A DNA stretch of 64,000 nt, from contig CP129472.1 of assembly GCA_030583725.1 (NCBI GenBank), positions 671,040-735,039 of the forward strand, given 5' to 3'. The first letter of the stretch is position 1. Each line of letters begins with the position of its first letter. The DNA comes from a bacterium (GTDB lineage: Bacteria > Patescibacteriota > Microgenomatia > UBA8517). This document shows positions 1 to 64,000 of this stretch, piece by piece. The notes below the pieces were generated by a model. That model did no database searches. It saw only the letters and a list, made by a program, of their open reading frames with translations, and was not told the DNA's origin. A program made the translations under genes and the position numbers.

Positions 1-89
1 TGGGTAGAAATTTGATAAGGTAGTTATATTGATGTTTTTTAACACAAATCAAACTCAAACGGGGAGAGTGTGTTATAAACTAGATTATG

Positions 90-296
90 CTATCTTCCAA
101 AAACTTTATGTCTGGCATCAGCCTCTGCTTTTTGTTTCTCCTCTTCTGTCATTTGGAAACCCCCACTAACTGATTTTACTGGCGTTATTAGTACGGGAGC
201 CTCTTTTACTGCCGTACTTCTATCTGCGTGAGCTAGTGGTAATGCATCTTCTGCGTCAGAAATTAGCTTATCTGTGGTTTTAACTTCAGTTGTCAT
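90..296 (-). CDS. hypothetical small protein (68 aa)
   Basis: ORF with a strong SD (AAGGAGGTGA on the minus strand at 301-311) 5-6 nt upstream of the ATG. No recognisable motifs. Confidence 0.4.
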   Translation of the reverse strand: MTTEVKTTDKLISDAEDALPLAHADRSTAVKEAPVLITPVKSVSGGFQMTEEEKQKAEADARHKVFGR

Positions 297-311
297 ATTT
301 TCACCTCCTTT

Positions 312-346
312 CTTTGAAAAATAAAAAATAGGAGCCCTTGGGCTCC
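312..346 (-). terminator. rho-independent terminator-like hairpin (minus strand)
   Basis: GGAGCCC-TTG-GGCTCC perfect hairpin followed on the minus strand by a T-rich run (plus-strand A-run 312-329). Confidence 0.35.
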
Positions 347-453
347 GATGGAGTGTTTAGTTGAAAAACCGACGTGATTGGTTTCCCCATACCTTTTTTG
401 TGTGGTAATTTCTATTATATACCCATAGTCAAGTATTTGGTTGTAAGCAAGGC

Positions 454-481
454 TTGCATCATGCATTTCGTATGGTATAAT
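454..481 (+). promoter_or_regulatory. sigma70-like promoter upstream of 16S rRNA
   Basis: TTGCAT, 16-nt spacer, TATAAT (476-481), located ~380 nt upstream of the 16S 5' end. Confidence 0.4.
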
Positions 482-1595
482 TCTTCTACAAGTTTAAAGG
501 TTGACTCGTCTCTCGAGCTCGCTCAGGATTGATAACCTCCAAAAGAACCTTTACTTTACAAATTAAATAGTTACTAATAAATAAGTTTTAAATAAGAAAG
601 AGCCCAAGTTAATTTTTATTCGTTCGCTTTGTTCGTGTTTACTGCTTATTTATTGTTAATTATGATTTGTATTGTTCTTTGAAATTGAAATGTAATATGA
701 CAGTACAATAAATTAATTTGCCACATTACGTGGTAAATATGATTTCCACTAAATGTGGTAATCAAGATACAGAATATCGATATATTCTGGTTCAAGTTGT
801 GACTAGGAGTGTGTAGAGATGTTTCTAAAACATTAAAAAAATTTAGAACCGTCACTTTTTGAGGATTTGATCCTGGTCCAGGATGAACGCTAGCGACGTG
901 CTTTAGGCATGCAAGTGGAGCGAGGCATAGCAATATGCCTAGCCGCGAACGGCTGAGTATAAAATAGGAATCTACCCCTTGGTGTGGAATACCTCATCGA
1001 AAGATGAGCTAATACCGCATAAGACCGCAAGGTGAAAGCGCTTAACCGCGCGCCGATGGATGAGCCTATTTCCCATCAGCTAGTTGGTAAGGTAAAAGCT
1101 TACCAAGGCTATGACGGGTAGGGGATTTGAGAGGATGACCCCCCAGAATAGGACTGAGACACGGCCTATACACCTACGGGTGGCAGCAACCGGGAATCGT
1201 GCGCAATGGACGAAAGTCTGACGCCGCGACGTCGCGTGAAGGATGAAGGCGTTTTCGTCGTAAACTTCTTTTGCCATATGTGTGAACATATGGAGAATAA
1301 GCACCTGCTAACTCTGTGCCAGCAGCCGCGGTAATACAGAGGGTGCAAGCGTTATCCGGATTTATTGGGCGTAAAGCGTTTCGTAGGCGGTTTGGTAAGT
1401 TAGACTTCAAAGACCACGGCTTAACCGGGGGAAGGGGTTTAATACTGCCAGACTTGAGAATTTTAGGGGCAATCGGAACTGTTGGTGTAGGGGTGAAATC
1501 CGTTGATATCAACAGGAACGTCAAGGGCGTAGGCAGATTGCTGGGAAATTTCTGACGCTGAGGAACGAAAGCTAGAGTAGCGAAAGGGATGGGGT

Positions 1596-2636
1596 AATAA
1601 ACTCTAGTTCCTCCTTTAAGTAATTAAAGGTTTAAAAATTCGACTATATGCTGGAATAACTGAGAATCTTAAGCTAGTTGTTGACTTAGGTTTTAATTCG
1701 GATAATACTTAATTAATGCCCAAATTGATAACTGAAAATGCTTTAAGTGCAGTCAATCAGCAGGGAAGATCTCGTAAGAGAAACCCTCAGAGACTATATG
1801 TCGAATATCCTACTAGTAGTAAGAATGAAATGTCTGACATAGAAGCAACTTTATTGGGTATTTTATACACCGATGGTTGTCTATCTAAAAGGAGTAAGAA
1901 TGCATGGAGATTTTATCTAAGCAACACTTCTTACATAATTATACAAGTATTTAAAAATTGTATGATCAATCTTTTTAAATTAGATGCCAAAAGAGTACGA
2001 ATATCTAAAAAACAAGTTAATGGAAAACCTTTTTACAGAGCAGTTGTAGATAGTGCATCATCTGGAGAATTTTTAAATTCAAAATATGGTACATTTCGAA
2101 CACTAGTTTTTAAAAGTGAAGATGGTAAAGAAATTTATCCTTCGACAAAATTACCGTTTAACAAAAATTCTAATCTCAAAATAATGAGCAAGTTCTTAAA
2201 AGTTGCCTTTAGTTGTGATGGTGGCATAAATTTATACGTAGCGAAATCAAAGTTTGGATACAAATTTTTGATTAGGAATGTATATTTAGCTTGCAAGCAT
2301 CCACAATTACAGATTGATTATCACGAACTTTTGAAAGTTCTTGGTATCGAATCTAAAATTATTAAGGGAGATGGAAAAATACTTATTCAAGGCAGAAATG
2401 AGTTGAATAAGTTTAGAGAAAAAGTTGGTTTTATAGAAGGTGTAAAAATAACACAAAATTCTAAATTTTGGCAAGGTGTCGAAAAGCGGAATGTGTTAAA
2501 TATCGCAATTGGTTCTTACAAAAATCCGAAAAAGATAATCAATCTTTCGAGGTTTAGAGGATAAAGATATAGTCCGATCTCATAAGCGATTATGAGACTA
2601 CGTGTTGAATCGTAGTAAACAAACACTTAGTTTGTT
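1596..2636 (+). mobile_element. group I-like intron in 16S (E. coli ~pos 790 region) carrying a LAGLIDADG ORF
   Basis: 16S sequence breaks after GCGAAAGGGATGGGGT and resumes at ATAACAAGGTCTGTAGAGACCCCTGTAGTTC. 3' part contains GATAAAGATATAGTCCGA (S-element-like AAGATATAGTCC). Boundaries approximate (+/-10 nt). Confidence 0.7.
1716..2564 (+). CDS. LAGLIDADG homing endonuclease (two-motif) encoded within 16S intron 1
   Basis: Motif 1 LLGILYTDGCLSK and motif 2 KVAFSCDGGINLY. Lies entirely inside the intron. Confidence 0.7.
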   Translation: MPKLITENALSAVNQQGRSRKRNPQRLYVEYPTSSKNEMSDIEATLLGILYTDGCLSKRSKNAWRFYLSNTSYIIIQVFKNCMINLFKLDAKRVRISKKQVNGKPFYRAVVDSASSGEFLNSKYGTFRTLVFKSEDGKEIYPSTKLPFNKNSNLKIMSKFLKVAFSCDGGINLYVAKSKFGYKFLIRNVYLACKHPQLQIDYHELLKVLGIESKIIKGDGKILIQGRNELNKFREKVGFIEGVKITQNSKFWQGVEKRNVLNIAIGSYKNPKKIINLSRFRG

Positions 2637-2915
2637 GATAACAAGGTCTGTAGAGACCCCTGTAGTTCTAGCCGTAAACTTTGCCTGCTAGCGATGGGCT
2701 CGTAAGAGTCCGTTGCGTAAGCTAACGCGTTAAGCGGGCCGCCTGGGGAGTACGAACGCAAGTTTAAAACTCAAAGGAATTGACGGGAAGGCGCACAACC
2801 AGTGGAGCATGTGGTTTAATTCGAAACAAAACGAAGAACCTTACCCAGTCTTGACATACAACCGTACATTTCTCTGGAAACAGAGAGAAATTCTTTAGAA
2901 ATATTGAATGGTTGA

Positions 2916-2950
<35 letters not shown>

Positions 2951-2951
2951 A

Positions 2952-3835
2952 AGATAACACTTTGCGACCCACCAAAGTAATTTGGTGTGAGAAATCTGAC
3001 TCATATCGGGGGAACTATTGACTACGGATTATATTAGGTATAATCTAAAATCATACAATCCCGAGGGAAGTCGAGAATTTTACATGCTGGAATTTACTGC
3101 TCGTAAGAATTTAAAATTAAAAGTTTCCAATCTTCAAATGGAGATACTTTTAGGTTGTTTGCTTGGAGATGCTTGTATAACTAAACTTGGAAAAGTTCAG
3201 TTTGAACAAAGTATCAAACAACTTCCATATTTAATGTGGAAGTATAAAAAGTTAAACAATCTCGCTTACGGCATACCAACTTTTGTTAGTAGGTATGACG
3301 CAAGATATGGAAAAGAATATAAAAGTGCCAGATTCTGGCTCAGACAATATTTCAGACCATTAAGAGAAGAATTTTACCCTGAAGGAAGTAAAATTTTCCC
3401 TATTAAGTTTTCAAAATACTTTACTAAACTCGCTTTAGCAGTTTGGTATATGGATGATGGAAATATATATAAAGGTAGAAATATTAAAATTTCTGCTGAC
3501 AATTTTGATTCAAAGAGTAGGGAGGTACTTAAAAACTTACTTTTAACTAAGTTTGGTTTGGAAAGTACAATTCAGAATAGTGGGAAAATAAGAATTTCAG
3601 CGAAATCTGTCAATAGATTTCTAGGAATTGTTAAACCATATATTCATTCCAACATGTTATACAAGATTCTTTGACCCCGTAACGACTGATCCCCATAAAT
3701 ATTATTTATTTAAGAGGGAGAGATACATGATAATACGCTTGTATCAAACGTCAGCTCCTACATAGGTTTAAAACTTAAGTAGGATGAAGGTATAGTCTAA
3801 ATTATAATTATTTTTTAAATAAAATAATTGGAGGT
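2952..3835 (+). mobile_element. group I-like intron in 16S (E. coli ~pos 1070-1080) carrying a LAGLIDADG ORF
   Basis: 16S breaks after CAGCTCGTGTCGTAAGAT and resumes at GTTCCCTTCAGTGGGGTAACGAGCGCAACCC. 3' part contains AGGATGAAGGTATAGTC (S-element-like). Confidence 0.7.
3018..3674 (+). CDS. LAGLIDADG homing endonuclease (two-motif)
   Basis: LLGCLLGDACI and LALAVWYMDDGN motifs. Inside 16S intron 2. Confidence 0.75.
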   Translation: MTTDYIRYNLKSYNPEGSREFYMLEFTARKNLKLKVSNLQMEILLGCLLGDACITKLGKVQFEQSIKQLPYLMWKYKKLNNLAYGIPTFVSRYDARYGKEYKSARFWLRQYFRPLREEFYPEGSKIFPIKFSKYFTKLALAVWYMDDGNIYKGRNIKISADNFDSKSREVLKNLLLTKFGLESTIQNSGKIRISAKSVNRFLGIVKPYIHSNMLYKIL

Positions 3836-4143
3836 GTTCCCTTCAGTGGGGTAACGAGCGCAACCCCTGCCCTGAGTTAAATATTCTCAGGGGACTTCCC
3901 TCATTTATTGCGGGAGGAAGCGGGGACGATGTCAGGTCAGCATGGCCCTTATGACTGGGGCAACACACATACTACAATGGAGCCAACAATGGGTTGCCAA
4001 GCCGCAAGGCGGAGCTAATCCCATCAAATGGCTTCTCAGTTGGGATTGAGGGCTGCAACTCGCCCTCATGAACGTGGAATTGGTAGTAATCGCAGGTCAG
4101 CTATACTGCGGTGAATACGTTCTCGCCTTTTGTACACACCGCC

Positions 4144-5126
4144 AAGGAAGGTATTTATTCGTATATAAATATCAAATGGTAATTTCGCGCGAGGCAGTTA
4201 TAACAAGATTCAAGACGCCTGCAATTTTATTGCATGGTTGAATTGAACCTTGATATATGATTTTTCATAAAATCATATAATTTCTACCGAGTTCAAATCT
4301 CGGCCTCCAATACAACAATTGGAGCGTAGCCAAAAAAAATCGGCAGGTTGAGTCGGGTAACTGATCAACTGGAGGGCCTGAGGCAAATTGCAGGGATTTA
4401 AAGTAAATGGAGCTTAACAGCTTCAAACTAAAAAAAGCTATGACGACTTCTGTTGGGCGGTCAGAAGGAAGTTGTCCACGATAAAGCTTAAAGTTCATGC
4501 AAAGAACAGAATTTATAATGACCCTTGGAGATCCTAAAAAGATTAGAAAACAAACGCTTTTTAGGAAGTCAGCTTGTTCGTAGTAGTCGTTTTATGGTAA
4601 TATTTTAATATATCACCGTAGCGGTGAAGGGACAAACCGATTATGTCACCTGATTATATTACCGGATTAACTGATGGAGAAGGATGTTTTTACATTGGAA
4701 TTAGACTTCCAAAAGGTCCATTCAAAACAGTAAGAGTTGAGCCTCATTTTTATATCAAGCTAAGGGGAGATAATCTTCCATTACTTGAAGAAGTTCGAAA
4801 GACATTAAAATGTGGAGCAATTTATTACCAAAATGAAAAAAGAATTAATCATTCAGCCTGTTACAGGTATGAGGTTAATAATATAAAAGATCTTAAAGAA
4901 ATTTTAGTTCCATTCTTTGAAAAGTTCCCTTTATTGGGAGTTAAACAAAAAGATTTTCTTATTTTTAAGGAAGTTGTAAGTTTAGTTTTTCAAAATAAAC
5001 ATAAAGATCCAAAAGTAATTAGTAAAATAATCAAATTAAAATCGACAATGAATAATCGGACTCGCTGGATGCGGTAACACCGCTTGTCCAGTGGAAACGC
5101 ACTAAAGTTTTCAGTAAAGTGCAATC
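4144..5126 (+). mobile_element. intron-like insertion in 16S at E. coli ~pos 1400 (after GTACACACCGCC), class unresolved
   Basis: 16S breaks after GTACACACCGCC (4143) and resumes at CGTCAAGGCAG... leading to AAGTCGTAACAAGG. Carries a single-motif LAGLIDADG ORF at its 3' end. No AAGATATAGTCC element seen, unlike the other five introns. Confidence 0.6.
4643..5077 (+). CDS. LAGLIDADG homing endonuclease (single-motif, I-CreI-like type)
   Basis: ITGLTDGEGCF motif near the N-terminus. 144 aa. Inside 16S intron 3. Confidence 0.7.
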   Translation: MSPDYITGLTDGEGCFYIGIRLPKGPFKTVRVEPHFYIKLRGDNLPLLEEVRKTLKCGAIYYQNEKRINHSACYRYEVNNIKDLKEILVPFFEKFPLLGVKQKDFLIFKEVVSLVFQNKHKDPKVISKIIKLKSTMNNRTRWMR

Positions 5127-5387
5127 CGTCAAGGCAGTAAAGTTAAAGGTACCCGAACTTCGGTTTTACCGGAGGAAGGTAAATTTAGCGATAAGGCTTA
5201 AGTCGTAACAAGGTATCCCTACTGGAAGGTGGGGATGGATCACCTCCTTTCTAAGGAGTTGTAATATACACCCCTTTTTTAAGATGCAATGTTTAAAGGA
5301 CAAGAAAAAACGGCATTAAAAATCATGTTCCTAGTCGCAACTTGGATAATAAGATTGTACTGAAATAAAACAGAGAGTAGAACTAAC

Positions 5388-5410
5388 CTCGCAGAAATGC
5401 GGGGTTTTTT
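5388..5410 (+). terminator. rho-independent terminator after 16S
   Basis: CTCGCA-GAAA-TGCGGGG hairpin followed by TTTTTT. Confidence 0.5.
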
Positions 5411-5420
5411 AGTGTATTGA

Positions 5421-5447
5421 ACCGACTGAAAGGCCGGTTTTTTATTG
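5421..5447 (+). terminator. second terminator-like hairpin
   Basis: AACCG-actgaaaggc-CGGTT followed by TTTTATT. Confidence 0.35.
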
Positions 5448-5462
5448 GAGAAAATAGGCAAT

Positions 5463-5500
5463 AAAAAACCACCTAGTCAAATTGCCCTAGGCGGTTTTTA
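5463..5500. terminator. bidirectional terminator (serves the + strand and the minus-strand operon ending at 5512)
   Basis: A-run, then CCACCTAG...CTAGGCGG hairpin (7/8 bp), then TTTTTA. A/T runs on both sides. Confidence 0.45.
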
Positions 5501-5511
5501 TGATGTCAAAG

Positions 5512-5868
5512 CTATTTCAATATCGCAAATGCGATAATTGCCAAAATAACAATGACTCCAGCCACAAACATAATGATACGTCGATAACTTACATTCGCCG
5601 GCCAAAGATTGTCTGGATCGATTCCACCTTTTTCCAATTCACTGCGTTGGACAAAGACTGGCTTCATTCCGTAGACTTCTTTTCCGTTGATATCGTACGC
5701 GACATTACCTTTGCGTTTTGTTTTCCAACCAATGTGCAGATAATCGTCCTCATCGAAAAAACGAAATTCGGGATCACGATCACCTACATTAGTCAGAAAA
5801 ACCTCTCCATCACCCGTTTCTGGGTGATTCTTGTTAAACGACCACGTCTTGAACATTTTAGCCTCCAA
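5512..5868 (-). CDS. hypothetical protein with C-terminal TM helix (118 aa)
   Basis: GGAGG SD 7 nt upstream of the ATG on the minus strand. Hydrophobic C-terminus VAGVIVILAIIAFAIL. Downstream of the ATPase gene in the same orientation. The overlapping + strand ORF 5500..5886 is less protein-like. Confidence 0.55.
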   Translation of the reverse strand: MEAKMFKTWSFNKNHPETGDGEVFLTNVGDRDPEFRFFDEDDYLHIGWKTKRKGNVAYDINGKEVYGMKPVFVQRSELEKGGIDPDNLWPANVSYRRIIMFVAGVIVILAIIAFAILK

Positions 5869-5969
5869 TGTGCTATAGGATTATGATATTCAACGCAAAT
5901 GTTGAAATCTGAGGCTAATGGTACCACCACCACCACCACACATTGTCAAGTTATAGGGTATTTTTGCAG

Positions 5970-8090
5970 TTAAACCTTTGTTGCCCAGCGGGATCTGGAG
6001 ACATCAATTACTTTTTGTCTGTTTTGATTTTTGGATATAGGTAGTGGGAGGGTGTTGGCTACAAATGGCCTACTTGTTTGTCCATCAATCATCATTTTTA
6101 TAGCAATCTGATATTTTGAAAGATTAACAAGATCATTTTGTGAGAAAACCTCCGCAAATTCTTTATGTAATATGTCAGCGTCAGACGCACCTAAGGCAAA
6201 ACAAGTTACAGTTCCTGCGTTACCTAAAATTGCTTTTTGTACATCTTCTGGAATTTGGGCCATATATTGGTTTGCAAGCATAACGGAAAGCCTGTATTTT
6301 CTGGCTTCTGAAAGAATTTTAATAAATGATGTTGTTGCAAAGTTTTGGAATTCATCAACATACATAAAGAAGTCTCGTCTTTGTTCTTCTTCAATTTTGA
6401 CTCTTCTCATTGCAACCAACTGAAGTTTGGTTATAAGCATGGCACCGAGTAGGGCAGAGTTATCTTCACCCAATCTTCCCTGAGAAAGATTAGCAAGTAT
6501 TATTTTCCCTTCGTTCATCGCATCATCTAGGGCAATAGTTGATTTTGGACTACCTATAACTCGTCTAATCATGGGAGAAGTGACAAATTGACCTACTTTA
6601 TTTTGAATAGGGGCAATGGCCTCTTTTTGTAAATTGGGTGGCATTTTGTCAAACTCATCTCTCCAAAAGTTAACTAACGCCTTATCCTGTAATTTTTCTA
6701 CAACTCTTGCCCTGTACCCTTGATTTGAAATTAAGGAAAGTACATCAGCAAGTGTGGAACCTGGAACTTCCGCTAACGTTAAAAAAGCATTTCTTAAAAT
6801 ATATTCCATTCTGGCAGACCAGACGTTTGCCCAAACCTTTGTAAATATTGCCATTAAGCCTGAAACAACAAGCTCTGCTTCTTCCTTGTTCCTAACCTCT
6901 AGGGGATTAATAGTTATTGGATACTCAGTATCTGCGGGGTTAAAGTAGATAACATCATTAATTCTTCTTTTGGGTATGTAATCTAAAAGTATTTCACAAG
7001 CATCTCCATGGGGGTCAATGTAGCATATACCCCTGTCTTTTTTCATGTCATCTATGGCCATGTTTTCAAGCATGGTTGATTTTCCAGTTCCAGTTTTTCC
7101 AATTGCCCAAATATGTCTTCTTCTGTCTATGTCTTTAACTCCAAATATTGTGTCCCTGTTCTTAAATATTGTTTTACCAAAAAAGTTAATATGTTGTTTC
7201 TCTTCTTCTGTCGCAGTAATTGCGTTTGGCAAGTTTTCTGGAGGTTCAGATAGGACTGATGTGCCCCAAGCAATTGTTGCCGTTTTAATTTTGTCTGATG
7301 GTAGGTGCCAAAGTGTGGCAATTTCTAAAATATTTAAAATGTCATTTCCAATAACTTTTCTGTCAAGTAGATCATCGACAACCGAGGCCTTACCCCAAAG
7401 ACTAACCTTTTTTGATGTAAACGTATTTCCATCTGATCTTGTAAATACCCCCAAAGATGATGATAGCTCGTTCAGGGTTTTATTGGAGGTTGAAGCAACC
7501 CTTATTGATGCTTTAAATCCTGGGTAAGAAACTTTTTCAACTATTACACTTTTGTCCGTTCTTGGTGTATAAGTCCCATCTTCTTTTTTAGTGCCAAAAT
7601 CAGCATAGTTACTGCCTTTACTTTGCCAAGAGGAACTAGTCGCTTCAAGTGCAATTTGAACCATGGACACTTCGTTACTCTCTGCTTTTGAGAGAACAGA
7701 AAGGACTGAAGCCATTGGGTCAATGTCTGCAAACTTGTCATATGTAGCTATTGGATAATATGAACCATTCTTAAGTTTGAAATTTTTAACAAACAACGAT
7801 TGACTTTGTAGTGGGTCATTAATTTTTTGCATTATTACTAATGGGTAGTTACTTTGAAGTTGTGTTTGCACAAATCTTTCTAATTCTTCATCAACAGTAA
7901 TTAAAAATAATATTTGTTGATTTACGGTAACTAGTTCTAAAGATAATACTTGTGGTTTGGTTCCAAAGAGTTTTTGAAATGAAGAAACAGAACTAATTGA
8001 AGTCAAGGTAGAAAGAAATGTTTTTGCAGCCTCAGGAGTAACCTCTTGCAGGCGGGGTAGTTTGACAGAAATTGTAACTAAACGGGACAT
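5970..8090 (-). CDS. VirB4/TraG(VirD4)-superfamily P-loop ATPase (type IV secretion / conjugal-transfer type ATPase). ORF is open to 8285, but the probable start is the ATG at 8088-8090.
   Basis: Walker A IGKTGTGKST followed by a DPHGD motif. Walker B-like VDEFQNF. C-terminal ARKYRLSVMLANQ...GASDADIL resembles the VirB4/TrbE 'RKYN...ATQ' region. The first 65 codons of the long ORF are Cys/Ile-rich and not protein-like. A TATAAT -10 box sits just upstream of the 8090 ATG. Confidence 0.65.
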   Translation of the reverse strand: MSRLVTISVKLPRLQEVTPEAAKTFLSTLTSISSVSSFQKLFGTKPQVLSLELVTVNQQILFLITVDEELERFVQTQLQSNYPLVIMQKINDPLQSQSLFVKNFKLKNGSYYPIATYDKFADIDPMASVLSVLSKAESNEVSMVQIALEATSSSWQSKGSNYADFGTKKEDGTYTPRTDKSVIVEKVSYPGFKASIRVASTSNKTLNELSSSLGVFTRSDGNTFTSKKVSLWGKASVVDDLLDRKVIGNDILNILEIATLWHLPSDKIKTATIAWGTSVLSEPPENLPNAITATEEEKQHINFFGKTIFKNRDTIFGVKDIDRRRHIWAIGKTGTGKSTMLENMAIDDMKKDRGICYIDPHGDACEILLDYIPKRRINDVIYFNPADTEYPITINPLEVRNKEEAELVVSGLMAIFTKVWANVWSARMEYILRNAFLTLAEVPGSTLADVLSLISNQGYRARVVEKLQDKALVNFWRDEFDKMPPNLQKEAIAPIQNKVGQFVTSPMIRRVIGSPKSTIALDDAMNEGKIILANLSQGRLGEDNSALLGAMLITKLQLVAMRRVKIEEEQRRDFFMYVDEFQNFATTSFIKILSEARKYRLSVMLANQYMAQIPEDVQKAILGNAGTVTCFALGASDADILHKEFAEVFSQNDLVNLSKYQIAIKMMIDGQTSRPFVANTLPLPISKNQNRQKVIDVSRSRWATKV

Positions 8091-8160
8091 ATTTTTATTA
8101 TACAACCAACGGTCATCTATGAATAGTATATTGACAATCACATAAAGTTGTGTAATAGTA

Positions 8161-8421
8161 TTGTGTATGTTAGTACGAAGACAAATATTAATTGAGGAAA
8201 AACAAGCTTTGGATCTTGCTGATTTGGCAATGTTGCAAGGGATTTCTATGTCTGAAATGCATCGAAAAATACTTGAAACCGGCATTGAAATTCAGAAGAA
8301 ATCCGTAAAAGGTAAACATGTTAAAAAGGTATCTGGTGCAGATTTTATGATACAACAAGCAAAAAAGGCAGTTGCGGGTCCTGGAAATTCCGAATATGAT
8401 AAATATGCATATGATCTCTGA
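8161..8421 (+). CDS. putative antitoxin (VapB-like) of a VapBC pair; start uncertain (alternative ATGs at 8230/8248 with an AGGGA RBS)
   Basis: Small ORF ending 8421 and overlapping the start of the PIN-domain gene, a typical TA arrangement. No strong family motif recognised. Confidence 0.4.
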   Translation: MCMLVRRQILIEEKQALDLADLAMLQGISMSEMHRKILETGIEIQKKSVKGKHVKKVSGADFMIQQAKKAVAGPGNSEYDKYAYDL

Positions 8422-8827
8422 AGTTTTTGTTGACACAAATGTTTTTGTTACAATCCGCGATAATACAGACTCCACTCATAAAAAAGCATTAAAAATCTCT
8501 GAATATATATCCAAAAACAAAATTAAATGGGCCACATCTTCAGATGTAATAGGAGAGACATTAACTGTTATATCCAAAAAACTTGGTAAAGAAATAGCCA
8601 TAGATTGGTATAAAGATTTTAAAAACAGTAGCATAAGAGAAATTTTTATCGATGAGGCTACTCATCGAGAAACAAGGAAATTTTTCACAAAAGTTAAATC
8701 TAAAAATATTTCTTTTATAGATTGCTCAAACGTGATTGCAATGAAAAGAAATAAAATTAAACATATTTTTTCATTTGATGAATATTTTAGGAAGATGGGA
8801 GTAGAACTTCTTTCTGATGCGATTTAG
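8405..8827 (+). CDS. vapC: PIN-domain ribonuclease, VapC-like toxin
   Basis: N-terminal VFVDTNVFV (PIN first Asp), conserved acidic positions and SFDEYF near the C-terminus. ~140 aa. Confidence 0.7.
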   Translation: MHMISEVFVDTNVFVTIRDNTDSTHKKALKISEYISKNKIKWATSSDVIGETLTVISKKLGKEIAIDWYKDFKNSSIREIFIDEATHRETRKFFTKVKSKNISFIDCSNVIAMKRNKIKHIFSFDEYFRKMGVELLSDAI

Positions 8828-8858
8828 AACTTCGTATGTTAAAATAGTCAAGCTAGAA

Positions 8859-8930
8859 GGGTGATTGGCTCAGTGGTAGAGCGCGTTCCTGATAAGAACG
8901 AGGTCAATGGTTCGATCCCATTATCACCCA
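8859..8930 (+). tRNA. tRNA-Ile (anticodon GAT)
   Basis: Cloverleaf folded by hand. Acceptor GGGTGAT/ATCACCC, anticodon loop CTGATAA, T-loop TTCGATC. No encoded CCA. Confidence 0.85.
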
Positions 8931-8933
8931 CCT

Positions 8934-9173
8934 ATGGAAATAATTAGACAAGGCTTTCGTGTTGAAGTTGTTAATCAGTTTGGAAAACTATTTAGTGCCT
9001 TTTCAAATACCAAAGATGGTATAAATAATATGGTGGGAGACAAACTATCTGAATTGACAATGGAAGAGGGAATAGAACTTTCCAAGGGAACACAAGTCAA
9101 CACATACTCTGCTAAAAAAGTTGGTTGCCTTGTCCTTAAGGGCGATTTGATTGAATCAAAAAGAATTGCCTAA
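8934..9173 (+). CDS. hypothetical small ORF (80 aa); the track ORF start at 8907 overlaps the tRNA, so a later ATG is used
   Basis: ORF only. No motif. May be spurious spacer sequence. Confidence 0.25.
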   Translation: MEIIRQGFRVEVVNQFGKLFSAFSNTKDGINNMVGDKLSELTMEEGIELSKGTQVNTYSAKKVGCLVLKGDLIESKRIA

Positions 9174-9180
9174 GTTGCTC

Positions 9181-9215
9181 TTGACCAAAGCCCAAACTTA
9201 CCATATAATACACAC
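9181..9215 (+). promoter_or_regulatory. near-consensus sigma70 promoter
   Basis: TTGACC, 17-nt spacer, TATAAT. Confidence 0.5.
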
Positions 9216-9350
9216 TAGTCTTTAAGAGTTCGGAATACTTAATGAAAAAAATTAATTTAAATCAAAACCAAGACGCATTTTTGCGTGGGTGTAGATAACA
9301 AATAAGTTTTTATACGCGAAGCTTTCAAACTTCGTTTATACTTTAGAATT

Positions 9351-9385
9351 ACCCGACTCTTGTTAAAGAGCCGGTTTTTTTTGAC
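9351..9385 (+). terminator. rho-independent terminator-like hairpin
   Basis: CCGACTCTT-gtta-AAGAGCCGG (8/9 bp) followed by TTTTTTTT. Confidence 0.45.
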
Positions 9386-9430
9386 ATATTAATGTTTTGC
9401 CCAAGGTGAAGCGCAAGATGTTTACAACCT

Positions 9431-9478
9431 GGGCCGTTGGCTCAGTTGGTAAGCAAGCTTGGCCAACTGATTATTTTA
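9431..9478 (+). repeat. partial duplicate of the tRNA-Ala 5' half forming a hairpin
   Basis: First 21 nt (GGGCCGTTGGCTCAGTTGGTA) identical to the start of the tRNA-Ala that begins at 9479. Followed by an inverted complement (TCAGTTGG...CCAACTGA). Confidence 0.6.
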
Positions 9479-9551
9479 GGGCCGTTGGCTCAGTTGGTAG
9501 AGCGCTTCATTTGCAATGAAGAGGTCGGGAGTTCGAATCTCCCACGGTCCA
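9479..9551 (+). tRNA. tRNA-Ala (anticodon TGC)
   Basis: Cloverleaf folded by hand. G3:U70 Ala identity pair (GGGCCGT/ACGGTCC), anticodon loop TTTGCAA, T-arm GGGAG-TTCGAAT-CTCCC. Confidence 0.85.
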
Positions 9552-10335
9552 CAGCGATTGGATGTTAACTATTGGTTAATTAGTAATTTTGTTTACTAGT
9601 GATTAACAGTTAACAACTAATTGAACACTTTAGTACTTTGACAACTGAAGGATAAGAAACTTGCCACACGAAAGCGTGTGGTAAAAAAATTGCTACGTAG
9701 CTAATCGCTATGTAGTAATACGCACAACATTAGTAAAATGTTGTGCAAGTAAAGTGTCTACATAACCCTTTGTCCGGTTATGTAGAATGATTAGAAATAA
9801 GGCCGTTAATTAAAACACTACTAGTATGTAGTGTTGTAAGGTTTTTACATTAACGCAGATAGTGGATGCCTTGGTCGTATTTTCCGAAGAAGGACGTACA
9901 TAGCCACGATAGTCGACGGGGAACTGCTACGAAGTTTTGATCCGTCGGTGTCCGAATGGAGCAATCCCACCAATTTTATTGGTGACTTCACAGAAAAATT
10001 ATTAAATTTATTTAATTTATATCTGTGTTTGAGGGAACCAGCTGAACTGAAACATCTAAGTAAGCTGAGGAATAGAAATCAAAGAGATTACGTTAGTAGC
10101 GGCGAGCGAAAGCGTAACAGACTAAACCTAGTCCATACTTGTATGGTACTGGGGGTTGCGGGAGCCCAATGTGGGACTATTTTTAATAGTAGAACAATCT
10201 GGAATGGTTGATCAAAGAGAGTGAAAATCTCGTATACGAAATTAAAAATAGCTCTAGGGATTTCCCAAGTAGCATGAGACAAATATCTTGTGCGAATCCG
10301 GGGGAACCATCCTCCAAGTCTAAATAAAAATACGA

Positions 10336-10374
<39 letters not shown>

Positions 10375-11838
10375 AAGGGTGAGACACCCAATGAAATAGA
10401 AACTGAAACTATCTGCGGACAAACCGAGAGAGCATTGAAGCAATTCTTTGTGATCTCGTGCCTATTGAAGAATGAGCCTGCGAGTTCTCGCTTACTATTT
10501 AGTCTAAGACAGTAATACTGTCGAGGCGAAGCGAAAGCAAGTATGAAAGTGCGAAAAAAATAGTAACCGGGAGACCCGAAACCGAGTGATCTAACCTTGA
10601 GCAGGGTGAGTCCTTGAGAAATCAAGGAGGAGGCCCGAACCCGTTATCGTTGCAATGATATGGGATGACTTGTGGTTAGCGGCAAAATACCAACCGAACT
10701 CGGAGATAGCTGGTTCTCCCCGAAAGGTCTTTAGGGACCGCGCCATGGATGTTATTAAGGGGTAAAGCTACTGGATGAGTCATCGAGGGAAACTGAGTTG
10801 ATCCAACCAAACTAAGAATACTTAATAAATAAAGCATGGTAGACAGTCATATCGGGCTAAGCTGATATGGCAAAAGGGAAACATCCCAGATTTTCAGCTA
10901 AGGCCTCTAAATCCATTTTAAGTTTGTAAGGAAGTTTTCTCTCTTAGACAGCTAGGAGGTTGGCTTAGAAGCAGCCATCCTTTAAAGATAGCGTAACAGC
11001 TCACTAGTCGATTTGGAGAGGGAGCGCCTAAGATTTATCGAGGATTAAAAATGGTGCCGAAGCTAGAGATTTGATTTTAGATTCGTCTAGGATCAAGTGG
11101 TAGGGGAGCGTTCCATATGCAGTGAAGATGAACTGTAAGGTTTGTTGGAGCGTATGGAAGTGAGAATGCAGGCATGAGTAGCGTACAAGACGGGTGAGAA
11201 TCCCGTCCGCCGAATACCCGAGGTTTCCGTCGCTAGGTTCGTCCACGACGGGTTAATCGGTACCTAAGGTGAGGTCAGTTTACTGGCGTAGCCGAAGGAC
11301 AAGTTGTTAAAATTCAACTATTTTTTATGGATCGTTATTAACTAGGGATAACCGAACAGGAATATTGTAGCCCCTTATTGATTGGGGTATAAGTTGTAAA
11401 GCAGTTCTGACTAGAAAATCTACCAGAGCGTTTTAACCTGAGCAACGATGTAAATTCCGCCGCGAGGTGGGAGATTATAAACATTTCAGTTTGCAAGAAA
11501 AAATTCGTAGTGAGAGCCATAATTAGCCGTACCGCAAACCGACACAGGTGGGTTGGTAGAGAATACTAAGGCGATCGAGAGAAGGATCCTTAAGGAACTC
11601 GGCAAAAAAACTACCCGTAACTTCGGGAGATGGGTTTCCTATTCGTAATAGGATGGGAGGCACCTAAAGTTTGCTGACCGACTGTTTATCAAAAACACAG
11701 GTCTGTGCAAAATCGAAAGATTAAGTATACAGGCTGACGCCTGTCCAGTGCCGGTAGGTTAAAGGGAGGGGTGGTGCAAATTTATTTGTACTTGCTCTGA
11801 ACCAAAGCTCCGGTGAAACGACAGCAGTAACTATGAAC

Positions 11839-12607
11839 AACATTGTAGTTACGTAGGTATCGAATCCTACCGTCTATAATGACGCAAAACTTGGCTATAT
11901 GCTGGAATATCCGTGAAACCGTAACTTACGTTGATTTAGAATCAATGAACGGTTGAAGTATCTGACGCTACCGTGTATTATTTATATATGGTGACAATGC
12001 GATCAGTGCGGACAATCAGCAGGAAAGGCCTAAATGAGGACAACATAGGATATTTCATCTCTGGATTTACTGAAGGAGAAGGAAGTTTCAATATATCATT
12101 ACGAAAGAAACCTGATTACAAATTGGGTTGGCAAGTAGTATTGAGTTTTAATATCTCACAAAAAGATGTTTCTCTTTTGAATTTGATTCAAGAAATATTA
12201 AATTGTGGAATTATTAAAACAAGAAAAATTGATAATCTTCATTCTTTTGATGTTACCAACGTAGATGACATAACTGAAAAAGTTATACCATTTTTTCAAA
12301 AATATCCATTACTTTCAGAATCAAAGAAAAGAAATTTTTCTATTTTCTGTGAAGTTTCTAACCTTGTAAAAAGAGGAGAACACAGAAACGAATCAGGACT
12401 TAAAGAGATTTTAAATCTTCGAGAAAAAATAAATGAAGGTAAAGGTAGAACTAGAAAATACAGTATAAATGATGTTTTTCCAATTTAGGAATCCCCAGAG
12501 ACTACACGCCGAGACTCAGTTTTTATCGAATTGAGTATGATATAGTCCGACCTCATTAAGCGATTATGAGAATTTGATCTAACGAATCAAAATTAACATT
12601 AGTGAAC
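11839..12607 (+). mobile_element. group I-like intron in 23S (E. coli ~pos 1917 region, between GTAACTATGAAC and TGTTCTAAGGTAGCG)
   Basis: Interrupts the conserved GTAACTATAACGGTCCTAAGG region. 3' part has GTATGATATAGTCCGACC (S element). Confidence 0.7.
11973..12488 (+). CDS. LAGLIDADG homing endonuclease (single-motif)
   Basis: FISGFTEGEGSF motif. 171 aa. Inside 23S intron 1. Confidence 0.7.
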   Translation: MYYLYMVTMRSVRTISRKGLNEDNIGYFISGFTEGEGSFNISLRKKPDYKLGWQVVLSFNISQKDVSLLNLIQEILNCGIIKTRKIDNLHSFDVTNVDDITEKVIPFFQKYPLLSESKKRNFSIFCEVSNLVKRGEHRNESGLKEILNLREKINEGKGRTRKYSINDVFPI

Positions 12608-12738
12608 TGTTCTAAGGTAGCGAAGTTCCTTGCCAGGTAAGTTCTGGCCCGCACGAAAGGCGTCACGAGTTAGCAACTGTCTTGAGGATTCACTCGGCGA
12701 AATTGCGTTGGCTGTGAAGACGCGGCCTAATCCCACTT

Positions 12739-12770
<32 letters not shown>

Positions 12771-13170
12771 TTTGGCATTGTCTTAATAATTTTTGATCGT
12801 CTAGTATAGGAGGGAGCCGTTAAAAGCATCAGTGTAATACCTCCCGTTAGAAATTATTGGACTTACTCATTTCCCCTGAAGACGGGGAAGGGAAAAGTGC
12901 TAGATGGGCAGTTTTACTGGGGCGGTACCCTGCCAAAGTGTAACGCAGGGGCACAAAGGTTGGCTTGCTACGGATGGAAATCGTAGTGTAACTGCAAAGA
13001 GATAAGCCAGCTTGACTGCAACACCGAAGGGTGAAGCAGGTACGAAAGTAGGTCTTAGTGATCCCCCGATCCTTCATGGGAGGGACGGGGCTTAACTGAT
13101 AAAAGCTACCCCGGGGATAACAGAGTAGTCGCGCCCGAGAGTCCATATCGACGGCGCGGTTCGCTACCTC

Positions 13171-13997
13171 AACATATCGGGGTCTTCTGAAAGTGATTTC
13201 AGAATGCTGTGTTTAAATTCAACCAGTAATTTAAACAAAAATTCAACTCATAACGGTGAAACCTTATTTCATTTCGTATTATTTTCGGATAATATTAATA
13301 TGAAAGGGTAATACCGTGGGAAGTTTATCGAGAGTTCAGAAACAAGTAATTTTAGGTTCAATTTTGGGTGATGGTTACATGAGAAAGAAAACCAACGCTC
13401 ATTTGCAAATAACACATTCTTATAAACAAAAAGAATATGTTGATTGGAAATACGAAATTTTAACAGATTTAGTATTAACAAAACCCTCTAGTTATAGAGG
13501 AAATGCAGATCGGATAGGTTATAGATTTTTCACCAAATCAATACCAGAATTAACTAAATTTTACGATATTTTTTACAAAGGAAAGGAAAAGATAGTTCCG
13601 AAAGGAATTGTTTTAACTCCAATTACTTTAGCTATTTGGTATATGGATGATGGCAACAAAAGTTATAGAAGCTGTTATTTTAATACCCAAAAGTTTAGTA
13701 GCAAAAGCCAAGAAAACTTAATGGATTCATTAAGTTTAATTGGAATCAACTCTAGGCTAAATAGAGATAAAAAGTATTTTAGAATAAGAATTACCACAGA
13801 AAGTACAAAAATACTTTTTGGAATGATAAAGAAATTTATTATTCCTAGTATGTTGTACAAAATCTCGATATAACCCCGTATCGACTTGTTCCGCTTGAAG
13901 GAACAGATGGAAGTATTCCATAACACGTTGACATCCAAGATGTTTTAATTGGATGAAGGTATAGTCAAGCTATTATGTAAATAATATGGTTTTTTGC
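13171..13997 (+). mobile_element. group I-like intron in 23S (between ...GCTACCTC and GATGTCGGCTC; E. coli ~pos 2449 region)
   Basis: Interrupts CACCTCGATGTCGGCTC. 3' part has GGATGAAGGTATAGTC (S element). Confidence 0.7.
13316..13873 (+). CDS. LAGLIDADG homing endonuclease (two-motif)
   Basis: ILGSILGDGYM and LAIWYMDDGN motifs. 185 aa. Confidence 0.75.
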   Translation: MGSLSRVQKQVILGSILGDGYMRKKTNAHLQITHSYKQKEYVDWKYEILTDLVLTKPSSYRGNADRIGYRFFTKSIPELTKFYDIFYKGKEKIVPKGIVLTPITLAIWYMDDGNKSYRSCYFNTQKFSSKSQENLMDSLSLIGINSRLNRDKKYFRIRITTESTKILFGMIKKFIIPSMLYKISI

Positions 13998-14089
13998 GAT
14001 GTCGGCTCATCACATCCTAGGGCTGGAGAAGGTCCTAAGGGTTGGTCTGTTCGCCCATTAAAGTGATACGCGAGCTGGGTTCAGAACGT

Positions 14090-14387
14090 AAATAACATTG
14101 CGTTACACATTAGTAATAATGTGAGTAAATATCGACTAAAATCGGTGAAACCCTAGATTAGATTCGTCCGAGTCTAATTGGGTAATACCGAGGGTAAGAC
14201 AAAATCTTTTTAGATTTTGTATCCCGTAGAGACTGATTCGAAAGAAGAGGCATCAAATTAATTGGTGCAATACGTCGACGCCTATTAGAAAGACCTAGGA
14301 ATATGGTTAAAGTAACCTAAATTTCAGGAATAGGATGAAGATATAGTCCATGCAACTAGTAATAGTTGAATAACATGCGTGAGACAG
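14090..14387 (+). mobile_element. ORF-less group I-like intron in 23S at the E. coli ~2593 site (between GGGTTCAGAACGT and CGTGAGACAGTTCGG)
   Basis: 298-nt insertion exactly between the conserved AGAACGT and CGTGAGACAG. Contains GGATGAAGATATAGTCC (S element). Ends in G. No ORF of 60 aa or longer. Confidence 0.65.
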
Positions 14388-14516
14388 TTCGGACTCTATC
14401 CAGTGGGATCGTTCGAGTTTTGATGGGAGTTGTCCACAGTACGAGAGGACCTGGATGAAGGAATCCCTAGTGTGCCGGTTGTGTCATCAGATGCAGCGCC
14501 GGGTAGCTACATTCCT

Positions 14517-14555
<39 letters not shown>

Positions 14556-14810
14556 CCAAAGATTAGAACTCGTAGTCCGAAAGGACGAGAGACCCCCGAA
14601 AGAATATCGGGTATAACCGGAAGTAGGTGGAAGCGCCGTAAGGCGTTAAGCTTAACTTTACGGATTGGTCGAAGAAAACCTTACAACATTGTATACAAGG
14701 TATATGGTGTTAACGATTAACAAATGTTTATTCAAACTTTGCGTAGCAAAGTAGTGGATAAACCTATTATTTCTAGTATAAAATTATCCTTCAGTTGTCA
14801 GGGTATTTAA

Positions 14811-14930
14811 GTCTTGGTGATTTGAGCGTGGTGGAACTACCTGAATCCATTCCGAACTCAGAAGTAAAACGCCATAGCGCGGACGATAGTTGTGGGGCAA
14901 CCTACCGCGAAAATACGTCATCGCCAAGAC
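14811..14930 (+). rRNA. rrf: 5S rRNA
   Basis: GTCTTGGTGA...CCGAACTCAGAAGTAAAACGCCATAGCGC...GCCAAGAC. Terminal helix complementary (GTCTTGGTG/CGCCAAGAC). 120 nt. Confidence 0.8.
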
Positions 14931-14976
14931 TTAGGTACTCTGATAGAATACAAAAAAGAAAGGTAGGACATGAATT

Positions 14977-16098
14977 TTGGCAACAAAAACAAAAAATAAG
15001 CAAAGCTTGGCCAGCAAGACTGGCAATTCGACATCTAAATCAGTCACAATGGCTGATTTGTTGGTTAAACATAACTCTTCTATTAAAAATCTTTCACTTG
15101 GACAAAGGGTAAAAGGTATTGTTATTCAGAAACTTTCAAAATCGCTAATTCTAGATATTAAAGGAAAGGCAGAAGGTGTGGTTGCTGAAAAGGCATTTGT
15201 TGAAGCTCGCGAGTATATTTCAAAGTTAAAGGTGGGGGATGAAGTAACAGCAGTAGTTTTGGTTCCAGAAATGAGAGATGGTTCAACCTTACTATCTTTA
15301 CGTGACGCTGTTTCCCAAGCCTCATGGAAAGGTGTTGAAGAAGCCTTTAAAAATGGTACGGAAGTTGCAGTATTGGCAAAATCCTCAACCTCTTCAGGTG
15401 TTTCAGTTGATGTCAATGGAATTAGTGGTTTTGTTCCAACCTCACAACTTTCAAAAGAATTAACCGCTGATATTGATAAACTAGTTGGTAAATATTTTAA
15501 GGCTAAAGTTATCGAAGTAGATAGACAAAAAAATAAGTTAGTTCTTTCTGAAAGAGAAGTAACGAATGCAAAAGATATTGCAGAAGCCAAGAAAATATTA
15601 TCTTCCATCAAAGACGGAGATTTGTTCGATGCAGTGGTTACCACGGTTGCAAATTTTGGAGTGTTTGCAAAAATCAATTTTAGTAAATCAGAGATAGAGG
15701 GTTTGGTTCACGTTTCAGAAATATCTTGGGGCAAAGTAGCCCATCCTTCAGATGTGTTAAAAATTGGAGACAAAATAAAAGTAAAGGTAATTGGTACCAA
15801 AGATGGAAAACTTGCACTTTCTATTAAAAATGCAACCAAAGATCCATGGATGGAAGCTGATAAAAAGTTTAAAACAGAAGATAGACTTTCTGGAAAAGTA
15901 ACAAAAGTTACAGACTTTGGTATTTTTGTTGAGTTAGAGCCTGGCATTGAAGGCCTTGTTCATATGACAAAAATTGCCCCAGGAAGAAAGTTTTCAGTGG
16001 GTGATGAAGTAAAAGTTTATATAGAAGAAATTGATACAAAGTCAAGAAAAATTGCGCTAGGTTTGGTCTTAACTTCAATTCCTGTAGGCTACAAGTAA
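14977..16098 (+). CDS. rpsA: 30S ribosomal protein S1 (four S1 domains); start may be the ATG at ~15049
   Basis: Repeated S1-domain signatures: GQRVKGIVI, GDEVTAVVL, GISGFVPTSQLS, GKYFKAKVIEVD, GDLFDAVVTTVANFGVFAKI, GLVHVSEISWGKV, GKVTKVTDFGIFVEL...GLVHMTKI. Confidence 0.8.
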   Translation: MATKTKNKQSLASKTGNSTSKSVTMADLLVKHNSSIKNLSLGQRVKGIVIQKLSKSLILDIKGKAEGVVAEKAFVEAREYISKLKVGDEVTAVVLVPEMRDGSTLLSLRDAVSQASWKGVEEAFKNGTEVAVLAKSSTSSGVSVDVNGISGFVPTSQLSKELTADIDKLVGKYFKAKVIEVDRQKNKLVLSEREVTNAKDIAEAKKILSSIKDGDLFDAVVTTVANFGVFAKINFSKSEIEGLVHVSEISWGKVAHPSDVLKIGDKIKVKVIGTKDGKLALSIKNATKDPWMEADKKFKTEDRLSGKVTKVTDFGIFVELEPGIEGLVHMTKIAPGRKFSVGDEVKVYIEEIDTKSRKIALGLVLTSIPVGYK

Positions 16099-16103
16099 AA
16101 TAT

Positions 16104-16132
16104 TGTAAATAAAATTTTGCGTGATATAATCG
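16104..16132 (+). promoter_or_regulatory. sigma70-like promoter; -10 box ends 7 nt before the ATG at 16137 (leaderless-type)
   Basis: TTGTAA, 16-nt spacer, TATAAT, then CGCTGT, then ATG. Confidence 0.35.
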
Positions 16133-16136
16133 CTGT

Positions 16137-16400
16137 ATGGCAAAAAGAAAAGAAGTTCCTTGTTTAGTATTAGATCCAGATGGTAAGATATCGATAAATT
16201 TAAAAAAAGGAAAAGAATCTTTTTATGGTCATCCAAAATGGAAATGTACAAAAATAGAGTGTAATATTAGAACTCAAAATATTTTTGGCGAAATAGGTGC
16301 TGCCTATAGACCCTTGAATGTAGGTCTTGGGACAAGAAATGGTACACATGGTGTTATTTATTGTGAAGGTGCTGGAAAAGGTGAAAGAAGGTCTTCGTAA
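16137..16400 (+). CDS. hypothetical small protein (87 aa), Cys/Gly-containing
   Basis: ORF with its own promoter-like element. No recognisable family. Confidence 0.3.
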   Translation: MAKRKEVPCLVLDPDGKISINLKKGKESFYGHPKWKCTKIECNIRTQNIFGEIGAAYRPLNVGLGTRNGTHGVIYCEGAGKGERRSS

Positions 16401-16418
16401 TAGTATATAATCTTCATT

Positions 16419-17732
16419 ATGTCTAATACTTCTATTTTTGTTTGCCAACAATGTGGTAATGAGTTTTCAAAGTGGTTGGGAAAATGTACTGTTTGTAATT
16501 CATGGAATAGTTTGGTTGAATCTGCAAGAATTACAGGAAAATCAAAGTCAAAGAAGGCTTCCTCAAAGCTTAGTGAGCCACAAGTTATGAAACTGACTGA
16601 TATAAAAACCAGTCAGATGCAAAGAATTTCAACAAATATACCTGAACTTGATAGGGTCTTGGGTGGTGGTCTGGTTGCGGGCCAGATGGTATTGGTTGCT
16701 GGAACCCCAGGTATTGGAAAATCAACAATTTTACTTCAACTTGCAAATAATTTAAAAAAAACAATTTATGTTTCAGGAGAAGAATCTGCAACTCAGGTTG
16801 CAATTAGGGCAGAGAGATTGGGGATAAAAAACAAAAACATAGACTTTTTGGAAAACACTGATGTTGATAGTGTTATTGATCAACTTTCAAAATCAAAGGA
16901 TGGTTTGTCTGCTGTTATAATCGACTCTATTCAAACGATGTCCACGTCTGACCTTTCTGGTATGGCTGGTTCTGTGGGTCAGGTTAGGGAAAGTGCAGCA
17001 AGACTATTAAGGTTTGCCAAAGAAAACAACATTCCCATGATCATAGTTGGTCATGTAACCAAAGAGGGGACTGTTGCAGGGCCATCAACACTTGCACACA
17101 TTGTGGACACAGTATTATGGTTTGAGGGCGAAAAGACGTCAAGCTTGAGGTTACTAAGGTCTGTAAAAAATAGGTTTGGGGCCACAGACGAGGTTGGAAT
17201 ATTTCAAATGGAAGACAAGGGGCTTAAGTCTTTAAACGACCCAGAGAAATTATTCTTAGAAAGAAGTAAAACTGCTGTGGCTGGTTCAGTAGTCTCGATC
17301 CTGGCTGAGGGTTCAAGGTCTATCCTAGTAGAAATACAATCATTAGTTGTTCCCACAAAAATGGCCTTTCCAAGAAGAGTTGCACAAGGTATTGACTCAA
17401 AGCGACTTGAGATGTTGTTGGCAGTTCTTTTTAGACGTGCAAACGTTCCAACATATGATATGGATGTTTTTGTAAACATTGCAGGTGGCATAAAAGCCAA
17501 TGATACATCTATGGATCTTGCTATTTGTCTGTCAATTGCTAGTGCATTTTTTGATAAAGCACTTCCTATCAATTTTCTTGCAGTTGGTGAAGTTGGTCTC
17601 TTGGGAGAAATTAGGCCAGTACAATCACAGGATAAAAGAATAAAGGATGCAAAAAGATTAGGATTCAAAAATACAGTAACCTCAACAGACTTCAAATACC
17701 TCTTCCAAGTTATAAAATCATACTTAAAATAA
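16419..17732 (+). CDS. radA: DNA repair protein RadA/Sms
   Basis: N-terminal C4 zinc finger CQQCGNEF...CTVCNSWNS. RecA-like Walker A GTPGIGKSTILLQ. KNRFGATDEVGIF motif. Lon-like C-terminal domain. Confidence 0.9.
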   Translation: MSNTSIFVCQQCGNEFSKWLGKCTVCNSWNSLVESARITGKSKSKKASSKLSEPQVMKLTDIKTSQMQRISTNIPELDRVLGGGLVAGQMVLVAGTPGIGKSTILLQLANNLKKTIYVSGEESATQVAIRAERLGIKNKNIDFLENTDVDSVIDQLSKSKDGLSAVIIDSIQTMSTSDLSGMAGSVGQVRESAARLLRFAKENNIPMIIVGHVTKEGTVAGPSTLAHIVDTVLWFEGEKTSSLRLLRSVKNRFGATDEVGIFQMEDKGLKSLNDPEKLFLERSKTAVAGSVVSILAEGSRSILVEIQSLVVPTKMAFPRRVAQGIDSKRLEMLLAVLFRRANVPTYDMDVFVNIAGGIKANDTSMDLAICLSIASAFFDKALPINFLAVGEVGLLGEIRPVQSQDKRIKDAKRLGFKNTVTSTDFKYLFQVIKSYLK

Positions 17733-17735
17733 AAA

Positions 17736-18392
17736 CTAATGTAGGATCGGTTCGGTATATATTTTATCTAGGTTATCCAAAAATATTTGGCAATTAACAT
17801 CTGGGCTTTTTGCGATTCTTATCGCTGCATCGATATCTACAAGGTTTGCGCCTGTTGCTATTGACAATGATGCCGCAGTGTCGAGTTTTGCATTTTTAAA
17901 TGCGGATACGCTTATTATCCAATCACCAAATAGTAGTGCACCGTCTGGAATATCAATTCCAGTATCAGACAGTAAGCGTTCCCCAGGTGTTTTGTTTAAA
18001 TTTTGCCCTGAAGATATAAATCCAGGATTTAGTCTGATTACCCTTGCTTTTTTTTGAGCAAACTCAACATACTTGGCCCTTTTGCCGTCTGTTCCAAAAT
18101 TAAAATCCTTAGCCCAAACATGTCCAACTTCAATAAAAACCATTGGAAAAGAGACTATATTTTTGGTTATACCAAGCATAAAACCTCTTTTTTCGGGTGA
18201 TTTATCCAGCTGACAGACAGCCGGGGCAATCTTTTTAGCAGCAGTAACTATTGGAGCCACAACATCTCTCATTTCTTCTTCGGTGATAACCGAGTAAAAA
18301 CGTAATCCTTCTTTAAAAGTTTCGTTTCCACGAAATTTATCAACTAGTAATTGTTCAGTTCTTTTCACTGCAAAATCTTTCATAATTTGCAT
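17736..18392 (-). CDS. hypothetical protein (218 aa)
   Basis: Protein-like ORF convergent with radA. Family not recognised. Confidence 0.45.
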   Translation of the reverse strand: MQIMKDFAVKRTEQLLVDKFRGNETFKEGLRFYSVITEEEMRDVVAPIVTAAKKIAPAVCQLDKSPEKRGFMLGITKNIVSFPMVFIEVGHVWAKDFNFGTDGKRAKYVEFAQKKARVIRLNPGFISSGQNLNKTPGERLLSDTGIDIPDGALLFGDWIISVSAFKNAKLDTAASLSIATGANLVDIDAAIRIAKSPDVNCQIFLDNLDKIYTEPILH

Positions 18393-18537
18393 ATGTTACA
18401 CCATTTGTAATTAATACACAACTTATCCACAATTTATTTCCCCAAATATATAATTATATAAAGTCCCGAAAATGCGGGACATTATATATCAAAGATACTA
18501 TAAGCTTACATAAACTCAGCACACATCTTTATTATGG

Positions 18538-18566
18538 GGTTTGACAAATGAAATAAATAAGTATTA
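18538..18566 (+). promoter_or_regulatory. sigma70-like promoter
   Basis: TTGACA, 15-17 nt spacer, TATTAT/TTATAC. Confidence 0.4.
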
Positions 18567-18808
18567 TACTGTCACTAGTTTAGTTTTAATCGCACGATAA
18601 AAGCAAAAAGAGCATCGTTACCGCTGGGTTTTGTCCCTGCTAAGCAGGGGGACTCGCCACGAGTAGAGATGCTCTTTAAGTTAATAATTTATCTTAAGGA
18701 CAGGATAAAACCTAATAATGTAAGACAAATCATAATTAGACTAGTGTCTAATTAAAATCTTGTCAATAGTCTTTTGGTCCCAATAGGCTCGGGACAGACT
18801 TTGTTGGT

Positions 18809-18855
18809 CTTAGGGAAGGGTGGTGTGCAGGGCAGGTATACTACCCTTTCCTAAG
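18809..18855 (+). promoter_or_regulatory. perfect 13-bp stem-loop in the 5' leader of the LPXTG-protein gene
   Basis: CTTAGGGAAGGGT, 21-nt loop, ACCCTTTCCTAAG. No U-run follows. Lies ~55 nt upstream of the ATG at 18909. Confidence 0.35.
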
Positions 18856-18908
18856 GTTAATAAAATCTTCTGCCCACATTATTTTACGTGTCATCAATTA
18901 TACATTAA

Positions 18909-20042
18909 ATGGATAAGGCAGATAGAGCATTTATAACAGCATTCAAGAAAACCGCGGTCTACAGACCTATGGATGAATTGAACGCTGATATGCCATGCTC
19001 ATTTAAACAGATGTTCCGTCAGTATGGCGAGAAGGGTGTCATAGGATTAAACATAGCTATCATTTTAGCCTCACTTCTTCTTGGAACAGGGCTAGCAATA
19101 AAATACAAATCATTAAACATCACCGCATCAACTGGAAATGCCTGTTATGATGACTGCCGAGGTGAAATGGGTAAGGGTAGAGTTTATTGCAACAACCTCT
19201 GTGGTACAAATTATAATTATTTAGGTGGGAACAATAATAATCCAGGACAGGCTGGATGTGCTTTGAATGAAGTAAGATGTAGTGTAACTAATCAACAAGG
19301 TCAATCAGTTTCAATTTGTGCTCCAAACACTGCAGCGAGTTGTATAGAGGCAGCAATTGAACAGGGAATATCTGTTAAAGTTGGTGGTGGTGGAAGTGGA
19401 AGCGGTGGTTATAGATGTGTTGTGGGCCAAAATGGATATAGTACTGGCCAGTCTTGTGTGGGATATAACTCTGTTCAGGATCTTGGTCAAGGTAGACCAC
19501 CTGCTTGTTTCTGCGGAACAATCCAAATTGATGGGGGAGATTATGCTGGGACATATATGAGTACTTGTGGTTGCAATAATGAAACAGACACTCCTGCTCC
19601 AGTGTCTACACCAACGATAACACCTACACCTAGCCCAACACCTAGCCCTACGCCCTCTCCAACACCAACTACGACCCCTACAATCACACCAACCGTTACA
19701 CCTACTCCAACACCAACTACGACCCCTACAATCACACCAACAAGTACTCCAACTGTTACGCCAACTGGAGTGCCAAATTCTTGTAATGGAACATGTGGCA
19801 GTAACTTAAATTGTCAAGGAAATCTATTTTGCTATATTGATAACGGTCAATCCTCAGGTTTTTGTAGAAACCCATCGTGCCCTAGTGCAGCTAGTTGTGA
19901 ATGTGATAGCCCAACTTCACCACCAGTGCTTGGAGTGACTGCACCTCCAGTTTTACCAAAAACAGGCTTTAATCATCTCTTTGCTCTGTTAGGCCTTGGT
20001 GGACTTGGATATTATTTGATAAAGTTAAGGCGTTTTAAATGA
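18909..20042 (+). CDS. LPXTG-motif cell-wall-anchored surface protein with N-terminal TM/signal anchor, Cys-rich domains and a Pro/Thr-rich linker
   Basis: C-terminus LPKTG + hydrophobic LFALLGLGGLGYYLI + KLRRFK, a classic sortase sorting signal. (PTxTPT)n linker at ~19600-19790. N-terminal CYDDCRGEMGKGRVYCNNLCG module. Confidence 0.7.
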   Translation: MDKADRAFITAFKKTAVYRPMDELNADMPCSFKQMFRQYGEKGVIGLNIAIILASLLLGTGLAIKYKSLNITASTGNACYDDCRGEMGKGRVYCNNLCGTNYNYLGGNNNNPGQAGCALNEVRCSVTNQQGQSVSICAPNTAASCIEAAIEQGISVKVGGGGSGSGGYRCVVGQNGYSTGQSCVGYNSVQDLGQGRPPACFCGTIQIDGGDYAGTYMSTCGCNNETDTPAPVSTPTITPTPSPTPSPTPSPTPTTTPTITPTVTPTPTPTTTPTITPTSTPTVTPTGVPNSCNGTCGSNLNCQGNLFCYIDNGQSSGFCRNPSCPSAASCECDSPTSPPVLGVTAPPVLPKTGFNHLFALLGLGGLGYYLIKLRRFK

Positions 20043-20764
20043 GATCAAACGGTTTAATTTACAGTAGTGAGTGGGGCAAAAATTCAGGCCAAGTTTATAT
20101 ATCCATAAGTAAGTTTGGTAGGTTCTTGTATCGTGCCACAAACGTTATAGGAGGAGGATTGCTCGGATTTGCAGTTATTGGAATTACTTTTAGTTTTTAC
20201 CCTGTAATTAAAGAGGAGTTTTCATATAGATTTAAAACAGATACAGAATCAAGCAGGTTTGGTAACATGCTTTCACAAATAACAGCAGAAAACAGCGCAA
20301 TAATAAAAGAAGAAGCTAACAATTTAGGTATTGACCCATATTTTTCAGTTCATATTCCAAAAATTAATGCTAAGGCAAATGTTATTTCAAATGTTGACCC
20401 TGGTAAAAAGGAAGAATACATGGAAGCTCTACAAGATGGAATAGCCCACGCTAAGGGAACGTATTTCCCAGGTCAAGATAAAAGTATTTATTTATTTTCT
20501 CACTCAACAGATTCATTTTTAAATTTTGCTAGATATAATGCAGTCTTTTATCTTCTAGGTAAGCTTGAAAAGGGAGATATTATAGAAATTTACTTTTTAG
20601 ATAAAAAATATGAATATGAAGTTACAGAAAAAGTAATTACTAAACCAGAAGATATTTCGTGGCTACAAAGAGAGGGGAGAGGTGAGGAATTGATTTTACA
20701 AACTTGTGACCCCCCTGGGACAACATGGAATAGATTGGTAGTAGTAGCCGTGCCAGTAAAGTAA
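20039..20764 (+). CDS. srt: sortase family transpeptidase
   Basis: N-terminal TM anchor. Conserved active-site TLxTC-type motif (LILQTCDPPG) with downstream RLVVVA. Overlaps the LPXTG-protein stop by 4 nt (ATGA), consistent with an operon. Confidence 0.65.
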   Translation: MRSNGLIYSSEWGKNSGQVYISISKFGRFLYRATNVIGGGLLGFAVIGITFSFYPVIKEEFSYRFKTDTESSRFGNMLSQITAENSAIIKEEANNLGIDPYFSVHIPKINAKANVISNVDPGKKEEYMEALQDGIAHAKGTYFPGQDKSIYLFSHSTDSFLNFARYNAVFYLLGKLEKGDIIEIYFLDKKYEYEVTEKVITKPEDISWLQREGRGEELILQTCDPPGTTWNRLVVVAVPVK

Positions 20765-20842
20765 ACATCCTGTAGTTAAAATAAATTAAGACTCATAGTT
20801 TCGAAAATTGATTATCAACATGTTTCGGAATAATATTTATAC

Positions 20843-21256
20843 ATGATTGCTTATCAATCAAAAATTTCTAGGATAACAGGATCAAATGATCGTGATATAC
20901 ATAAGAAAGTAAGGAGACTGTTTAATACAATTGAAAAACAGACGAAAAGAAAGCCATATCTTAGATCTCCTTATTTTAAGAAACAAAAAGTATTTTTTGA
21001 TTATTTTTGGGTTCATTTAAATCAAAAAGGAAATACGGAAAGGATATCAAGACTAAAATATTTTGAGTGCGCGCTTGATTTAATTGCCAATTCAAGAAAC
21101 AAACCTTCATCAAGAGTAAATCCAAACAAGAAAAACGAGATTTTATATAGATTTGGAGGATTGACAAAGCAAAAAGAATTATTTTTTGTACAAATTAAAG
21201 AAGATAAAAAGAAAAAGAAGCTTTACTTCATGTCAGTATTTTCAACAGGCGATTAA
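20843..21256 (+). CDS. hypothetical basic protein (137 aa)
   Basis: ORF only. Lys-rich. No confident family. Confidence 0.35.
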   Translation: MIAYQSKISRITGSNDRDIHKKVRRLFNTIEKQTKRKPYLRSPYFKKQKVFFDYFWVHLNQKGNTERISRLKYFECALDLIANSRNKPSSRVNPNKKNEILYRFGGLTKQKELFFVQIKEDKKKKKLYFMSVFSTGD

Positions 21257-21565
21257 TCAAAAAAAGGCCTCCGCTATAGTGGAGTGTATAAACTCCTCGC
21301 CGAGGTCCTTTCTTAATTGTTATTATATCACATTTTGTCAATTGGAGTTTGAGGCTGGTGAAACAAAAACGGACACGTGCTAATTTGATGATATTGCTAT
21401 CAAATTAACTTAACGTGTCCGTTCATAAAAAATAATTCAACAAGAGAATTTCCCCCAAACAATTTGAATTCGATATAGAGCATCAACCATTAGGTTGATT
21501 TTTTCAATGGATTGTAAATAAACAATCAATTGGATCCATCCGAATTCCTTTCAATAATTTCTTCA

Positions 21566-21615
21566 AGACCCTCGCGAGGTCTTATCGTTCCCGCGAGGGT
21601 CTTTGTTTTGTTGCC
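21566..21615 (+). terminator. strong rho-independent terminator
   Basis: AGACCCTCGCG, 15-nt loop, CGCGAGGGTCT (11-bp perfect stem) followed by TTGTTTTGTTG. Confidence 0.55.
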
Positions 21616-21622
21616 GAAACGT

Positions 21623-22582
21623 TTACGGGATTCGAACGCTATATGTTCCAACACGTCCGGCATACCAGTTGGCGACTGTGTAGTCGTAGGAGTCAAGGAA
21701 GTTTCCAAAATATCCTTGTTCCCAGAAATACACTGACATATCGGTCGCTGTCATTCCGGGGACGGTGATGATGCTTCCGTCCTTGACCGCCCAGCTGCCG
21801 ACCGAAACCGAACAAACGGAATAGTGAACAAATTCGCTGAATTCCGTTTGAGTTTCAATCTGTAGTTTGCCATAATACTCGGCGGGAAAAACGTAGACAG
21901 TCCCTTCATCTGTATTGGTTTTCGTGGCACCGGTAATATCTTCAAGCGGTGTTTCATCAACTTTGAGACCAAAACTTTGAAGAGCCACAGCAACGATGAA
22001 GCGATCGCAGTCGCTGAAGCAGTCTTTTGTGTTGCCGTGGAAAAAGACCAGCTGGCCTGCTTCGACTACTTCGGTTTGTCCTTGCCCGCAGTTTGCGCAG
22101 GTTTTTGGCTCGCGCGGGACCCAGCGGCAAGCGGGGTCGTTGGCGTCGAGGAATTCCAAGCCCTTGACTGTGCAGAACACTGGTTCTTCAGGTGGAGTGC
22201 AGGTTGGGTAATCATCCGCGCCATTCTCACACACTGGTTCTTCAGGTGGAGTGCAGGTTGGGTAATCATCCGCGCCATTCTCACACACCGGTTCTTCAGG
22301 TGGAATGTAATAGCTCCAATGACTCAAACCGCATGTTCCTGCAGGCTGTGGCCACGAGTCAAACAGTCCGCCAGTGCAACCCCGACTATTATCACTTCCG
22401 GCTTTGAAGCAGTAATCCGTCGCACCACTGACAGGGTATTGGGACAGGTCACTTGAATCGACCTTGGTCCACCCACCCCCATTAGGGCAAGTTTCTTGTC
22501 CAGCGGCGGCAACAATGCCGACCACTGAAGTCGAAAGGATGACGATCGTCAGGATCGCCAAAAAAACATGAATCTTTTTCAT
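21623..22582 (-). CDS. secreted Cys-rich protein with tandem 18-aa repeats, in a GC-rich (~50%) island. The track ORF extends to 22627, but the likely start is MKKIH at 22582 with an AGAGGT RBS.
   Basis: Signal peptide MKKIHVFLAILTIVILSTSVVGIVAAA. PPEEPVCENGADDYPTCT repeated 2.3 times. Many paired Cys. Base composition clearly differs from flanking DNA. Confidence 0.6.
   Translation of the reverse strand: MKKIHVFLAILTIVILSTSVVGIVAAAGQETCPNGGGWTKVDSSDLSQYPVSGATDYCFKAGSDNSRGCTGGLFDSWPQPAGTCGLSHWSYYIPPEEPVCENGADDYPTCTPPEEPVCENGADDYPTCTPPEEPVFCTVKGLEFLDANDPACRWVPREPKTCANCGQGQTEVVEAGQLVFFHGNTKDCFSDCDRFIVAVALQSFGLKVDETPLEDITGATKTNTDEGTVYVFPAEYYGKLQIETQTEFSEFVHYSVCSVSVGSWAVKDGSIITVPGMTATDMSVYFWEQGYFGNFLDSYDYTVANWYAGRVGTYSVRIP
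22181..22304. repeat. 54-bp perfect tandem repeat, 2.3 copies, inside a CDS
   Basis: TGGTTCTTCAGGTGGAGTGCAGGTTGGGTAATCATCCGCGCCATTCTCACACAC at 22181-22234 and again at 22235-22288. Partial third copy to 22304. Confidence 0.85.
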
Positions 22583-22926
22583 TTTCTTTACCTCTTTTGT
22601 TTGAATTTTGTTTTTTCGCGAAAACACAAACTTTCTGACTAGCCCGAACGGGGTTCCTTAGTTCCCATTTTTGATTTAGGTTAGCCTAGCTGGGCTCGAA
22701 ATAATTTAATAATCAAGCACAATTTGGCTAACCCAAATTTTTAATTTTCTCTTGTTAAATTTTCAAAGTACTAAATTACAAACAAAAAACAAGGGTCTTG
22801 GTCAAAGCAAAAAGATTGACTAAACCTCTGCTAATGTATGAGGAAATATTATAGCATTTATACTCAAATGTCAATTACTATGAGGTATAACGATTTTGAC
22901 AAAGGTGGGTGAAATTTATTTCATTC

Positions 22927-22954
22927 TTGACATTAGTTCAAAAGTCCATATAAT
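22927..22954 (+). promoter_or_regulatory. sigma70-like promoter upstream of rho
   Basis: TTGACA, 16-nt spacer, TATAAT. Confidence 0.4.
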
Positions 22955-22996
22955 CAAAATAGTTAAGTTAGCTTCGTCCAAATTAATTTTTAATTC

Positions 22997-24208
22997 ATGC
23001 AAAACGACGAGCCAGTACGAACATCCGATTCAGTCGGGAAGACATACGAAAGACGTATTCCTGATGCAGATCTCCCAACAGAGTATGTTGAGGGCGTTTT
23101 AGATATAGCCCATGAGGGTAGTGGTTTATTGCGTCCAAAAAACTTCACAGGCAGTAATAATGATATTTACATTTCAAGCTCACAAATTAGAAGATTTAAT
23201 CTTCGTGTGGGGGATAAAGTGGGTGGCCAGGCCAGAAGACCAAAGGAAAATGAAAGATATTGGGGACTACTTAAAGTTGAAAAAGTCAATGATATAGAAA
23301 CTGAGGAATTTTTGAAAAAAACTAGGGCCAACTTTGATGAGTTGATGGTTATTTACCCAGATGAACAGCTTAAAATGTCAACATCTGAAGATATTTTAAC
23401 AACTCGTATGGTTGATTTGGTGGCCCCTGTAGGTTTTGGCCAAAGAGCTTTAGTTGTTTCTCCTCCAAAAGCTGGAAAAACTTGGCTTGTTAAGGATTTG
23501 ATTACAGGAATTGCTGAGAATTATAAAGAGAGAGTTCACTTAATGGCAGTTTTAATAGGTGAGAGACCAGAAGAAGTAACTGATATACTACGTCATTTGC
23601 AAAAAGTGACAGATGGTAAAGGAGAAATAGCCGCAAGTAATTTTGACGAGGCTCCAGCTGACCAAACAAGAGTAGGAGAACTAGCTTTAGAAAGAGCAAA
23701 GAGACTGGTTGAAGAAGGCCGTGATGTAGTAATTCTTCTCGATTCTATTACAAGAATGGCTAGAGCATATAACTTGGCACTTCCTACGTCGGGTAGGACA
23801 TTAACAGGTGGTTTTGACCCAGTGGCGCTATACCCAGCCAAAAAATTCTTTGGGGCTGCCAGAAAGATTGAAGGTGCTGGAAGTCTGACAATTATCGGAA
23901 CTTGCTTGATTGAAACAGGTTCTAGGATGGATGACTTAGTCTATGAGGAGTTTAAGGGTACAGGAAATATGGAGCTTCACTTGACCAGAAAATTAGCAGA
24001 AAAGAGGGTCTACCCTGCAATTGATGTTAGTAAGTCAGGCACGAGACAGGATGAACTTCTCTTTGGGAAAGACAAGTTGGTCAAGGTAAATACACTTCGC
24101 AGAATGATTGATATGTTAAATGAAGATGAGAGAACAGAAACACTTCTAGGCAAACTTGCAAAATCAAAAGACAACGATAAATTTTTAGACTCCTTAAAGA
24201 CTGCATAA
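22997..24208 (+). CDS. rho: transcription termination factor Rho
   Basis: RNA-binding domain GVLDIAHEGSGLLR. Walker A GQRALVVSPPKAGKT. LLDSITRMARAYN motif. Q/R-loop regions. Confidence 0.9.
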   Translation: MQNDEPVRTSDSVGKTYERRIPDADLPTEYVEGVLDIAHEGSGLLRPKNFTGSNNDIYISSSQIRRFNLRVGDKVGGQARRPKENERYWGLLKVEKVNDIETEEFLKKTRANFDELMVIYPDEQLKMSTSEDILTTRMVDLVAPVGFGQRALVVSPPKAGKTWLVKDLITGIAENYKERVHLMAVLIGERPEEVTDILRHLQKVTDGKGEIAASNFDEAPADQTRVGELALERAKRLVEEGRDVVILLDSITRMARAYNLALPTSGRTLTGGFDPVALYPAKKFFGAARKIEGAGSLTIIGTCLIETGSRMDDLVYEEFKGTGNMELHLTRKLAEKRVYPAIDVSKSGTRQDELLFGKDKLVKVNTLRRMIDMLNEDERTETLLGKLAKSKDNDKFLDSLKTA

Positions 24209-24217
24209 TTTGGTACA

Positions 24218-25312
24218 ATGTCTTTTACCATGGAAGAAATACTTGCGTTTGTTGATGAGTTAAAGCTTTTTTTTGCCGACCTTGGTAACTATCTAGGCAA
24301 AAAACTTCATATATCATTTTTACGGTTTGAAGAAAGCAAGTCATCTTTTGTTACAGCCCTTTATAAGCAAAGGGGTAAAATGGCAAGACAACTGATACAT
24401 ACGGGAATGGCTGGTCTAGCTGGAGTTGGTATGATGATTGCTCCAGTTATTGCACAAGAGTTCCCTGGAACTTCTGTTAATCCTTGGGAAGTTGAGTCAA
24501 CACCTCAAGTATTGTCTGCTACCACAGAGACGGGAGCTATTGAAACATTAGTTTCTGAGAAGGTAAGAGATGGAATTAAGGAATATAAAGTTGAAGAGGG
24601 TGATACCGTTGCATCAATATCTAAGAAGTTTGGTGTTGATGCAGAAACTATTAGGTGGCAGAATAATATATCGGGAGATAAAATAAAAATAGGACAAATC
24701 ATCCAAATTCTTCCAGTTTCAGGGATTGCCCACAAAGTTAATAAGGGTGACACTGTTTATTCAATTGCTAAAAAATATGACTCTGCAGCTCAGGCCATTG
24801 TAGATTTTCCATTTAATACATTTAGTAACGACGAAACATTTGAATTAGCCATTGGACAGACTGTAATAGTTCCAGATGGAGTTAAACCACAGGAGATAAT
24901 AACAAATCCAAGGATAAGACAATTAACTCCTGATGCGGGATCGGTTGTTGCCTCTGGAAGCTTTGTATGGCCAACAAACGGAACAATCTCTCAAAACTAT
25001 GCTTGGTACCATCCAGCAATTGATATCGCCAATAGAGCATCACCAAACATTTTAGCTGCAGATTCAGGAAGGGTTACCTATGCAGGATGTTTGGCCTATG
25101 GTTATGGTTGTCACGTCAAAATTGACCATGGCAATGGATTTACCACACTCTATGCCCACTTCTCACAATTATTTGTATCTGTCGGCCAGTCTGTTTCAAG
25201 GGGTAGTGCAATTGGTAAGATGGGTTCAACTGGAAGATCAACAGGAATACATCTTCATTTTGAGGTTATGAAAAATGGAGTTAAACTAAACCCATTGACA
25301 GTCTTAAGATAA
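24218..25312 (+). CDS. LysM-domain M23 family metallopeptidase; functional start possibly the ATG at ~24380 (AGGGG RBS, TM anchor follows)
   Basis: Two LysM repeats (EGDTVASISKKFGVD, KGDTVYSIAKKYDS). M23 catalytic HVKIDHGNGFTTLYAH and GSTGRSTGIHLHFEV. Confidence 0.8.
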   Translation: MSFTMEEILAFVDELKLFFADLGNYLGKKLHISFLRFEESKSSFVTALYKQRGKMARQLIHTGMAGLAGVGMMIAPVIAQEFPGTSVNPWEVESTPQVLSATTETGAIETLVSEKVRDGIKEYKVEEGDTVASISKKFGVDAETIRWQNNISGDKIKIGQIIQILPVSGIAHKVNKGDTVYSIAKKYDSAAQAIVDFPFNTFSNDETFELAIGQTVIVPDGVKPQEIITNPRIRQLTPDAGSVVASGSFVWPTNGTISQNYAWYHPAIDIANRASPNILAADSGRVTYAGCLAYGYGCHVKIDHGNGFTTLYAHFSQLFVSVGQSVSRGSAIGKMGSTGRSTGIHLHFEVMKNGVKLNPLTVLR

Positions 25313-25333
25313 CTCAATACAATTTAAATATAT

Positions 25334-26032
25334 ATGGAATCTGCCTTTTTTCCTTGGAAAAAGTATTTAGGTTATACTTTAGCAGTTTTACTTCTTATTT
25401 TTGTATATTCCTGGATTACTTCACCTATGATTGTGTCTGTTACAGGTTCTGGAGAAGTTACAGCTGTTGCTGAAACTGCAACAATGACTTTTACTCTTTC
25501 AGTAAACTCCGATAGCCCTCAAAACGCATTAGCATTAGTCAAAAATTTGGCAACATCCATTAAACAGAATCTGGCAACTAGTGGAATACCAGAAAGCAGT
25601 TTGTATGAGTCGCAAGCCACCGTAGTTCCAGCCTCTGCGGTGACAGTTGGGGCTACGGGTTTTCAGGCAGTTATATCAATGGGATTAAAAACAAACCAGA
25701 TAAATAATCTTGATGCAATCACAAATAGTTTGTATTCTCAAGGTGCTTCAATTGTGTCGCAGCCAATATTAACAGTAGGGAACATTGAAGAGTTGGAAAA
25801 AGATGCATACAATTTGGCAATTAAAAATGCCAAGAAAAAAGCTGGTTCAATTGCATTATCCAACCTAAAACCTATTAGAAAGATTGTTTTAATAGAACAA
25901 TCCCAGACCCAGCCATCTTCAACTGTTACAACTAAAGCAGATATTGCATCTCAAGTTGAAATGAATATCTCTCCAGATGACGGTCTTATCAAAATCTCCA
26001 AGGTTGTTTCAGTTAGTTATAAAATGTGGTGA
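25334..26032 (+). CDS. SIMPL/DUF541-like membrane-anchored protein
   Basis: N-terminal TM, then VTGSGEV... pattern and overall composition typical of 26-kDa periplasmic immunogenic protein/SIMPL family. Pattern-level call only. Confidence 0.45.
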   Translation: MESAFFPWKKYLGYTLAVLLLIFVYSWITSPMIVSVTGSGEVTAVAETATMTFTLSVNSDSPQNALALVKNLATSIKQNLATSGIPESSLYESQATVVPASAVTVGATGFQAVISMGLKTNQINNLDAITNSLYSQGASIVSQPILTVGNIEELEKDAYNLAIKNAKKKAGSIALSNLKPIRKIVLIEQSQTQPSSTVTTKADIASQVEMNISPDDGLIKISKVVSVSYKMW

Positions 26033-26179
26033 TTTCAACTTCGTTGAAAGCTCTGGCTATTGAAACAAGCAAGCTGGGACCTTACCAAGTTTGCAACTTT
26101 GTCAACAAAGTTAGGTGGTTAGTTGCAAACTTTGTATATTTTAGTATTTATCTAGCCACTAAAGGGGGTTGATTATCGG

Positions 26180-29100
26180 TCAGGGTGCTGAAACATATTT
26201 GTTACATTTTGATTGAAGCTTCAAGAGCTCATCATTTAATTGATCGATATAGGTCTGTCTAACTGATTGTTGCTGTACAAAAGGAAGTATGGCGGGACTT
26301 GCTGCAACTGCTACAAAGTAATGAGGTTGATCCCACTCATACGGGTGCGCAATTCCTAACTCTTGTGCTTTAATTTGTGCATCAGTATTGATTTTACACT
26401 CAGGTCTATTTGGATCGTAGCACAACTCGTGCAACACCCCTGTCTTATTATCGATAAAGTAGTGCACATCAAAACACAATCCACTTTGGTGACAAGAACC
26501 TCCTGCTGTTGCGGCTTCGTTTCCATAAGAACTGCTGTATGCATCTTGGGTTTCGTAAGATCTATAAGCAGAACTTATAAACGGAGAATATCCTTGTTCG
26601 TTTATCCATGACACCCACTGTTGAACGGGGTCGACAGCTTCTTTAACCATCCAAGTATCGGTCCATAGAGAAAATCTTGCACCTTCGATTTTGTCATTTA
26701 CAGCAACAACATCGGGTACAAAAGATTCGTCATATCTAATTCCCGTATTTGCTCCTACTACAGATGTATTTAAAAGTTCTAAATTCGAACATTCGCTAGG
26801 TACAGATTTTTTTGAAGGGTATACTATCGCAGGATTATTTTTTATAATTACTTCGTTGGTTGATTTGTAAGAACTTCTCTCTATCTGGTCTGGGGCGCCA
26901 GCATTTTCATCTACTTTTTGATCATTAAGCAAATCAAAAATGGGTGAGGTAATATTTTGCCAGAAGTCGGATAATGCTTGTTTTGTTTCATCTGAAACAT
27001 AATTTTCCCAATATTGATATCCTCCATATGTTGCACCAATAATAAAAAATACTGGAGAATATCTATTTGTAAATTGCGTTAATCTACTTACATTTGGGCT
27101 TGTGATGAAATCATCTACATTCTTACTTGGGATATTTATTTCGATTGTTTTTGGCAATCCTTCATCTCCAACATCAAGAACTCTTGGGGCAGTTGGGGTC
27201 ATATCATCAAAATTATTTATATAAGGATTCGCTTGGTTTCTAGCATCAAAAAGTATAGTTCTTATTTCAAAACCTAGCTGATCTAATACAATTCCTATTG
27301 GACCCTTACTTAATATCTTATTATCAATTTCGTCCATTATTGTTGGATCTAGACCATACTCTAAGAATCTCACTCTTGTATTCTCTAAGTTTGATCCTGC
27401 AATGTAAGTATCACCGCTATAGAAATTGAGTGTGTCACGAACAGATAATTCATATTTTTGTTTTAAGGTTGGATTTGTTAGCCCATCAAACCAGTCTTTA
27501 AGTTTTGAGTTGAAACTAAGTTCAGTAGATAGATTTGTTGGTGTGCTAATAACATTGTCGTCTGCGACGGCTTTTACCTGTTTTACTTTTCCGGCCGCTT
27601 CTGTTCCGTCAAATAATACAAAATTGTGATTTGCATTTGCGGCATTTACACCGCCTTTTGTTATAACACCATCATATCCCGAACTGTAAAGATCGCTATA
27701 AAATTCTTGACTATTTGTAATATCAACATTCCTTGCATCATATATCTTGTATTTTTTTTGTACGTTCAAGTTAACAAAAATATCCGCTTCTGTAACTGTA
27801 TTTGGTGGGACTAGGGTAAAATAAGCAACTCTTGGATTTTTTCCGTCAGGTGTGAGGATTTGATAGTTGCCTTGTATGCCATTCTTAGAAACTCCGTCTA
27901 TGTCTGATTCACTAGCTAGCCTGTGAAATATCAAGACAGGTTCTTCTTTAATGATTTTATCTACTATATGATTTTCTATTTGTAAATTTTGTTGACCTGC
28001 CCTTACTTTTTGTAAGTAATCTGATTCATTATATTTAGTTGCCAACTGGTCATTATAGAGATTTATAGCTTGACTTGATGGTAGTTCTGAATTGTTTGCA
28101 GGGCTGACACTGCCAAGAAGTCTGCCAAAAGTATCATCAAACCAATTTCTAACTACAGGTAAAAACCCATCAGTTGGGGAGTAGATTTTTTGTTGAAACC
28201 AATTTGTTGGTTCTATTATAACTTTGCTTTTACTCTCCATCTCTTTTAAAAACGAATCCACTTCCCTGTATTGTTGACTAAACATAGGATTTTGATTTAA
28301 CCCCAATTCTTCAATAAATCGTTGATCGAAGTTTCTTGCTCTGTATTCAGATGCCCATGCATCCAAAGGTGTGTCCCTAATAATACTATCGTATGCTTCG
28401 CCAAATTCGTGTCCTAGTGTTTGGAGTTGTATTAAAACAGCTTCGTCATACGTAAGGCCGTGTATCTTTGATACTTCGGATGGGTCTAGTAAAAATATTT
28501 TGGCGGTTCCATTCTTGTAATTAATTCCAGTTGTTCCAAGATCTGCAGTAGGGCTATATTTTTTTAGTTCTTCAAGAGACACAAATTTATATGTAACATT
28601 ATCACCAAAGAAGTTAAAAATGGTTACATCAAGTTCTTGTCTACTTATTTTACCAAGCGAATAATCAATAATTGCCCGTTGGGGTGGAGAAAAGTCTCTA
28701 GGGCGAGCGTTTGATAAATCGATTACCGTTGGCGGTGGTCCGCCATTTGCAATGGTATATTTTTCCAACGTTGGTTTACTGGGATTTATACTGAAGCTTT
28801 CGTTGCCAATGGATCGCTTTACACTTTCTAGGTTTGGGACATTGGGGACGTTTCCGTCGTTGATACTAATTTCCAAATTAGATATGCCTATGTTTGGAGC
28901 ATTGTCAATAATAACACCATCTATTATATTTGGAGCATCAATATTAGTAGATGGCGTGTTATTTCCTCCAATCATATTTTCTAACCAGTTTCCAATTCCA
29001 CCCCGTGAGTTATTTGGAGTGTCTGGGGTGAGGGCTGTAGGTGGGGTATTTGCAGCTTGGGCCATGACATTGTTAAGATTAGTTGGTGAGCCATTAGGTA

Positions 29101-29869
29101 ATATTACAGTATCAAGTGTTGTGATTGAGACATCCCCTGTAAGGGGGCTACGAGCAATAGTATTGGTCAAATTATTTATGGTTACATCTGGAAAACTTAA
29201 ATTAACTCCAGCATTATCTAGGAGTTTTGCTAAGTGAACACTTGTTGGGTTTGGGGCTGGTAAAACAGTTCCTGGACCAAAACCTAAGGCTCCAATACCG
29301 TCACTTGGGATGGTAATTTGTTGTGTTGAAGTATTTTTTGCTAGATCACTCATACTCGGTACTGTGGAAGAAGGTAAATATTGACCTATGTTGTTTTCAT
29401 CAAAATTGACAAATCTTTTTCCGTCTAAGTCAACCTTGTCAATAGCACCACCTGGTATATTATCTGGTAACGCACCAAGGCTTGGACCATCCAATTGCAT
29501 AACAGATCCGGCGAAATTTGACCCCGGTAGGTTTGAAATTGCTCTTGCAATATCAACCCCACCTTGTCCAACATCAAAAACTAAACCTCCCCACGCAGCT
29601 ACACATCCAAAATCTGATGCAAACTGTCCATCACCACATGATTGAGTTATATCCCACGCATCTACTCCAATATTAGCTAGATTTACACCAGTATTTACTA
29701 TGGTGGCTGCTTGAATCCCTCTCCCTGTTTGAATTGCTCTCGTTAACATTGCAGAGGTACCAATATTTGTCCATCCAACACCTGTCCATATAGCATTATA
29801 TGTGCACTCGTCAGACCCTGGATTTGTTATACAGACATCGGCTGTAGTTCCGGTTTGCATTGTTGTCAT
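26180..29869 (-). CDS. large (1229 aa) secreted protein with a C-terminal peptidase M15 (VanY/LAS, D-Ala-D-Ala carboxypeptidase-like) domain
   Basis: C-terminal SCHQSGLCFDVHY (SxHxxGxAxD Zn-binding signature) and a downstream EWDQPHYF His motif. No signal peptide at the annotated Met. Reading frame stays open 27 codons upstream to 29983 (see finding on a possible fusion with the upstream gene). Confidence 0.7.
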   Translation of the reverse strand: MTTMQTGTTADVCITNPGSDECTYNAIWTGVGWTNIGTSAMLTRAIQTGRGIQAATIVNTGVNLANIGVDAWDITQSCGDGQFASDFGCVAAWGGLVFDVGQGGVDIARAISNLPGSNFAGSVMQLDGPSLGALPDNIPGGAIDKVDLDGKRFVNFDENNIGQYLPSSTVPSMSDLAKNTSTQQITIPSDGIGALGFGPGTVLPAPNPTSVHLAKLLDNAGVNLSFPDVTINNLTNTIARSPLTGDVSITTLDTVILPNGSPTNLNNVMAQAANTPPTALTPDTPNNSRGGIGNWLENMIGGNNTPSTNIDAPNIIDGVIIDNAPNIGISNLEISINDGNVPNVPNLESVKRSIGNESFSINPSKPTLEKYTIANGGPPPTVIDLSNARPRDFSPPQRAIIDYSLGKISRQELDVTIFNFFGDNVTYKFVSLEELKKYSPTADLGTTGINYKNGTAKIFLLDPSEVSKIHGLTYDEAVLIQLQTLGHEFGEAYDSIIRDTPLDAWASEYRARNFDQRFIEELGLNQNPMFSQQYREVDSFLKEMESKSKVIIEPTNWFQQKIYSPTDGFLPVVRNWFDDTFGRLLGSVSPANNSELPSSQAINLYNDQLATKYNESDYLQKVRAGQQNLQIENHIVDKIIKEEPVLIFHRLASESDIDGVSKNGIQGNYQILTPDGKNPRVAYFTLVPPNTVTEADIFVNLNVQKKYKIYDARNVDITNSQEFYSDLYSSGYDGVITKGGVNAANANHNFVLFDGTEAAGKVKQVKAVADDNVISTPTNLSTELSFNSKLKDWFDGLTNPTLKQKYELSVRDTLNFYSGDTYIAGSNLENTRVRFLEYGLDPTIMDEIDNKILSKGPIGIVLDQLGFEIRTILFDARNQANPYINNFDDMTPTAPRVLDVGDEGLPKTIEINIPSKNVDDFITSPNVSRLTQFTNRYSPVFFIIGATYGGYQYWENYVSDETKQALSDFWQNITSPIFDLLNDQKVDENAGAPDQIERSSYKSTNEVIIKNNPAIVYPSKKSVPSECSNLELLNTSVVGANTGIRYDESFVPDVVAVNDKIEGARFSLWTDTWMVKEAVDPVQQWVSWINEQGYSPFISSAYRSYETQDAYSSSYGNEAATAGGSCHQSGLCFDVHYFIDNKTGVLHELCYDPNRPECKINTDAQIKAQELGIAHPYEWDQPHYFVAVAASPAILPFVQQQSVRQTYIDQLNDELLKLQSKCNKYVSAP

Positions 29870-29952
29870 ACTTGCAAAACCTAATGATATCGCCTGAGCT
29901 CCAGTTAAGGCCCCTGTACCCCAACCAAATGGGCTTGCAATTATGCCGGCTA

Positions 29953-31365
29953 AAGCAGTACCAGTTTTCCAAGTTGTACAGAGCTAGCTACCTGTTCTGC
30001 TCCGTATCCCGTCATTTGCCTCATACATCCATAGCTTGCACTTATTCCATTCTGATCAACGCAAGCTTGGACTGCTTCTTCTGAGCTACTATATCCAAGC
30101 TGTTGCCATTGAAAAATATTGCCTGAATCAGAAAACGCTTGCAAATATCTCCCTATGATTGGTGCATTATATACTTGGTTCAACTTTTTATTACATTCTG
30201 CTGTCTGATCGTGGGTTAGTCCTTCACGGTTACAATCAGCAAAGTTGTTTGTCTGTTGCATATTTACAGTTGGTTTGGCCAACTGTGCCACGTCTTTTGT
30301 GTGCAAACTTTGTGTTATGGCATACAGTATTTCGGTGGTGTCTGCATTATTAATTGTAGATGTAACAGTTCTTAAAAATCCATCGCCTAGTTTTTCTACA
30401 GTTGGCCTGTAAGTTTGGTAGGCAACTGGTATGGTAACAGCATCAATTACTTTTTGATCTTGGTCTTTTGCAATTGTTGTTAAGTCACGTGTTGTTCCTG
30501 AATCATCACGGTTAACTTCAATGCTAACAGATGTACTTGCTATGCAAGCTCCGTTTGTACAACCATTCTGGCAATTTTGACTTACCCAGATTCCATTTTG
30601 AGAACAAGTTCTTAATGTGTTTCCACTACATTCTTTTTCTCCGCTGCTACATTCTTTGGTGCTAACTGTTACAGAACCAGTAGATGAAGTTGAACAGGAC
30701 GTTGATGTGACAACTACCTCCTCACTACAAGTTGTTGTTTTCCATATTTGACAATAGACATTGCTTGGGCAGTTACTACCATCACCACAAAAAGAGGAAA
30801 CTAGTGAGACATTACAAAAACTACCTTCAGTGTTATTGCTCTGTTGACTTATCTGATTTTGGGCTTGTTGTTGAACCTCTTGTTTGTACGTTTCCTGTGC
30901 GTATGATGGTACATTTTCAGGTTTGACTTGGCTTAAGGATCCTTCTCCTACTTTCCATCTACCGTCTGATCCACAAGTTGCATAACTTCCGATTCCTCCA
31001 TAGAGAACAACATCACCAGCAGAATATTGTTTTCCGTTGGCATCACAGGTGGTACCGGTTGAGGATGTTGTGCTGTTCGTGGTGACTGCAACCTCCTCGC
31101 CCTTGTAGTTTATATTTACACCACACTGGTTGTTACAATAAACTCTACCTTTTTCTTTTCTACATTCGTCAAAACAACTGTTACCTGAAGCCTTTTCTGA
31201 GATATTTAGGGAAAAATTCTTGTTTGTAGTAACTGCAGTACCCACAATTAAAGTAACAACCAAAAACAAGACACTAATAATACTCAAAGGGTCAATAACA
31301 CCCTTAATATATTTTTGAGATTTAGGCATTAATTCATTATATAATAGAATATGGGCTGTTATCAC
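29953..31365 (-). CDS. membrane-anchored Cys-rich extracellular protein (471 aa)
   Basis: N-terminal TM VLFLVVTLIVGTAV. CFDECRKEKGRVYCNNQCGVNINY module, paralogous to the N-terminus of the LPXTG protein at 18909. Numerous Cys pairs and Ser/Thr-rich stretches. Confidence 0.6.
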
Positions 31366-31471
31366 AATAAAATTGTGTTGACAGCTATGTTTGGGCTGTT
31401 AGTACAGTGGTAGTACACATCATTCGCATTGATGAAACGCCAGTCCGATTCTGGCACAGTCCACTTAATGT

Positions 31472-33343
31472 TTACTCTTGTGGGGGTAACTCAACTTGAG
31501 GCTCTATAATTGGTTCAGGTAGAGATTCAGGTTGTGTCAAAGACTCTATTTTTTCCAGTTCTTTTAGTGCTGTTTCGTAGTTTAGATCATCTTTGCCCAA
31601 TAGATTTAAGACTATTTGTATATTTTCCCTTGCTTTTTCTGTTTGCCCTGCCTCTTTATATGAAATTGCCAAGTTGTAATATGAATTAGCATAATCTGGT
31701 TTTGCAAGAACTGCCAACTTAAAAACTTCAATAGCTCTTTCGTAGTCACCAAGAGAGTGGTAAAGTCCGCCCAATCTAATTCTTAATATTGGGTTAGTTG
31801 GGTCAAGTGAAATTGCTTGTGTAAGAGTTTGGATTGCAAAAGTGTCAGCACCTTGTGCAAACGAAATTATTGTCTGATAGATATTTGAGAGAGCATCCCA
31901 GTTTGAGGATTTATTAGGACCAATAGAAACAGCAGCCTTACCTTCAACAATTGATTGTTGAATTAATTGTGATATTGTTTCTTTGTCTTGGTCTGTTAAA
32001 TCTTCTTTTCTAGCTATATTTTCAGCTAAAGCCAAGTTAATTCCTGCTGACAGCTGGTGATATTTGTCTGAATATGGGTTTATCTTAACAGCCTTGTTAA
32101 TCAATTCAAAGGCCATAACTCCTTGGCTGTTACCAATTTCTTTAATAGTCTTGTTAAATAATAGTTCTGCATAATATGCACGTCCAAATAGATAACTAGC
32201 CCCAATTAAAATGAAAATAATAGGGGTAACCAATAAAACAATTGCATATCTTTTTACAAAGAAAGCAACTTTACCATCTTTAACCTCTGCACTTAATGCA
32301 AGAAATAAAAATAAAAGAGGTAAGATTGACATAGATAGGGGAAGACTAATAAAACCAAGTGAAAGAATTGCAAGTGATACAAATAATGAATTTTCAAACT
32401 CAGGTTTTCTAAATGCAAGATACATTAAGGTTAAAAGAGTAACAAAACCTAAAATACCTGTTTCAGTAAATAAAGTTAGTAATGAACTTGTACTCTGGGT
32501 ATATTTTAAATTCCAGTTTGGACTCAAGTTAAACGCAACGGGTCTAAATTGATTAAATGCTTGTAAGTAGTTTCCTGGCCCAGAACCTAAGAGGGGACTT
32601 ATTTTTAATGAATCGATTGCTACTGACCAACCAGTTTTAAAATCTAGTATTTTAGGAGTAGTTTGTCTATTTGGCAAAATTAAATAAATTGAAGTAGAAA
32701 TACTAATCAAAAAGACAACAGATACAATTAGTGAAAGAATCTTTTCTGAAATGTCAGTTTTGTTAAAAGCTTTCTTGATCAATATAGGAAGTAAAGCTAT
32801 TAAAAAGACAATTAAGTTCAAGGTACTACCTAGGGGGTTAAAAAATTGTAATTTAATAACCTCTGGTAGTTGTGGAATTAGGTTGGTTATACCTAAAAAT
32901 GAGGCAATTTGAATTGTTGATACCGTCAAACCAGATGCCAAAATAACATTTACTAAATTGTTTTTATCCTTTTTACTAATTTGGTTTATCAAAAAGTAGT
33001 AGATACCTGCAATTAATACAAAACTTGCAGTACCGGGCAAAAGAAATGCATCAACTTTATTTGCGCTAGAGAATAGACCTGAAAGTAGGATAGCTACCAT
33101 AAAAACTATAACTGCAAAATCAAGCTTGCTGGAGTTAAATTCAACACTTCCCTTGATAATTGACTTAGTAATTTTTAAAAGCACTAAAATTACTACAGAC
33201 AACACTCCTAATAATAATTTAGGTAGTTCAAACGCATTTTCAAAAAATGGAAAGAACAATAGGGGAAACAAAAACAAACTTATATATATAGTGTATTTTT
33301 CAATAGCTGTTAAGCTGGATTTAATATTGTCTAAATATTTCAT
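31472..33343 (-). CDS. polytopic membrane protein with C-terminal TPR repeats (O-antigen ligase/Wzy-like + TPR architecture)
   Basis: ~10 predicted TM segments in the N-terminal 400 aa. C-terminal TPR-like repeats (YERAIEVFKLAVLAKPDYANSYYNLAISYKEAGQTEKA). Confidence 0.5.
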   Translation of the reverse strand: MKYLDNIKSSLTAIEKYTIYISLFLFPLLFFPFFENAFELPKLLLGVLSVVILVLLKITKSIIKGSVEFNSSKLDFAVIVFMVAILLSGLFSSANKVDAFLLPGTASFVLIAGIYYFLINQISKKDKNNLVNVILASGLTVSTIQIASFLGITNLIPQLPEVIKLQFFNPLGSTLNLIVFLIALLPILIKKAFNKTDISEKILSLIVSVVFLISISTSIYLILPNRQTTPKILDFKTGWSVAIDSLKISPLLGSGPGNYLQAFNQFRPVAFNLSPNWNLKYTQSTSSLLTLFTETGILGFVTLLTLMYLAFRKPEFENSLFVSLAILSLGFISLPLSMSILPLLFLFLALSAEVKDGKVAFFVKRYAIVLLVTPIIFILIGASYLFGRAYYAELLFNKTIKEIGNSQGVMAFELINKAVKINPYSDKYHQLSAGINLALAENIARKEDLTDQDKETISQLIQQSIVEGKAAVSIGPNKSSNWDALSNIYQTIISFAQGADTFAIQTLTQAISLDPTNPILRIRLGGLYHSLGDYERAIEVFKLAVLAKPDYANSYYNLAISYKEAGQTEKARENIQIVLNLLGKDDLNYETALKELEKIESLTQPESLPEPIIEPQVELPPQE

Positions 33344-33454
33344 ATTTTATAAGTGTAACAAGATTTTTTTAATTTGTCTTGTTTAAAACTGCCTCAAGTT
33401 CATGATCATATCACTGCAGCTCGATTATCCACCCCGTAAAACGGGGCAGGCTGG

Positions 33455-34687
33455 TTAAAAACTTTTCAAAAGTAAAAAATCAGAGATGCTTAAATGCTTA
33501 ATTCCATCTGTGTTTCCACTTGCCATACTATCCATTGATACTACAAATTTAGGATAATTATCCTTGATGCTCAGTAAATTACCAAATTCTCTTGCCCTGA
33601 CTTTTTGAGAGGACAATAAATATGTCACTTGAACATAAACCCTTTTTCCTGAATGCTCTCCGACAAAATCAACTTCTGTTTTTCCTAATTGACCAACGTA
33701 AACAACATATCCTAATTCGATAAGTTTTGAATAGACCAAATTTTCAAGAATCTTGTTAATATCGGTTTGCTTAAAATTTGAGACAACATGTTTTAAACCT
33801 AAGTCTTCAAAATAATATTTTTCGCCAATCTCAAATATTTTTTTGCCTACAATATCGATTCGCTGTGTTTTATTTATAAAATAGCTTCCTGTTATAGACG
33901 ATAGATAATTTAATACAGTATTTGGCGATAGATTGATATTTTGAGATTTTAAAAAGTCGCTAATCTTTTTGGCAGATACAATAGAGCCTAAATTATCTGA
34001 CAAGTATTCAATTAATCTATTTAAGAAATTGATATTTCGAATTGCATACCTTTTAACAACATCTTTTAAGATTACAGTGTCATAAACACCCTTTAAGTAG
34101 CCATAAACTTGGTCGTCATTTAGCTCCAAATTAATTAGATAGGGGAGTCCGCCATATTTTATATATTTTTCCAAAGATGGGTTGTCATTTTCCAGCTTAT
34201 GAAACTTCAAAAATTCACTGTAAGACAAGGGATGGACTCGAAATTCAATAAATCTCCCTGAAAGTTTGCCTGCGATATCAGATGATAACATTTGGCTGTT
34301 ACTGCCTGTTAAAAATATGTCAAACTTTTTGCTTGAAAAAAAGCTTCTAATCGCTTTTTCAAAATTTTCTATTTCTTGTACCTCATCAATAAACAGATAA
34401 TTCATACCTATCTTTTTTAGAGGGGTAATATATTTAATAAGATCGTGATAATTTTTAATCTTGTCAAATTCATAGCTTTCTTTGTTTATATAGATGATAT
34501 TTGCCTTTTTGTTATTATTTTTAATAACATCAATTATTTCAAGCATTAAATAACTTTTCCCAACCCTTCTTTGGCCAGTAATAACTTTGACGATATTTTT
34601 ACCAATAAACGGCCTTATTAAGTCAATATACCTATCTCTAGTCATATATATTTTATTTGTATCTAAAACTTCTGTATTTTTTATCAT
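33455..34687 (-). CDS. AAA+ ATPase of the AAA_14/DUF4143 family
   Basis: Walker A ITGQRRVGKSYLM. Walker B LFIDEVQ. Characteristic DUF4143-type C-terminal half. Confidence 0.7.
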   Translation of the reverse strand: MIKNTEVLDTNKIYMTRDRYIDLIRPFIGKNIVKVITGQRRVGKSYLMLEIIDVIKNNNKKANIIYINKESYEFDKIKNYHDLIKYITPLKKIGMNYLFIDEVQEIENFEKAIRSFFSSKKFDIFLTGSNSQMLSSDIAGKLSGRFIEFRVHPLSYSEFLKFHKLENDNPSLEKYIKYGGLPYLINLELNDDQVYGYLKGVYDTVILKDVVKRYAIRNINFLNRLIEYLSDNLGSIVSAKKISDFLKSQNINLSPNTVLNYLSSITGSYFINKTQRIDIVGKKIFEIGEKYYFEDLGLKHVVSNFKQTDINKILENLVYSKLIELGYVVYVGQLGKTEVDFVGEHSGKRVYVQVTYLLSSQKVRAREFGNLLSIKDNYPKFVVSMDSMASGNTDGIKHLSISDFLLLKSF

Positions 34688-34712
34688 TTCTTTTAAGTAT
34701 AACTATAACTTT

Positions 34713-34943
34713 TTAGTTAGTCAAGACGGGTTCACTTTCTATTGATTCCAGTTCAATAATCCACCAGTTAAACTCAACGTCTGATTCGAGTGTTTCAGAA
34801 AAACCAACCTCAAAGTAACCAGTATCTTTAGATTTTACATATAGCACTTTGTTTTGTGTAGAAGCTATTGGTGTTATATAGATTAGAGTATTAAGAGATA
34901 CTTTGTTATTGTTTATTCTAACCTTCCTTGTGTTTGCAGGCAA
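34713..34943 (-). pseudogene. orphan copy of the C-terminal ~70 aa of the giant surface protein (no ATG; TTG at most)
   Basis: Translation ...ATAGKAVLPANTRKVRINNNKVSLNTLIYITPIASTQNKVLYVKSKDTGYFEVGFSETLESDVEFNWWIIELE is ~95% identical to the end of the 37082..44188 product. In-frame sequence upstream runs into a stop with no ATG. Confidence 0.55.
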
Positions 34944-34968
34944 AACTGCTTTTCCTGCTGTTGCATGG
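34752..34968. repeat. direct repeat copy A (~215 bp; 146-bp core identical to 37140-37285)
   Basis: Manual alignment with 37097-37313. Core CAGAAAAACCAACCTCAAAG...GTGTTTGCAGG identical. Flanks have a few mismatches. Confidence 0.85.
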
Positions 34969-34977
34969 TGGTGATTA

Positions 34978-35802
34978 TTAACTTTTTATAATTAAGCGAT
35001 TAGGATTAAATATATCTTTCCAAGTCATGAATCTGCCGTTTTTTTTCAAATCACTATCCAATTTTCTATCAACTGAGTAATTTGAACCAATGTCATAATC
35101 TGGGACAGTAAGTGAACCAAACCTCTTTGCTAATGTAAGTTTGTTATTTTCTGTATAGATCATTAAGTACGATGGAATTGGATTGAATTTGTTTAAAGCT
35201 AATAAAGCATACATAAATTTACTATTAGTTTCTCTTGCTTGTGATGATCCGCCTCCACCTCGGTGAGCGTATTTTTTATTACCATCTTGCCAAATGAAAA
35301 GATTATCAAATAGTGTACGCCAATCAACCCAATTCAAAGGTTCAGGAAGATTGTAATATCTTTCCCTTTTATATTCACACCGATTTTTAAATAATTTAGT
35401 ATGATTCTTATTTTTTAAAAGAATCTCATCTTTATATTTTGGTTCAATTTCTTTTTTAAAAATTAAATCATCGTTTCGATCGTACTTATCTAACCAGCTT
35501 CTATATACTTCATTAACTTCATCTTCTCCATATTCTTCATATAGTTTTTTAAAAAGTAGTTCATGATAAAGGGTTTGTATAGGAATTTTAGTTAATTTGA
35601 CATATTTCTTTTTATGTCTAAGTTCCCATTTTAATCTTTCGATAAATATCGAAACAACATAAGGATTTTTATTTTTTATTTCTTTGATAATTTCCCCGTG
35701 GTTATTAAAATTTTCAGGAGACCAAAGAACATCCTTCAATAAATTATGATCAAAATTAGAAGAAAGTACAGTCTTTTTATTATTTATATAAATATGATTC
35801 AC
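34978..35802 (-). CDS. hypothetical protein (274 aa), Lys/Tyr-rich, with a GGGG stretch
   Basis: ORF immediately downstream (4 nt) of the DUF4143 ATPase at 35807..37018. No family recognised. Confidence 0.5.
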   Translation of the reverse strand: MNHIYINNKKTVLSSNFDHNLLKDVLWSPENFNNHGEIIKEIKNKNPYVVSIFIERLKWELRHKKKYVKLTKIPIQTLYHELLFKKLYEEYGEDEVNEVYRSWLDKYDRNDDLIFKKEIEPKYKDEILLKNKNHTKLFKNRCEYKRERYYNLPEPLNWVDWRTLFDNLFIWQDGNKKYAHRGGGGSSQARETNSKFMYALLALNKFNPIPSYLMIYTENNKLTLAKRFGSLTVPDYDIGSNYSVDRKLDSDLKKNGRFMTWKDIFNPNRLIIKS

Positions 35803-35806
35803 GGTT

Positions 35807-37018
35807 TTAAAGATATGTCCAAGGAATTACAGTAATACGATCACTTAATTTGTATGGTTTTTGATCCGTTGTAATAACATATCCTTTTTCTAGTTTGTTA
35901 TCATCTAAAAAAGTATTAAGACCAGATAAATCTTTTAATCCGATGTTTTTACCTGACTTAATTTCTATAGGAATAACTTTGTTATTAGTCTCAATGATTA
36001 AATCTACCTCAAGACCACTTTGTGTTCTCCAATAATATAATTTAAAATCACCTTTTAAATTTTGCCTTCTAAACATTTCTAAAATTACAAAATGTTCAAA
36101 TAATGAACCTCTGTCAATATTGGTTAAATTTGCTTCAAGTGGAATATCGGCAACTGCATTTTTTACACCTATGTCAAAGAAATAATATTTCGGCGTTTTG
36201 ACAATTCTTTTTCTTGCATTTTTAATAAATGGAGGTAATTGATGAATTATGAGAGTATCTAATAATATTTGATAATATTCTTTAACAGTAATTACTGATA
36301 TCCCTGTTTGGTTTGAAAGTGAAGTAAAATTAGGGTTACCTCCTGATTCATATGCTGCAAGTTGTAAAAATGAGCTAAATAAACCTAGATTTCTACTTAT
36401 GGCTTCAGCTCTAATTTCTTCTTCTAAGTAAATTGTTGAATAACTATGGAGTAATTGTTTTCTTTGAGGAGCGGGGATAGAAACAACCTCAGGAAGAGAA
36501 CCATAAACCATGCAGTCATTAAGGCTGAAATTATTATCTTTCGTAATAATATTTGGCAATCCTATTTCTGGAATATAATTTTTGATAGTTATGCCAAGCT
36601 CTCCCCACATAAGTGGGTCAAGATGTTGAAGGATTAACCTTCCCGGCAGAAGGTTTGCATGCGACCTTCTCAATTTTCGTGCAGAGGATCCAGTTAATAT
36701 AAATTTTTTATGATGTTCATCAATTAGATATTGGATACTATCAAAAAGTGCAGGAACTTTTTGAATCTCATCAATATAAATAATATCAGCAGTGTTAGCT
36801 AATTCATATTCCTGAATAAGTCTGGCTGGTTCCTTTTCGTAAATGATTCTTAAGGCCGGATTTTGGAGGAGGATTGAGTCGAAATGATGTTTTTTGGACA
36901 AGACTTCTCTTATTAATGTCGATTTTCCAACCTGACGGGGTCCAAGCAACAAAATAGATTTGTTGTTTTTTAGTGTCTGATTTAGATTCCTTGAAATATG
37001 CCTAGTATATAAATACAT
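35807..37018 (-). CDS. AAA+ ATPase of the AAA_14/DUF4143 family (second copy)
   Basis: Walker A LLGPRQVGKSTLI. Walker B IYIDEIQ. DUF4143-like C-terminal half. Confidence 0.7.
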   Translation of the reverse strand: MYLYTRHISRNLNQTLKNNKSILLLGPRQVGKSTLIREVLSKKHHFDSILLQNPALRIIYEKEPARLIQEYELANTADIIYIDEIQKVPALFDSIQYLIDEHHKKFILTGSSARKLRRSHANLLPGRLILQHLDPLMWGELGITIKNYIPEIGLPNIITKDNNFSLNDCMVYGSLPEVVSIPAPQRKQLLHSYSTIYLEEEIRAEAISRNLGLFSSFLQLAAYESGGNPNFTSLSNQTGISVITVKEYYQILLDTLIIHQLPPFIKNARKRIVKTPKYYFFDIGVKNAVADIPLEANLTNIDRGSLFEHFVILEMFRRQNLKGDFKLYYWRTQSGLEVDLIIETNNKVIPIEIKSGKNIGLKDLSGLNTFLDDNKLEKGYVITTDQKPYKLSDRITVIPWTYL

Positions 37019-37081
37019 GTGTAAATCATATACCTACCTATATGATTTGTCAAGAAAAACATATCTCATTCATTAACAGCA

Positions 37082-40000
37082 CTAAATACCTTCTAATTCA
37101 ATAATCCACCAGTTAAATTCAACGTCTGTTTCTAGTGTATCAGAAAAACCAACCTCAAAGTAACCAGTATCTTTAGATTTTACATATAGCACTTTGTTTT
37201 GTGTAGAAGCTATTGGTGTTATATAGATTAGAGTATTAAGAGATACTTTGTTATTGTTTATTCTAACCTTCCTTGTGTTTGCAGGTAAAACTGCTTTTCC
37301 AGCTGTAGCATTTGAGTTTATTTCTCCTTCTACGATTGTTGCAGATTCTGTAGCAGTAGTATCAATATTATTTGCAACAATTATATTATTAATAGTTAGG
37401 TTACCTGCAACTTCAACATTACCCAAAAATTTAGTGTTTCCATCAATATCAACTGTTATTTTTCCTGCCATTATTTCAAGTGGGGTAGCTGCAAGAGATT
37501 GAATTTGTAGTGGCATATCAAGTGACTCTATTTTGTTGACAGTTAATAGGTCAGAGACAAAAAGTGATGATATTGCAGCTTGACCTGTAACATATAAGTT
37601 GTTTGCTTGTATACTTTCTGCAATCAAGTTAGTAAATGTACCATCTTCAAAAGAAGTATCAGTGCTCCAATTTTGACTTTCTGCCAATAAACTTTGGTTT
37701 GTTTCAACCTCACGCAATAATTCTTCAATTTCTGAAAGTCTGGTTGACTCAATATCATCTGCATATAATGTTCCTGAAATTGTTGCATCACCATTTACCG
37801 CTAATTGATTGGATTCAACAGTACCTTCAAAGTTTGCATTACCCAAAGAGTCAATTGATGCTACTTCTTGATTATCTTGTCCATTAATAACTAATCTTGC
37901 AGATTCAGAAGCTGAGAGATCAATGATTAAACTAGAATCTGCAATTGGGGAGATGATATTAGTTTTAATCTCTGGAGTAATTATGCCTGCAAAAATACCA
38001 ATCTGGGTAACTACTCTTTCTGTAACCACATCAATTAGTTCTCTGGTACTATATAGATAACGGTAAACTCGACTCTCCATGGACGTTGGATTTGGAGCGT
38101 AAGAATTATCAATAATTATAGTAATTGTGTCTTTTCCAGTGTTTGGTTCCCAGTTTTCAGTTGCTTTACCAATTGTACGGTCTCCAGCCATAGCTAGGGT
38201 GGCCAAACCCGGTGTTTGGGATGAGGTTAGTTCTGCTCCTGCAAAAATAGCAGGGGAGTTAGGGTCAATTTTGACCGGAATTCGACCAGCCAAACCCAAA
38301 AGCCTTCTATTTTCGGCTTCAATGCCTAAAGTTTTGCCTGCCTTGGTAGAAATAGCTCCAATTAGATTTGGGTCGTTAATTGATTTTGCCTTAGTAAGTA
38401 TAGGAACACTAAACTCATCCATTTTTCCGGTTATGGAAACTAAGTCTCCTGCACCAATTGAGTCATCATCAACTGTGTACCATTCTGCCAAATCAGCGCC
38501 AAAAACTACGGCATCAAGACGTAATTCCTGCTCTTCACCGGTGTAGTTATAAAGGCGGACGGTGTTGGTGTCAACTTGCTCAATTTTGTAGCCATCGTTG
38601 TAAGTAAGATATACATTTTCCACTTGAGGCTGATAGGAGTTGTTGGTGGTGGAGAGTATGATCCTATACTGTAAATACTCGTTCGGGGTAGAAGTTATTT
38701 TGGAAAAGTTATTATCAGTTAACAACTTTTCAGCTCTAACATTATCAATATATATAGTATTTGAGGATGCAATTAAGTTTGTAAACCTTAATTTTGTAAT
38801 AGCATCTCTTGCACCCGATTGTATGTCAGACAAATCCCAATATACCTTTTGCCAAACGTCAGCTGCGTCAATTTTTACAAACTCTTCCTGTTCCGTGCCG
38901 GCACTTTCTCCCATACCCACTTTTACAGTACTGCCAGTTTGCGAAGCTCTGATCCAAAAAGTGAGATAGTCGTAGCCGGAAAGATTAGCTGAAGTGATGG
39001 TGTCTTCAGCGTAACCACCATTGGTAGAAGAAGTAAGCTTGGTGAGATTACCGGCAGTTGCCTCATCTTCATCTTCAAACTGATCAACGTTTCTGGTGAC
39101 GTCACCATCGGCCACAGTCAAGTTAGTACCTGTCCACTCGGTATGGGTATTACCATCACTTAAATCAAGGTAGTTGGAGGTAGCAGTAAACGGTTTCCAA
39201 GCTTCCCAAGTTCCGTCAGTTGGGGACAGGGTAGAACCACTTCTGGTTTGGAAGGAAACTTTACTATATGGCACAATTGGAGTTTCCCACCTGATTGACT
39301 CAAGACTGGCTGAATTTGGGGTGCTTATTACTTTACTGTGATACAAACCATAGGTATGGTAGCCAGAGAGTGATGTGTTGGAAGCAGGGGAACTAGTTCC
39401 AGAAATCGATGACGAGTATTCAATTGCGATTCTGCCACTTCCCCCCGCTCCTCCGTGACTACCGGCGTAGCCACTACCAGCACTTCCACCCGTAGCGCTT
39501 ACCAGGGAAGATCCCAGTGTTAGGTTCTTGCCCATTATTTTGACGGAACCACCACTTGCCCCACCTCCACCTGTTCCGTGTGTAACACCGTTTGAACCCG
39601 CATTGCCGTTGGCCCTGATAGAACCGGTGACAGTAATATTTTCTGCGCTGACAGTTACTATTCCCCCAGCAGTACCGCCCGCACCACCACTCCCGGACCC
39701 CGTACCGTCTGAGTAACTTGCCCCACCTCCACCGCCAGAACCTAAATAAAGTTTTGCTAAGGTGGTGGAACCGTAGGTAGTACCAGCCAGTGTGCCGTAG
39801 GTACTTGTGTTACCAGCTGTGCCATATGATCCTCCTCCACCGCCCTGTCCTCCATTGTAAACGCCTCCGGCGCCACCGCCGATATTATTATTACCCGAAC
39901 CTATGGAATTCAAATTTGTACCAACACCATTTGAACCATTAGTCCTGTTTGGTGAAGGTCCGCCAGCTCCACCGGCGTAACCTAAACCGGTAGCGTGGAT

Positions 40001-43000
40001 ATTCCCGGCTACGGAAACTGTGCCAGTGGCTCTGAAAAACATCACACCGCCCTTGGCACCACTAAAAGCCGACGGAGTAAAGTTCATGGAGGCGTTGACG
40101 GTGACATTGTTGTAATTGGGAACTCTTTGGATCATAACTAATTGGTTGGTTCCACTGGTAGTGCCGATATTTGAATCACTACCGGCAATGTCACCGTAAT
40201 AATTAAGCTTTGAGGTTTTGAAGGTAATAATGTTTGATGAAACACTTAAAATTCGAAGAGTTTCAAAGTTTCCGACATTGTCATAGGCACTCACAATTCC
40301 TTTTAAGTTGATAAGTAATATCTCATCTCCGGCAGCAAGACAACCGCTGGCAGGGGTAGTGCTTAAAGTAGCAGTGGTTGCAGTAAGGGTAGTTACCGAG
40401 TAATTCACCGCATCGCCACCGTCGGCACAACTTCGGCCGGAAATCAGGCTGGTTGTATTTATATTTGTGTTACCTGAAACCGTAATATTCCCATCTCCAC
40501 CTGTGCCGGTATCGATAGCTGGAGTAATCTCAATATTTGTCAGTTTAGTTTGAGTGCGGGTGAGATTGCCTGTGGTAGTATATGAGTTACCATTGCCGGA
40601 ATTGTATAAGTCTGTAATTTCAGCAGCAGATAATTTTTTCTTCCAAAAACCTACTTCGTCTATTATGCCATCAAAAAAGAGTTCTTCGGTTGTATATCGA
40701 GCTCCAATTCTAAAGTTGGCTACAGTGTCAGATACAACACCAGTTTCTGAGGCTGAATCAACTGTGCCATTGTTGGCTTGGATACTGCAGGTGTCGGCTG
40801 TGGCATCATGCCAAGCGGTTAAAAAATACCAAGTCGCGGTGGAAGGAGCCCCGAGGTTATTAGCGGTGGCAGTACAAACGGTAGTGCCAGACGAATTGGC
40901 AAGAATAAACTCAAACCGGCTTGAGGTGTTGTTGTAATAGAGCTCATATTCTTTGACGGATGAACTCTCTGACTTGCTGACGATAGTTCGGTTAGCTCCT
41001 GTGCTTTCTAGGTTCACCCAAGCGCTGATGGTGAAATCAATGTCTCCTGTTGAAAGTGAGGTGTTGTCAGTAATTTCAAAAAATTCACTATTAGTGCTTT
41101 CCAAGTCTGCTCCATTATTAACTTTACCCGTACCTGAAGCGGTGGTGTTGTTGTCTGTCAGGTTGTTACTTCCATAACTATCATTACGAGTGGTAGCGCT
41201 AGATCCAGCACTGGCTTCATTCATTGTCCAGAAGCTGATTAAGTTATTAATAAGGGTACCTTGGGAATCAACCAAGAAAGTTTTTGCAGAAGCATCATCA
41301 AATTCGTTTTGAAGTGCATGTTTTACGGTTTGGGTGGAATTGGTGATAGTTTTCCAAAGACCTGTTATTTTATCCTTAATCCAAGCCGTTAAAGATAGGT
41401 CGTTGGTATTTTGGTTGTGGGCAATTTCAATATAGTTTTGATTAGCGACAGCGGCGTTGGTTTGGGAATACTTGGTCATATCCAGGGCAATACGATGCCA
41501 CGCACTATCAGATCCATATAAAAAGAGGTGGTCAGTAGAAGAACTTCCTGCTGAGTTATTATCATAAAAAATTGTTCCTTCAATAGTATTAGTAGTTGAA
41601 GAAATATTACTTGCTAGAGTTATGGCGCCATCGTTGTGAATTGTAAATTTAGTAGTTCCAGACGCACTTGCTGTAAAAATATCTCCACCTTTGTCATTAT
41701 TAACCATTAAGGCTGCCATTCCGTTATTAACTGTGTTGTTTACCCACCAGACACCATTGTCTAGGATGTTGGGACTATTAACTGCTGAAGCATCATCTGC
41801 AAATATAATAGTTGCAGTACCATCTGGGTTTGAAATTATTCTTCCATCTAAATATAAAACTCCATCAACTTCCAAATCTCCACTGATTAAAACGTCATCT
41901 GATGTAGTAAAACCATGTCCTGTTGTCGCTGTTCCAAATCTGGAGTAGGCAACAGGAGAGGTACTACCGACTTGTAATGATCCGTCAAGAGCAATTCTTG
42001 CACCAGTTGGATCAACTAATAAATATCCATTTGAATCTAATGTAAAACCAGAATAAACAGTTCCGTCAGTGTAAGTTAATCTTAATTGTTCACCTGATGT
42101 TGCCAGAGAATCAAGTTTTGCATCTGGTCCAGTTGTCCCAATACCGACGTTGCCGGCAGAGGTGTCAACATAGAGTTGGTTGGTGTTAACAGCAAAATCA
42201 CCGGTTGTGGCAAGGGAGACATTGAGGTTTTGACCTGCAGTTGGGGTCAGAGTTAATGACCCACCTGTTCCGGTGCCAGTTAAAGTCATTCCGCCTGTCG
42301 ATCCAATTGTACCTGACCAGTAGTTACTGGCGTCATATCCAAGTCTAAGTTGTTCCGTCGTTTCGTTTATGGTGAGTTTCGCCGTAGGCGATGTCGTCCC
42401 AATACCGACGTTGCCATTTTCTACAATCAGCCCATAATTATTAGTAGCTCCTGAAGCAGAGAAGTAACCACCGATATTAATTGATGTTGTTCCTGTGTTG
42501 GTGACATTTGAGTAAAGTCCATATGCAGTGTGTGATGCATTGGCGTTAGTTCCACTTCTTATAATGTCTAGTATTTTAGATGAACCACTTGCTCCACCTG
42601 CTGTAGAAGTAGAGGAGAGGTCAAATAATGTCCCTGTGGTTAATGAAGATGAAGCAAGAGAAAAAGCATCTGCTGCTGTGACTGAGTTAAAAGTAAATGC
42701 AGTGGTGTAACCTGCATGGGCTAGGGATAGATTTGCAGTTGGGGTTAGTAAGTCTGACCAAACACTACTTCCACCCCCACCACCTAAACTACTAAAATCA
42801 GTCACACAGTTTGTTTCTCCATCACCTGTACAAAACTTGGTAGCTTCAATTGTCCCATCTGAGACTGGTGTTCCAAAAGTAGAAATTCCAGAAGTCACAT
42901 ATAAATCAGCCCCAATAGTAGTTAATCCTGTTGAGTCGACAGAAAATTTTGAAGTTGGTGTTGCTCCTGATAGAAAATTAATAAAATAGTAACCAGTGGC

Positions 43001-44188
43001 ATTACTGGCAATTGTTCCTGCATATAGTGATCCAGAAGTTATGTTTGCATTTGTTGCATTTACAAAACCATTTGCACCACCACCTGGTGCTGCTCCTTCA
43101 AAAATTAGGTCAAGAGTTCCAGTGCCATCTGGATTGATGGTTATGATACCGTTTGATGTATTTGGAGTGGTTAAGGTTAGTGCTTGTCCTTCTACTGCAA
43201 AGGTGCCTGAAGTAGATTGTATTTTAGGTGATGCGGAAGCTAAAACAACTGTTCCTGTTGAATCAATGTATGGAATTGTAGATGTTCCTGTCCCCGCGGG
43301 AAAGCCTTGTAGCGTTTCTGAGTTAATAGCATATGCAACTGTTGCAATTTGTATTCTTGGTGTTGCTTCAGCGTCTGTTCCAACGGTTACACCTAACCAA
43401 ATGTCTGCATTTTCACTAAAAACACTTGAAGCAATTTCTGCTCCACAAGATGAACCAAGTAGGGTTGAAAATATACCATCTTGATCGGGTGTAATTGAAC
43501 AAGTTCCAGAATCCCAAAGTTCAGTTCCCCCGGTTGAAACTGCGTATAACTTAAAAACCATATTTGTTGCTACAGTTTCCGGGTTTCCTAGGTCATCAGT
43601 TAACCTTCCTTGAAAGGATAAAAATCTGTTTGGTCGTTCAAGAGCGGTAGGGAAGGCAAGTGACCTGTCTGTTGAGTAGAAAACCTGATCATATACCGCA
43701 TAACCTGAAAGTGATGAAAATAAAATTAAAATTGCGATATGAATATAACTTGCAAGTGGATATGAATGATACTTTCTGTACCAGTTTGGTCGGTTGAAAA
43801 ACAAACTTGTTAAAACATTCTTTAACTTAGGTTTATTAATAAACTTTGAAATTATTCTTTCTTGCCAAGACTTTGAAATTGTTCTAAAACTAGACACATT
43901 TTCAACACCACTCATAAAGTTACTACCAGTGAAGTTTGAGTAACTTCTAAGTGTTGAAAGACGCCTATTTAAAGTTGAAAGTGGGGTAGTAAGTCTTTGT
44001 GAGTTAATATACTCCCTAATTAAATTTGAGCTAACCTTGCGATCACCAGCCCAAGTTAAAAAATTAACAATATCTGATTTGTAGTATTTTAAAGATTTAA
44101 GGGAAACTCCGTGTAATTTTAAATATCTTAAAAAATTTTCAATAACTTTGGTTTTGTTTACAACTTCTGAATTATTCATTTTCCGCAA
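37082..44188 (-). CDS. giant (2368 aa) membrane-anchored surface protein with an N-terminal integrase-SAM-like segment, TM anchor, repeated NVGIGTT(S/G)P motifs, a LamG/ConA-like lectin domain and a Gly-rich region
   Basis: Residues ~15-90 (IENFLRYLKLHGVSLKSLKYYKSDIVNFLTWAG...LSTLRSYSNF) follow the tyrosine-recombinase N-terminal SAM-like pattern. TM YIHIAILILFSSLSGYAVY. NVGIGTTSPTAKL and NVGIGTTGPDAKL. FDGIIDEVGFWKKKLSAAEI (Laminin_G_3-type). Long GGxGG tracts. Confidence 0.8.
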   Translation of the reverse strand: MRKMNNSEVVNKTKVIENFLRYLKLHGVSLKSLKYYKSDIVNFLTWAGDRKVSSNLIREYINSQRLTTPLSTLNRRLSTLRSYSNFTGSNFMSGVENVSSFRTISKSWQERIISKFINKPKLKNVLTSLFFNRPNWYRKYHSYPLASYIHIAILILFSSLSGYAVYDQVFYSTDRSLAFPTALERPNRFLSFQGRLTDDLGNPETVATNMVFKLYAVSTGGTELWDSGTCSITPDQDGIFSTLLGSSCGAEIASSVFSENADIWLGVTVGTDAEATPRIQIATVAYAINSETLQGFPAGTGTSTIPYIDSTGTVVLASASPKIQSTSGTFAVEGQALTLTTPNTSNGIITINPDGTGTLDLIFEGAAPGGGANGFVNATNANITSGSLYAGTIASNATGYYFINFLSGATPTSKFSVDSTGLTTIGADLYVTSGISTFGTPVSDGTIEATKFCTGDGETNCVTDFSSLGGGGGSSVWSDLLTPTANLSLAHAGYTTAFTFNSVTAADAFSLASSSLTTGTLFDLSSTSTAGGASGSSKILDIIRSGTNANASHTAYGLYSNVTNTGTTSINIGGYFSASGATNNYGLIVENGNVGIGTTSPTAKLTINETTEQLRLGYDASNYWSGTIGSTGGMTLTGTGTGGSLTLTPTAGQNLNVSLATTGDFAVNTNQLYVDTSAGNVGIGTTGPDAKLDSLATSGEQLRLTYTDGTVYSGFTLDSNGYLLVDPTGARIALDGSLQVGSTSPVAYSRFGTATTGHGFTTSDDVLISGDLEVDGVLYLDGRIISNPDGTATIIFADDASAVNSPNILDNGVWWVNNTVNNGMAALMVNNDKGGDIFTASASGTTKFTIHNDGAITLASNISSTTNTIEGTIFYDNNSAGSSSTDHLFLYGSDSAWHRIALDMTKYSQTNAAVANQNYIEIAHNQNTNDLSLTAWIKDKITGLWKTITNSTQTVKHALQNEFDDASAKTFLVDSQGTLINNLISFWTMNEASAGSSATTRNDSYGSNNLTDNNTTASGTGKVNNGADLESTNSEFFEITDNTSLSTGDIDFTISAWVNLESTGANRTIVSKSESSSVKEYELYYNNTSSRFEFILANSSGTTVCTATANNLGAPSTATWYFLTAWHDATADTCSIQANNGTVDSASETGVVSDTVANFRIGARYTTEELFFDGIIDEVGFWKKKLSAAEITDLYNSGNGNSYTTTGNLTRTQTKLTNIEITPAIDTGTGGDGNITVSGNTNINTTSLISGRSCADGGDAVNYSVTTLTATTATLSTTPASGCLAAGDEILLINLKGIVSAYDNVGNFETLRILSVSSNIITFKTSKLNYYGDIAGSDSNIGTTSGTNQLVMIQRVPNYNNVTVNASMNFTPSAFSGAKGGVMFFRATGTVSVAGNIHATGLGYAGGAGGPSPNRTNGSNGVGTNLNSIGSGNNNIGGGAGGVYNGGQGGGGGSYGTAGNTSTYGTLAGTTYGSTTLAKLYLGSGGGGGASYSDGTGSGSGGAGGTAGGIVTVSAENITVTGSIRANGNAGSNGVTHGTGGGGASGGSVKIMGKNLTLGSSLVSATGGSAGSGYAGSHGGAGGSGRIAIEYSSSISGTSSPASNTSLSGYHTYGLYHSKVISTPNSASLESIRWETPIVPYSKVSFQTRSGSTLSPTDGTWEAWKPFTATSNYLDLSDGNTHTEWTGTNLTVADGDVTRNVDQFEDEDEATAGNLTKLTSSTNGGYAEDTITSANLSGYDYLTFWIRASQTGSTVKVGMGESAGTEQEEFVKIDAADVWQKVYWDLSDIQSGARDAITKLRFTNLIASSNTIYIDNVRAEKLLTDNNFSKITSTPNEYLQYRIILSTTNNSYQPQVENVYLTYNDGYKIEQVDTNTVRLYNYTGEEQELRLDAVVFGADLAEWYTVDDDSIGAGDLVSITGKMDEFSVPILTKAKSINDPNLIGAISTKAGKTLGIEAENRRLLGLAGRIPVKIDPNSPAIFAGAELTSSQTPGLATLAMAGDRTIGKATENWEPNTGKDTITIIIDNSYAPNPTSMESRVYRYLYSTRELIDVVTERVVTQIGIFAGIITPEIKTNIISPIADSSLIIDLSASESARLVINGQDNQEVASIDSLGNANFEGTVESNQLAVNGDATISGTLYADDIESTRLSEIEELLREVETNQSLLAESQNWSTDTSFEDGTFTNLIAESIQANNLYVTGQAAISSLFVSDLLTVNKIESLDMPLQIQSLAATPLEIMAGKITVDIDGNTKFLGNVEVAGNLTINNIIVANNIDTTATESATIVEGEINSNATAGKAVLPANTRKVRINNNKVSLNTLIYITPIASTQNKVLYVKSKDTGYFEVGFSDTLETDVEFNWWIIELEGI
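37097..37313. repeat. direct repeat copy B (3' end of the giant gene)
   Basis: See copy A. Confidence 0.85.
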
Positions 44189-44657
44189 TTTATATAATAG
44201 GTTCAGATTATACTGATTATACCGACCTGTACTAATATTATTATATACCCACAGCCTGTCAAGAGGCTAAATGTTAATGAAAATAGTATATTATTAAATA
44301 TATGTTTCACAGATAAAATAGTTTAATTTCCGCACAGTAATTCTACTACCAAATATATCAAAGCATCTTATATTTATGTATATAGTTTACAATATTACTA
44401 TTATCGGGTTGAATTATTTGTGCCTAATAATGCCATTATGGTTATTTTGCGGAAATATGCGGTAAATTATTATTGCGTTTTTTAATTTATTTTAGCTATC
44501 GGTAATTATTCAATTTCTGTAAGATTTGCAGGAATTAGATCAAGTTTGGTCTTTTATTTTTTGTGCTGTTTTGTATTTGACTTTGGCATTTTAAGTACTT
44601 GACTGCTACGACTAATTTGCAGTTGTTTCGTCCCAATTTTATGAGTATATTTAAAGA

Positions 44658-45107
44658 ATGAATGAAGAATCTAACTTTTCCAGTAACAAGTCTAATTTTT
44701 TAATTGTAGTAGTCTTACTTGTTTTTTTACTTACTTTAGGGATTCTAGTTTATTATATTCGTTTCCAAACTACAATAGCTCCTCGTGCGGATAATTATAA
44801 TTCTATTCAAAGTGTTTCAATTGTTAACTCATATGTCTTTGCATCTCCAGTTAGAGCTAAAGCCTCTGGTGACTTAATACGGGTTACAACATTTGCTTTA
44901 GATGATAATGGGTCAGGTTTATATGACAAAAGGGTTGAACTGAAGTCTGATAATTCAGGCCTTGCGATAAAAGAGATACAAAGCTTAACAGATGAAACAG
45001 GTAAAGCCCTATTTGATTTAAGCTCTGATATTATTGGGACATATACTGTTGATGTTTATGTTGATGGTGTTAAATTGCCACAAAGTTTACGGGTAGTTTT
45101 TGACTAA
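44658..45107 (+). CDS. hypothetical membrane-anchored protein (149 aa)
   Basis: N-terminal TM LIVVVLLVFLLTLGILVYYI, then a beta-rich region. Confidence 0.45.
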   Translation: MNEESNFSSNKSNFLIVVVLLVFLLTLGILVYYIRFQTTIAPRADNYNSIQSVSIVNSYVFASPVRAKASGDLIRVTTFALDDNGSGLYDKRVELKSDNSGLAIKEIQSLTDETGKALFDLSSDIIGTYTVDVYVDGVKLPQSLRVVFD

Positions 45108-45110
45108 TAT

Positions 45111-46010
45111 ATGTTTACCACTGCTCCAGAAATAATAAATGATGCAACAATAGGGCAGGTTGTTACCCAACCAACAGCTACACCAACATCATCACCAAGT
45201 ACTACAACTGATTCAACTCCCACCGCTACACCTGTTTACACTTTCCCTTCATTTAAAAGGTATAGTGATAATTCGTTAATAATCTATGGGTTTGGACCAA
45301 TTAAATCTAAGGTGTTTTTAAAAGGTTTTGGTGTTTCTGAAGAAACAGTTTCTGATGAGACTGGTTTATTTGTATTTAATAGAATATACAGTCTGACTTT
45401 GACTTATCCAGAGCTTTGTGTACAAGCAACTGATGATTTGGGTAGGGTTACGCAACCTACTTGTATCCCAAGCCTACCAGGGAATAGTTCGATACCCTTA
45501 GAGGTGGGTCCGATATTGTTGTCTCCTACCGTTTCTTTGAGTAAAAATAGGGTAGTAGAGGGCCAAGACGCAATTATTACTGGTAAAACTACCCCAAACA
45601 CATTAGTTAATCTTTTTGTCTCCAAAAGTAATGACTTGTCAAAGTTAAGTTTTGTGTCTGAGGTCAATGCATACAGTTTGCCAGTTGTGAACACTACGTC
45701 GGATGATGAAGGTAAATTTGAAATAAGCTTGCCAACTGGGACAAAAGCAGAATACAGGATGTTTGCTTCTACTAAATATGGTGAAAATCTATCTGCAAAA
45801 AGTAATACACTAACATTTGCAGTAATAACTGATATTAAGTCCCTGTTGGAGAGGTTTGTTAATTACTTAATAACAAACAAAATAATAGTTGTTTTAATTG
45901 TAGAGGCAATCCTCATCGTTTTATTACTTATTCTGGCTTTAAAATCGAATAGGAGAGTCCAGAAGCGTCATAATGAAAAGGATTATCTAAAGTTTGTGGA
46001 GTCTTTTTAA
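45111..46010 (+). CDS. hypothetical surface protein with Thr/Pro-rich N-terminal region and C-terminal TM anchor
   Basis: TQPTATPTSSPSTTTDSTPTATP. C-terminal IIVVLIVEAILIVLLLILAL + KSNRRVQKRH. Confidence 0.45.
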   Translation: MFTTAPEIINDATIGQVVTQPTATPTSSPSTTTDSTPTATPVYTFPSFKRYSDNSLIIYGFGPIKSKVFLKGFGVSEETVSDETGLFVFNRIYSLTLTYPELCVQATDDLGRVTQPTCIPSLPGNSSIPLEVGPILLSPTVSLSKNRVVEGQDAIITGKTTPNTLVNLFVSKSNDLSKLSFVSEVNAYSLPVVNTTSDDEGKFEISLPTGTKAEYRMFASTKYGENLSAKSNTLTFAVITDIKSLLERFVNYLITNKIIVVLIVEAILIVLLLILALKSNRRVQKRHNEKDYLKFVESF

Positions 46011-46348
46011 GAAGCGTTGGAGTATCTACTAGAGTATTCCTTTTTAATTCTTTGAGACAAAAAAATCTTCATTAGTGATTGGTATGGAACATCCTGTTCG
46101 TTTGCAAGCATTCTTAAATCTTCTAACATCATTTGGGGAAGCCTTAATGTTACCTTTGCAGTTGATGGTTTGAGCTTTGAAAAATCAAGTTTGACTGGTT
46201 TAAAAATGTGAAGATAATCAGTTACACTGTGATTTGCCCAAAAGTCTCTCTCTTCATCCTCGTTTTTAAAAAGGGGGATTGTTGGTAATATTTTTTTACT
46301 ACGTAGTAGCAAACTCTGTTTACCCTGATTCTTTTTTTGTATCTTCAT
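46007..46348 (-). CDS. BrnA-like (CopG/RHH-type) antitoxin family protein, apparently without an adjacent BrnT toxin. The track ORF extends to 46408; likely start MKIQKK.
   Basis: KNEDEERDFWANHSVTDYL...KVTLRLPQMMLEDLRMLANEQDVPYQSLMKIFLSQRIKKE matches the BrnA pattern (EEExxFWxxHDxxDY...RLP...L...A...GVPYQSLIK). Confidence 0.5.
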   Translation of the reverse strand: MKIQKKNQGKQSLLLRSKKILPTIPLFKNEDEERDFWANHSVTDYLHIFKPVKLDFSKLKPSTAKVTLRLPQMMLEDLRMLANEQDVPYQSLMKIFLSQRIKKEYSSRYSNAS

Positions 46349-46434
46349 ATATTTTTCTTTCTTTGTTGTATCTAATATTTTATTGAAATGATAAAGTAAC
46401 TTCATCATTTTTGTACGATATTGTCAACTTGAAG

Positions 46435-47436
46435 TTATGATTTAGGTAATTTGTCCTTGAATTTATTTTTTAACATTTCTACCTCGTGTATTTCTTCTTC
46501 TAGTCTTTTTTCTAATTCCTCCTGTTTGTTTTTTGACTTCCTGCTCATTAGGTAGGAGAGTAGTATTATAATTATGATTGAGAAAATAATCATAACAATA
46601 ACTGTTACGGGTATGACCCAAACATAGTTGGTTGCAGTCAAAGTCTTGCCTTGCTCTCCATAGCTTGCCACTAAGTCAATTTTGTATCTTCCAAACATCC
46701 AAGTCTGACCCAATTCCACTTCATAATTTCTTTTGGCACTTGGAAATATATTTTTATCTTCCAATGTGACCCTTTCAGTTTCTTGTCCCATCCAATTAGT
46801 CAATGTTACTTGTCCTTTAGGGTTTATATGGTAGCCACCTTTGTTGCTAATCTCAAAATAAACAGGAATTTTGCCAAACTCAGAAAATATTGGAGATTTA
46901 AATATGTCTACAAATGCAGATTCTGTAATTGGGCCATTAATTCTTGTGTTGACTAAACCTACAATTCTTGGTGAGACCAACGATGCTGCTTCTGAATTTG
47001 AAGTTTGGGTTAGTTGTCCAGTCTGCTCGAAAATAATTGCACTATATCTTCCTCCTGGAAGGGTCTCTTGGGGTACGTTGATTCTAAAATTAACCCTTAA
47101 TACCTCACCTGAAGGTATTACTGCTTTAGTAAAAGGTAGTTCGATCCAATCATTAATTTGATCTTCAAGTAAAATGGGGGACCCATCTGTACCAGTAACT
47201 ATGAAGTCAACAGCCTTAATGTTTCCCGATATTGGTTGATCTGTTTCATTAAAAAACTTAATTTGTAAGTTTTCAGACTTACCTGGGTCAATAGCTACTG
47301 TTTGTCTAGAGGGGGCAACGGTCAAGGGTATTTTTGTCTGAGCGTTAGCTGTACTAAATACAAAGTACATAGAACAAAGAAAAGTAATTAGTGATAGAGC
47401 AGTTATAATCTTTAGATTGAATCTCATTTTTTTCAT
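46435..47436 (-). CDS. DUF916/DUF3324-like cell-surface protein (signal peptide, C-terminal TM + charged coiled-coil tail)
   Basis: Signal peptide. TVAPSRQTVAIDPGKSENLQIKFFNETDQPISG... C-terminal TM VIPVTVIVMIIFSIIIIILLSYL. Pattern-level family call. Confidence 0.45.
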   Translation of the reverse strand: MKKMRFNLKIITALSLITFLCSMYFVFSTANAQTKIPLTVAPSRQTVAIDPGKSENLQIKFFNETDQPISGNIKAVDFIVTGTDGSPILLEDQINDWIELPFTKAVIPSGEVLRVNFRINVPQETLPGGRYSAIIFEQTGQLTQTSNSEAASLVSPRIVGLVNTRINGPITESAFVDIFKSPIFSEFGKIPVYFEISNKGGYHINPKGQVTLTNWMGQETERVTLEDKNIFPSAKRNYEVELGQTWMFGRYKIDLVASYGEQGKTLTATNYVWVIPVTVIVMIIFSIIIIILLSYLMSRKSKNKQEELEKRLEEEIHEVEMLKNKFKDKLPKS

Positions 47437-47441
47437 ATTTT

Positions 47442-48938
47442 TTAAAATGTTGGCACAGCTGTATATTGTATTTTATTATAGTAATATCCAGCAGGCTGTG
47501 TACCTGTAATATCAATCCTGTAACAAACGTAAACACTTGACCCATCTACCGGCCCTCCATTTTCCATTATGTGTGCAGTTGAAGCACTTCTCGATTCTAG
47601 TGCTTCCTGATCTGCAAATTGTTTGGCATTAAAAGTATCACCACCAGCACCATCCCAGTCAAATATTGCGTCGGTTCCTGAGGAATTTTGTAAAGAATAT
47701 CCTAGTCCTGGGTATGAAGTAGGGTCAGAACCCCAGTCCCTATATGTTTGATGTGTACAACCCGTACCGTCACAAACAGTGTCTTGTATACAGTCATCTG
47801 CCTCTCCGGCAGCTGCGCCCGTACAAACTTTACCGTCTTTGCCCATTTGATCATTTTGTTCAACATAGACTTTATAACCAGAACCAGCATTTGTTGAAAC
47901 TGTTATTTGATGGTTGGTGTTGTGTGTAGCTGCTAAATATGTAGGAGACAAAGTTCCCCAACCAACAGAAGTTGCTGTTGTATCGGGTGAACTTGCTGTC
48001 CTAGTTATTCCACAATAGGAACCAGAGTCGGCAGTGATACCAGTAATTGTCAAGGAGAGCGACTCATCAACTGTCGCAGAAACAAGGATTCCCTCGACTG
48101 GGGCAACTGCAACATCTGAACTATCCAGTGTTGCATCAGTACCATCTCTTGACTTTATGTTTATTTGATATGAATCAGCTTGACCTTGGGTATGCGTGGT
48201 TAACGGTGCAGGGTTAATTATTCCTGGAGTTGAGTCAATTGTTACGGTAATTGCACTTAATGCTGCACAAGCTGAAGTTGCACGATTAATTAATATTCTA
48301 TGATCATTTGTAGCATCGCCTGCAGTGATTGAGGCAACTGTCCAGTTTACATCAGTGCATCCTGTAACTGCTATATCGGTTGTGGCGATGGTGCTGATAT
48401 CAAATCCATTGGCTGTTGTGCTTGCACCAGTATCAGGTATACCATCATTTGTTTTACCTGTTGAGTCAACTGCTGGGATTGTAATATAAAGATCTCCATT
48501 TGCAGGTATTTCTGTTACTGTAGTAAAAGCTAGAGTCAAACTACCGGATTGAGATGCAACTACATATGCAGTTGATTCAAGTGTTGTTGTTAGGGCCGAA
48601 GTTAAATTAAAAGTTGTGCTATCTATTATGTTTGCAACACTATAATTAACATCACCTAAACAACCTGTTTCTTCACTTCCTGCAAAACAAACAGTATCTC
48701 CAGGGAATAAGTGATTAGTGTTATTATCAGCGTTTCCGGAAGCATCAATTGTCACAGTTGATGATCCTGAAGTGCCTGTTGCAACACCAGCTTTATATGA
48801 AAACCTTGCATTAGATAATGTTGCAGAGGCTGATGTAAAGTTTGCTGAGTGTGTTTTGGTTCTTGGTGAAATTAAAATATAACCAAGGCTAAAACCTAAC
48901 AATAAAACAACAAAAATTATTAATTTCTTCTTCTCCAT
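47442..48938 (-). CDS. secreted Thr/Ser-rich surface protein with a divergent WxL-like C-terminal motif
   Basis: Signal peptide. C-terminal ...GTQPAGYYYNKIQYTAVPTF resembles the WxL C-terminal motif (AGTYxGxLTWTLxxAP) with W replaced by Y. Paralogous to the C-terminus of the 49818..50540 product. Confidence 0.45.
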   Translation of the reverse strand: MEKKKLIIFVVLLLGFSLGYILISPRTKTHSANFTSASATLSNARFSYKAGVATGTSGSSTVTIDASGNADNNTNHLFPGDTVCFAGSEETGCLGDVNYSVANIIDSTTFNLTSALTTTLESTAYVVASQSGSLTLAFTTVTEIPANGDLYITIPAVDSTGKTNDGIPDTGASTTANGFDISTIATTDIAVTGCTDVNWTVASITAGDATNDHRILINRATSACAALSAITVTIDSTPGIINPAPLTTHTQGQADSYQINIKSRDGTDATLDSSDVAVAPVEGILVSATVDESLSLTITGITADSGSYCGITRTASSPDTTATSVGWGTLSPTYLAATHNTNHQITVSTNAGSGYKVYVEQNDQMGKDGKVCTGAAAGEADDCIQDTVCDGTGCTHQTYRDWGSDPTSYPGLGYSLQNSSGTDAIFDWDGAGGDTFNAKQFADQEALESRSASTAHIMENGGPVDGSSVYVCYRIDITGTQPAGYYYNKIQYTAVPTF

Positions 48939-49816
48939 ACTTTAAATATGACTTTATATCTAATCAAAGTCAATAGTAACAGAATTATAATTGCATATAT
49001 GAATGGAAAGACATAAGTTGTAGTTTCTGACTTATATATTTTTGCCTCATCATCAATTGAAAACTCTAATTTGGTTATCATTTTTCCAATAATAAGTTTT
49101 TGTTTAGGTGTACAGTCAACTAAAGACTCTCCATCAAGACAATTTATACTTCTTGAATATCCAGAAAGAATATTTTGGGGGGCAAGCTTTAACATTTCCT
49201 CATCATTTATTATTATTTTTCCATTTGGTTTCCAGAAAGAGTTGCCATTGTTCATAATTAAAACTTCGAAACTAAATGGTATGAGTGGGTCAGAAACAAG
49301 AGGTGCCTTAAACTTAACAACCTCTGCAGATTTTTTTGGGTTACCATCTTTTGATATGGTAACTAAGATGTTTGATCCTATTTCTGTCTTGTATAAACTT
49401 AAGTTATCATCAGTAATACTATTTGGTTCTTGGGATTCAAAAATTAAGGTTATAAAATGATCAGTTTCGGGTGTTGTTTCTGGAGGAGACAAACTTATAT
49501 TAAATATCTTTTGTTCTTGGTTTTTGATTGTAAATTGATCAGGATTATATCTAATCCAATCGGGTGCAGGAATATCTGTAGTTGTTACATTTCCCATTAT
49601 GTCTGATGGAATAAAATAAATTAGCTTAGGTTTCAATATTATGTCAGAACCATTATTAGTTAGTGCATATGTTTGTTTAACCTCTTTACCTGGCTGAATA
49701 GTCACTTCAAGTAATGGTGGGGTAATTGAAAGTGAAATATTACCTTGGGCAATTGTCTTTTGGTCAAACACAAAGAACAAACTAAAAAAGAAAAATGTAA
49801 ATACTATATATTTCAT
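48920..49816 (-). CDS. DUF916/DUF3324-like cell-surface protein (second copy)
   Basis: Signal peptide. SLSITPPLLEVTIQPGKEVKQTYALTNNG. C-terminal TM FIYAIIILLLLTLI + RYKVIFKVWRRRN. Confidence 0.45.
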   Translation of the reverse strand: MKYIVFTFFFFSLFFVFDQKTIAQGNISLSITPPLLEVTIQPGKEVKQTYALTNNGSDIILKPKLIYFIPSDIMGNVTTTDIPAPDWIRYNPDQFTIKNQEQKIFNISLSPPETTPETDHFITLIFESQEPNSITDDNLSLYKTEIGSNILVTISKDGNPKKSAEVVKFKAPLVSDPLIPFSFEVLIMNNGNSFWKPNGKIIINDEEMLKLAPQNILSGYSRSINCLDGESLVDCTPKQKLIIGKMITKLEFSIDDEAKIYKSETTTYVFPFIYAIIILLLLTLIRYKVIFKVWRRRN

Positions 49817-49817
49817 A

Positions 49818-50540
49818 TTAATATCCTGGTATAGCTGTAAATGTAATTATATTCTGATATGTTCCTGCGGGTTGAACCCCGCTGACATTAACTTTATAAG
49901 TAATTGTAGCTGTTCTCTCACGACCGACATTTATTGAACTCATTATTATGGCTGGATTTTCTGCACTGTTTCTATCAGAAAACTGTCTGAAGTAGTCTGA
50001 ATTTACAAAATCGGCTGGTATGTCATCACCACTCATATTAAACCCAAAGCCATACCTTGAGTTAGACGTCCAAGTACCCGCAGACGTTTCACTACAAGTT
50101 GAGTCACAAAGAGTGTCTATGATAGTGTTTGAACCATCTGATGTTTTTAAAGGATTATTTTCAGAAGCTTTGACTGTATATCCTCCTGCCCCTCCAGCTG
50201 AAACAGTTAAGATTGATGTATCTGTTGATGGTGTGCCTGGTGTTAGAACACCAAAATTAATTTGTATATCACTCACGGAAAAAGAAAAAGGAATTATTGA
50301 GTTTATGTATTGAAAACCAGATTTGACTCTAAAGCCTGTTGATGAAAAAAGTCCAGGTGCAGTTTGACCTATTGTTGTGTTTAAATAATAGTTGTCAGAA
50401 GAGGGTATTCCTGCCCCTGAATTGAAATTTGGAAAAATTATTCGATAATTTTCTGACTGTACTCTTTCTTGTGCGTAAACGAGACTCAAATTAGAAATTA
50501 TCAGAAAAAAAAATATGCAACAAAACATAAACTTTTTCAT
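49818..50540 (-). CDS. small secreted WxL-like surface protein (240 aa)
   Basis: Signal peptide. C-terminal GVQPAGTYQNIITFTAIPGY (WxL-like with F in place of W). Internal SAGGAGGYTVKA analogous to the first WxL motif. Confidence 0.45.
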   Translation of the reverse strand: MKKFMFCCIFFFLIISNLSLVYAQERVQSENYRIIFPNFNSGAGIPSSDNYYLNTTIGQTAPGLFSSTGFRVKSGFQYINSIIPFSFSVSDIQINFGVLTPGTPSTDTSILTVSAGGAGGYTVKASENNPLKTSDGSNTIIDTLCDSTCSETSAGTWTSNSRYGFGFNMSGDDIPADFVNSDYFRQFSDRNSAENPAIIMSSINVGRERTATITYKVNVSGVQPAGTYQNIITFTAIPGY

Positions 50541-50893
50541 TTTTTCTTTGTTTCTAAATTTTGAATTTCGTGGTCTTTAGCTTCAATTTCGTTTTCCAAA
50601 ACTTTTTCTTCTATCTTTAGTTCTTTGATTATTTCTTCAGCCTTTTCTTTTTTAGTTGTAAGTATTCTTAATGTTGAAACGAGATATATGATCACTGTCA
50701 TAGAGATCAGGAAGTAAACTATAAATATGAATGAGTAGTGGAAGATGTTAACCCAAGCTATAACTAAAATTGTGGTAACTACGATTGTGGCAATATCAAT
50801 ATACTTCCTAACTCTTAAGTAAACTTCATTTTTCTTAAATAGAAAATGTGAAGCAGTGTATAGAATGATAATAAAGGCAAGTATGTAGAGCAT
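50537..50893 (-). CDS. small membrane protein with C-terminal coiled-coil (first gene of the surface-protein operon)
   Basis: Three TM segments, then EEIIKELKIEEKVLENEIEAKDHEIQNLE. Confidence 0.4.
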   Translation of the reverse strand: MLYILAFIIILYTASHFLFKKNEVYLRVRKYIDIATIVVTTILVIAWVNIFHYSFIFIVYFLISMTVIIYLVSTLRILTTKKEKAEEIIKELKIEEKVLENEIEAKDHEIQNLETKKK

Positions 50894-50932
50894 TATTTTT
50901 AAGTTTAGTTAAAAAGTAGTAGAATATCAAAT

Positions 50933-53281
50933 ATGACTAATGTATATAATCATCGTGAAGTAAGCAAAGCTTCGCCATTTTACGATCATAAAATGGTTGA
51001 AAAAAAGTGGCAAGGGGTTTGGGAAAGAGAGAGGTTGTATTCTCCTGATATTAAAAAATTAAAGAAGAAAGATAAATTCTACGACGGTAAGACGAAAACT
51101 TCGAAGAAGTTTTACAACCTTTGGATGTTTCCATATCCATCAGCAGAAGGTCTTCATGCGGGTCATGCCTTCGCTTCAACTGGAAGTGATGTAATTGGTA
51201 GGTTTATGAGAATGAATGGTAGGACTGTTTTTCAACCAATTGGCTATGACAGTTTTGGAATACATTCTGAAAACTATGCAATTAAAATAAACGAGAATCC
51301 CAAAGAAGTTGTAAAAAGAACCACTAAAAACTATGAAAAACAAATGAGATCTTTAGGTCATGGATATGATTGGTCTAGGACAGTGACCACTTCTGATGTT
51401 GATTACTATAGATGGACACAGTGGCTGTTTATCAAAATGTGGGAAAAGGGTTTGGCTTACAGAAAAAAGGCAGAAGTAAATTTTTGCCCATCTTGCAAAA
51501 CTGTTTTGGCTGATGAGCAGGTAATGACTCCAAAACAGGCAGGCAAAGAACCAAAAGATGGCCAAGGTAACATTGTTACTGAAACTGAGGATATGAAAGT
51601 CTGTGAGAGATGTGGAACAGTTGCAGAAAAGAAAAGCTTGGATCAATGGTTTTTCAAAATTACTGACTATGCAGATAGATTACTTGAAGGATTAGACAAA
51701 ATAGATTGGAGTAGTAGGGTAAAAGTTGCACAAAAGGAATGGATAGGAAAGTCTCAAGGGAGGTTGATTGAATTTGAAGTAGTCGGCTCAAAAGATAAAC
51801 TAAAGGTATTTACCACAAGACCAGATACTTTAAATGCTGTTACTTTTTTGGCAACTTCCAAGTTATATAAAGAGGGTAGTAAAGAAAAAATTGGTCAATT
51901 CTCAGGTCAATACGCTGTTAGCCCACTTGATGGTAGAAAAATTCCAATTTGGGATACTAACTATGTGGCTCCAAACTACGGGACAGGGGTAGTAATGGGC
52001 GTACCTGCACACGACGAACGTGATATGGATTTTGCTACTAAGTATTCTATTGATATATTAAACAAAGAACCGGAAGAAAACAAAATTGGCCAAAGAAATA
52101 CAAGTTATCATTTAAGAGATTGGCTGGTAAGTCGTCAAAGATATTGGGGAGCTCCTATACCAATGGTTGATTGTCCTAAGTGTGGTTGGGTTAGCGTTCC
52201 AGAAAAAGAATTGCCTGTAGAGCTACCAAATATTACTGATTTTAAACCAGAAGGAAATGGTAGGGGACCTTTGGCAAATCATAGCGAATTTTTTGAGGTT
52301 AAATGTCCAAAGTGTGGTGGTGAAGCAAAACGAGAAACTGATGTTATGGACACCTTTGTTGATAGTAGTTGGTATTTTTTGAGATATCCTTCTATTGGGC
52401 TAGAAAATGATAGTAAGATTCCTTTTGATAGTGTTATTTCAAAGAAAATGTTGCCCGTTGACCTATATTTTGGTGGAGCAGAACATTCTGTACTTCATTT
52501 AATGTATGCAAGATTTGTGAATATGGTTATGTATGATTTGGGTCTAATTGATCATGAAGAGCCATTTCCTAAATTTTTTGCTCATGGATTAATGATTAAA
52601 GATGGAGCCAAGATGAGTAAATCTAGGGGGAATGTGGTCAACCCTGATATCTATGTAGAAAAGTACGGTGCAGATGTTTTAAGGCTATATGTTATGTTTT
52701 TAGGTCAAATGGATGGTTATCCTGACTTTAGAGATAGTGGTATTGAAGGTATGAACAGATTCATTAAAAGAGTTGTTGGTCTTTTTGAAAGTGATAAAAA
52801 ACCAAGTAAGGATGATTTGGAGAAGGTTTGTTTCAAAACACACCAAGTAATCAAAAAAGTAACAGATGATATAAGCGAATTTAAATATAATACATCCATT
52901 GCAGCTATTATGGAGCTTGTAAACACAATCTCAGAATTAGGTGCAGACAGAAAAATATTAAAAAATTTAGTTTTGCTTTTAGCTCCATTTGCCCCGCACG
53001 TTACTGAGGAATTATGGCAGACTGAGTTAAAACAAAAAGGCTCTATTCACACATCAAGCTGGCCTAAATATGATGAGAAGTATTTGAAACTTAAAGAAGT
53101 TGTAATTGCTGTGCAAATCAACGGTAAATTAAGATCGACAATTGAAGTTGAAGCTAGTTTAGAGCAAAGTAAAATTATAGGGCTTGCAAAAAAAGACCCG
53201 AAAGTAGCAAAATGGTTAAAGAGTGGAACAATTAAGAAAGAGATATATATACCTGAAAGACTTGTTAACTTCGTTATTTGA
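50933..53281 (+). CDS. leuS: leucyl-tRNA synthetase
   Basis: HIGH-region PYPSAEGLHAGHA. VNFCPSCKTVLADEQV. KMSKSRGN. 782 aa. Confidence 0.9.
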   Translation: MTNVYNHREVSKASPFYDHKMVEKKWQGVWERERLYSPDIKKLKKKDKFYDGKTKTSKKFYNLWMFPYPSAEGLHAGHAFASTGSDVIGRFMRMNGRTVFQPIGYDSFGIHSENYAIKINENPKEVVKRTTKNYEKQMRSLGHGYDWSRTVTTSDVDYYRWTQWLFIKMWEKGLAYRKKAEVNFCPSCKTVLADEQVMTPKQAGKEPKDGQGNIVTETEDMKVCERCGTVAEKKSLDQWFFKITDYADRLLEGLDKIDWSSRVKVAQKEWIGKSQGRLIEFEVVGSKDKLKVFTTRPDTLNAVTFLATSKLYKEGSKEKIGQFSGQYAVSPLDGRKIPIWDTNYVAPNYGTGVVMGVPAHDERDMDFATKYSIDILNKEPEENKIGQRNTSYHLRDWLVSRQRYWGAPIPMVDCPKCGWVSVPEKELPVELPNITDFKPEGNGRGPLANHSEFFEVKCPKCGGEAKRETDVMDTFVDSSWYFLRYPSIGLENDSKIPFDSVISKKMLPVDLYFGGAEHSVLHLMYARFVNMVMYDLGLIDHEEPFPKFFAHGLMIKDGAKMSKSRGNVVNPDIYVEKYGADVLRLYVMFLGQMDGYPDFRDSGIEGMNRFIKRVVGLFESDKKPSKDDLEKVCFKTHQVIKKVTDDISEFKYNTSIAAIMELVNTISELGADRKILKNLVLLLAPFAPHVTEELWQTELKQKGSIHTSSWPKYDEKYLKLKEVVIAVQINGKLRSTIEVEASLEQSKIIGLAKKDPKVAKWLKSGTIKKEIYIPERLVNFVI

Positions 53282-53861
53282 TCAAAATTCATTAGTATTA
53301 CTACTAATTGGACTTATCTTAATCGGTTTTGGGGTGCTTCTATTTAAAACTAACATACTCACTCAATCTGACAAGGTTGAGGTCTTAAATAGTGTTACAG
53401 AGAACCAAGAGGGCAATCAAGAAATAGTTGTGGAAATTTCTGGAAGTGTAGAAAAACCAGGTGTTTATAAAATGAAAGTTGGGGATAGGGTTGATGACTT
53501 ACTAATAATTTCTGGTGGACTTTCAGTAAATGCTGACAGAGATTGGGTCGTCAAAAAAATTAACAGGGCATCTAAACTAATTGATGGGCAAAAGATTTAC
53601 ATATATCAGTTAGGAGAGGTGAGTGCCAAAGAAACTGAGGGTGTCAAAGTAGATCAGGGGGTTTTAGGTGATAGCAATGGTAACTTGGTAAACATTAACA
53701 CTGCAAGTCAAAAAGAGCTGGATAGTCTTAGTGGAATTGGCCCTGTTTACGCCCAAAACATCATTGAACACAGACCTTACTCAACCTTGGAAGAGTTGGT
53801 GTCAAAAGGTGCAATTGGTAAATCAGTTTTTGAAAAAATCAAAAATAGTATTAGTTTATAA
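53223..53861 (+). CDS. comEA: competence protein ComEA (DNA receptor, helix-hairpin-helix)
   Basis: N-terminal TM LVLLLIGLILIGFGVLLF. SLBB-like middle. C-terminal INTASQKELDSLSGIGPVYAQNIIEHRPYSTLEEL (HhH). Start overlaps the leuS 3' end by 59 nt in another frame, so the start is uncertain. Confidence 0.7.
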   Translation: MEQLRKRYIYLKDLLTSLFDQNSLVLLLIGLILIGFGVLLFKTNILTQSDKVEVLNSVTENQEGNQEIVVEISGSVEKPGVYKMKVGDRVDDLLIISGGLSVNADRDWVVKKINRASKLIDGQKIYIYQLGEVSAKETEGVKVDQGVLGDSNGNLVNINTASQKELDSLSGIGPVYAQNIIEHRPYSTLEELVSKGAIGKSVFEKIKNSISL

Positions 53862-53890
53862 TTTTTGTTTTTTTGCTATAAAAATCAAAA

Positions 53891-54952
53891 ATGATATTTC
53901 ATTATATTAGTTTTTTAGTTGTTGTTTTTCTGATATTTATTCGCTATCACTCAACGCTTCCTAATTTTAAAAATGGAGACGAAGTTAGAATAACCACTAA
54001 GGTTTTGACAGAACCAATCCAGTATTCAACAGCTCAGTATCTTAAACTGTCAGATCTTAAAACTTACTTGCCCAAATATCCAGTAGTTACCTATGGTGAC
54101 ACTGTTGTTGTCGTTGGGACAGTTGATGGGGACAAGCTAAGTAACCCAATAATTGAAAAACTAGAAACACAAAACAGGGGTTTTTTATTAGATTTTAGAT
54201 TTAAACTAATTTCTTTTTACAAATCTTCATTACCAGAGCCTTTAAGTAGTTTGGTAGCAGGAACTGTAATAGGTTCAAAAAATATGCCAGAAAGTTTTTG
54301 GCAGAAACTAAAAGACACGGGAACTGCCCATGTAGTTGTTGCTTCAGGCACAAATGTCACCATGACGGCAAGTTTTTTGATTGGACTACTAACCATTTTC
54401 TTTGTTAGAAGGACCGCAATTTGGCTTACATTAGTTGGAATTTTTGGTTATGTTGTCATTTCTGGCTTTGATGCCCCGATTGTTAGGGCAGGAATAATGG
54501 GATCAATACTATTGTTGGGTCAAGGTGGGGGAAGATTAGTAAATACTTGGAGGATTTTAATATACTCAGCTCTCATAATGTTACTGTTTAAGCCATCTTG
54601 GCTAACTGATCTTGGTTTCATACTGTCATTTGTGGCTACTATGTCTTTAATGCTCTTTCAAAAAACAATTGACCTAAAGTTAAGATCAATTCCCGCGTTC
54701 TTTCGTGAAGGATTATCAACCTCACTTGCGGCTCAGATTGGTGTTGCGCCAATAATTTTTGTTACTTTTGGTCAATTTAATATTCTTTCACCAATTATTA
54801 ATGCTTTGATACTGTGGACTATTCCCTATATTATGGTTGGAGGAGCAATAGCAGGGGTATTGGGTTTAGTTATACCATTAGTTGGTAGACTGATACTCTT
54901 TGTTATATTCCCATTATTATGGTATTTCGAAAAAGTAGTTTCTATGTTTTAG
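53891..54952 (+). CDS. comEC: ComEC/Rec2 N-terminal part (DUF4131 + Competence domain)
   Basis: Polytopic. GTAHVVVASGTNV (Competence-domain AISGLH-type motif). Ends in a TM helix. Confidence 0.7.
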   Translation: MIFHYISFLVVVFLIFIRYHSTLPNFKNGDEVRITTKVLTEPIQYSTAQYLKLSDLKTYLPKYPVVTYGDTVVVVGTVDGDKLSNPIIEKLETQNRGFLLDFRFKLISFYKSSLPEPLSSLVAGTVIGSKNMPESFWQKLKDTGTAHVVVASGTNVTMTASFLIGLLTIFFVRRTAIWLTLVGIFGYVVISGFDAPIVRAGIMGSILLLGQGGGRLVNTWRILIYSALIMLLFKPSWLTDLGFILSFVATMSLMLFQKTIDLKLRSIPAFFREGLSTSLAAQIGVAPIIFVTFGQFNILSPIINALILWTIPYIMVGGAIAGVLGLVIPLVGRLILFVIFPLLWYFEKVVSMF

Positions 54953-55782
54953 TTTTGATCCTTCTTTCTATTTGGATTTTTGCCTTTAGTGTGTCTGACA
55001 ACCTGCAAATAGTTGCTTGTGATGTAGGTCAGGGTGATGCAATTCTAATACAGCACAAGAATAACCAAGTTCTAATTGATGGTGGGCAAGATAAAAAAGT
55101 ATTAGATTGTCTTGGACGCCATATGCCCTTTTTTGATAGACAAATAGAGATGGTAGTTCTAACCCATCCTGACCTAGATCACTTTGGGGGTTTAATTGAT
55201 GTCTTTAGTAACTACAAAGTTTTAAAGTTTGGGACAAATGGTAAGGATGTTAGCAAAGAGGAGTATAGAGTGCTAGTAAATTGGGTGGGGGGTATGGATG
55301 TAGAGCAGGTTACCTTGACTAGTGGTATGGTTGTCAGGTTAGGTCTGATATATTTAGATATAGTTCATCCAGCTGCAACACTGGAAATTAATAAAGAACA
55401 AAATATAGAAGGTGATTCAAACAACCAAAGTATAGTTATGGTCTTAAATTACGCTCAATTTAAGGCTTTATTTACTGGTGATGTTGAGAATGATGTAAGC
55501 GATCAGTTGTCAAACAATATAAAAGTCAACAACCTTGACTATATCAAAGTAAATCATCACGGAAGTCGTAATGGTTTGTCTGAAAACCTACTAAAAGCAG
55601 TTAATCCTAGGTTCGCGGTAATTAGTTCTGGTTTTAAGAACAGATATGGTCATCCTCATGCGGAGATACTTGAAATCTTAAAAAAGTATGATGTTAATGT
55701 TTTGAGGACTGATGAGATAGGTGATATTGTAATTGAAACTGATGGACAAACTTTCTGGCAAAAAAATAACTCACTTTTTTAA
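54919..55782 (+). CDS. comEC: ComEC/Rec2 C-terminal metallo-beta-lactamase domain, encoded as a separate overlapping ORF
   Basis: ACDVGQGDAILIQ...LIDGG. VLTHPDLDHFGG (HxHxDH). VNHHGSRNG. Confidence 0.7.
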   Translation: MVFRKSSFYVLVLILLSIWIFAFSVSDNLQIVACDVGQGDAILIQHKNNQVLIDGGQDKKVLDCLGRHMPFFDRQIEMVVLTHPDLDHFGGLIDVFSNYKVLKFGTNGKDVSKEEYRVLVNWVGGMDVEQVTLTSGMVVRLGLIYLDIVHPAATLEINKEQNIEGDSNNQSIVMVLNYAQFKALFTGDVENDVSDQLSNNIKVNNLDYIKVNHHGSRNGLSENLLKAVNPRFAVISSGFKNRYGHPHAEILEILKKYDVNVLRTDEIGDIVIETDGQTFWQKNNSLF

Positions 55783-55981
55783 ACGTTTTTATGTTTAATA
55801 GGGTGAGTTATTGAAAAACAAGTTGGCTATATAGCATATAACTATTAAGAACCCAACCAGGGTCCAAAATGCTATCTTGATCAACTTCTCAAAAAATTTC
55901 ATTTCATCCTCCTTTTTGGAATTTAAAATTTTTTGGTAAGGGTATTATAGCTTATAATTTACTAACTTAAAACTTTTTATT

Positions 55982-57637
55982 TTGATACAATATATTTGTA
56001 TGGATTATATGAAAAGTATTAGACAAGTTCTTGAAGAAATTAGTGGAATTAAAAACCCTGATATTGAGTTCTCATCAATAGATAGTTTTGGTGATTATTC
56101 AACCAACATTGCTTTAAAAAATAAAGATATAGATCCTAACGACATAGCTTTAAAAGTTAACAATCTAAACTTAGATTATACGGCAGAAGTTAAAGGAAAG
56201 TTTGTTAACTTCTGGTTGAAAAACGATGCCCTAGTTGATAATTTGATACAGATTGATAAAGATAAGGATAGTTATGGAAAAAGTAATATTGGTAAAAATA
56301 AGACAGTTATTATTGACTATTCATCTCCAAATATAGCCAAGCCTTTTAGTATAGGACACTTAAGGTCAACTGTCATAGGTCAGGCAATTTACAATCTTTT
56401 TAAAAGTTTGGGTTATCAAGTAATTGGTGATAACCACCTAGGTGATTGGGGGACACAATTTGGAAAACTTCTATATATGATCGATTTTAAGAAAACAAAA
56501 GATTTTTCTATTGAAAACCTAGAAGAACTTTATGTTGAATTTCATAAACTTGAAAAAACAGATGAAACATTGGGGGAAAGAGCTCGTGAGTGGTTTAAAA
56601 AGTTGGAAGATGGTGATAGTACAGCAAGAACTGTGTGGAAACAGTGTGTAAACGTGTCTTTAAATGAATTTAAACGGATATATGATCTTTTAGATATTAA
56701 GGTAGACAACACCTACGGAGAAAGTTTTTACGAGGAAGAGATGAAAGAGATGTTAAAGGATCCAAGTATAAATAAACATATAGTAGATGGGGAAGATGGG
56801 GACTCAAAGGTTATTAACTTGGAGTCAGTTGGAATTAAAACCCCACTAATGTTTTTAAAGGGAGATGGTGCAACTACCTACGCAACCAGAGATTTGGCAA
56901 CACTTAGATTCAGACAGAAAAAATACAAACCAGACATTATTGTCTATGAGGTTGGCGCAGAACAAAAATTGCACTTTAAGCAGGTTTTTGAAGCTGCAAA
57001 AATGCTCGACCTAATAGACAAAGACGTTGAGTTGGTCCACACCGCACATGGTTTATACCTTGCTGAGGACGGAAAAAAGTTTTCAACTAGAAAAGGTAAA
57101 ACAATTAAATTAGAAGAGGTCTTAGACGAAGCTATTGAAAGAGCAAAAGAGCTAGGAAACAATAAAGAAGTAGCAAAACAAGTTGGTATTGGAGCAATTA
57201 AGTATTTTGACCTGATGCATTCTGTACAAAGCGATGTAGTGTTTGATTGGAACAAAATTTTAAATATGAATGGCAATAGTGGGCCTTATATTCAATACAC
57301 TGTAGCTCGAATAAACTCAGTGGTTTCAAAATCTGACAAGAATAATTTAAATCTTAAGGATTTGCAAACAAAGAACTTAGAAGTTGAGGAAATATTATTA
57401 CTGCGTAAATTATCCCAATTCCAAGAGGTTATGGTGACTGCGGGGAAAACTTACTCACCTAACATACTTTGCAATTATTTATATGAATTGTCCAGTAAAT
57501 TCAATACTTTTTACAATGCTCATAAAATTGTAGGTGGGAAGAATGAATATTTTAAGATTTTACTGACCTCTGGTGTTTGTGTTGTTCTTAAAAATGGTCT
57601 AGAAATTCTAGGAATAGACACTCCAGAGAAGATGTAA
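55982..57637 (+). CDS. argS: arginyl-tRNA synthetase
   Basis: SSPNIAKPFSIGHLRSTVIGQA (class I HIGH-type region of ArgRS). C-terminal DALYS-type anticodon-binding domain (YTVARINSV). Confidence 0.9.
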   Translation: MIQYICMDYMKSIRQVLEEISGIKNPDIEFSSIDSFGDYSTNIALKNKDIDPNDIALKVNNLNLDYTAEVKGKFVNFWLKNDALVDNLIQIDKDKDSYGKSNIGKNKTVIIDYSSPNIAKPFSIGHLRSTVIGQAIYNLFKSLGYQVIGDNHLGDWGTQFGKLLYMIDFKKTKDFSIENLEELYVEFHKLEKTDETLGERAREWFKKLEDGDSTARTVWKQCVNVSLNEFKRIYDLLDIKVDNTYGESFYEEEMKEMLKDPSINKHIVDGEDGDSKVINLESVGIKTPLMFLKGDGATTYATRDLATLRFRQKKYKPDIIVYEVGAEQKLHFKQVFEAAKMLDLIDKDVELVHTAHGLYLAEDGKKFSTRKGKTIKLEEVLDEAIERAKELGNNKEVAKQVGIGAIKYFDLMHSVQSDVVFDWNKILNMNGNSGPYIQYTVARINSVVSKSDKNNLNLKDLQTKNLEVEEILLLRKLSQFQEVMVTAGKTYSPNILCNYLYELSSKFNTFYNAHKIVGGKNEYFKILLTSGVCVVLKNGLEILGIDTPEKM

Positions 57638-57639
57638 AA

Positions 57640-58095
57640 CTACTTCTTTTCTATAATTCCAAAAAACTTATCAAACAATTTTCTCAATTCTGACACATGT
57701 GTTTCTTCTTTGTTTTTCTCTTTAAATTTAGATATATATTTGACTTGCAAATCTCTAAATTCATTATGTAGTTCATCTAGTATATCATCTGACAACTCTT
57801 CTACATTTATAACCTCATCTCTTGCACCTTTTATACCCTTTAATAATTCATCAAGTTTTAAGTGTATAGCTTTAGAGTCTCTGTTTTGCGTATTTTGAAT
57901 CAAAAAGACCATTAGAAAGGTTATGATCGTGGTTAAGGTATTAATTGCCAATTGCCAAGTGTCTGAGTAGTTAAATAGAGGACCGGTTGTTACCCAAAGA
58001 ACAATTAGAAGTATTGCAATTACAAAAGTATAGGCACTTCCTGCCACATTAGAAACTGTAGTTGCTATTTTCCTAAAAATTGAGTTAACATTCAT
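57640..58095 (-). CDS. low-affinity iron permease family (PF04120-like) membrane protein
   Basis: SDTWQLAINTLTTIITFLMVFLIQNTQNRDSKAIHLKLDELL matches the family core. Confidence 0.55.
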   Translation of the reverse strand: MNVNSIFRKIATTVSNVAGSAYTFVIAILLIVLWVTTGPLFNYSDTWQLAINTLTTIITFLMVFLIQNTQNRDSKAIHLKLDELLKGIKGARDEVINVEELSDDILDELHNEFRDLQVKYISKFKEKNKEETHVSELRKLFDKFFGIIEKK

Positions 58096-58110
58096 ATTGT
58101 CTATATTACT

Positions 58111-59388
58111 ATGAACTATTTTTTAGAAAAACTCAACAACAATATTAAGGTCGTTTCTATCCCAATGCCAACCCTAGAATCTGTTACTGTAACAGTTTGG
58201 TTTAAAACAGGATCAAGGAATGAAAATAAAAAAAATAATGGAGTTAGTCACTTTCTGGAACATATGTTTTTTAAAGGTACAACAAATAGGCCAACAGCCA
58301 AAGAAATAGCAGAGGAGATAGACTCAATTGGTGGTATTCAAAATGCGGGAACATCTAAAGAATATACACAGTATTACATTAAATGTAGGGCAGATAAGGC
58401 AGAAATTGCTTTTGATCTTCTTTCTGATATGGTTATGAACTCACTTTTGGCAAGTGAAGAGATTGAGCGCGAAAAAGGAACAATTATTGAAGAGATTAGG
58501 ATGTATGAAGATACTCCAATGATTAACATCGGAGAAGTCTTTGAGAGTCTTATTTACGAGAGTCATCCTCTCGGAATGGGTATTGCTGGTACAGAAAAAA
58601 CGGTTTCAGAAATGAAAAGGGGGGATTTTTTGGATTATAAAGACAGTTTCTATGGGGTCGATAATATTTTAATAACTGTGGCTGGTGGATTGAGTCAAGA
58701 AATTGCCACTAACCTTGGTCAAAAATACTTTTCAAAGATAAGTACCAAAAACAGTGAATTAAAAATTGAAAATAAATTCAAAACAATTCAAAGTAAACCA
58801 AAAATAAAACTACACAATAAAAAGAAAGAGCAAGCACATATTATTTTGGGTTATATGGCAGACGGCAGAAACTATGAACACAAATATGCACAAAGCGTTT
58901 TATCAGTTATCTTGGGGGGTGGGATGTCTTCAAGAATGTTTACAGAGGTAAGAGAAAGAAGGGGTCTGGCATATTCAGTCAGAACATCAATGGATAGGTA
59001 TACAGACTGTGGTTATATAGGTACATATGCAGGACTTGATACTAAAAGAGCAGTGGAGGCAGTTGGGGTAATATTAAATGAACATTTAAAGATAACTAAC
59101 GGCCAAAATCCAATAACAAAACAAGAACTGATAAAGGCAAAGGAGTTTTTAAAGGGTCACCTAGCCTTGGCATTGGAAGACACAAGTGACGTCTCAGGTT
59201 TTTTTGGAAACCAAGTGTTGTTTGAGAAAAAAGTTTTATCACCGGAGGGTGTCTTTAAAAAAATAGACAAAGTAACAATGGATGAAGTCAACGCTGAAGC
59301 TATACGATTGTTTGTACCTGAAAAACTAAACCTTGCCATAATTGGACCATATGGAAGTGATAGGGAGTTTAAAAAAATATTAAATTAG
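58111..59388 (+). CDS. M16 family zinc peptidase (insulinase-like)
   Basis: Inverted zinc motif GVSHFLEHMFFKGT (HxxEH), with a downstream E. Confidence 0.8.
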   Translation: MNYFLEKLNNNIKVVSIPMPTLESVTVTVWFKTGSRNENKKNNGVSHFLEHMFFKGTTNRPTAKEIAEEIDSIGGIQNAGTSKEYTQYYIKCRADKAEIAFDLLSDMVMNSLLASEEIEREKGTIIEEIRMYEDTPMINIGEVFESLIYESHPLGMGIAGTEKTVSEMKRGDFLDYKDSFYGVDNILITVAGGLSQEIATNLGQKYFSKISTKNSELKIENKFKTIQSKPKIKLHNKKKEQAHIILGYMADGRNYEHKYAQSVLSVILGGGMSSRMFTEVRERRGLAYSVRTSMDRYTDCGYIGTYAGLDTKRAVEAVGVILNEHLKITNGQNPITKQELIKAKEFLKGHLALALEDTSDVSGFFGNQVLFEKKVLSPEGVFKKIDKVTMDEVNAEAIRLFVPEKLNLAIIGPYGSDREFKKILN

Positions 59389-59407
59389 TATAGAATAGTA
59401 CAATAAT

Positions 59408-59878
59408 ATGATGCAAAGAACTGTAGTTTTAATTAAACCAGATGGACTTCAAAGAGGTCTGGTTGGTGAAATAATGCATAGGTTTGAAAGAAAGGGTTTA
59501 AAACTAATTGGTGTCAAAATGATAAGGCTTACAGATGAAATACTTGAAAACTGGTATATTCACCACAAAGATAAAGCATTTTTTAAGGATTTGAAAAGTT
59601 TTATGGAGTGGACCCCGGTTGTTGCCATGGTCTGGGAAGGTCTTGATGCCATTGCTGCGGTTCGTAAGATTGTGGGAATTACTAAAGCAAGAGAGGCAGA
59701 AGCAGGGTCAATTAGAGGCGACTTTGGTATGAGTGGATCACAAAACATTATTCATGCCTCAGATTCAGAAGAATCAGCACAAAAAGAAATGGGACTTATT
59801 TTTAATGGTGATGAAATTTTTGAATATCAAAGTGCCACAGAATGTTTAATTTATGGCGCGGATGAAATGAGTAAGTAA
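59408..59878 (+). CDS. ndk: nucleoside diphosphate kinase
   Basis: TVVLIKPDG...GEIMHRFERKG. Active-site NIIHASDS. 156 aa (longer C-terminus than typical). Confidence 0.85.
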   Translation: MMQRTVVLIKPDGLQRGLVGEIMHRFERKGLKLIGVKMIRLTDEILENWYIHHKDKAFFKDLKSFMEWTPVVAMVWEGLDAIAAVRKIVGITKAREAEAGSIRGDFGMSGSQNIIHASDSEESAQKEMGLIFNGDEIFEYQSATECLIYGADEMSK

Positions 59879-59921
59879 CTTCATTTGACAACATGCCTTT
59901 GTTCTGTTATCCTGTACATAA

Positions 59922-60419
59922 TTGTACAAGATGGACAAACTAAATATATTACTTAAGTCCAAAGAAAAGCTATTTCATACACAAGATCTGGCCCTCTTGT
60001 GGGGAATTGAAAACAGAAACACTCTCTACACAACCATAAAAAGATATGTCAAAAAAGGAATATTAATCCCAGTTGTTAAAGGGCTTTATTCAACTGTTCC
60101 AATTAACGAGATCGACAAGTTTGAACTAGGTACAAGTTTAATTCATAAATATTGCTACGTCTCCTGTGAGACGGTATTGTTTTTAGAAGGTGTCATAAAT
60201 CAAGTTGTTTATCCCATTACCTATGTTTCATCCATTTCTTCTAAAATAGAAATAAACGGAGTAATGTATATTTATAGACAAGCAAAGCCTGAAATATTGT
60301 TTGATCTAAACGGGATAGAACAAAAAGATGGATATTTTATGGCAACAAAAGAAAGGGCAACATCAGACATGAATTATTTTAACCCAAAATATTATATGGA
60401 TAATTTAGAAAAAGAATAA
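59922..60419 (+). CDS. abiEi: AbiEi-like antitoxin/transcriptional regulator (type IV TA, abortive infection)
   Basis: LFHTQDLALLWGIENRNTLYTTIKRYVKKGILIPVVKGLYS fits the AbiEi N-terminal domain pattern (...RLVKKGxLxRVxRGLY). Precedes the AbiEii-like gene. Confidence 0.55.
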   Translation: MYKMDKLNILLKSKEKLFHTQDLALLWGIENRNTLYTTIKRYVKKGILIPVVKGLYSTVPINEIDKFELGTSLIHKYCYVSCETVLFLEGVINQVVYPITYVSSISSKIEINGVMYIYRQAKPEILFDLNGIEQKDGYFMATKERATSDMNYFNPKYYMDNLEKE

Positions 60420-60425
60420 TTAAAT

Positions 60426-61160
60426 ATGGTCGATTTAAAAATACAAAATGCTATTCATAGGAATAAAATGCAAAAACTTTTGATTGCAATTGCAGATAAT
60501 CCATTTCTCTCAAAGAGAATTTATTTTAGAGGAGGAACATGCGCTGCGATGCTTGGATATTTAGATAGATTTTCTGTTGATTTAGATTTTGATCCTTATA
60601 AGTCAATTGCCACATCTGATATGTTGAATTTTCGAAAGGAACTGTTGCCAATTTTTGATAAATTGGATTTTAAAATTGACAGAGAAAATTACGAATCACT
60701 GTTTTTTACTCTAAAATACAAGGCAAAAGTTAATTTTAGGAATACTCTGATGCTTAGCGTATTTAATGAAGTTATAAAAAATAATGACTATCAAAAGGTT
60801 AAAATTACAGAAATTGATAGATTTATGACTTGTCAGACAGTTGAATCAATGTTTGCAAATAAACTCGTTAGTGTAATGGATAGATACAATAGGCATAAAA
60901 AAATTGCAGGTAGGGATATTTATGATGTTAAATATTTTTTTGAACAAGGGTATGAGTTTAAGAATGAGATAATTAAGGAAAGAACAGGGATGGAAACAAA
61001 AGATTATATTAAAAAATTAATTGTGTTTATTGAAAAAGAAGTAACAGAAGATTTGATAAATAGGGATTTAAATATGCTTTTGGCACCCGATACATTTAGT
61101 AAAATTAGAAAAACATTAAAACAAGATACATTACTTTTTTTAAAGAATTTAATAAATTAA
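60426..61160 (+). CDS. abiEii: AbiEii/AbiGii-family nucleotidyltransferase toxin (DUF1814)
   Basis: IYFRGGTCAAMLGYLDRFSVDLDFD matches the family signature (GGTAL...RFSEDIDF). Confidence 0.65.
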   Translation: MVDLKIQNAIHRNKMQKLLIAIADNPFLSKRIYFRGGTCAAMLGYLDRFSVDLDFDPYKSIATSDMLNFRKELLPIFDKLDFKIDRENYESLFFTLKYKAKVNFRNTLMLSVFNEVIKNNDYQKVKITEIDRFMTCQTVESMFANKLVSVMDRYNRHKKIAGRDIYDVKYFFEQGYEFKNEIIKERTGMETKDYIKKLIVFIEKEVTEDLINRDLNMLLAPDTFSKIRKTLKQDTLLFLKNLIN

Positions 61161-61206
61161 GTTACTACAATTTGAGTTTTTAAACTCTTGGTATTAGACT
61201 ACGACC

Positions 61207-61692
61207 ATGATAGATAGAAAATGGCTGTATGGAGGTGGAATCGCAACAGTGATAAGTGGAGCATTTCTTGGTATTCGAAGCATTGTGTCAAACAATGATG
61301 GGGCAGAAGAGGCAAAAAGAACTTTACAACCAACACCGACATTGAGCTCTGAACATGAGCAGGGTAATTTCGGGGCTGAAACACAAGTAAACACAGCTGG
61401 TTATAAAAAATACACACTTATTCCAGGAAAAACTGTTTTATATGAATCCGTGCCAGATCCTGAAGGAAATGGAAGAGATTGTGTTAAGGTTGGCAGTTAC
61501 TCGACTGGTAATACCTTATTTGGAGCTACGGTAGTGGTTGGACATGATAGCAGTTTATATATTGATGTGCCAAGTGGAACAATACATGCATCGGATGGCA
61601 CTGTAATTGGTTATTTTGAACGATCTAAGATAGTAGGGTGGGAAGATGCACCGGGAGCTGATCCTGACAGTATAGTTTGTGCAAACAACTAA
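61207..61692 (+). CDS. hypothetical exported/membrane-anchored protein (161 aa)
   Basis: N-terminal TM YGGGIATVISGAFLGI. No family recognised. Confidence 0.4.
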   Translation: MIDRKWLYGGGIATVISGAFLGIRSIVSNNDGAEEAKRTLQPTPTLSSEHEQGNFGAETQVNTAGYKKYTLIPGKTVLYESVPDPEGNGRDCVKVGSYSTGNTLFGATVVVGHDSSLYIDVPSGTIHASDGTVIGYFERSKIVGWEDAPGADPDSIVCANN

Positions 61693-61843
61693 ATTTATTA
61701 CCAATTATAATTTTAATTTTTACTCTAGTATCTACTTTTTAAGGTCCATCTTTACACTTTCGGTGTTTTTCGCATCTAGGTGAGGTCAGAACACACTAAA
61801 ACCCCATTGCTACTGTATTTTTAATCTGTTACCTTAAAATATA

Positions 61844-64000
61844 GTGTCAAAATATAGAAAGCATTTAGTATTCAGTTTTATTGTTTTTATCCTCGTCTCT
61901 CTCTGGCTGTTGGTTTCTTTAAGGCACGAAAAACTTGTTTACAATTTTTCAGGTAATGGATACACAGTACATTTTGGTGACAATCCTACAAAGTCAGGTA
62001 GTATAGTCTTTAGAAATGAACTAGCTGAGCTTTCTTTCTATACTCCCAAAAAACAATCCTTTGGAGTTCTAAACAGCCCTAAGGCAGAATTAGGAAATAA
62101 TACACTAGTTTATAAAGATATATATTCTGATATAGACTTAAAGTATTCAATTACTCCATCAAGACTTTTGGAAGAATTTATTGTATACAACCTAGATACT
62201 GCATCAAAAATAGAAAAAATAGATCAAGAAGTAAAGACATTAGGTATAGATAGCTATCGAGAAAACGGAGGTGGAATATATTTTTATCAGGATCAAAAAT
62301 TAGCCTTCTCTCTTCCTGCTCCTGTAATGTATGAATTAAACAACAAAGATGAAAAGTCTTTTGGAATTGTCTATGAAATAAGTCAAAAAGATGATGATAG
62401 TTATTTAATAGTTAAAAAACTAACTAAAGAAGGTCAAGATTGGATAAACGATAGTCAAAGGAATTACCCAATTGCAATAGATATTGTCATTGATAATGGT
62501 GACATTGCTTTGGGATGGGAAAGTTCTGATGCCACCTATACAACTGTTACCCAAGAAACTAGTGTCGTATATGAAGGATCTGGATCAGTTAAAATACAAA
62601 CAACGGCAGAAGCTGGAACAAGTGTTGAGTTGATGGAGTATTCATCAGACGAAATAGCTCAATCAGCGTATGGTTCAAATTATATAACTTCAAATGCTAC
62701 CGGTGGAACAATCACTAGTTCTGGTGGGTATACTATCCATAAATTTACAACAAGTGGTACGTTTGTGTTGGCCAGAGTTGCAGATGTAGACTATTTGGTT
62801 GTGGGTGGAGGAGGCGGTGGTGTCTCTGGCACCTGGGGCTATCCACATGGTGGTGGCGGTGGTGGCGGTCAGGCTTTACAAAATTCTTCAACATTAAATG
62901 CTAATTCATATGCAATTAGTGTGGGCAATGGCGGAGCTATTGCTTCATCTGGTTCCGTAAGTTCAATAGCTGGGGTTACGAGTGCGGTTGGGGGCGGGGG
63001 CGGTAACCTCTATAGCGGTGGAACTTCGGGTAATGGATATGCCGGTGGTACAGGTGATGCGAATGTTTCTGGTGGTGGGGGTGGTGCAAGTGCCAATGGT
63101 TCTAGGGGTGGAGGGACCGGTGGTACCGGTGGAGCTGGTATTACAAGTTCTATTAGTGGCTCTAGTGTTCAATACGCTGGCGGTGGAGGTGGTTCTGGCG
63201 GTGGTGGCACCGGATCTAGGGGGATTGGGGTGTATGGTGGTGGTAATGGTGGTGAAAGTAGCGGACCAGGTTATGCTGGAGCTGGAAACACCGGCGGTGG
63301 TGGAGGTGGTGGACATTGGAATTCGGGAGGAACAGGGGGTTCTGGAATTGTTATCGTTAGGTATTTAACACCTCCATATTTACAATCATATTCAGAATCT
63401 ACAATTAAAACAGAAGGTAGTTACTCATTAAAAGGTGTTGCTAACCAGACAACTAGTTTAAATAAGACAATCACTAAAACATTTGAAACTCCACTTGATA
63501 TGTCAACTAGTCCATCAATGAGTTTTGATATTCGTGCCAGTAGAACAGGGAGCAACATTAAGATTGGTCTTAGGGATACGGGCGGTACTACTACAGAAGT
63601 TACACCTAACATTACCAGTGCTAATGAGTTCCAAACGGTTACTATGGATCTTTCAGGTGTAAGTTCGTCTGACAAAGATTCGATTGATCAACTTGTTATT
63701 ACTGTTGTCAATGCAGATAGTGAAAATACTTTCTATGTAGACAACTTCCAAGCTGGATATGGCTCAAAAGATGACACTGTAACTTTGACAAAAACTGCCA
63801 CAGATTTGTCAGGGTACAATGCAATTATATTTTGGGTAAGATCAAATATTGCTGGTAGTTTTGCCAGATTTCAATTTGGCGAGAGTGCAAGCAATGAGCA
63901 GTCTTTTGATTTTACTATAAACAATGTAGACACTTGGGAACAAAAGGTTTGGAATATATCAGGAATTAACGCTAGTAGTCGTGATGAGGTAACAAAAATT
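61844..64000 (+). CDS. partial (runs off window end) Gly-rich surface protein with N-terminal signal anchor; not in the ORF track because it has no stop in the window
   Basis: Manual translation from the GTG at 61844: KYRKH + LVFSFIVFILVSLWLLVSL anchor. Continuous ORF to position 64000 containing long GGxGGxG tracts (62800-63340) similar to the Gly-rich region of the giant protein. Start codon uncertain. Confidence 0.5.
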   Translation, partial: MSKYRKHLVFSFIVFILVSLWLLVSLRHEKLVYNFSGNGYTVHFGDNPTKSGSIVFRNELAELSFYTPKKQSFGVLNSPKAELGNNTLVYKDIYSDIDLKYSITPSRLLEEFIVYNLDTASKIEKIDQEVKTLGIDSYRENGGGIYFYQDQKLAFSLPAPVMYELNNKDEKSFGIVYEISQKDDDSYLIVKKLTKEGQDWINDSQRNYPIAIDIVIDNGDIALGWESSDATYTTVTQETSVVYEGSGSVKIQTTAEAGTSVELMEYSSDEIAQSAYGSNYITSNATGGTITSSGGYTIHKFTTSGTFVLARVADVDYLVVGGGGGGVSGTWGYPHGGGGGGGQALQNSSTLNANSYAISVGNGGAIASSGSVSSIAGVTSAVGGGGGNLYSGGTSGNGYAGGTGDANVSGGGGGASANGSRGGGTGGTGGAGITSSISGSSVQYAGGGGGSGGGGTGSRGIGVYGGGNGGESSGPGYAGAGNTGGGGGGGHWNSGGTGGSGIVIVRYLTPPYLQSYSESTIKTEGSYSLKGVANQTTSLNKTITKTFETPLDMSTSPSMSFDIRASRTGSNIKIGLRDTGGTTTEVTPNITSANEFQTVTMDLSGVSSSDKDSIDQLVITVVNADSENTFYVDNFQAGYGSKDDTVTLTKTATDLSGYNAIIFWVRSNIAGSFARFQFGESASNEQSFDFTINNVDTWEQKVWNISGINASSRDEVTKI

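Follow-up and report, generated by a model that had tools for sequence, protein, structure and literature searches.

Which surface structure is encoded by a compact set of exported and membrane-anchored proteins in a Microgenomates-group (CPR) genome? The genes lie within a 64,000-nt stretch of DNA (GenBank GCA_030583725.1, contig CP129472.1), referred to here as the window. A sequence-only reading had described five co-oriented minus-strand genes, for a small coiled-coil membrane protein, two WxL-like proteins, and two DUF916-like proteins, and had likened them to the csc clusters of Lactobacillales and Enterococcus. Our analysis points to another known system, the Pam pilus of Candidatus Mycosynbacter amalyticus (Saccharimonadia); homologues of its PamA subunit have also been reported in Microgenomatia, a Roizmanbacteria example included (Troman et al. 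2026 preprint, bioRxiv 10.64898/2026.03.03.709456). The cluster is quite probably a divergent Microgenomatia version of this CPR-specific pilus, i.e., a thin, Sec-dependent, usher-less surface filament assembled by donor-strand exchange, in an ultra-small bacterium. Filaments have been observed for no bacterium of the Microgenomatia.

Operon layout and conservation of gene order

The ORF list confirmed the five co-oriented genes (Table 1), and the spacings between successive frames (-4, +1, -19, and +5 nt) indicate that they form an operon. Each family in the cluster has hundreds to thousands of homologues, with the same gene order kept, which places the arrangement far beyond chance. The survey of relatives proposed along with the initial reading recovered this order in >100 CPR loci. 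The canonical form, T-C-P-C-R, recurs across metagenome loci, and the source-named homologues come almost all from Microgenomates, Woesebacteria, Daviesbacteria, Roizmanbacteria, or Patescibacteria.

Table 1. Coordinates of the cluster genes, the putative donor strand, and the flanking genes in the window
Feature	Coordinates	Strand	Remarks
2,368-aa giant surface protein	37082-44188	minus	Pfam: N-terminal Phage_int_SAM_1-like segment and Laminin_G_3
149-aa membrane-anchored Big_1 (Ig-like) protein	44658-45107	plus	Pfam Big_1, E 1.2e-8
299-aa (32.7 kDa) R protein	45111-46010	plus	Two β-sandwich domains, C-terminal TM helix, basic tail
333-aa chaperone-like protein 2	47436-46435	minus	ORF list
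498-aa candidate PamA-like major pilin	48938-47442	minus	ORF list
Putative donor strand in the 498-aa pilin, residues 281-292	48063-48098	minus	...VEGILVSATVDE..., between NTD and CTD
298-aa chaperone-like protein 1	49816-48920	minus	ORF list
240-aa candidate PamT-like tip/initiator subunit	50540-49818	minus	ORF list
118-aa small membrane protein	50893-50537	minus	First gene of the operon; ORF list

Signal peptides had been claimed for all five products. Signal-peptide-like N-termini were found in the 240-, 298-, 498-, and 333-aa proteins; the 118-aa product is instead a small polytopic membrane protein without a cleavable signal peptide, in which hydropathy delineates two to three hydrophobic segments followed by a charged C-terminal coiled coil. 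The frames of this gene and of the 240-aa protein share 4 nt. In loci L069, L071, and L072, the equivalent position is likewise taken by a small membrane protein that ends in a coiled coil (211, 240, and 111 aa, respectively); outside close relatives, these positional counterparts share no recognizable sequence similarity.

Ig-like β-sandwich folds are generic, and the cluster could be read as a set of unrelated co-transcribed secreted adhesins or S-layer-associated proteins, in which the TM-anchored members are adhesins themselves and there is no chaperone-subunit pairing. Order and pairing are, however, strictly kept over very wide sequence divergence, which speaks against such a loose association; further evidence on this reading is given below.

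The TM-anchored two-domain proteins are WxLIP homologues

Pairwise alignment of the 298- and 333-aa proteins (25% over 258 aa, E 5e-8) shows them to be paralogues. In each, a single hydrophobic helix near the C-terminus precedes a basic tail, as had been noticed from the sequence. The smaller one consists of a signal peptide, two Ig-like domains, a TM segment (residues 264 to 294), and the basic tail; it matches its family HMM at E 1.6e-61, and its orthologues are found at the corresponding place in L069, L071, and L072. The AF2 model of the 333-aa protein (pLDDT 87) shows a signal peptide, β-sandwiches at residues 38 to 139 and 157 to 274, the TM helix, and a charged cytoplasmic helix. This protein has 8,800 representative relatives, and the C-terminal TM segment was found in all 117 full-length chaperone-like relatives.

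Both proteins are true members of the WxLIP/DUF916 superfamily, homologous to WxLIP, and the initial DUF916-like call is thus borne out. PF06030 (DUF916) scored 18.2 bits on the 333-aa protein, under the 27.3-bit cut-off, and was matched by 55 of 85 divergent relatives, the best of which (P0476, 40.4 bits) exceeds that cut-off; another relative (P0460) carries the NCBI name of a DUF916 protein. The best match in a sequence search of the PDB was Enterococcus faecium EfmWxLIP1 (9i1y and 9i25; E 2.4e-5). Profile-profile comparison (hhalign) of the broadened family with genuine Firmicutes WxLIP gave 99.0% (E 5e-18) over both domains, against 6% for reversed nulls, with an alignment that continues across the second domain as far as WxLIP column 286; domain 2 alone, as a narrow profile, reached 3.3%. 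PF11797 (DUF3324), the model for the second WxLIP domain and the third one named for checking, was not among the listed Pfam matches of the scanned chaperone-like members.

Structural comparison extends this relationship to pilus chaperones. Foldseek searches of the PDB with the 333-aa model returned WxLIP first (9i1y_A and 9i25_C, E ~2e-11), followed by the chaperone-usher chaperones CfaA, DraB, CsuC, Caf1M, and FimC (E ~1e-9, TM-score versus target ~0.55), with a probability of 1.00 in all these cases. At the sequence level, the PapD family was absent from the most frequent Pfam matches and no chaperone-usher chaperone appeared in the PDB search. The view of the TM-anchored proteins as adhesins finds some backing in the WxLIP literature, where the second domain is proposed to bind the host; the specific, high-probability matches of the fold to chaperones of pili and to WxL-bound WxLIP argue otherwise. 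The 298- and 333-aa proteins are presumed to be chaperones, likened to PamC and PamD by architecture, size, and position rather than by direct sequence comparison, as is R to PamR.

The two secreted subunits share a domain that matches Pam pilin models

The 240- and 498-aa proteins had been paired on the basis of a common C-terminal motif. This motif belongs to a homologous C-terminal domain (CTD; 29% identity over 173 aa, E 1e-12), which gave 99.3% in hhalign comparison. The proteins end in QPAGTYQNIITFTAIPGY and QPAGYYYNKIQYTAVPTF, the larger one with the residues YTAVPTF. They align solely across the CTD: the 240-aa protein is made up of a signal peptide, a conserved N-terminal segment of ~55 aa, and the CTD, with no donor-strand linker. 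In contrast, the AF2 model of the 498-aa protein (pLDDT 80) starts with a helix (residues 2 to 23, the signal peptide) and a confident β-sandwich (~33 to 280), which a low-confidence linker (284 to 289, pLDDT <50 in this monomer model) joins to a β-rich CTD of lower confidence (~293 to 498). All ten cysteines of the latter protein fall at invariant alignment columns, and its >814 homologues are from Microgenomatia/Patescibacteria.

Among NCBIfam models, CPR_pilus_PamT aligned with the 240-aa protein almost end to end (residues 7 to 240 with model positions 8 to 241 of 241; E 1.2e-14), scoring 54.4 bits, below the curated cut-off of 240. CPR_Pam_pilin_C also matched this protein (E 3e-10; 40.4 bits, below the cut-off of 55) and was the sole NCBIfam match of the 498-aa protein (16.4 bits, below the same cut-off). 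In a sample of diverse relatives, i.e., 65 CTD proteins encoded beside chaperone-like genes, Pam_pilin_C was matched by 48 (best E 1.3e-11) and PamT by 18; no other NCBIfam family was matched in these 65. In structure searches the 498-aa model gave generic matches, the best being to cohesins, pilins of Gram-positive bacteria, and phage tail proteins, as might be expected of unrelated adhesins or S-layer-associated proteins, but the CTD is common to both subunit types and the linker motif is confined to the larger one. Taken with the conserved gene order and the specific chaperone-like fold, these features make unrelated adhesins very unlikely.

The WxL-like assignment of the two subunits was not supported. 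PF13731 (WxL) matched none of the window proteins at E<=10 and none of 50 and 65 family members at E<=0.1, with control WxL proteins scoring 1e-35 to 1e-70. Profile-profile probabilities against verified WxL domains were <=1.5%, barely over reversed nulls and within the range of unrelated β-domains. The WxL domain is defined by two Trp-x-Leu motifs, and both candidate motif positions of the CTD carry Tyr/Phe in place of Trp, as had been proposed.

These results bear on the reading of the locus as a WxL/csc-type complex, in which the two subunits would be divergent WxL proteins held non-covalently at the wall, with DUF916-like stabilizers, for static adhesion or carbohydrate binding and with no filament. 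Such a complex would account for the true WxLIP homology of the TM-anchored partners and for a composition like that found most often in WxL clusters (a WxLIP together with a small and a large WxL protein). There is also a faint population-level excess of forward over reversed HMM signal against WxL, with weak co-linear alignments, and the CTD elements follow the order of the WxL domain motifs: FG, GY.V against GW.L, the M.[AS] element (vm.A against IMsS), and finally Y.N.I.[YF]TA.P against Y.T.LTW.L.D.P. Set against this are the missing Pfam matches, the profile-profile values, and the absence of both motif Trp residues, together with the matches of the subunits to Pam pilin models, the CPR host, and the filament seen by cryo-EM for the homologous system of M. 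amalyticus (Troman et al. 2026). We consider a WxL/csc-type complex improbable. The Pam pilus is the better-fitting known system, because the subunits match Pam models and the organism belongs to the CPR, not to the Firmicutes. The two readings may overlap, as strand complementation is possible in WxL clusters too.

A conserved linker and a sixth cluster member

In PamA and PamB, the strand that is donated is the linker between the domains (Troman et al. 2026). The corresponding linker of the 498-aa pilin (~281 to 292, ILVSATVDE) is nearly invariant across the pilin family. Its motif was found at a fixed inter-domain position in 50 of 64 pilins, and in none of 19 small subunits or 577 unrelated ORFs; the motif was defined post hoc, after inspection of both the pilin and R families. 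By analogy with PamA/PamB, we infer that residues 281 to 292 are the putative donor strand of this subunit.

The R gene is a sixth conserved member of the cluster, lying beyond the five genes of the sequence-only reading. Its product matches the family HMM at E 6e-83 and shows two weak transthyretin-like matches plus the TM segment. In most loci, the R homologue is co-oriented and directly downstream of chaperone 2, whereas it is inverted in the present lineage. Among 74 family members, 53 have an N-terminal hydrophobic segment and 59 a C-terminal TM segment, and 15 in other lineages display a linker-like strand (ITVSASIGE) at the mature N-terminus. PamR is a 32.8-kDa protein with a C-terminal TM segment (Troman et al. 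2026), and R is probably a PamR-like terminator/anchor, given its architecture, size, and position. The copy in the window lacks the signal peptide seen in other lineages and is thus poorly suited as an extracellular anchor.

Flanking genes

The 149-aa Big_1 protein adjoins the cluster in 52 loci, as well as in L069, L071, and L072; it is a conserved neighbor, whose membership of the system is uncertain. Counterparts of the 2,368-aa protein adjoin the cluster in L069 (with Peptidase_S74), L071, L072, and 21 metagenome loci. A tail fibre-like protein is central to the Pam neighborhood (Troman et al. 2026), and the 2,368-aa product, a conserved neighbor of the cluster, is probably its equivalent here.

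Proposed assembly

According to the Pam reading, once export by Sec is complete, the chaperone-like proteins, tethered in the membrane, would supply a β-strand that caps the subunits at their incomplete CTDs. The 240-aa subunit would only accept a strand, as it has no linker strand to donate, and would thus sit at the tip. Copies of the 498-aa pilin would then join sequentially, the linker strand of each entering the groove in the CTD of the subunit before it. The R protein may stop growth and fix the fibre to the membrane by means of its linker-like N-terminal strand and TM helix. As proposed for Ca. Mycosynbacter amalyticus, the filament would probably serve to reach and bind the host cell.

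Comparison with known systems

Chaperone-usher pili (e.g., class 5 CFA/I, archaic Csu, and Fim/Pap) resemble the proposed system in the two-Ig-domain chaperone-like fold, in subunits that combine an incomplete Ig-like domain with a separate donor strand, and in a tip subunit devoid of that strand. The likeness of the chaperones is structural only, with no sequence-level match to the 298-/333-aa family. Here there is no outer membrane, and no usher was matched among the scanned cluster and neighboring proteins. Furthermore, the presumed chaperones are membrane anchored rather than soluble and periplasmic like PapD, the subunits have two domains, and the putative donor strand is an internal linker instead of an N-terminal extension.

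The Pam system of M. amalyticus fits the locus best. Both hosts are CPR bacteria, and PamT and Pam_pilin_C are the sole curated NCBIfam families matched by the subunits. The 498-aa pilin (51.5 kDa, versus 55.3 kDa for PamA) reproduces in its AF2 model the published succession of NTD β-sandwich, linker, and CTD, and the CTD-only tip subunit is of similar mass (26.0 kDa, versus 25.6 kDa for PamT). Both systems lack an usher and have a pair of chaperone-like proteins anchored by a C-terminal TM helix, the PapD/FimC-like PamC and PamD also carrying a signal peptide and TM segment; R, the probable counterpart of PamR, is a TM-anchored two-domain protein of similar mass (Table 1) at the end of the operon, and a giant tail fibre-like neighbor lies beside the cluster. 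The differences are a remote sequence similarity, with every NCBIfam Pam score below its curated cut-off; a single large pilin in place of PamA, PamB, and PamE; the extra small polytopic coiled-coil membrane protein that opens the operon; the inverted R gene without a signal peptide in the present lineage; and the lack of ATP synthase genes among those inspected near the cluster within the window.

With the WxL/csc clusters of Lactobacillales, Enterococcus, Listeria, and Bacillus, the locus shares partners homologous to WxLIP, with a profile alignment that spans both Ig-like domains, and their C-terminal TM anchor. It also shares the combination of two subunits, one small and consisting of the CTD only, the other large and ending in the CTD, with a TM-anchored two-Ig-domain partner. 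The mirroring of csc clusters perceived at the outset stands for layout and WxLIP partners; for a WxL domain in the subunits it is unsupported. The clusters also differ in phylum, in the number of WxLIP-like genes (two here versus one), in the absence here of the WxLIP signature NQIDKxxxYFDLK, and in that those of Firmicutes are regarded as complexes bound to peptidoglycan rather than as filaments. Direct binding of WxLIP to WxL by strand insertion is indicated by AF2 in the WxLIP paper and by the title of the 9i25 entry. The link from Pam to WxLIP was previously unreported. Tentatively, and with slightly less than even confidence, Pam pili and WxL/csc clusters may be regarded as two branches of one ancient usher-less monoderm assembly system, in which a WxLIP-type chaperone, tethered in the membrane, caps an incomplete Ig-like CTD through strand complementation. 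The chaperone half of this proposal is demonstrated; the subunit half, i.e., the WxL domain as the counterpart of the Pam CTD, is only hinted at. If true, GW.L would correspond to GY.V and TW.L..P to [YF]TA.P, and WxL proteins might also be assembled, even polymerized, by donor-strand exchange.

Organization of the minus-strand cluster

The five minus-strand ORFs lie exactly where the sequence-only reading had placed them, and their intergenic spacings of -4, +1, -19, and +5 nt indicate a single transcription unit. The promoter scan returned as many promoter-like sites as expected from shuffled sequence, and the terminator scan yielded no convincing terminator. Signal peptides had been attributed to all five products. 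Hydropathy supported signal-peptide-like N-termini in the 240-, 298-, 498-, and 333-aa proteins but not in the 118-aa protein, a small polytopic membrane protein with a coiled-coil tail. The C-terminal transmembrane (TM) segment and basic tail described for the two DUF916-like members were recovered as well, with one TM helix each in the 298- and 333-aa proteins, which are paralogues (E 5e-8). The C-terminal likeness of the 240- and 498-aa proteins corresponds to a common domain of ~170 aa (hereafter CTD; 29% identity, E 1e-12). Chaperone-like genes and CTD genes each number exactly two in the window, and a single gene encodes a 299-aa protein (R) that is discussed below. The sequence of the 498-aa protein is that of NCBI locus tag QY322_04130, a hypothetical protein.

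Features of the cluster and its surroundings in the window
Feature	Position (nt)	Strand	Remarks
Five-gene operon	46435-50893	-	
R gene	45111-46010	+	
Big_1 ORF	44658-45107	+	
Orphan CopG/BrnA-type antitoxin	46007-46408	-	PF12441, E 1.8e-25; between last operon gene and R
2,368-aa protein	37082-44188	-	N-terminal Phage_int_SAM_1-like segment, hydrophobic segment, Laminin_G_3
Two paralogous AAA_14 + DUF4143 ATPase genes	33455-34687, 35807-37018	-	Flank a 274-aa ORF without family match
AbiEii-type nucleotidyltransferase toxin (type IV toxin-antitoxin)	60426-61160	+	Preceded by a 165-aa ORF without family match

Sub-threshold matches of both CTD proteins to Pam pilus models

For the 240-aa protein, NCBIfam gave a full-length match to the model "CPR-type pilus protein PamT" (E 1.2e-14) and a second match (E 3e-10) to "Pam pilus system pilin subunit", the latter model being the sole NCBIfam match of the 498-aa protein; all three matches are below the curated cut-offs. 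For a wider pilin profile, metagenomes were scanned with a hand-made degenerate DNA pattern derived from the chaperone motif H[IV]xPxG-x8-G-x11-NxFP, which led to 129 CTD-bearing ORFs from 124 loci. Searches of NCBIfam with 65 diverse ORFs of this set matched Pam_pilin_C in 48 cases, PamT in 18, and no other family. No Pam-named NCBIfam model matched the chaperone-like family, which showed weak choice-of-anchor T matches only. These Pam models derive from a 2026 preprint (Troman et al. 2026, bioRxiv 10.64898/2026.03.03.709456), which reported two filaments of Ca. Mycosynbacter amalyticus solved by cryo-EM and, in Microgenomatia, distant homologues of PamA along with a conserved operon. Sequence searches of the PDB with the 498- and 240-aa proteins and two pilin profiles (A1 and A5) gave no meaningful match, in a PDB set that evidently lacks PamA/PamB (25PZ, 25QA).

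The TM-anchored proteins are WxLIP homologues

The assignment of the TM-anchored proteins as DUF916-like held up in profile, PDB, and Foldseek comparisons, which identify them as homologues of WxLIPs (DUF916 [PF06030], DUF3324 [PF11797], and a TM helix). The 333-aa protein gave a sub-threshold match to Pfam PF06030 (DUF916/WxLIP_PGBD), and weak matches to this model occurred in 27 of 47 close members of the chaperone family. Among divergent members, 55 of 85 matched it, with the relative P0476 reaching 40.4 bits (cut-off, 27.3 bits), and another relative, P0460, carries the NCBI name DUF916 protein. As a comparison set, 68 genuine WxL clusters from Firmicutes genomes were found via the published WxLIP motif and verified with Pfam. 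Against these WxLIPs, hhalign scored the narrow family profile at 87-92% and the broad one at 99.0% (E 5e-18; 229 columns across both domains), with reversed nulls at 6%. When the broad profile was run against the whole PDB, the best matches were EfmWxLIP1 chains (E 2.4e-5), with no chaperone-usher chaperone among the matches listed.

In the AF2 model of the 333-aa protein (pLDDT 87), a long TM/cytoplasmic helix comes after two β-sandwich domains. Its best Foldseek matches in the PDB were the Enterococcus faecium WxLIP entries 9i1y and 9i25 (E ~2e-11), followed by the chaperone-usher chaperones CfaA, DraB, CsuC, YadV, Caf1M, and FimC (E 1e-9 to 1e-7) and also RbmA. These two entries, crystal or cryo-EM structures released in January 2026, show the WxLIP alone and bound to a long WxL protein. 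They would let one check whether WxLIPs complement WxL proteins with a strand, as chaperone-usher and Pam chaperones do with their subunits.

The CTD resembles WxL domains short of significance

The proposal that the two subunits are WxL-like did not fare as well. Pfam WxL matched neither window subunit, none of 50 pilin-family members at E<=0.1, and none of the 65 diverse CTD-bearing ORFs. Alignment to verified WxL domains with narrow, domain-trimmed, and 90-sequence CTD profiles in local, global, and low-mact hhalign modes was not significant (<=1.5%); the full-length profile of the 240-aa family reached 9%. Scores were 15-18; reversed nulls scored 10-14 and unrelated β-domains 14-21. Conserved elements nonetheless occur in the same order in both domains, starting with FG and continuing with V.V.D.RG..GW.L in WxL versus L.VSAGGAGGY.V in the CTD, M.[AS] (vm.A versus IMsS), and L.VPG....Y.T.LTW.L.D.P versus Y.VNVS.QPAG.Y.N.I.[YF]TA.P. 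In a population test, the CTD HMM scored WxL domains higher in forward than in reversed orientation in 78% of cases (median, 1.6 versus 0.0 bits); the best match reached 13.1 bits over most of the domain, and the weak alignments were co-linear (r = 0.91). This resemblance is suggestive and short of homology evidence by normal standards. The guess of the sequence-only reading, a WxL domain that has lost its Trp, is a possible but somewhat doubtful interpretation of the CTD.

Gene order in relatives and the R protein

The survey of related genomes revealed a conserved order of small-subunit, chaperone, pilin, chaperone, and R genes, followed by an opposite-strand Big_1 protein and then a giant protein. 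R is a sixth conserved member, lying outside the coordinates first assigned to the cluster; behind its signal peptide are two β-sandwich domains, and a TM helix is at its C-terminus. In most other lineages the R gene runs in the direction of the operon and encodes a normal signal peptide, whereas the window copy is inverted and lacks the signal peptide. The latter is also missing in the related loci L125, L127, and L072. The window copy starts with MFTTAPEIINDATIGQ..., followed by a Thr/Pro-rich linker. A protein with a C-terminal TM helix alone sits poorly with a role as an extracellular anchor. The Big_1 and R ORFs of the window are in frame, with one TAA stop and one codon between them. A single read-through gene was ruled out as a general explanation because the two ORFs are out of frame in L072, a close relative.

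The operon is split in L069 (Roizmanbacteria), where the membrane protein, small subunit, and chaperone 1 are apart from the pilin, chaperone 2, and R (2151-4579 and 8001-11619). The genes in between are comEA, comEC, and two that encode a metallo-β-lactamase and a PaaX-like regulator. In the window, L071, and L072, too, the cluster lies directly beside ComEA, ComEC, and LeuRS.

A conserved linker as candidate donor strand

The AF2 model of the 498-aa protein (pLDDT 80) has a confident β-sandwich at residues 33-280, a low-confidence stretch at 284-289, and a β-rich CTD at lower confidence; searches with the whole model were uninformative. Across the pilin family, the linker region P280-E292 is nearly invariant. 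A nine-residue motif at the linker, defined after inspection of both the pilin and R families, was present in 50 of 64 pilins (ILVSATVDE in the window) and directly after the signal peptide in 15 of 74 R proteins (e.g., ITVSASIGE). It occurred in none of 19 small subunits, 1 of 153 chaperone-like proteins, and none of 577 other ORFs. This distribution fits a putative donor strand common to pilin and terminator and missing from the tip. In M. amalyticus, Pam pilins polymerize via linker-strand donation (bioRxiv 10.64898/2026.03.03.709456).

A chaperone-usher system proper was rejected: the cluster and neighbouring proteins scanned include no usher, an outer membrane is lacking, and the sequences show no match. 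The best explanation is that the cluster is probably a divergent, usher-less Pam-type pilus operon whose product would be built by donor-strand exchange.

Distribution and neighbouring genes

Each protein has hundreds of homologues, all unannotated, and the named ones come nearly all from Microgenomates-group, Woesebacteria, Daviesbacteria, Roizmanbacteria, or "Patescibacteria" assemblies. This places the window in a CPR bacterium rather than a Firmicute. An exhaustive HMM search returned 8,800 representative relatives of the chaperone-like family at the 50%-identity level. The database entry of P0460 (E 2e-48 to the window's chaperone-like family) reads 'DUF916 domain-containing protein [Pseudomonadales bacterium]' and places it on a MAG contig of 12 kb, which is probably a mis-binned CPR contig because the distribution of the family is CPR.

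Homologues of the CopG/BrnA-type antitoxin were detected in just two of the 124 related loci examined, and the gene was therefore probably inserted in this lineage specifically; no toxin gene that could be its partner lies next to it. Counterparts of the giant protein adjoin the cluster in relatives (2,540-2,673 aa), one of them with Peptidase_S74, the intramolecular chaperone domain of tail fibres. For a giant surface protein, a cytoplasmic N-terminus that resembles an integrase is odd. The region of the two ATPase genes has the lowest G+C of the window (0.28-0.32 at 32-38 kb versus ~0.36-0.40 elsewhere), which may mark a mobile or recently acquired segment. The 165-aa ORF before the AbiEii-type gene could be its AbiEi partner.

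Comparison with the Pam and WxL systems

With this locus, genes annotated "hypothetical" in all sources consulted acquire names and a mechanism that can be tested. It also suggests that a Pam-type filament is part of the standard surface equipment of Microgenomatia. In the M. amalyticus operon, PamT is a tip subunit with the CTD only, PamC and PamD are PapD/FimC-like chaperones, unusual in having a C-terminal TM helix, and PamR is a two-domain terminator with a TM anchor; a lone MazE-like antitoxin lies near the operon (bioRxiv 10.64898/2026.03.03.709456). The masses of the window proteins are similar: 26.0 kDa for the 240-aa protein (PamT, 25.6 kDa) and 32.7 kDa for R (PamR, 32.8 kDa).

Placement of Pam-type chaperones in the WxLIP (DUF916) superfamily appears to be unreported so far. 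WxL is mentioned nowhere in the Pam preprint, and our literature search found no paper tying WxL to CPR bacteria or to chaperone-usher assembly. This homology therefore joins two literatures without mutual citation. What WxL/csc clusters do in enterococci, listeriae, and lactobacilli has been unclear since 2006. Were the subunits related too, the donor-strand mechanism proven by cryo-EM for Pam pili would become a concrete hypothesis for the retention and display of WxL proteins.
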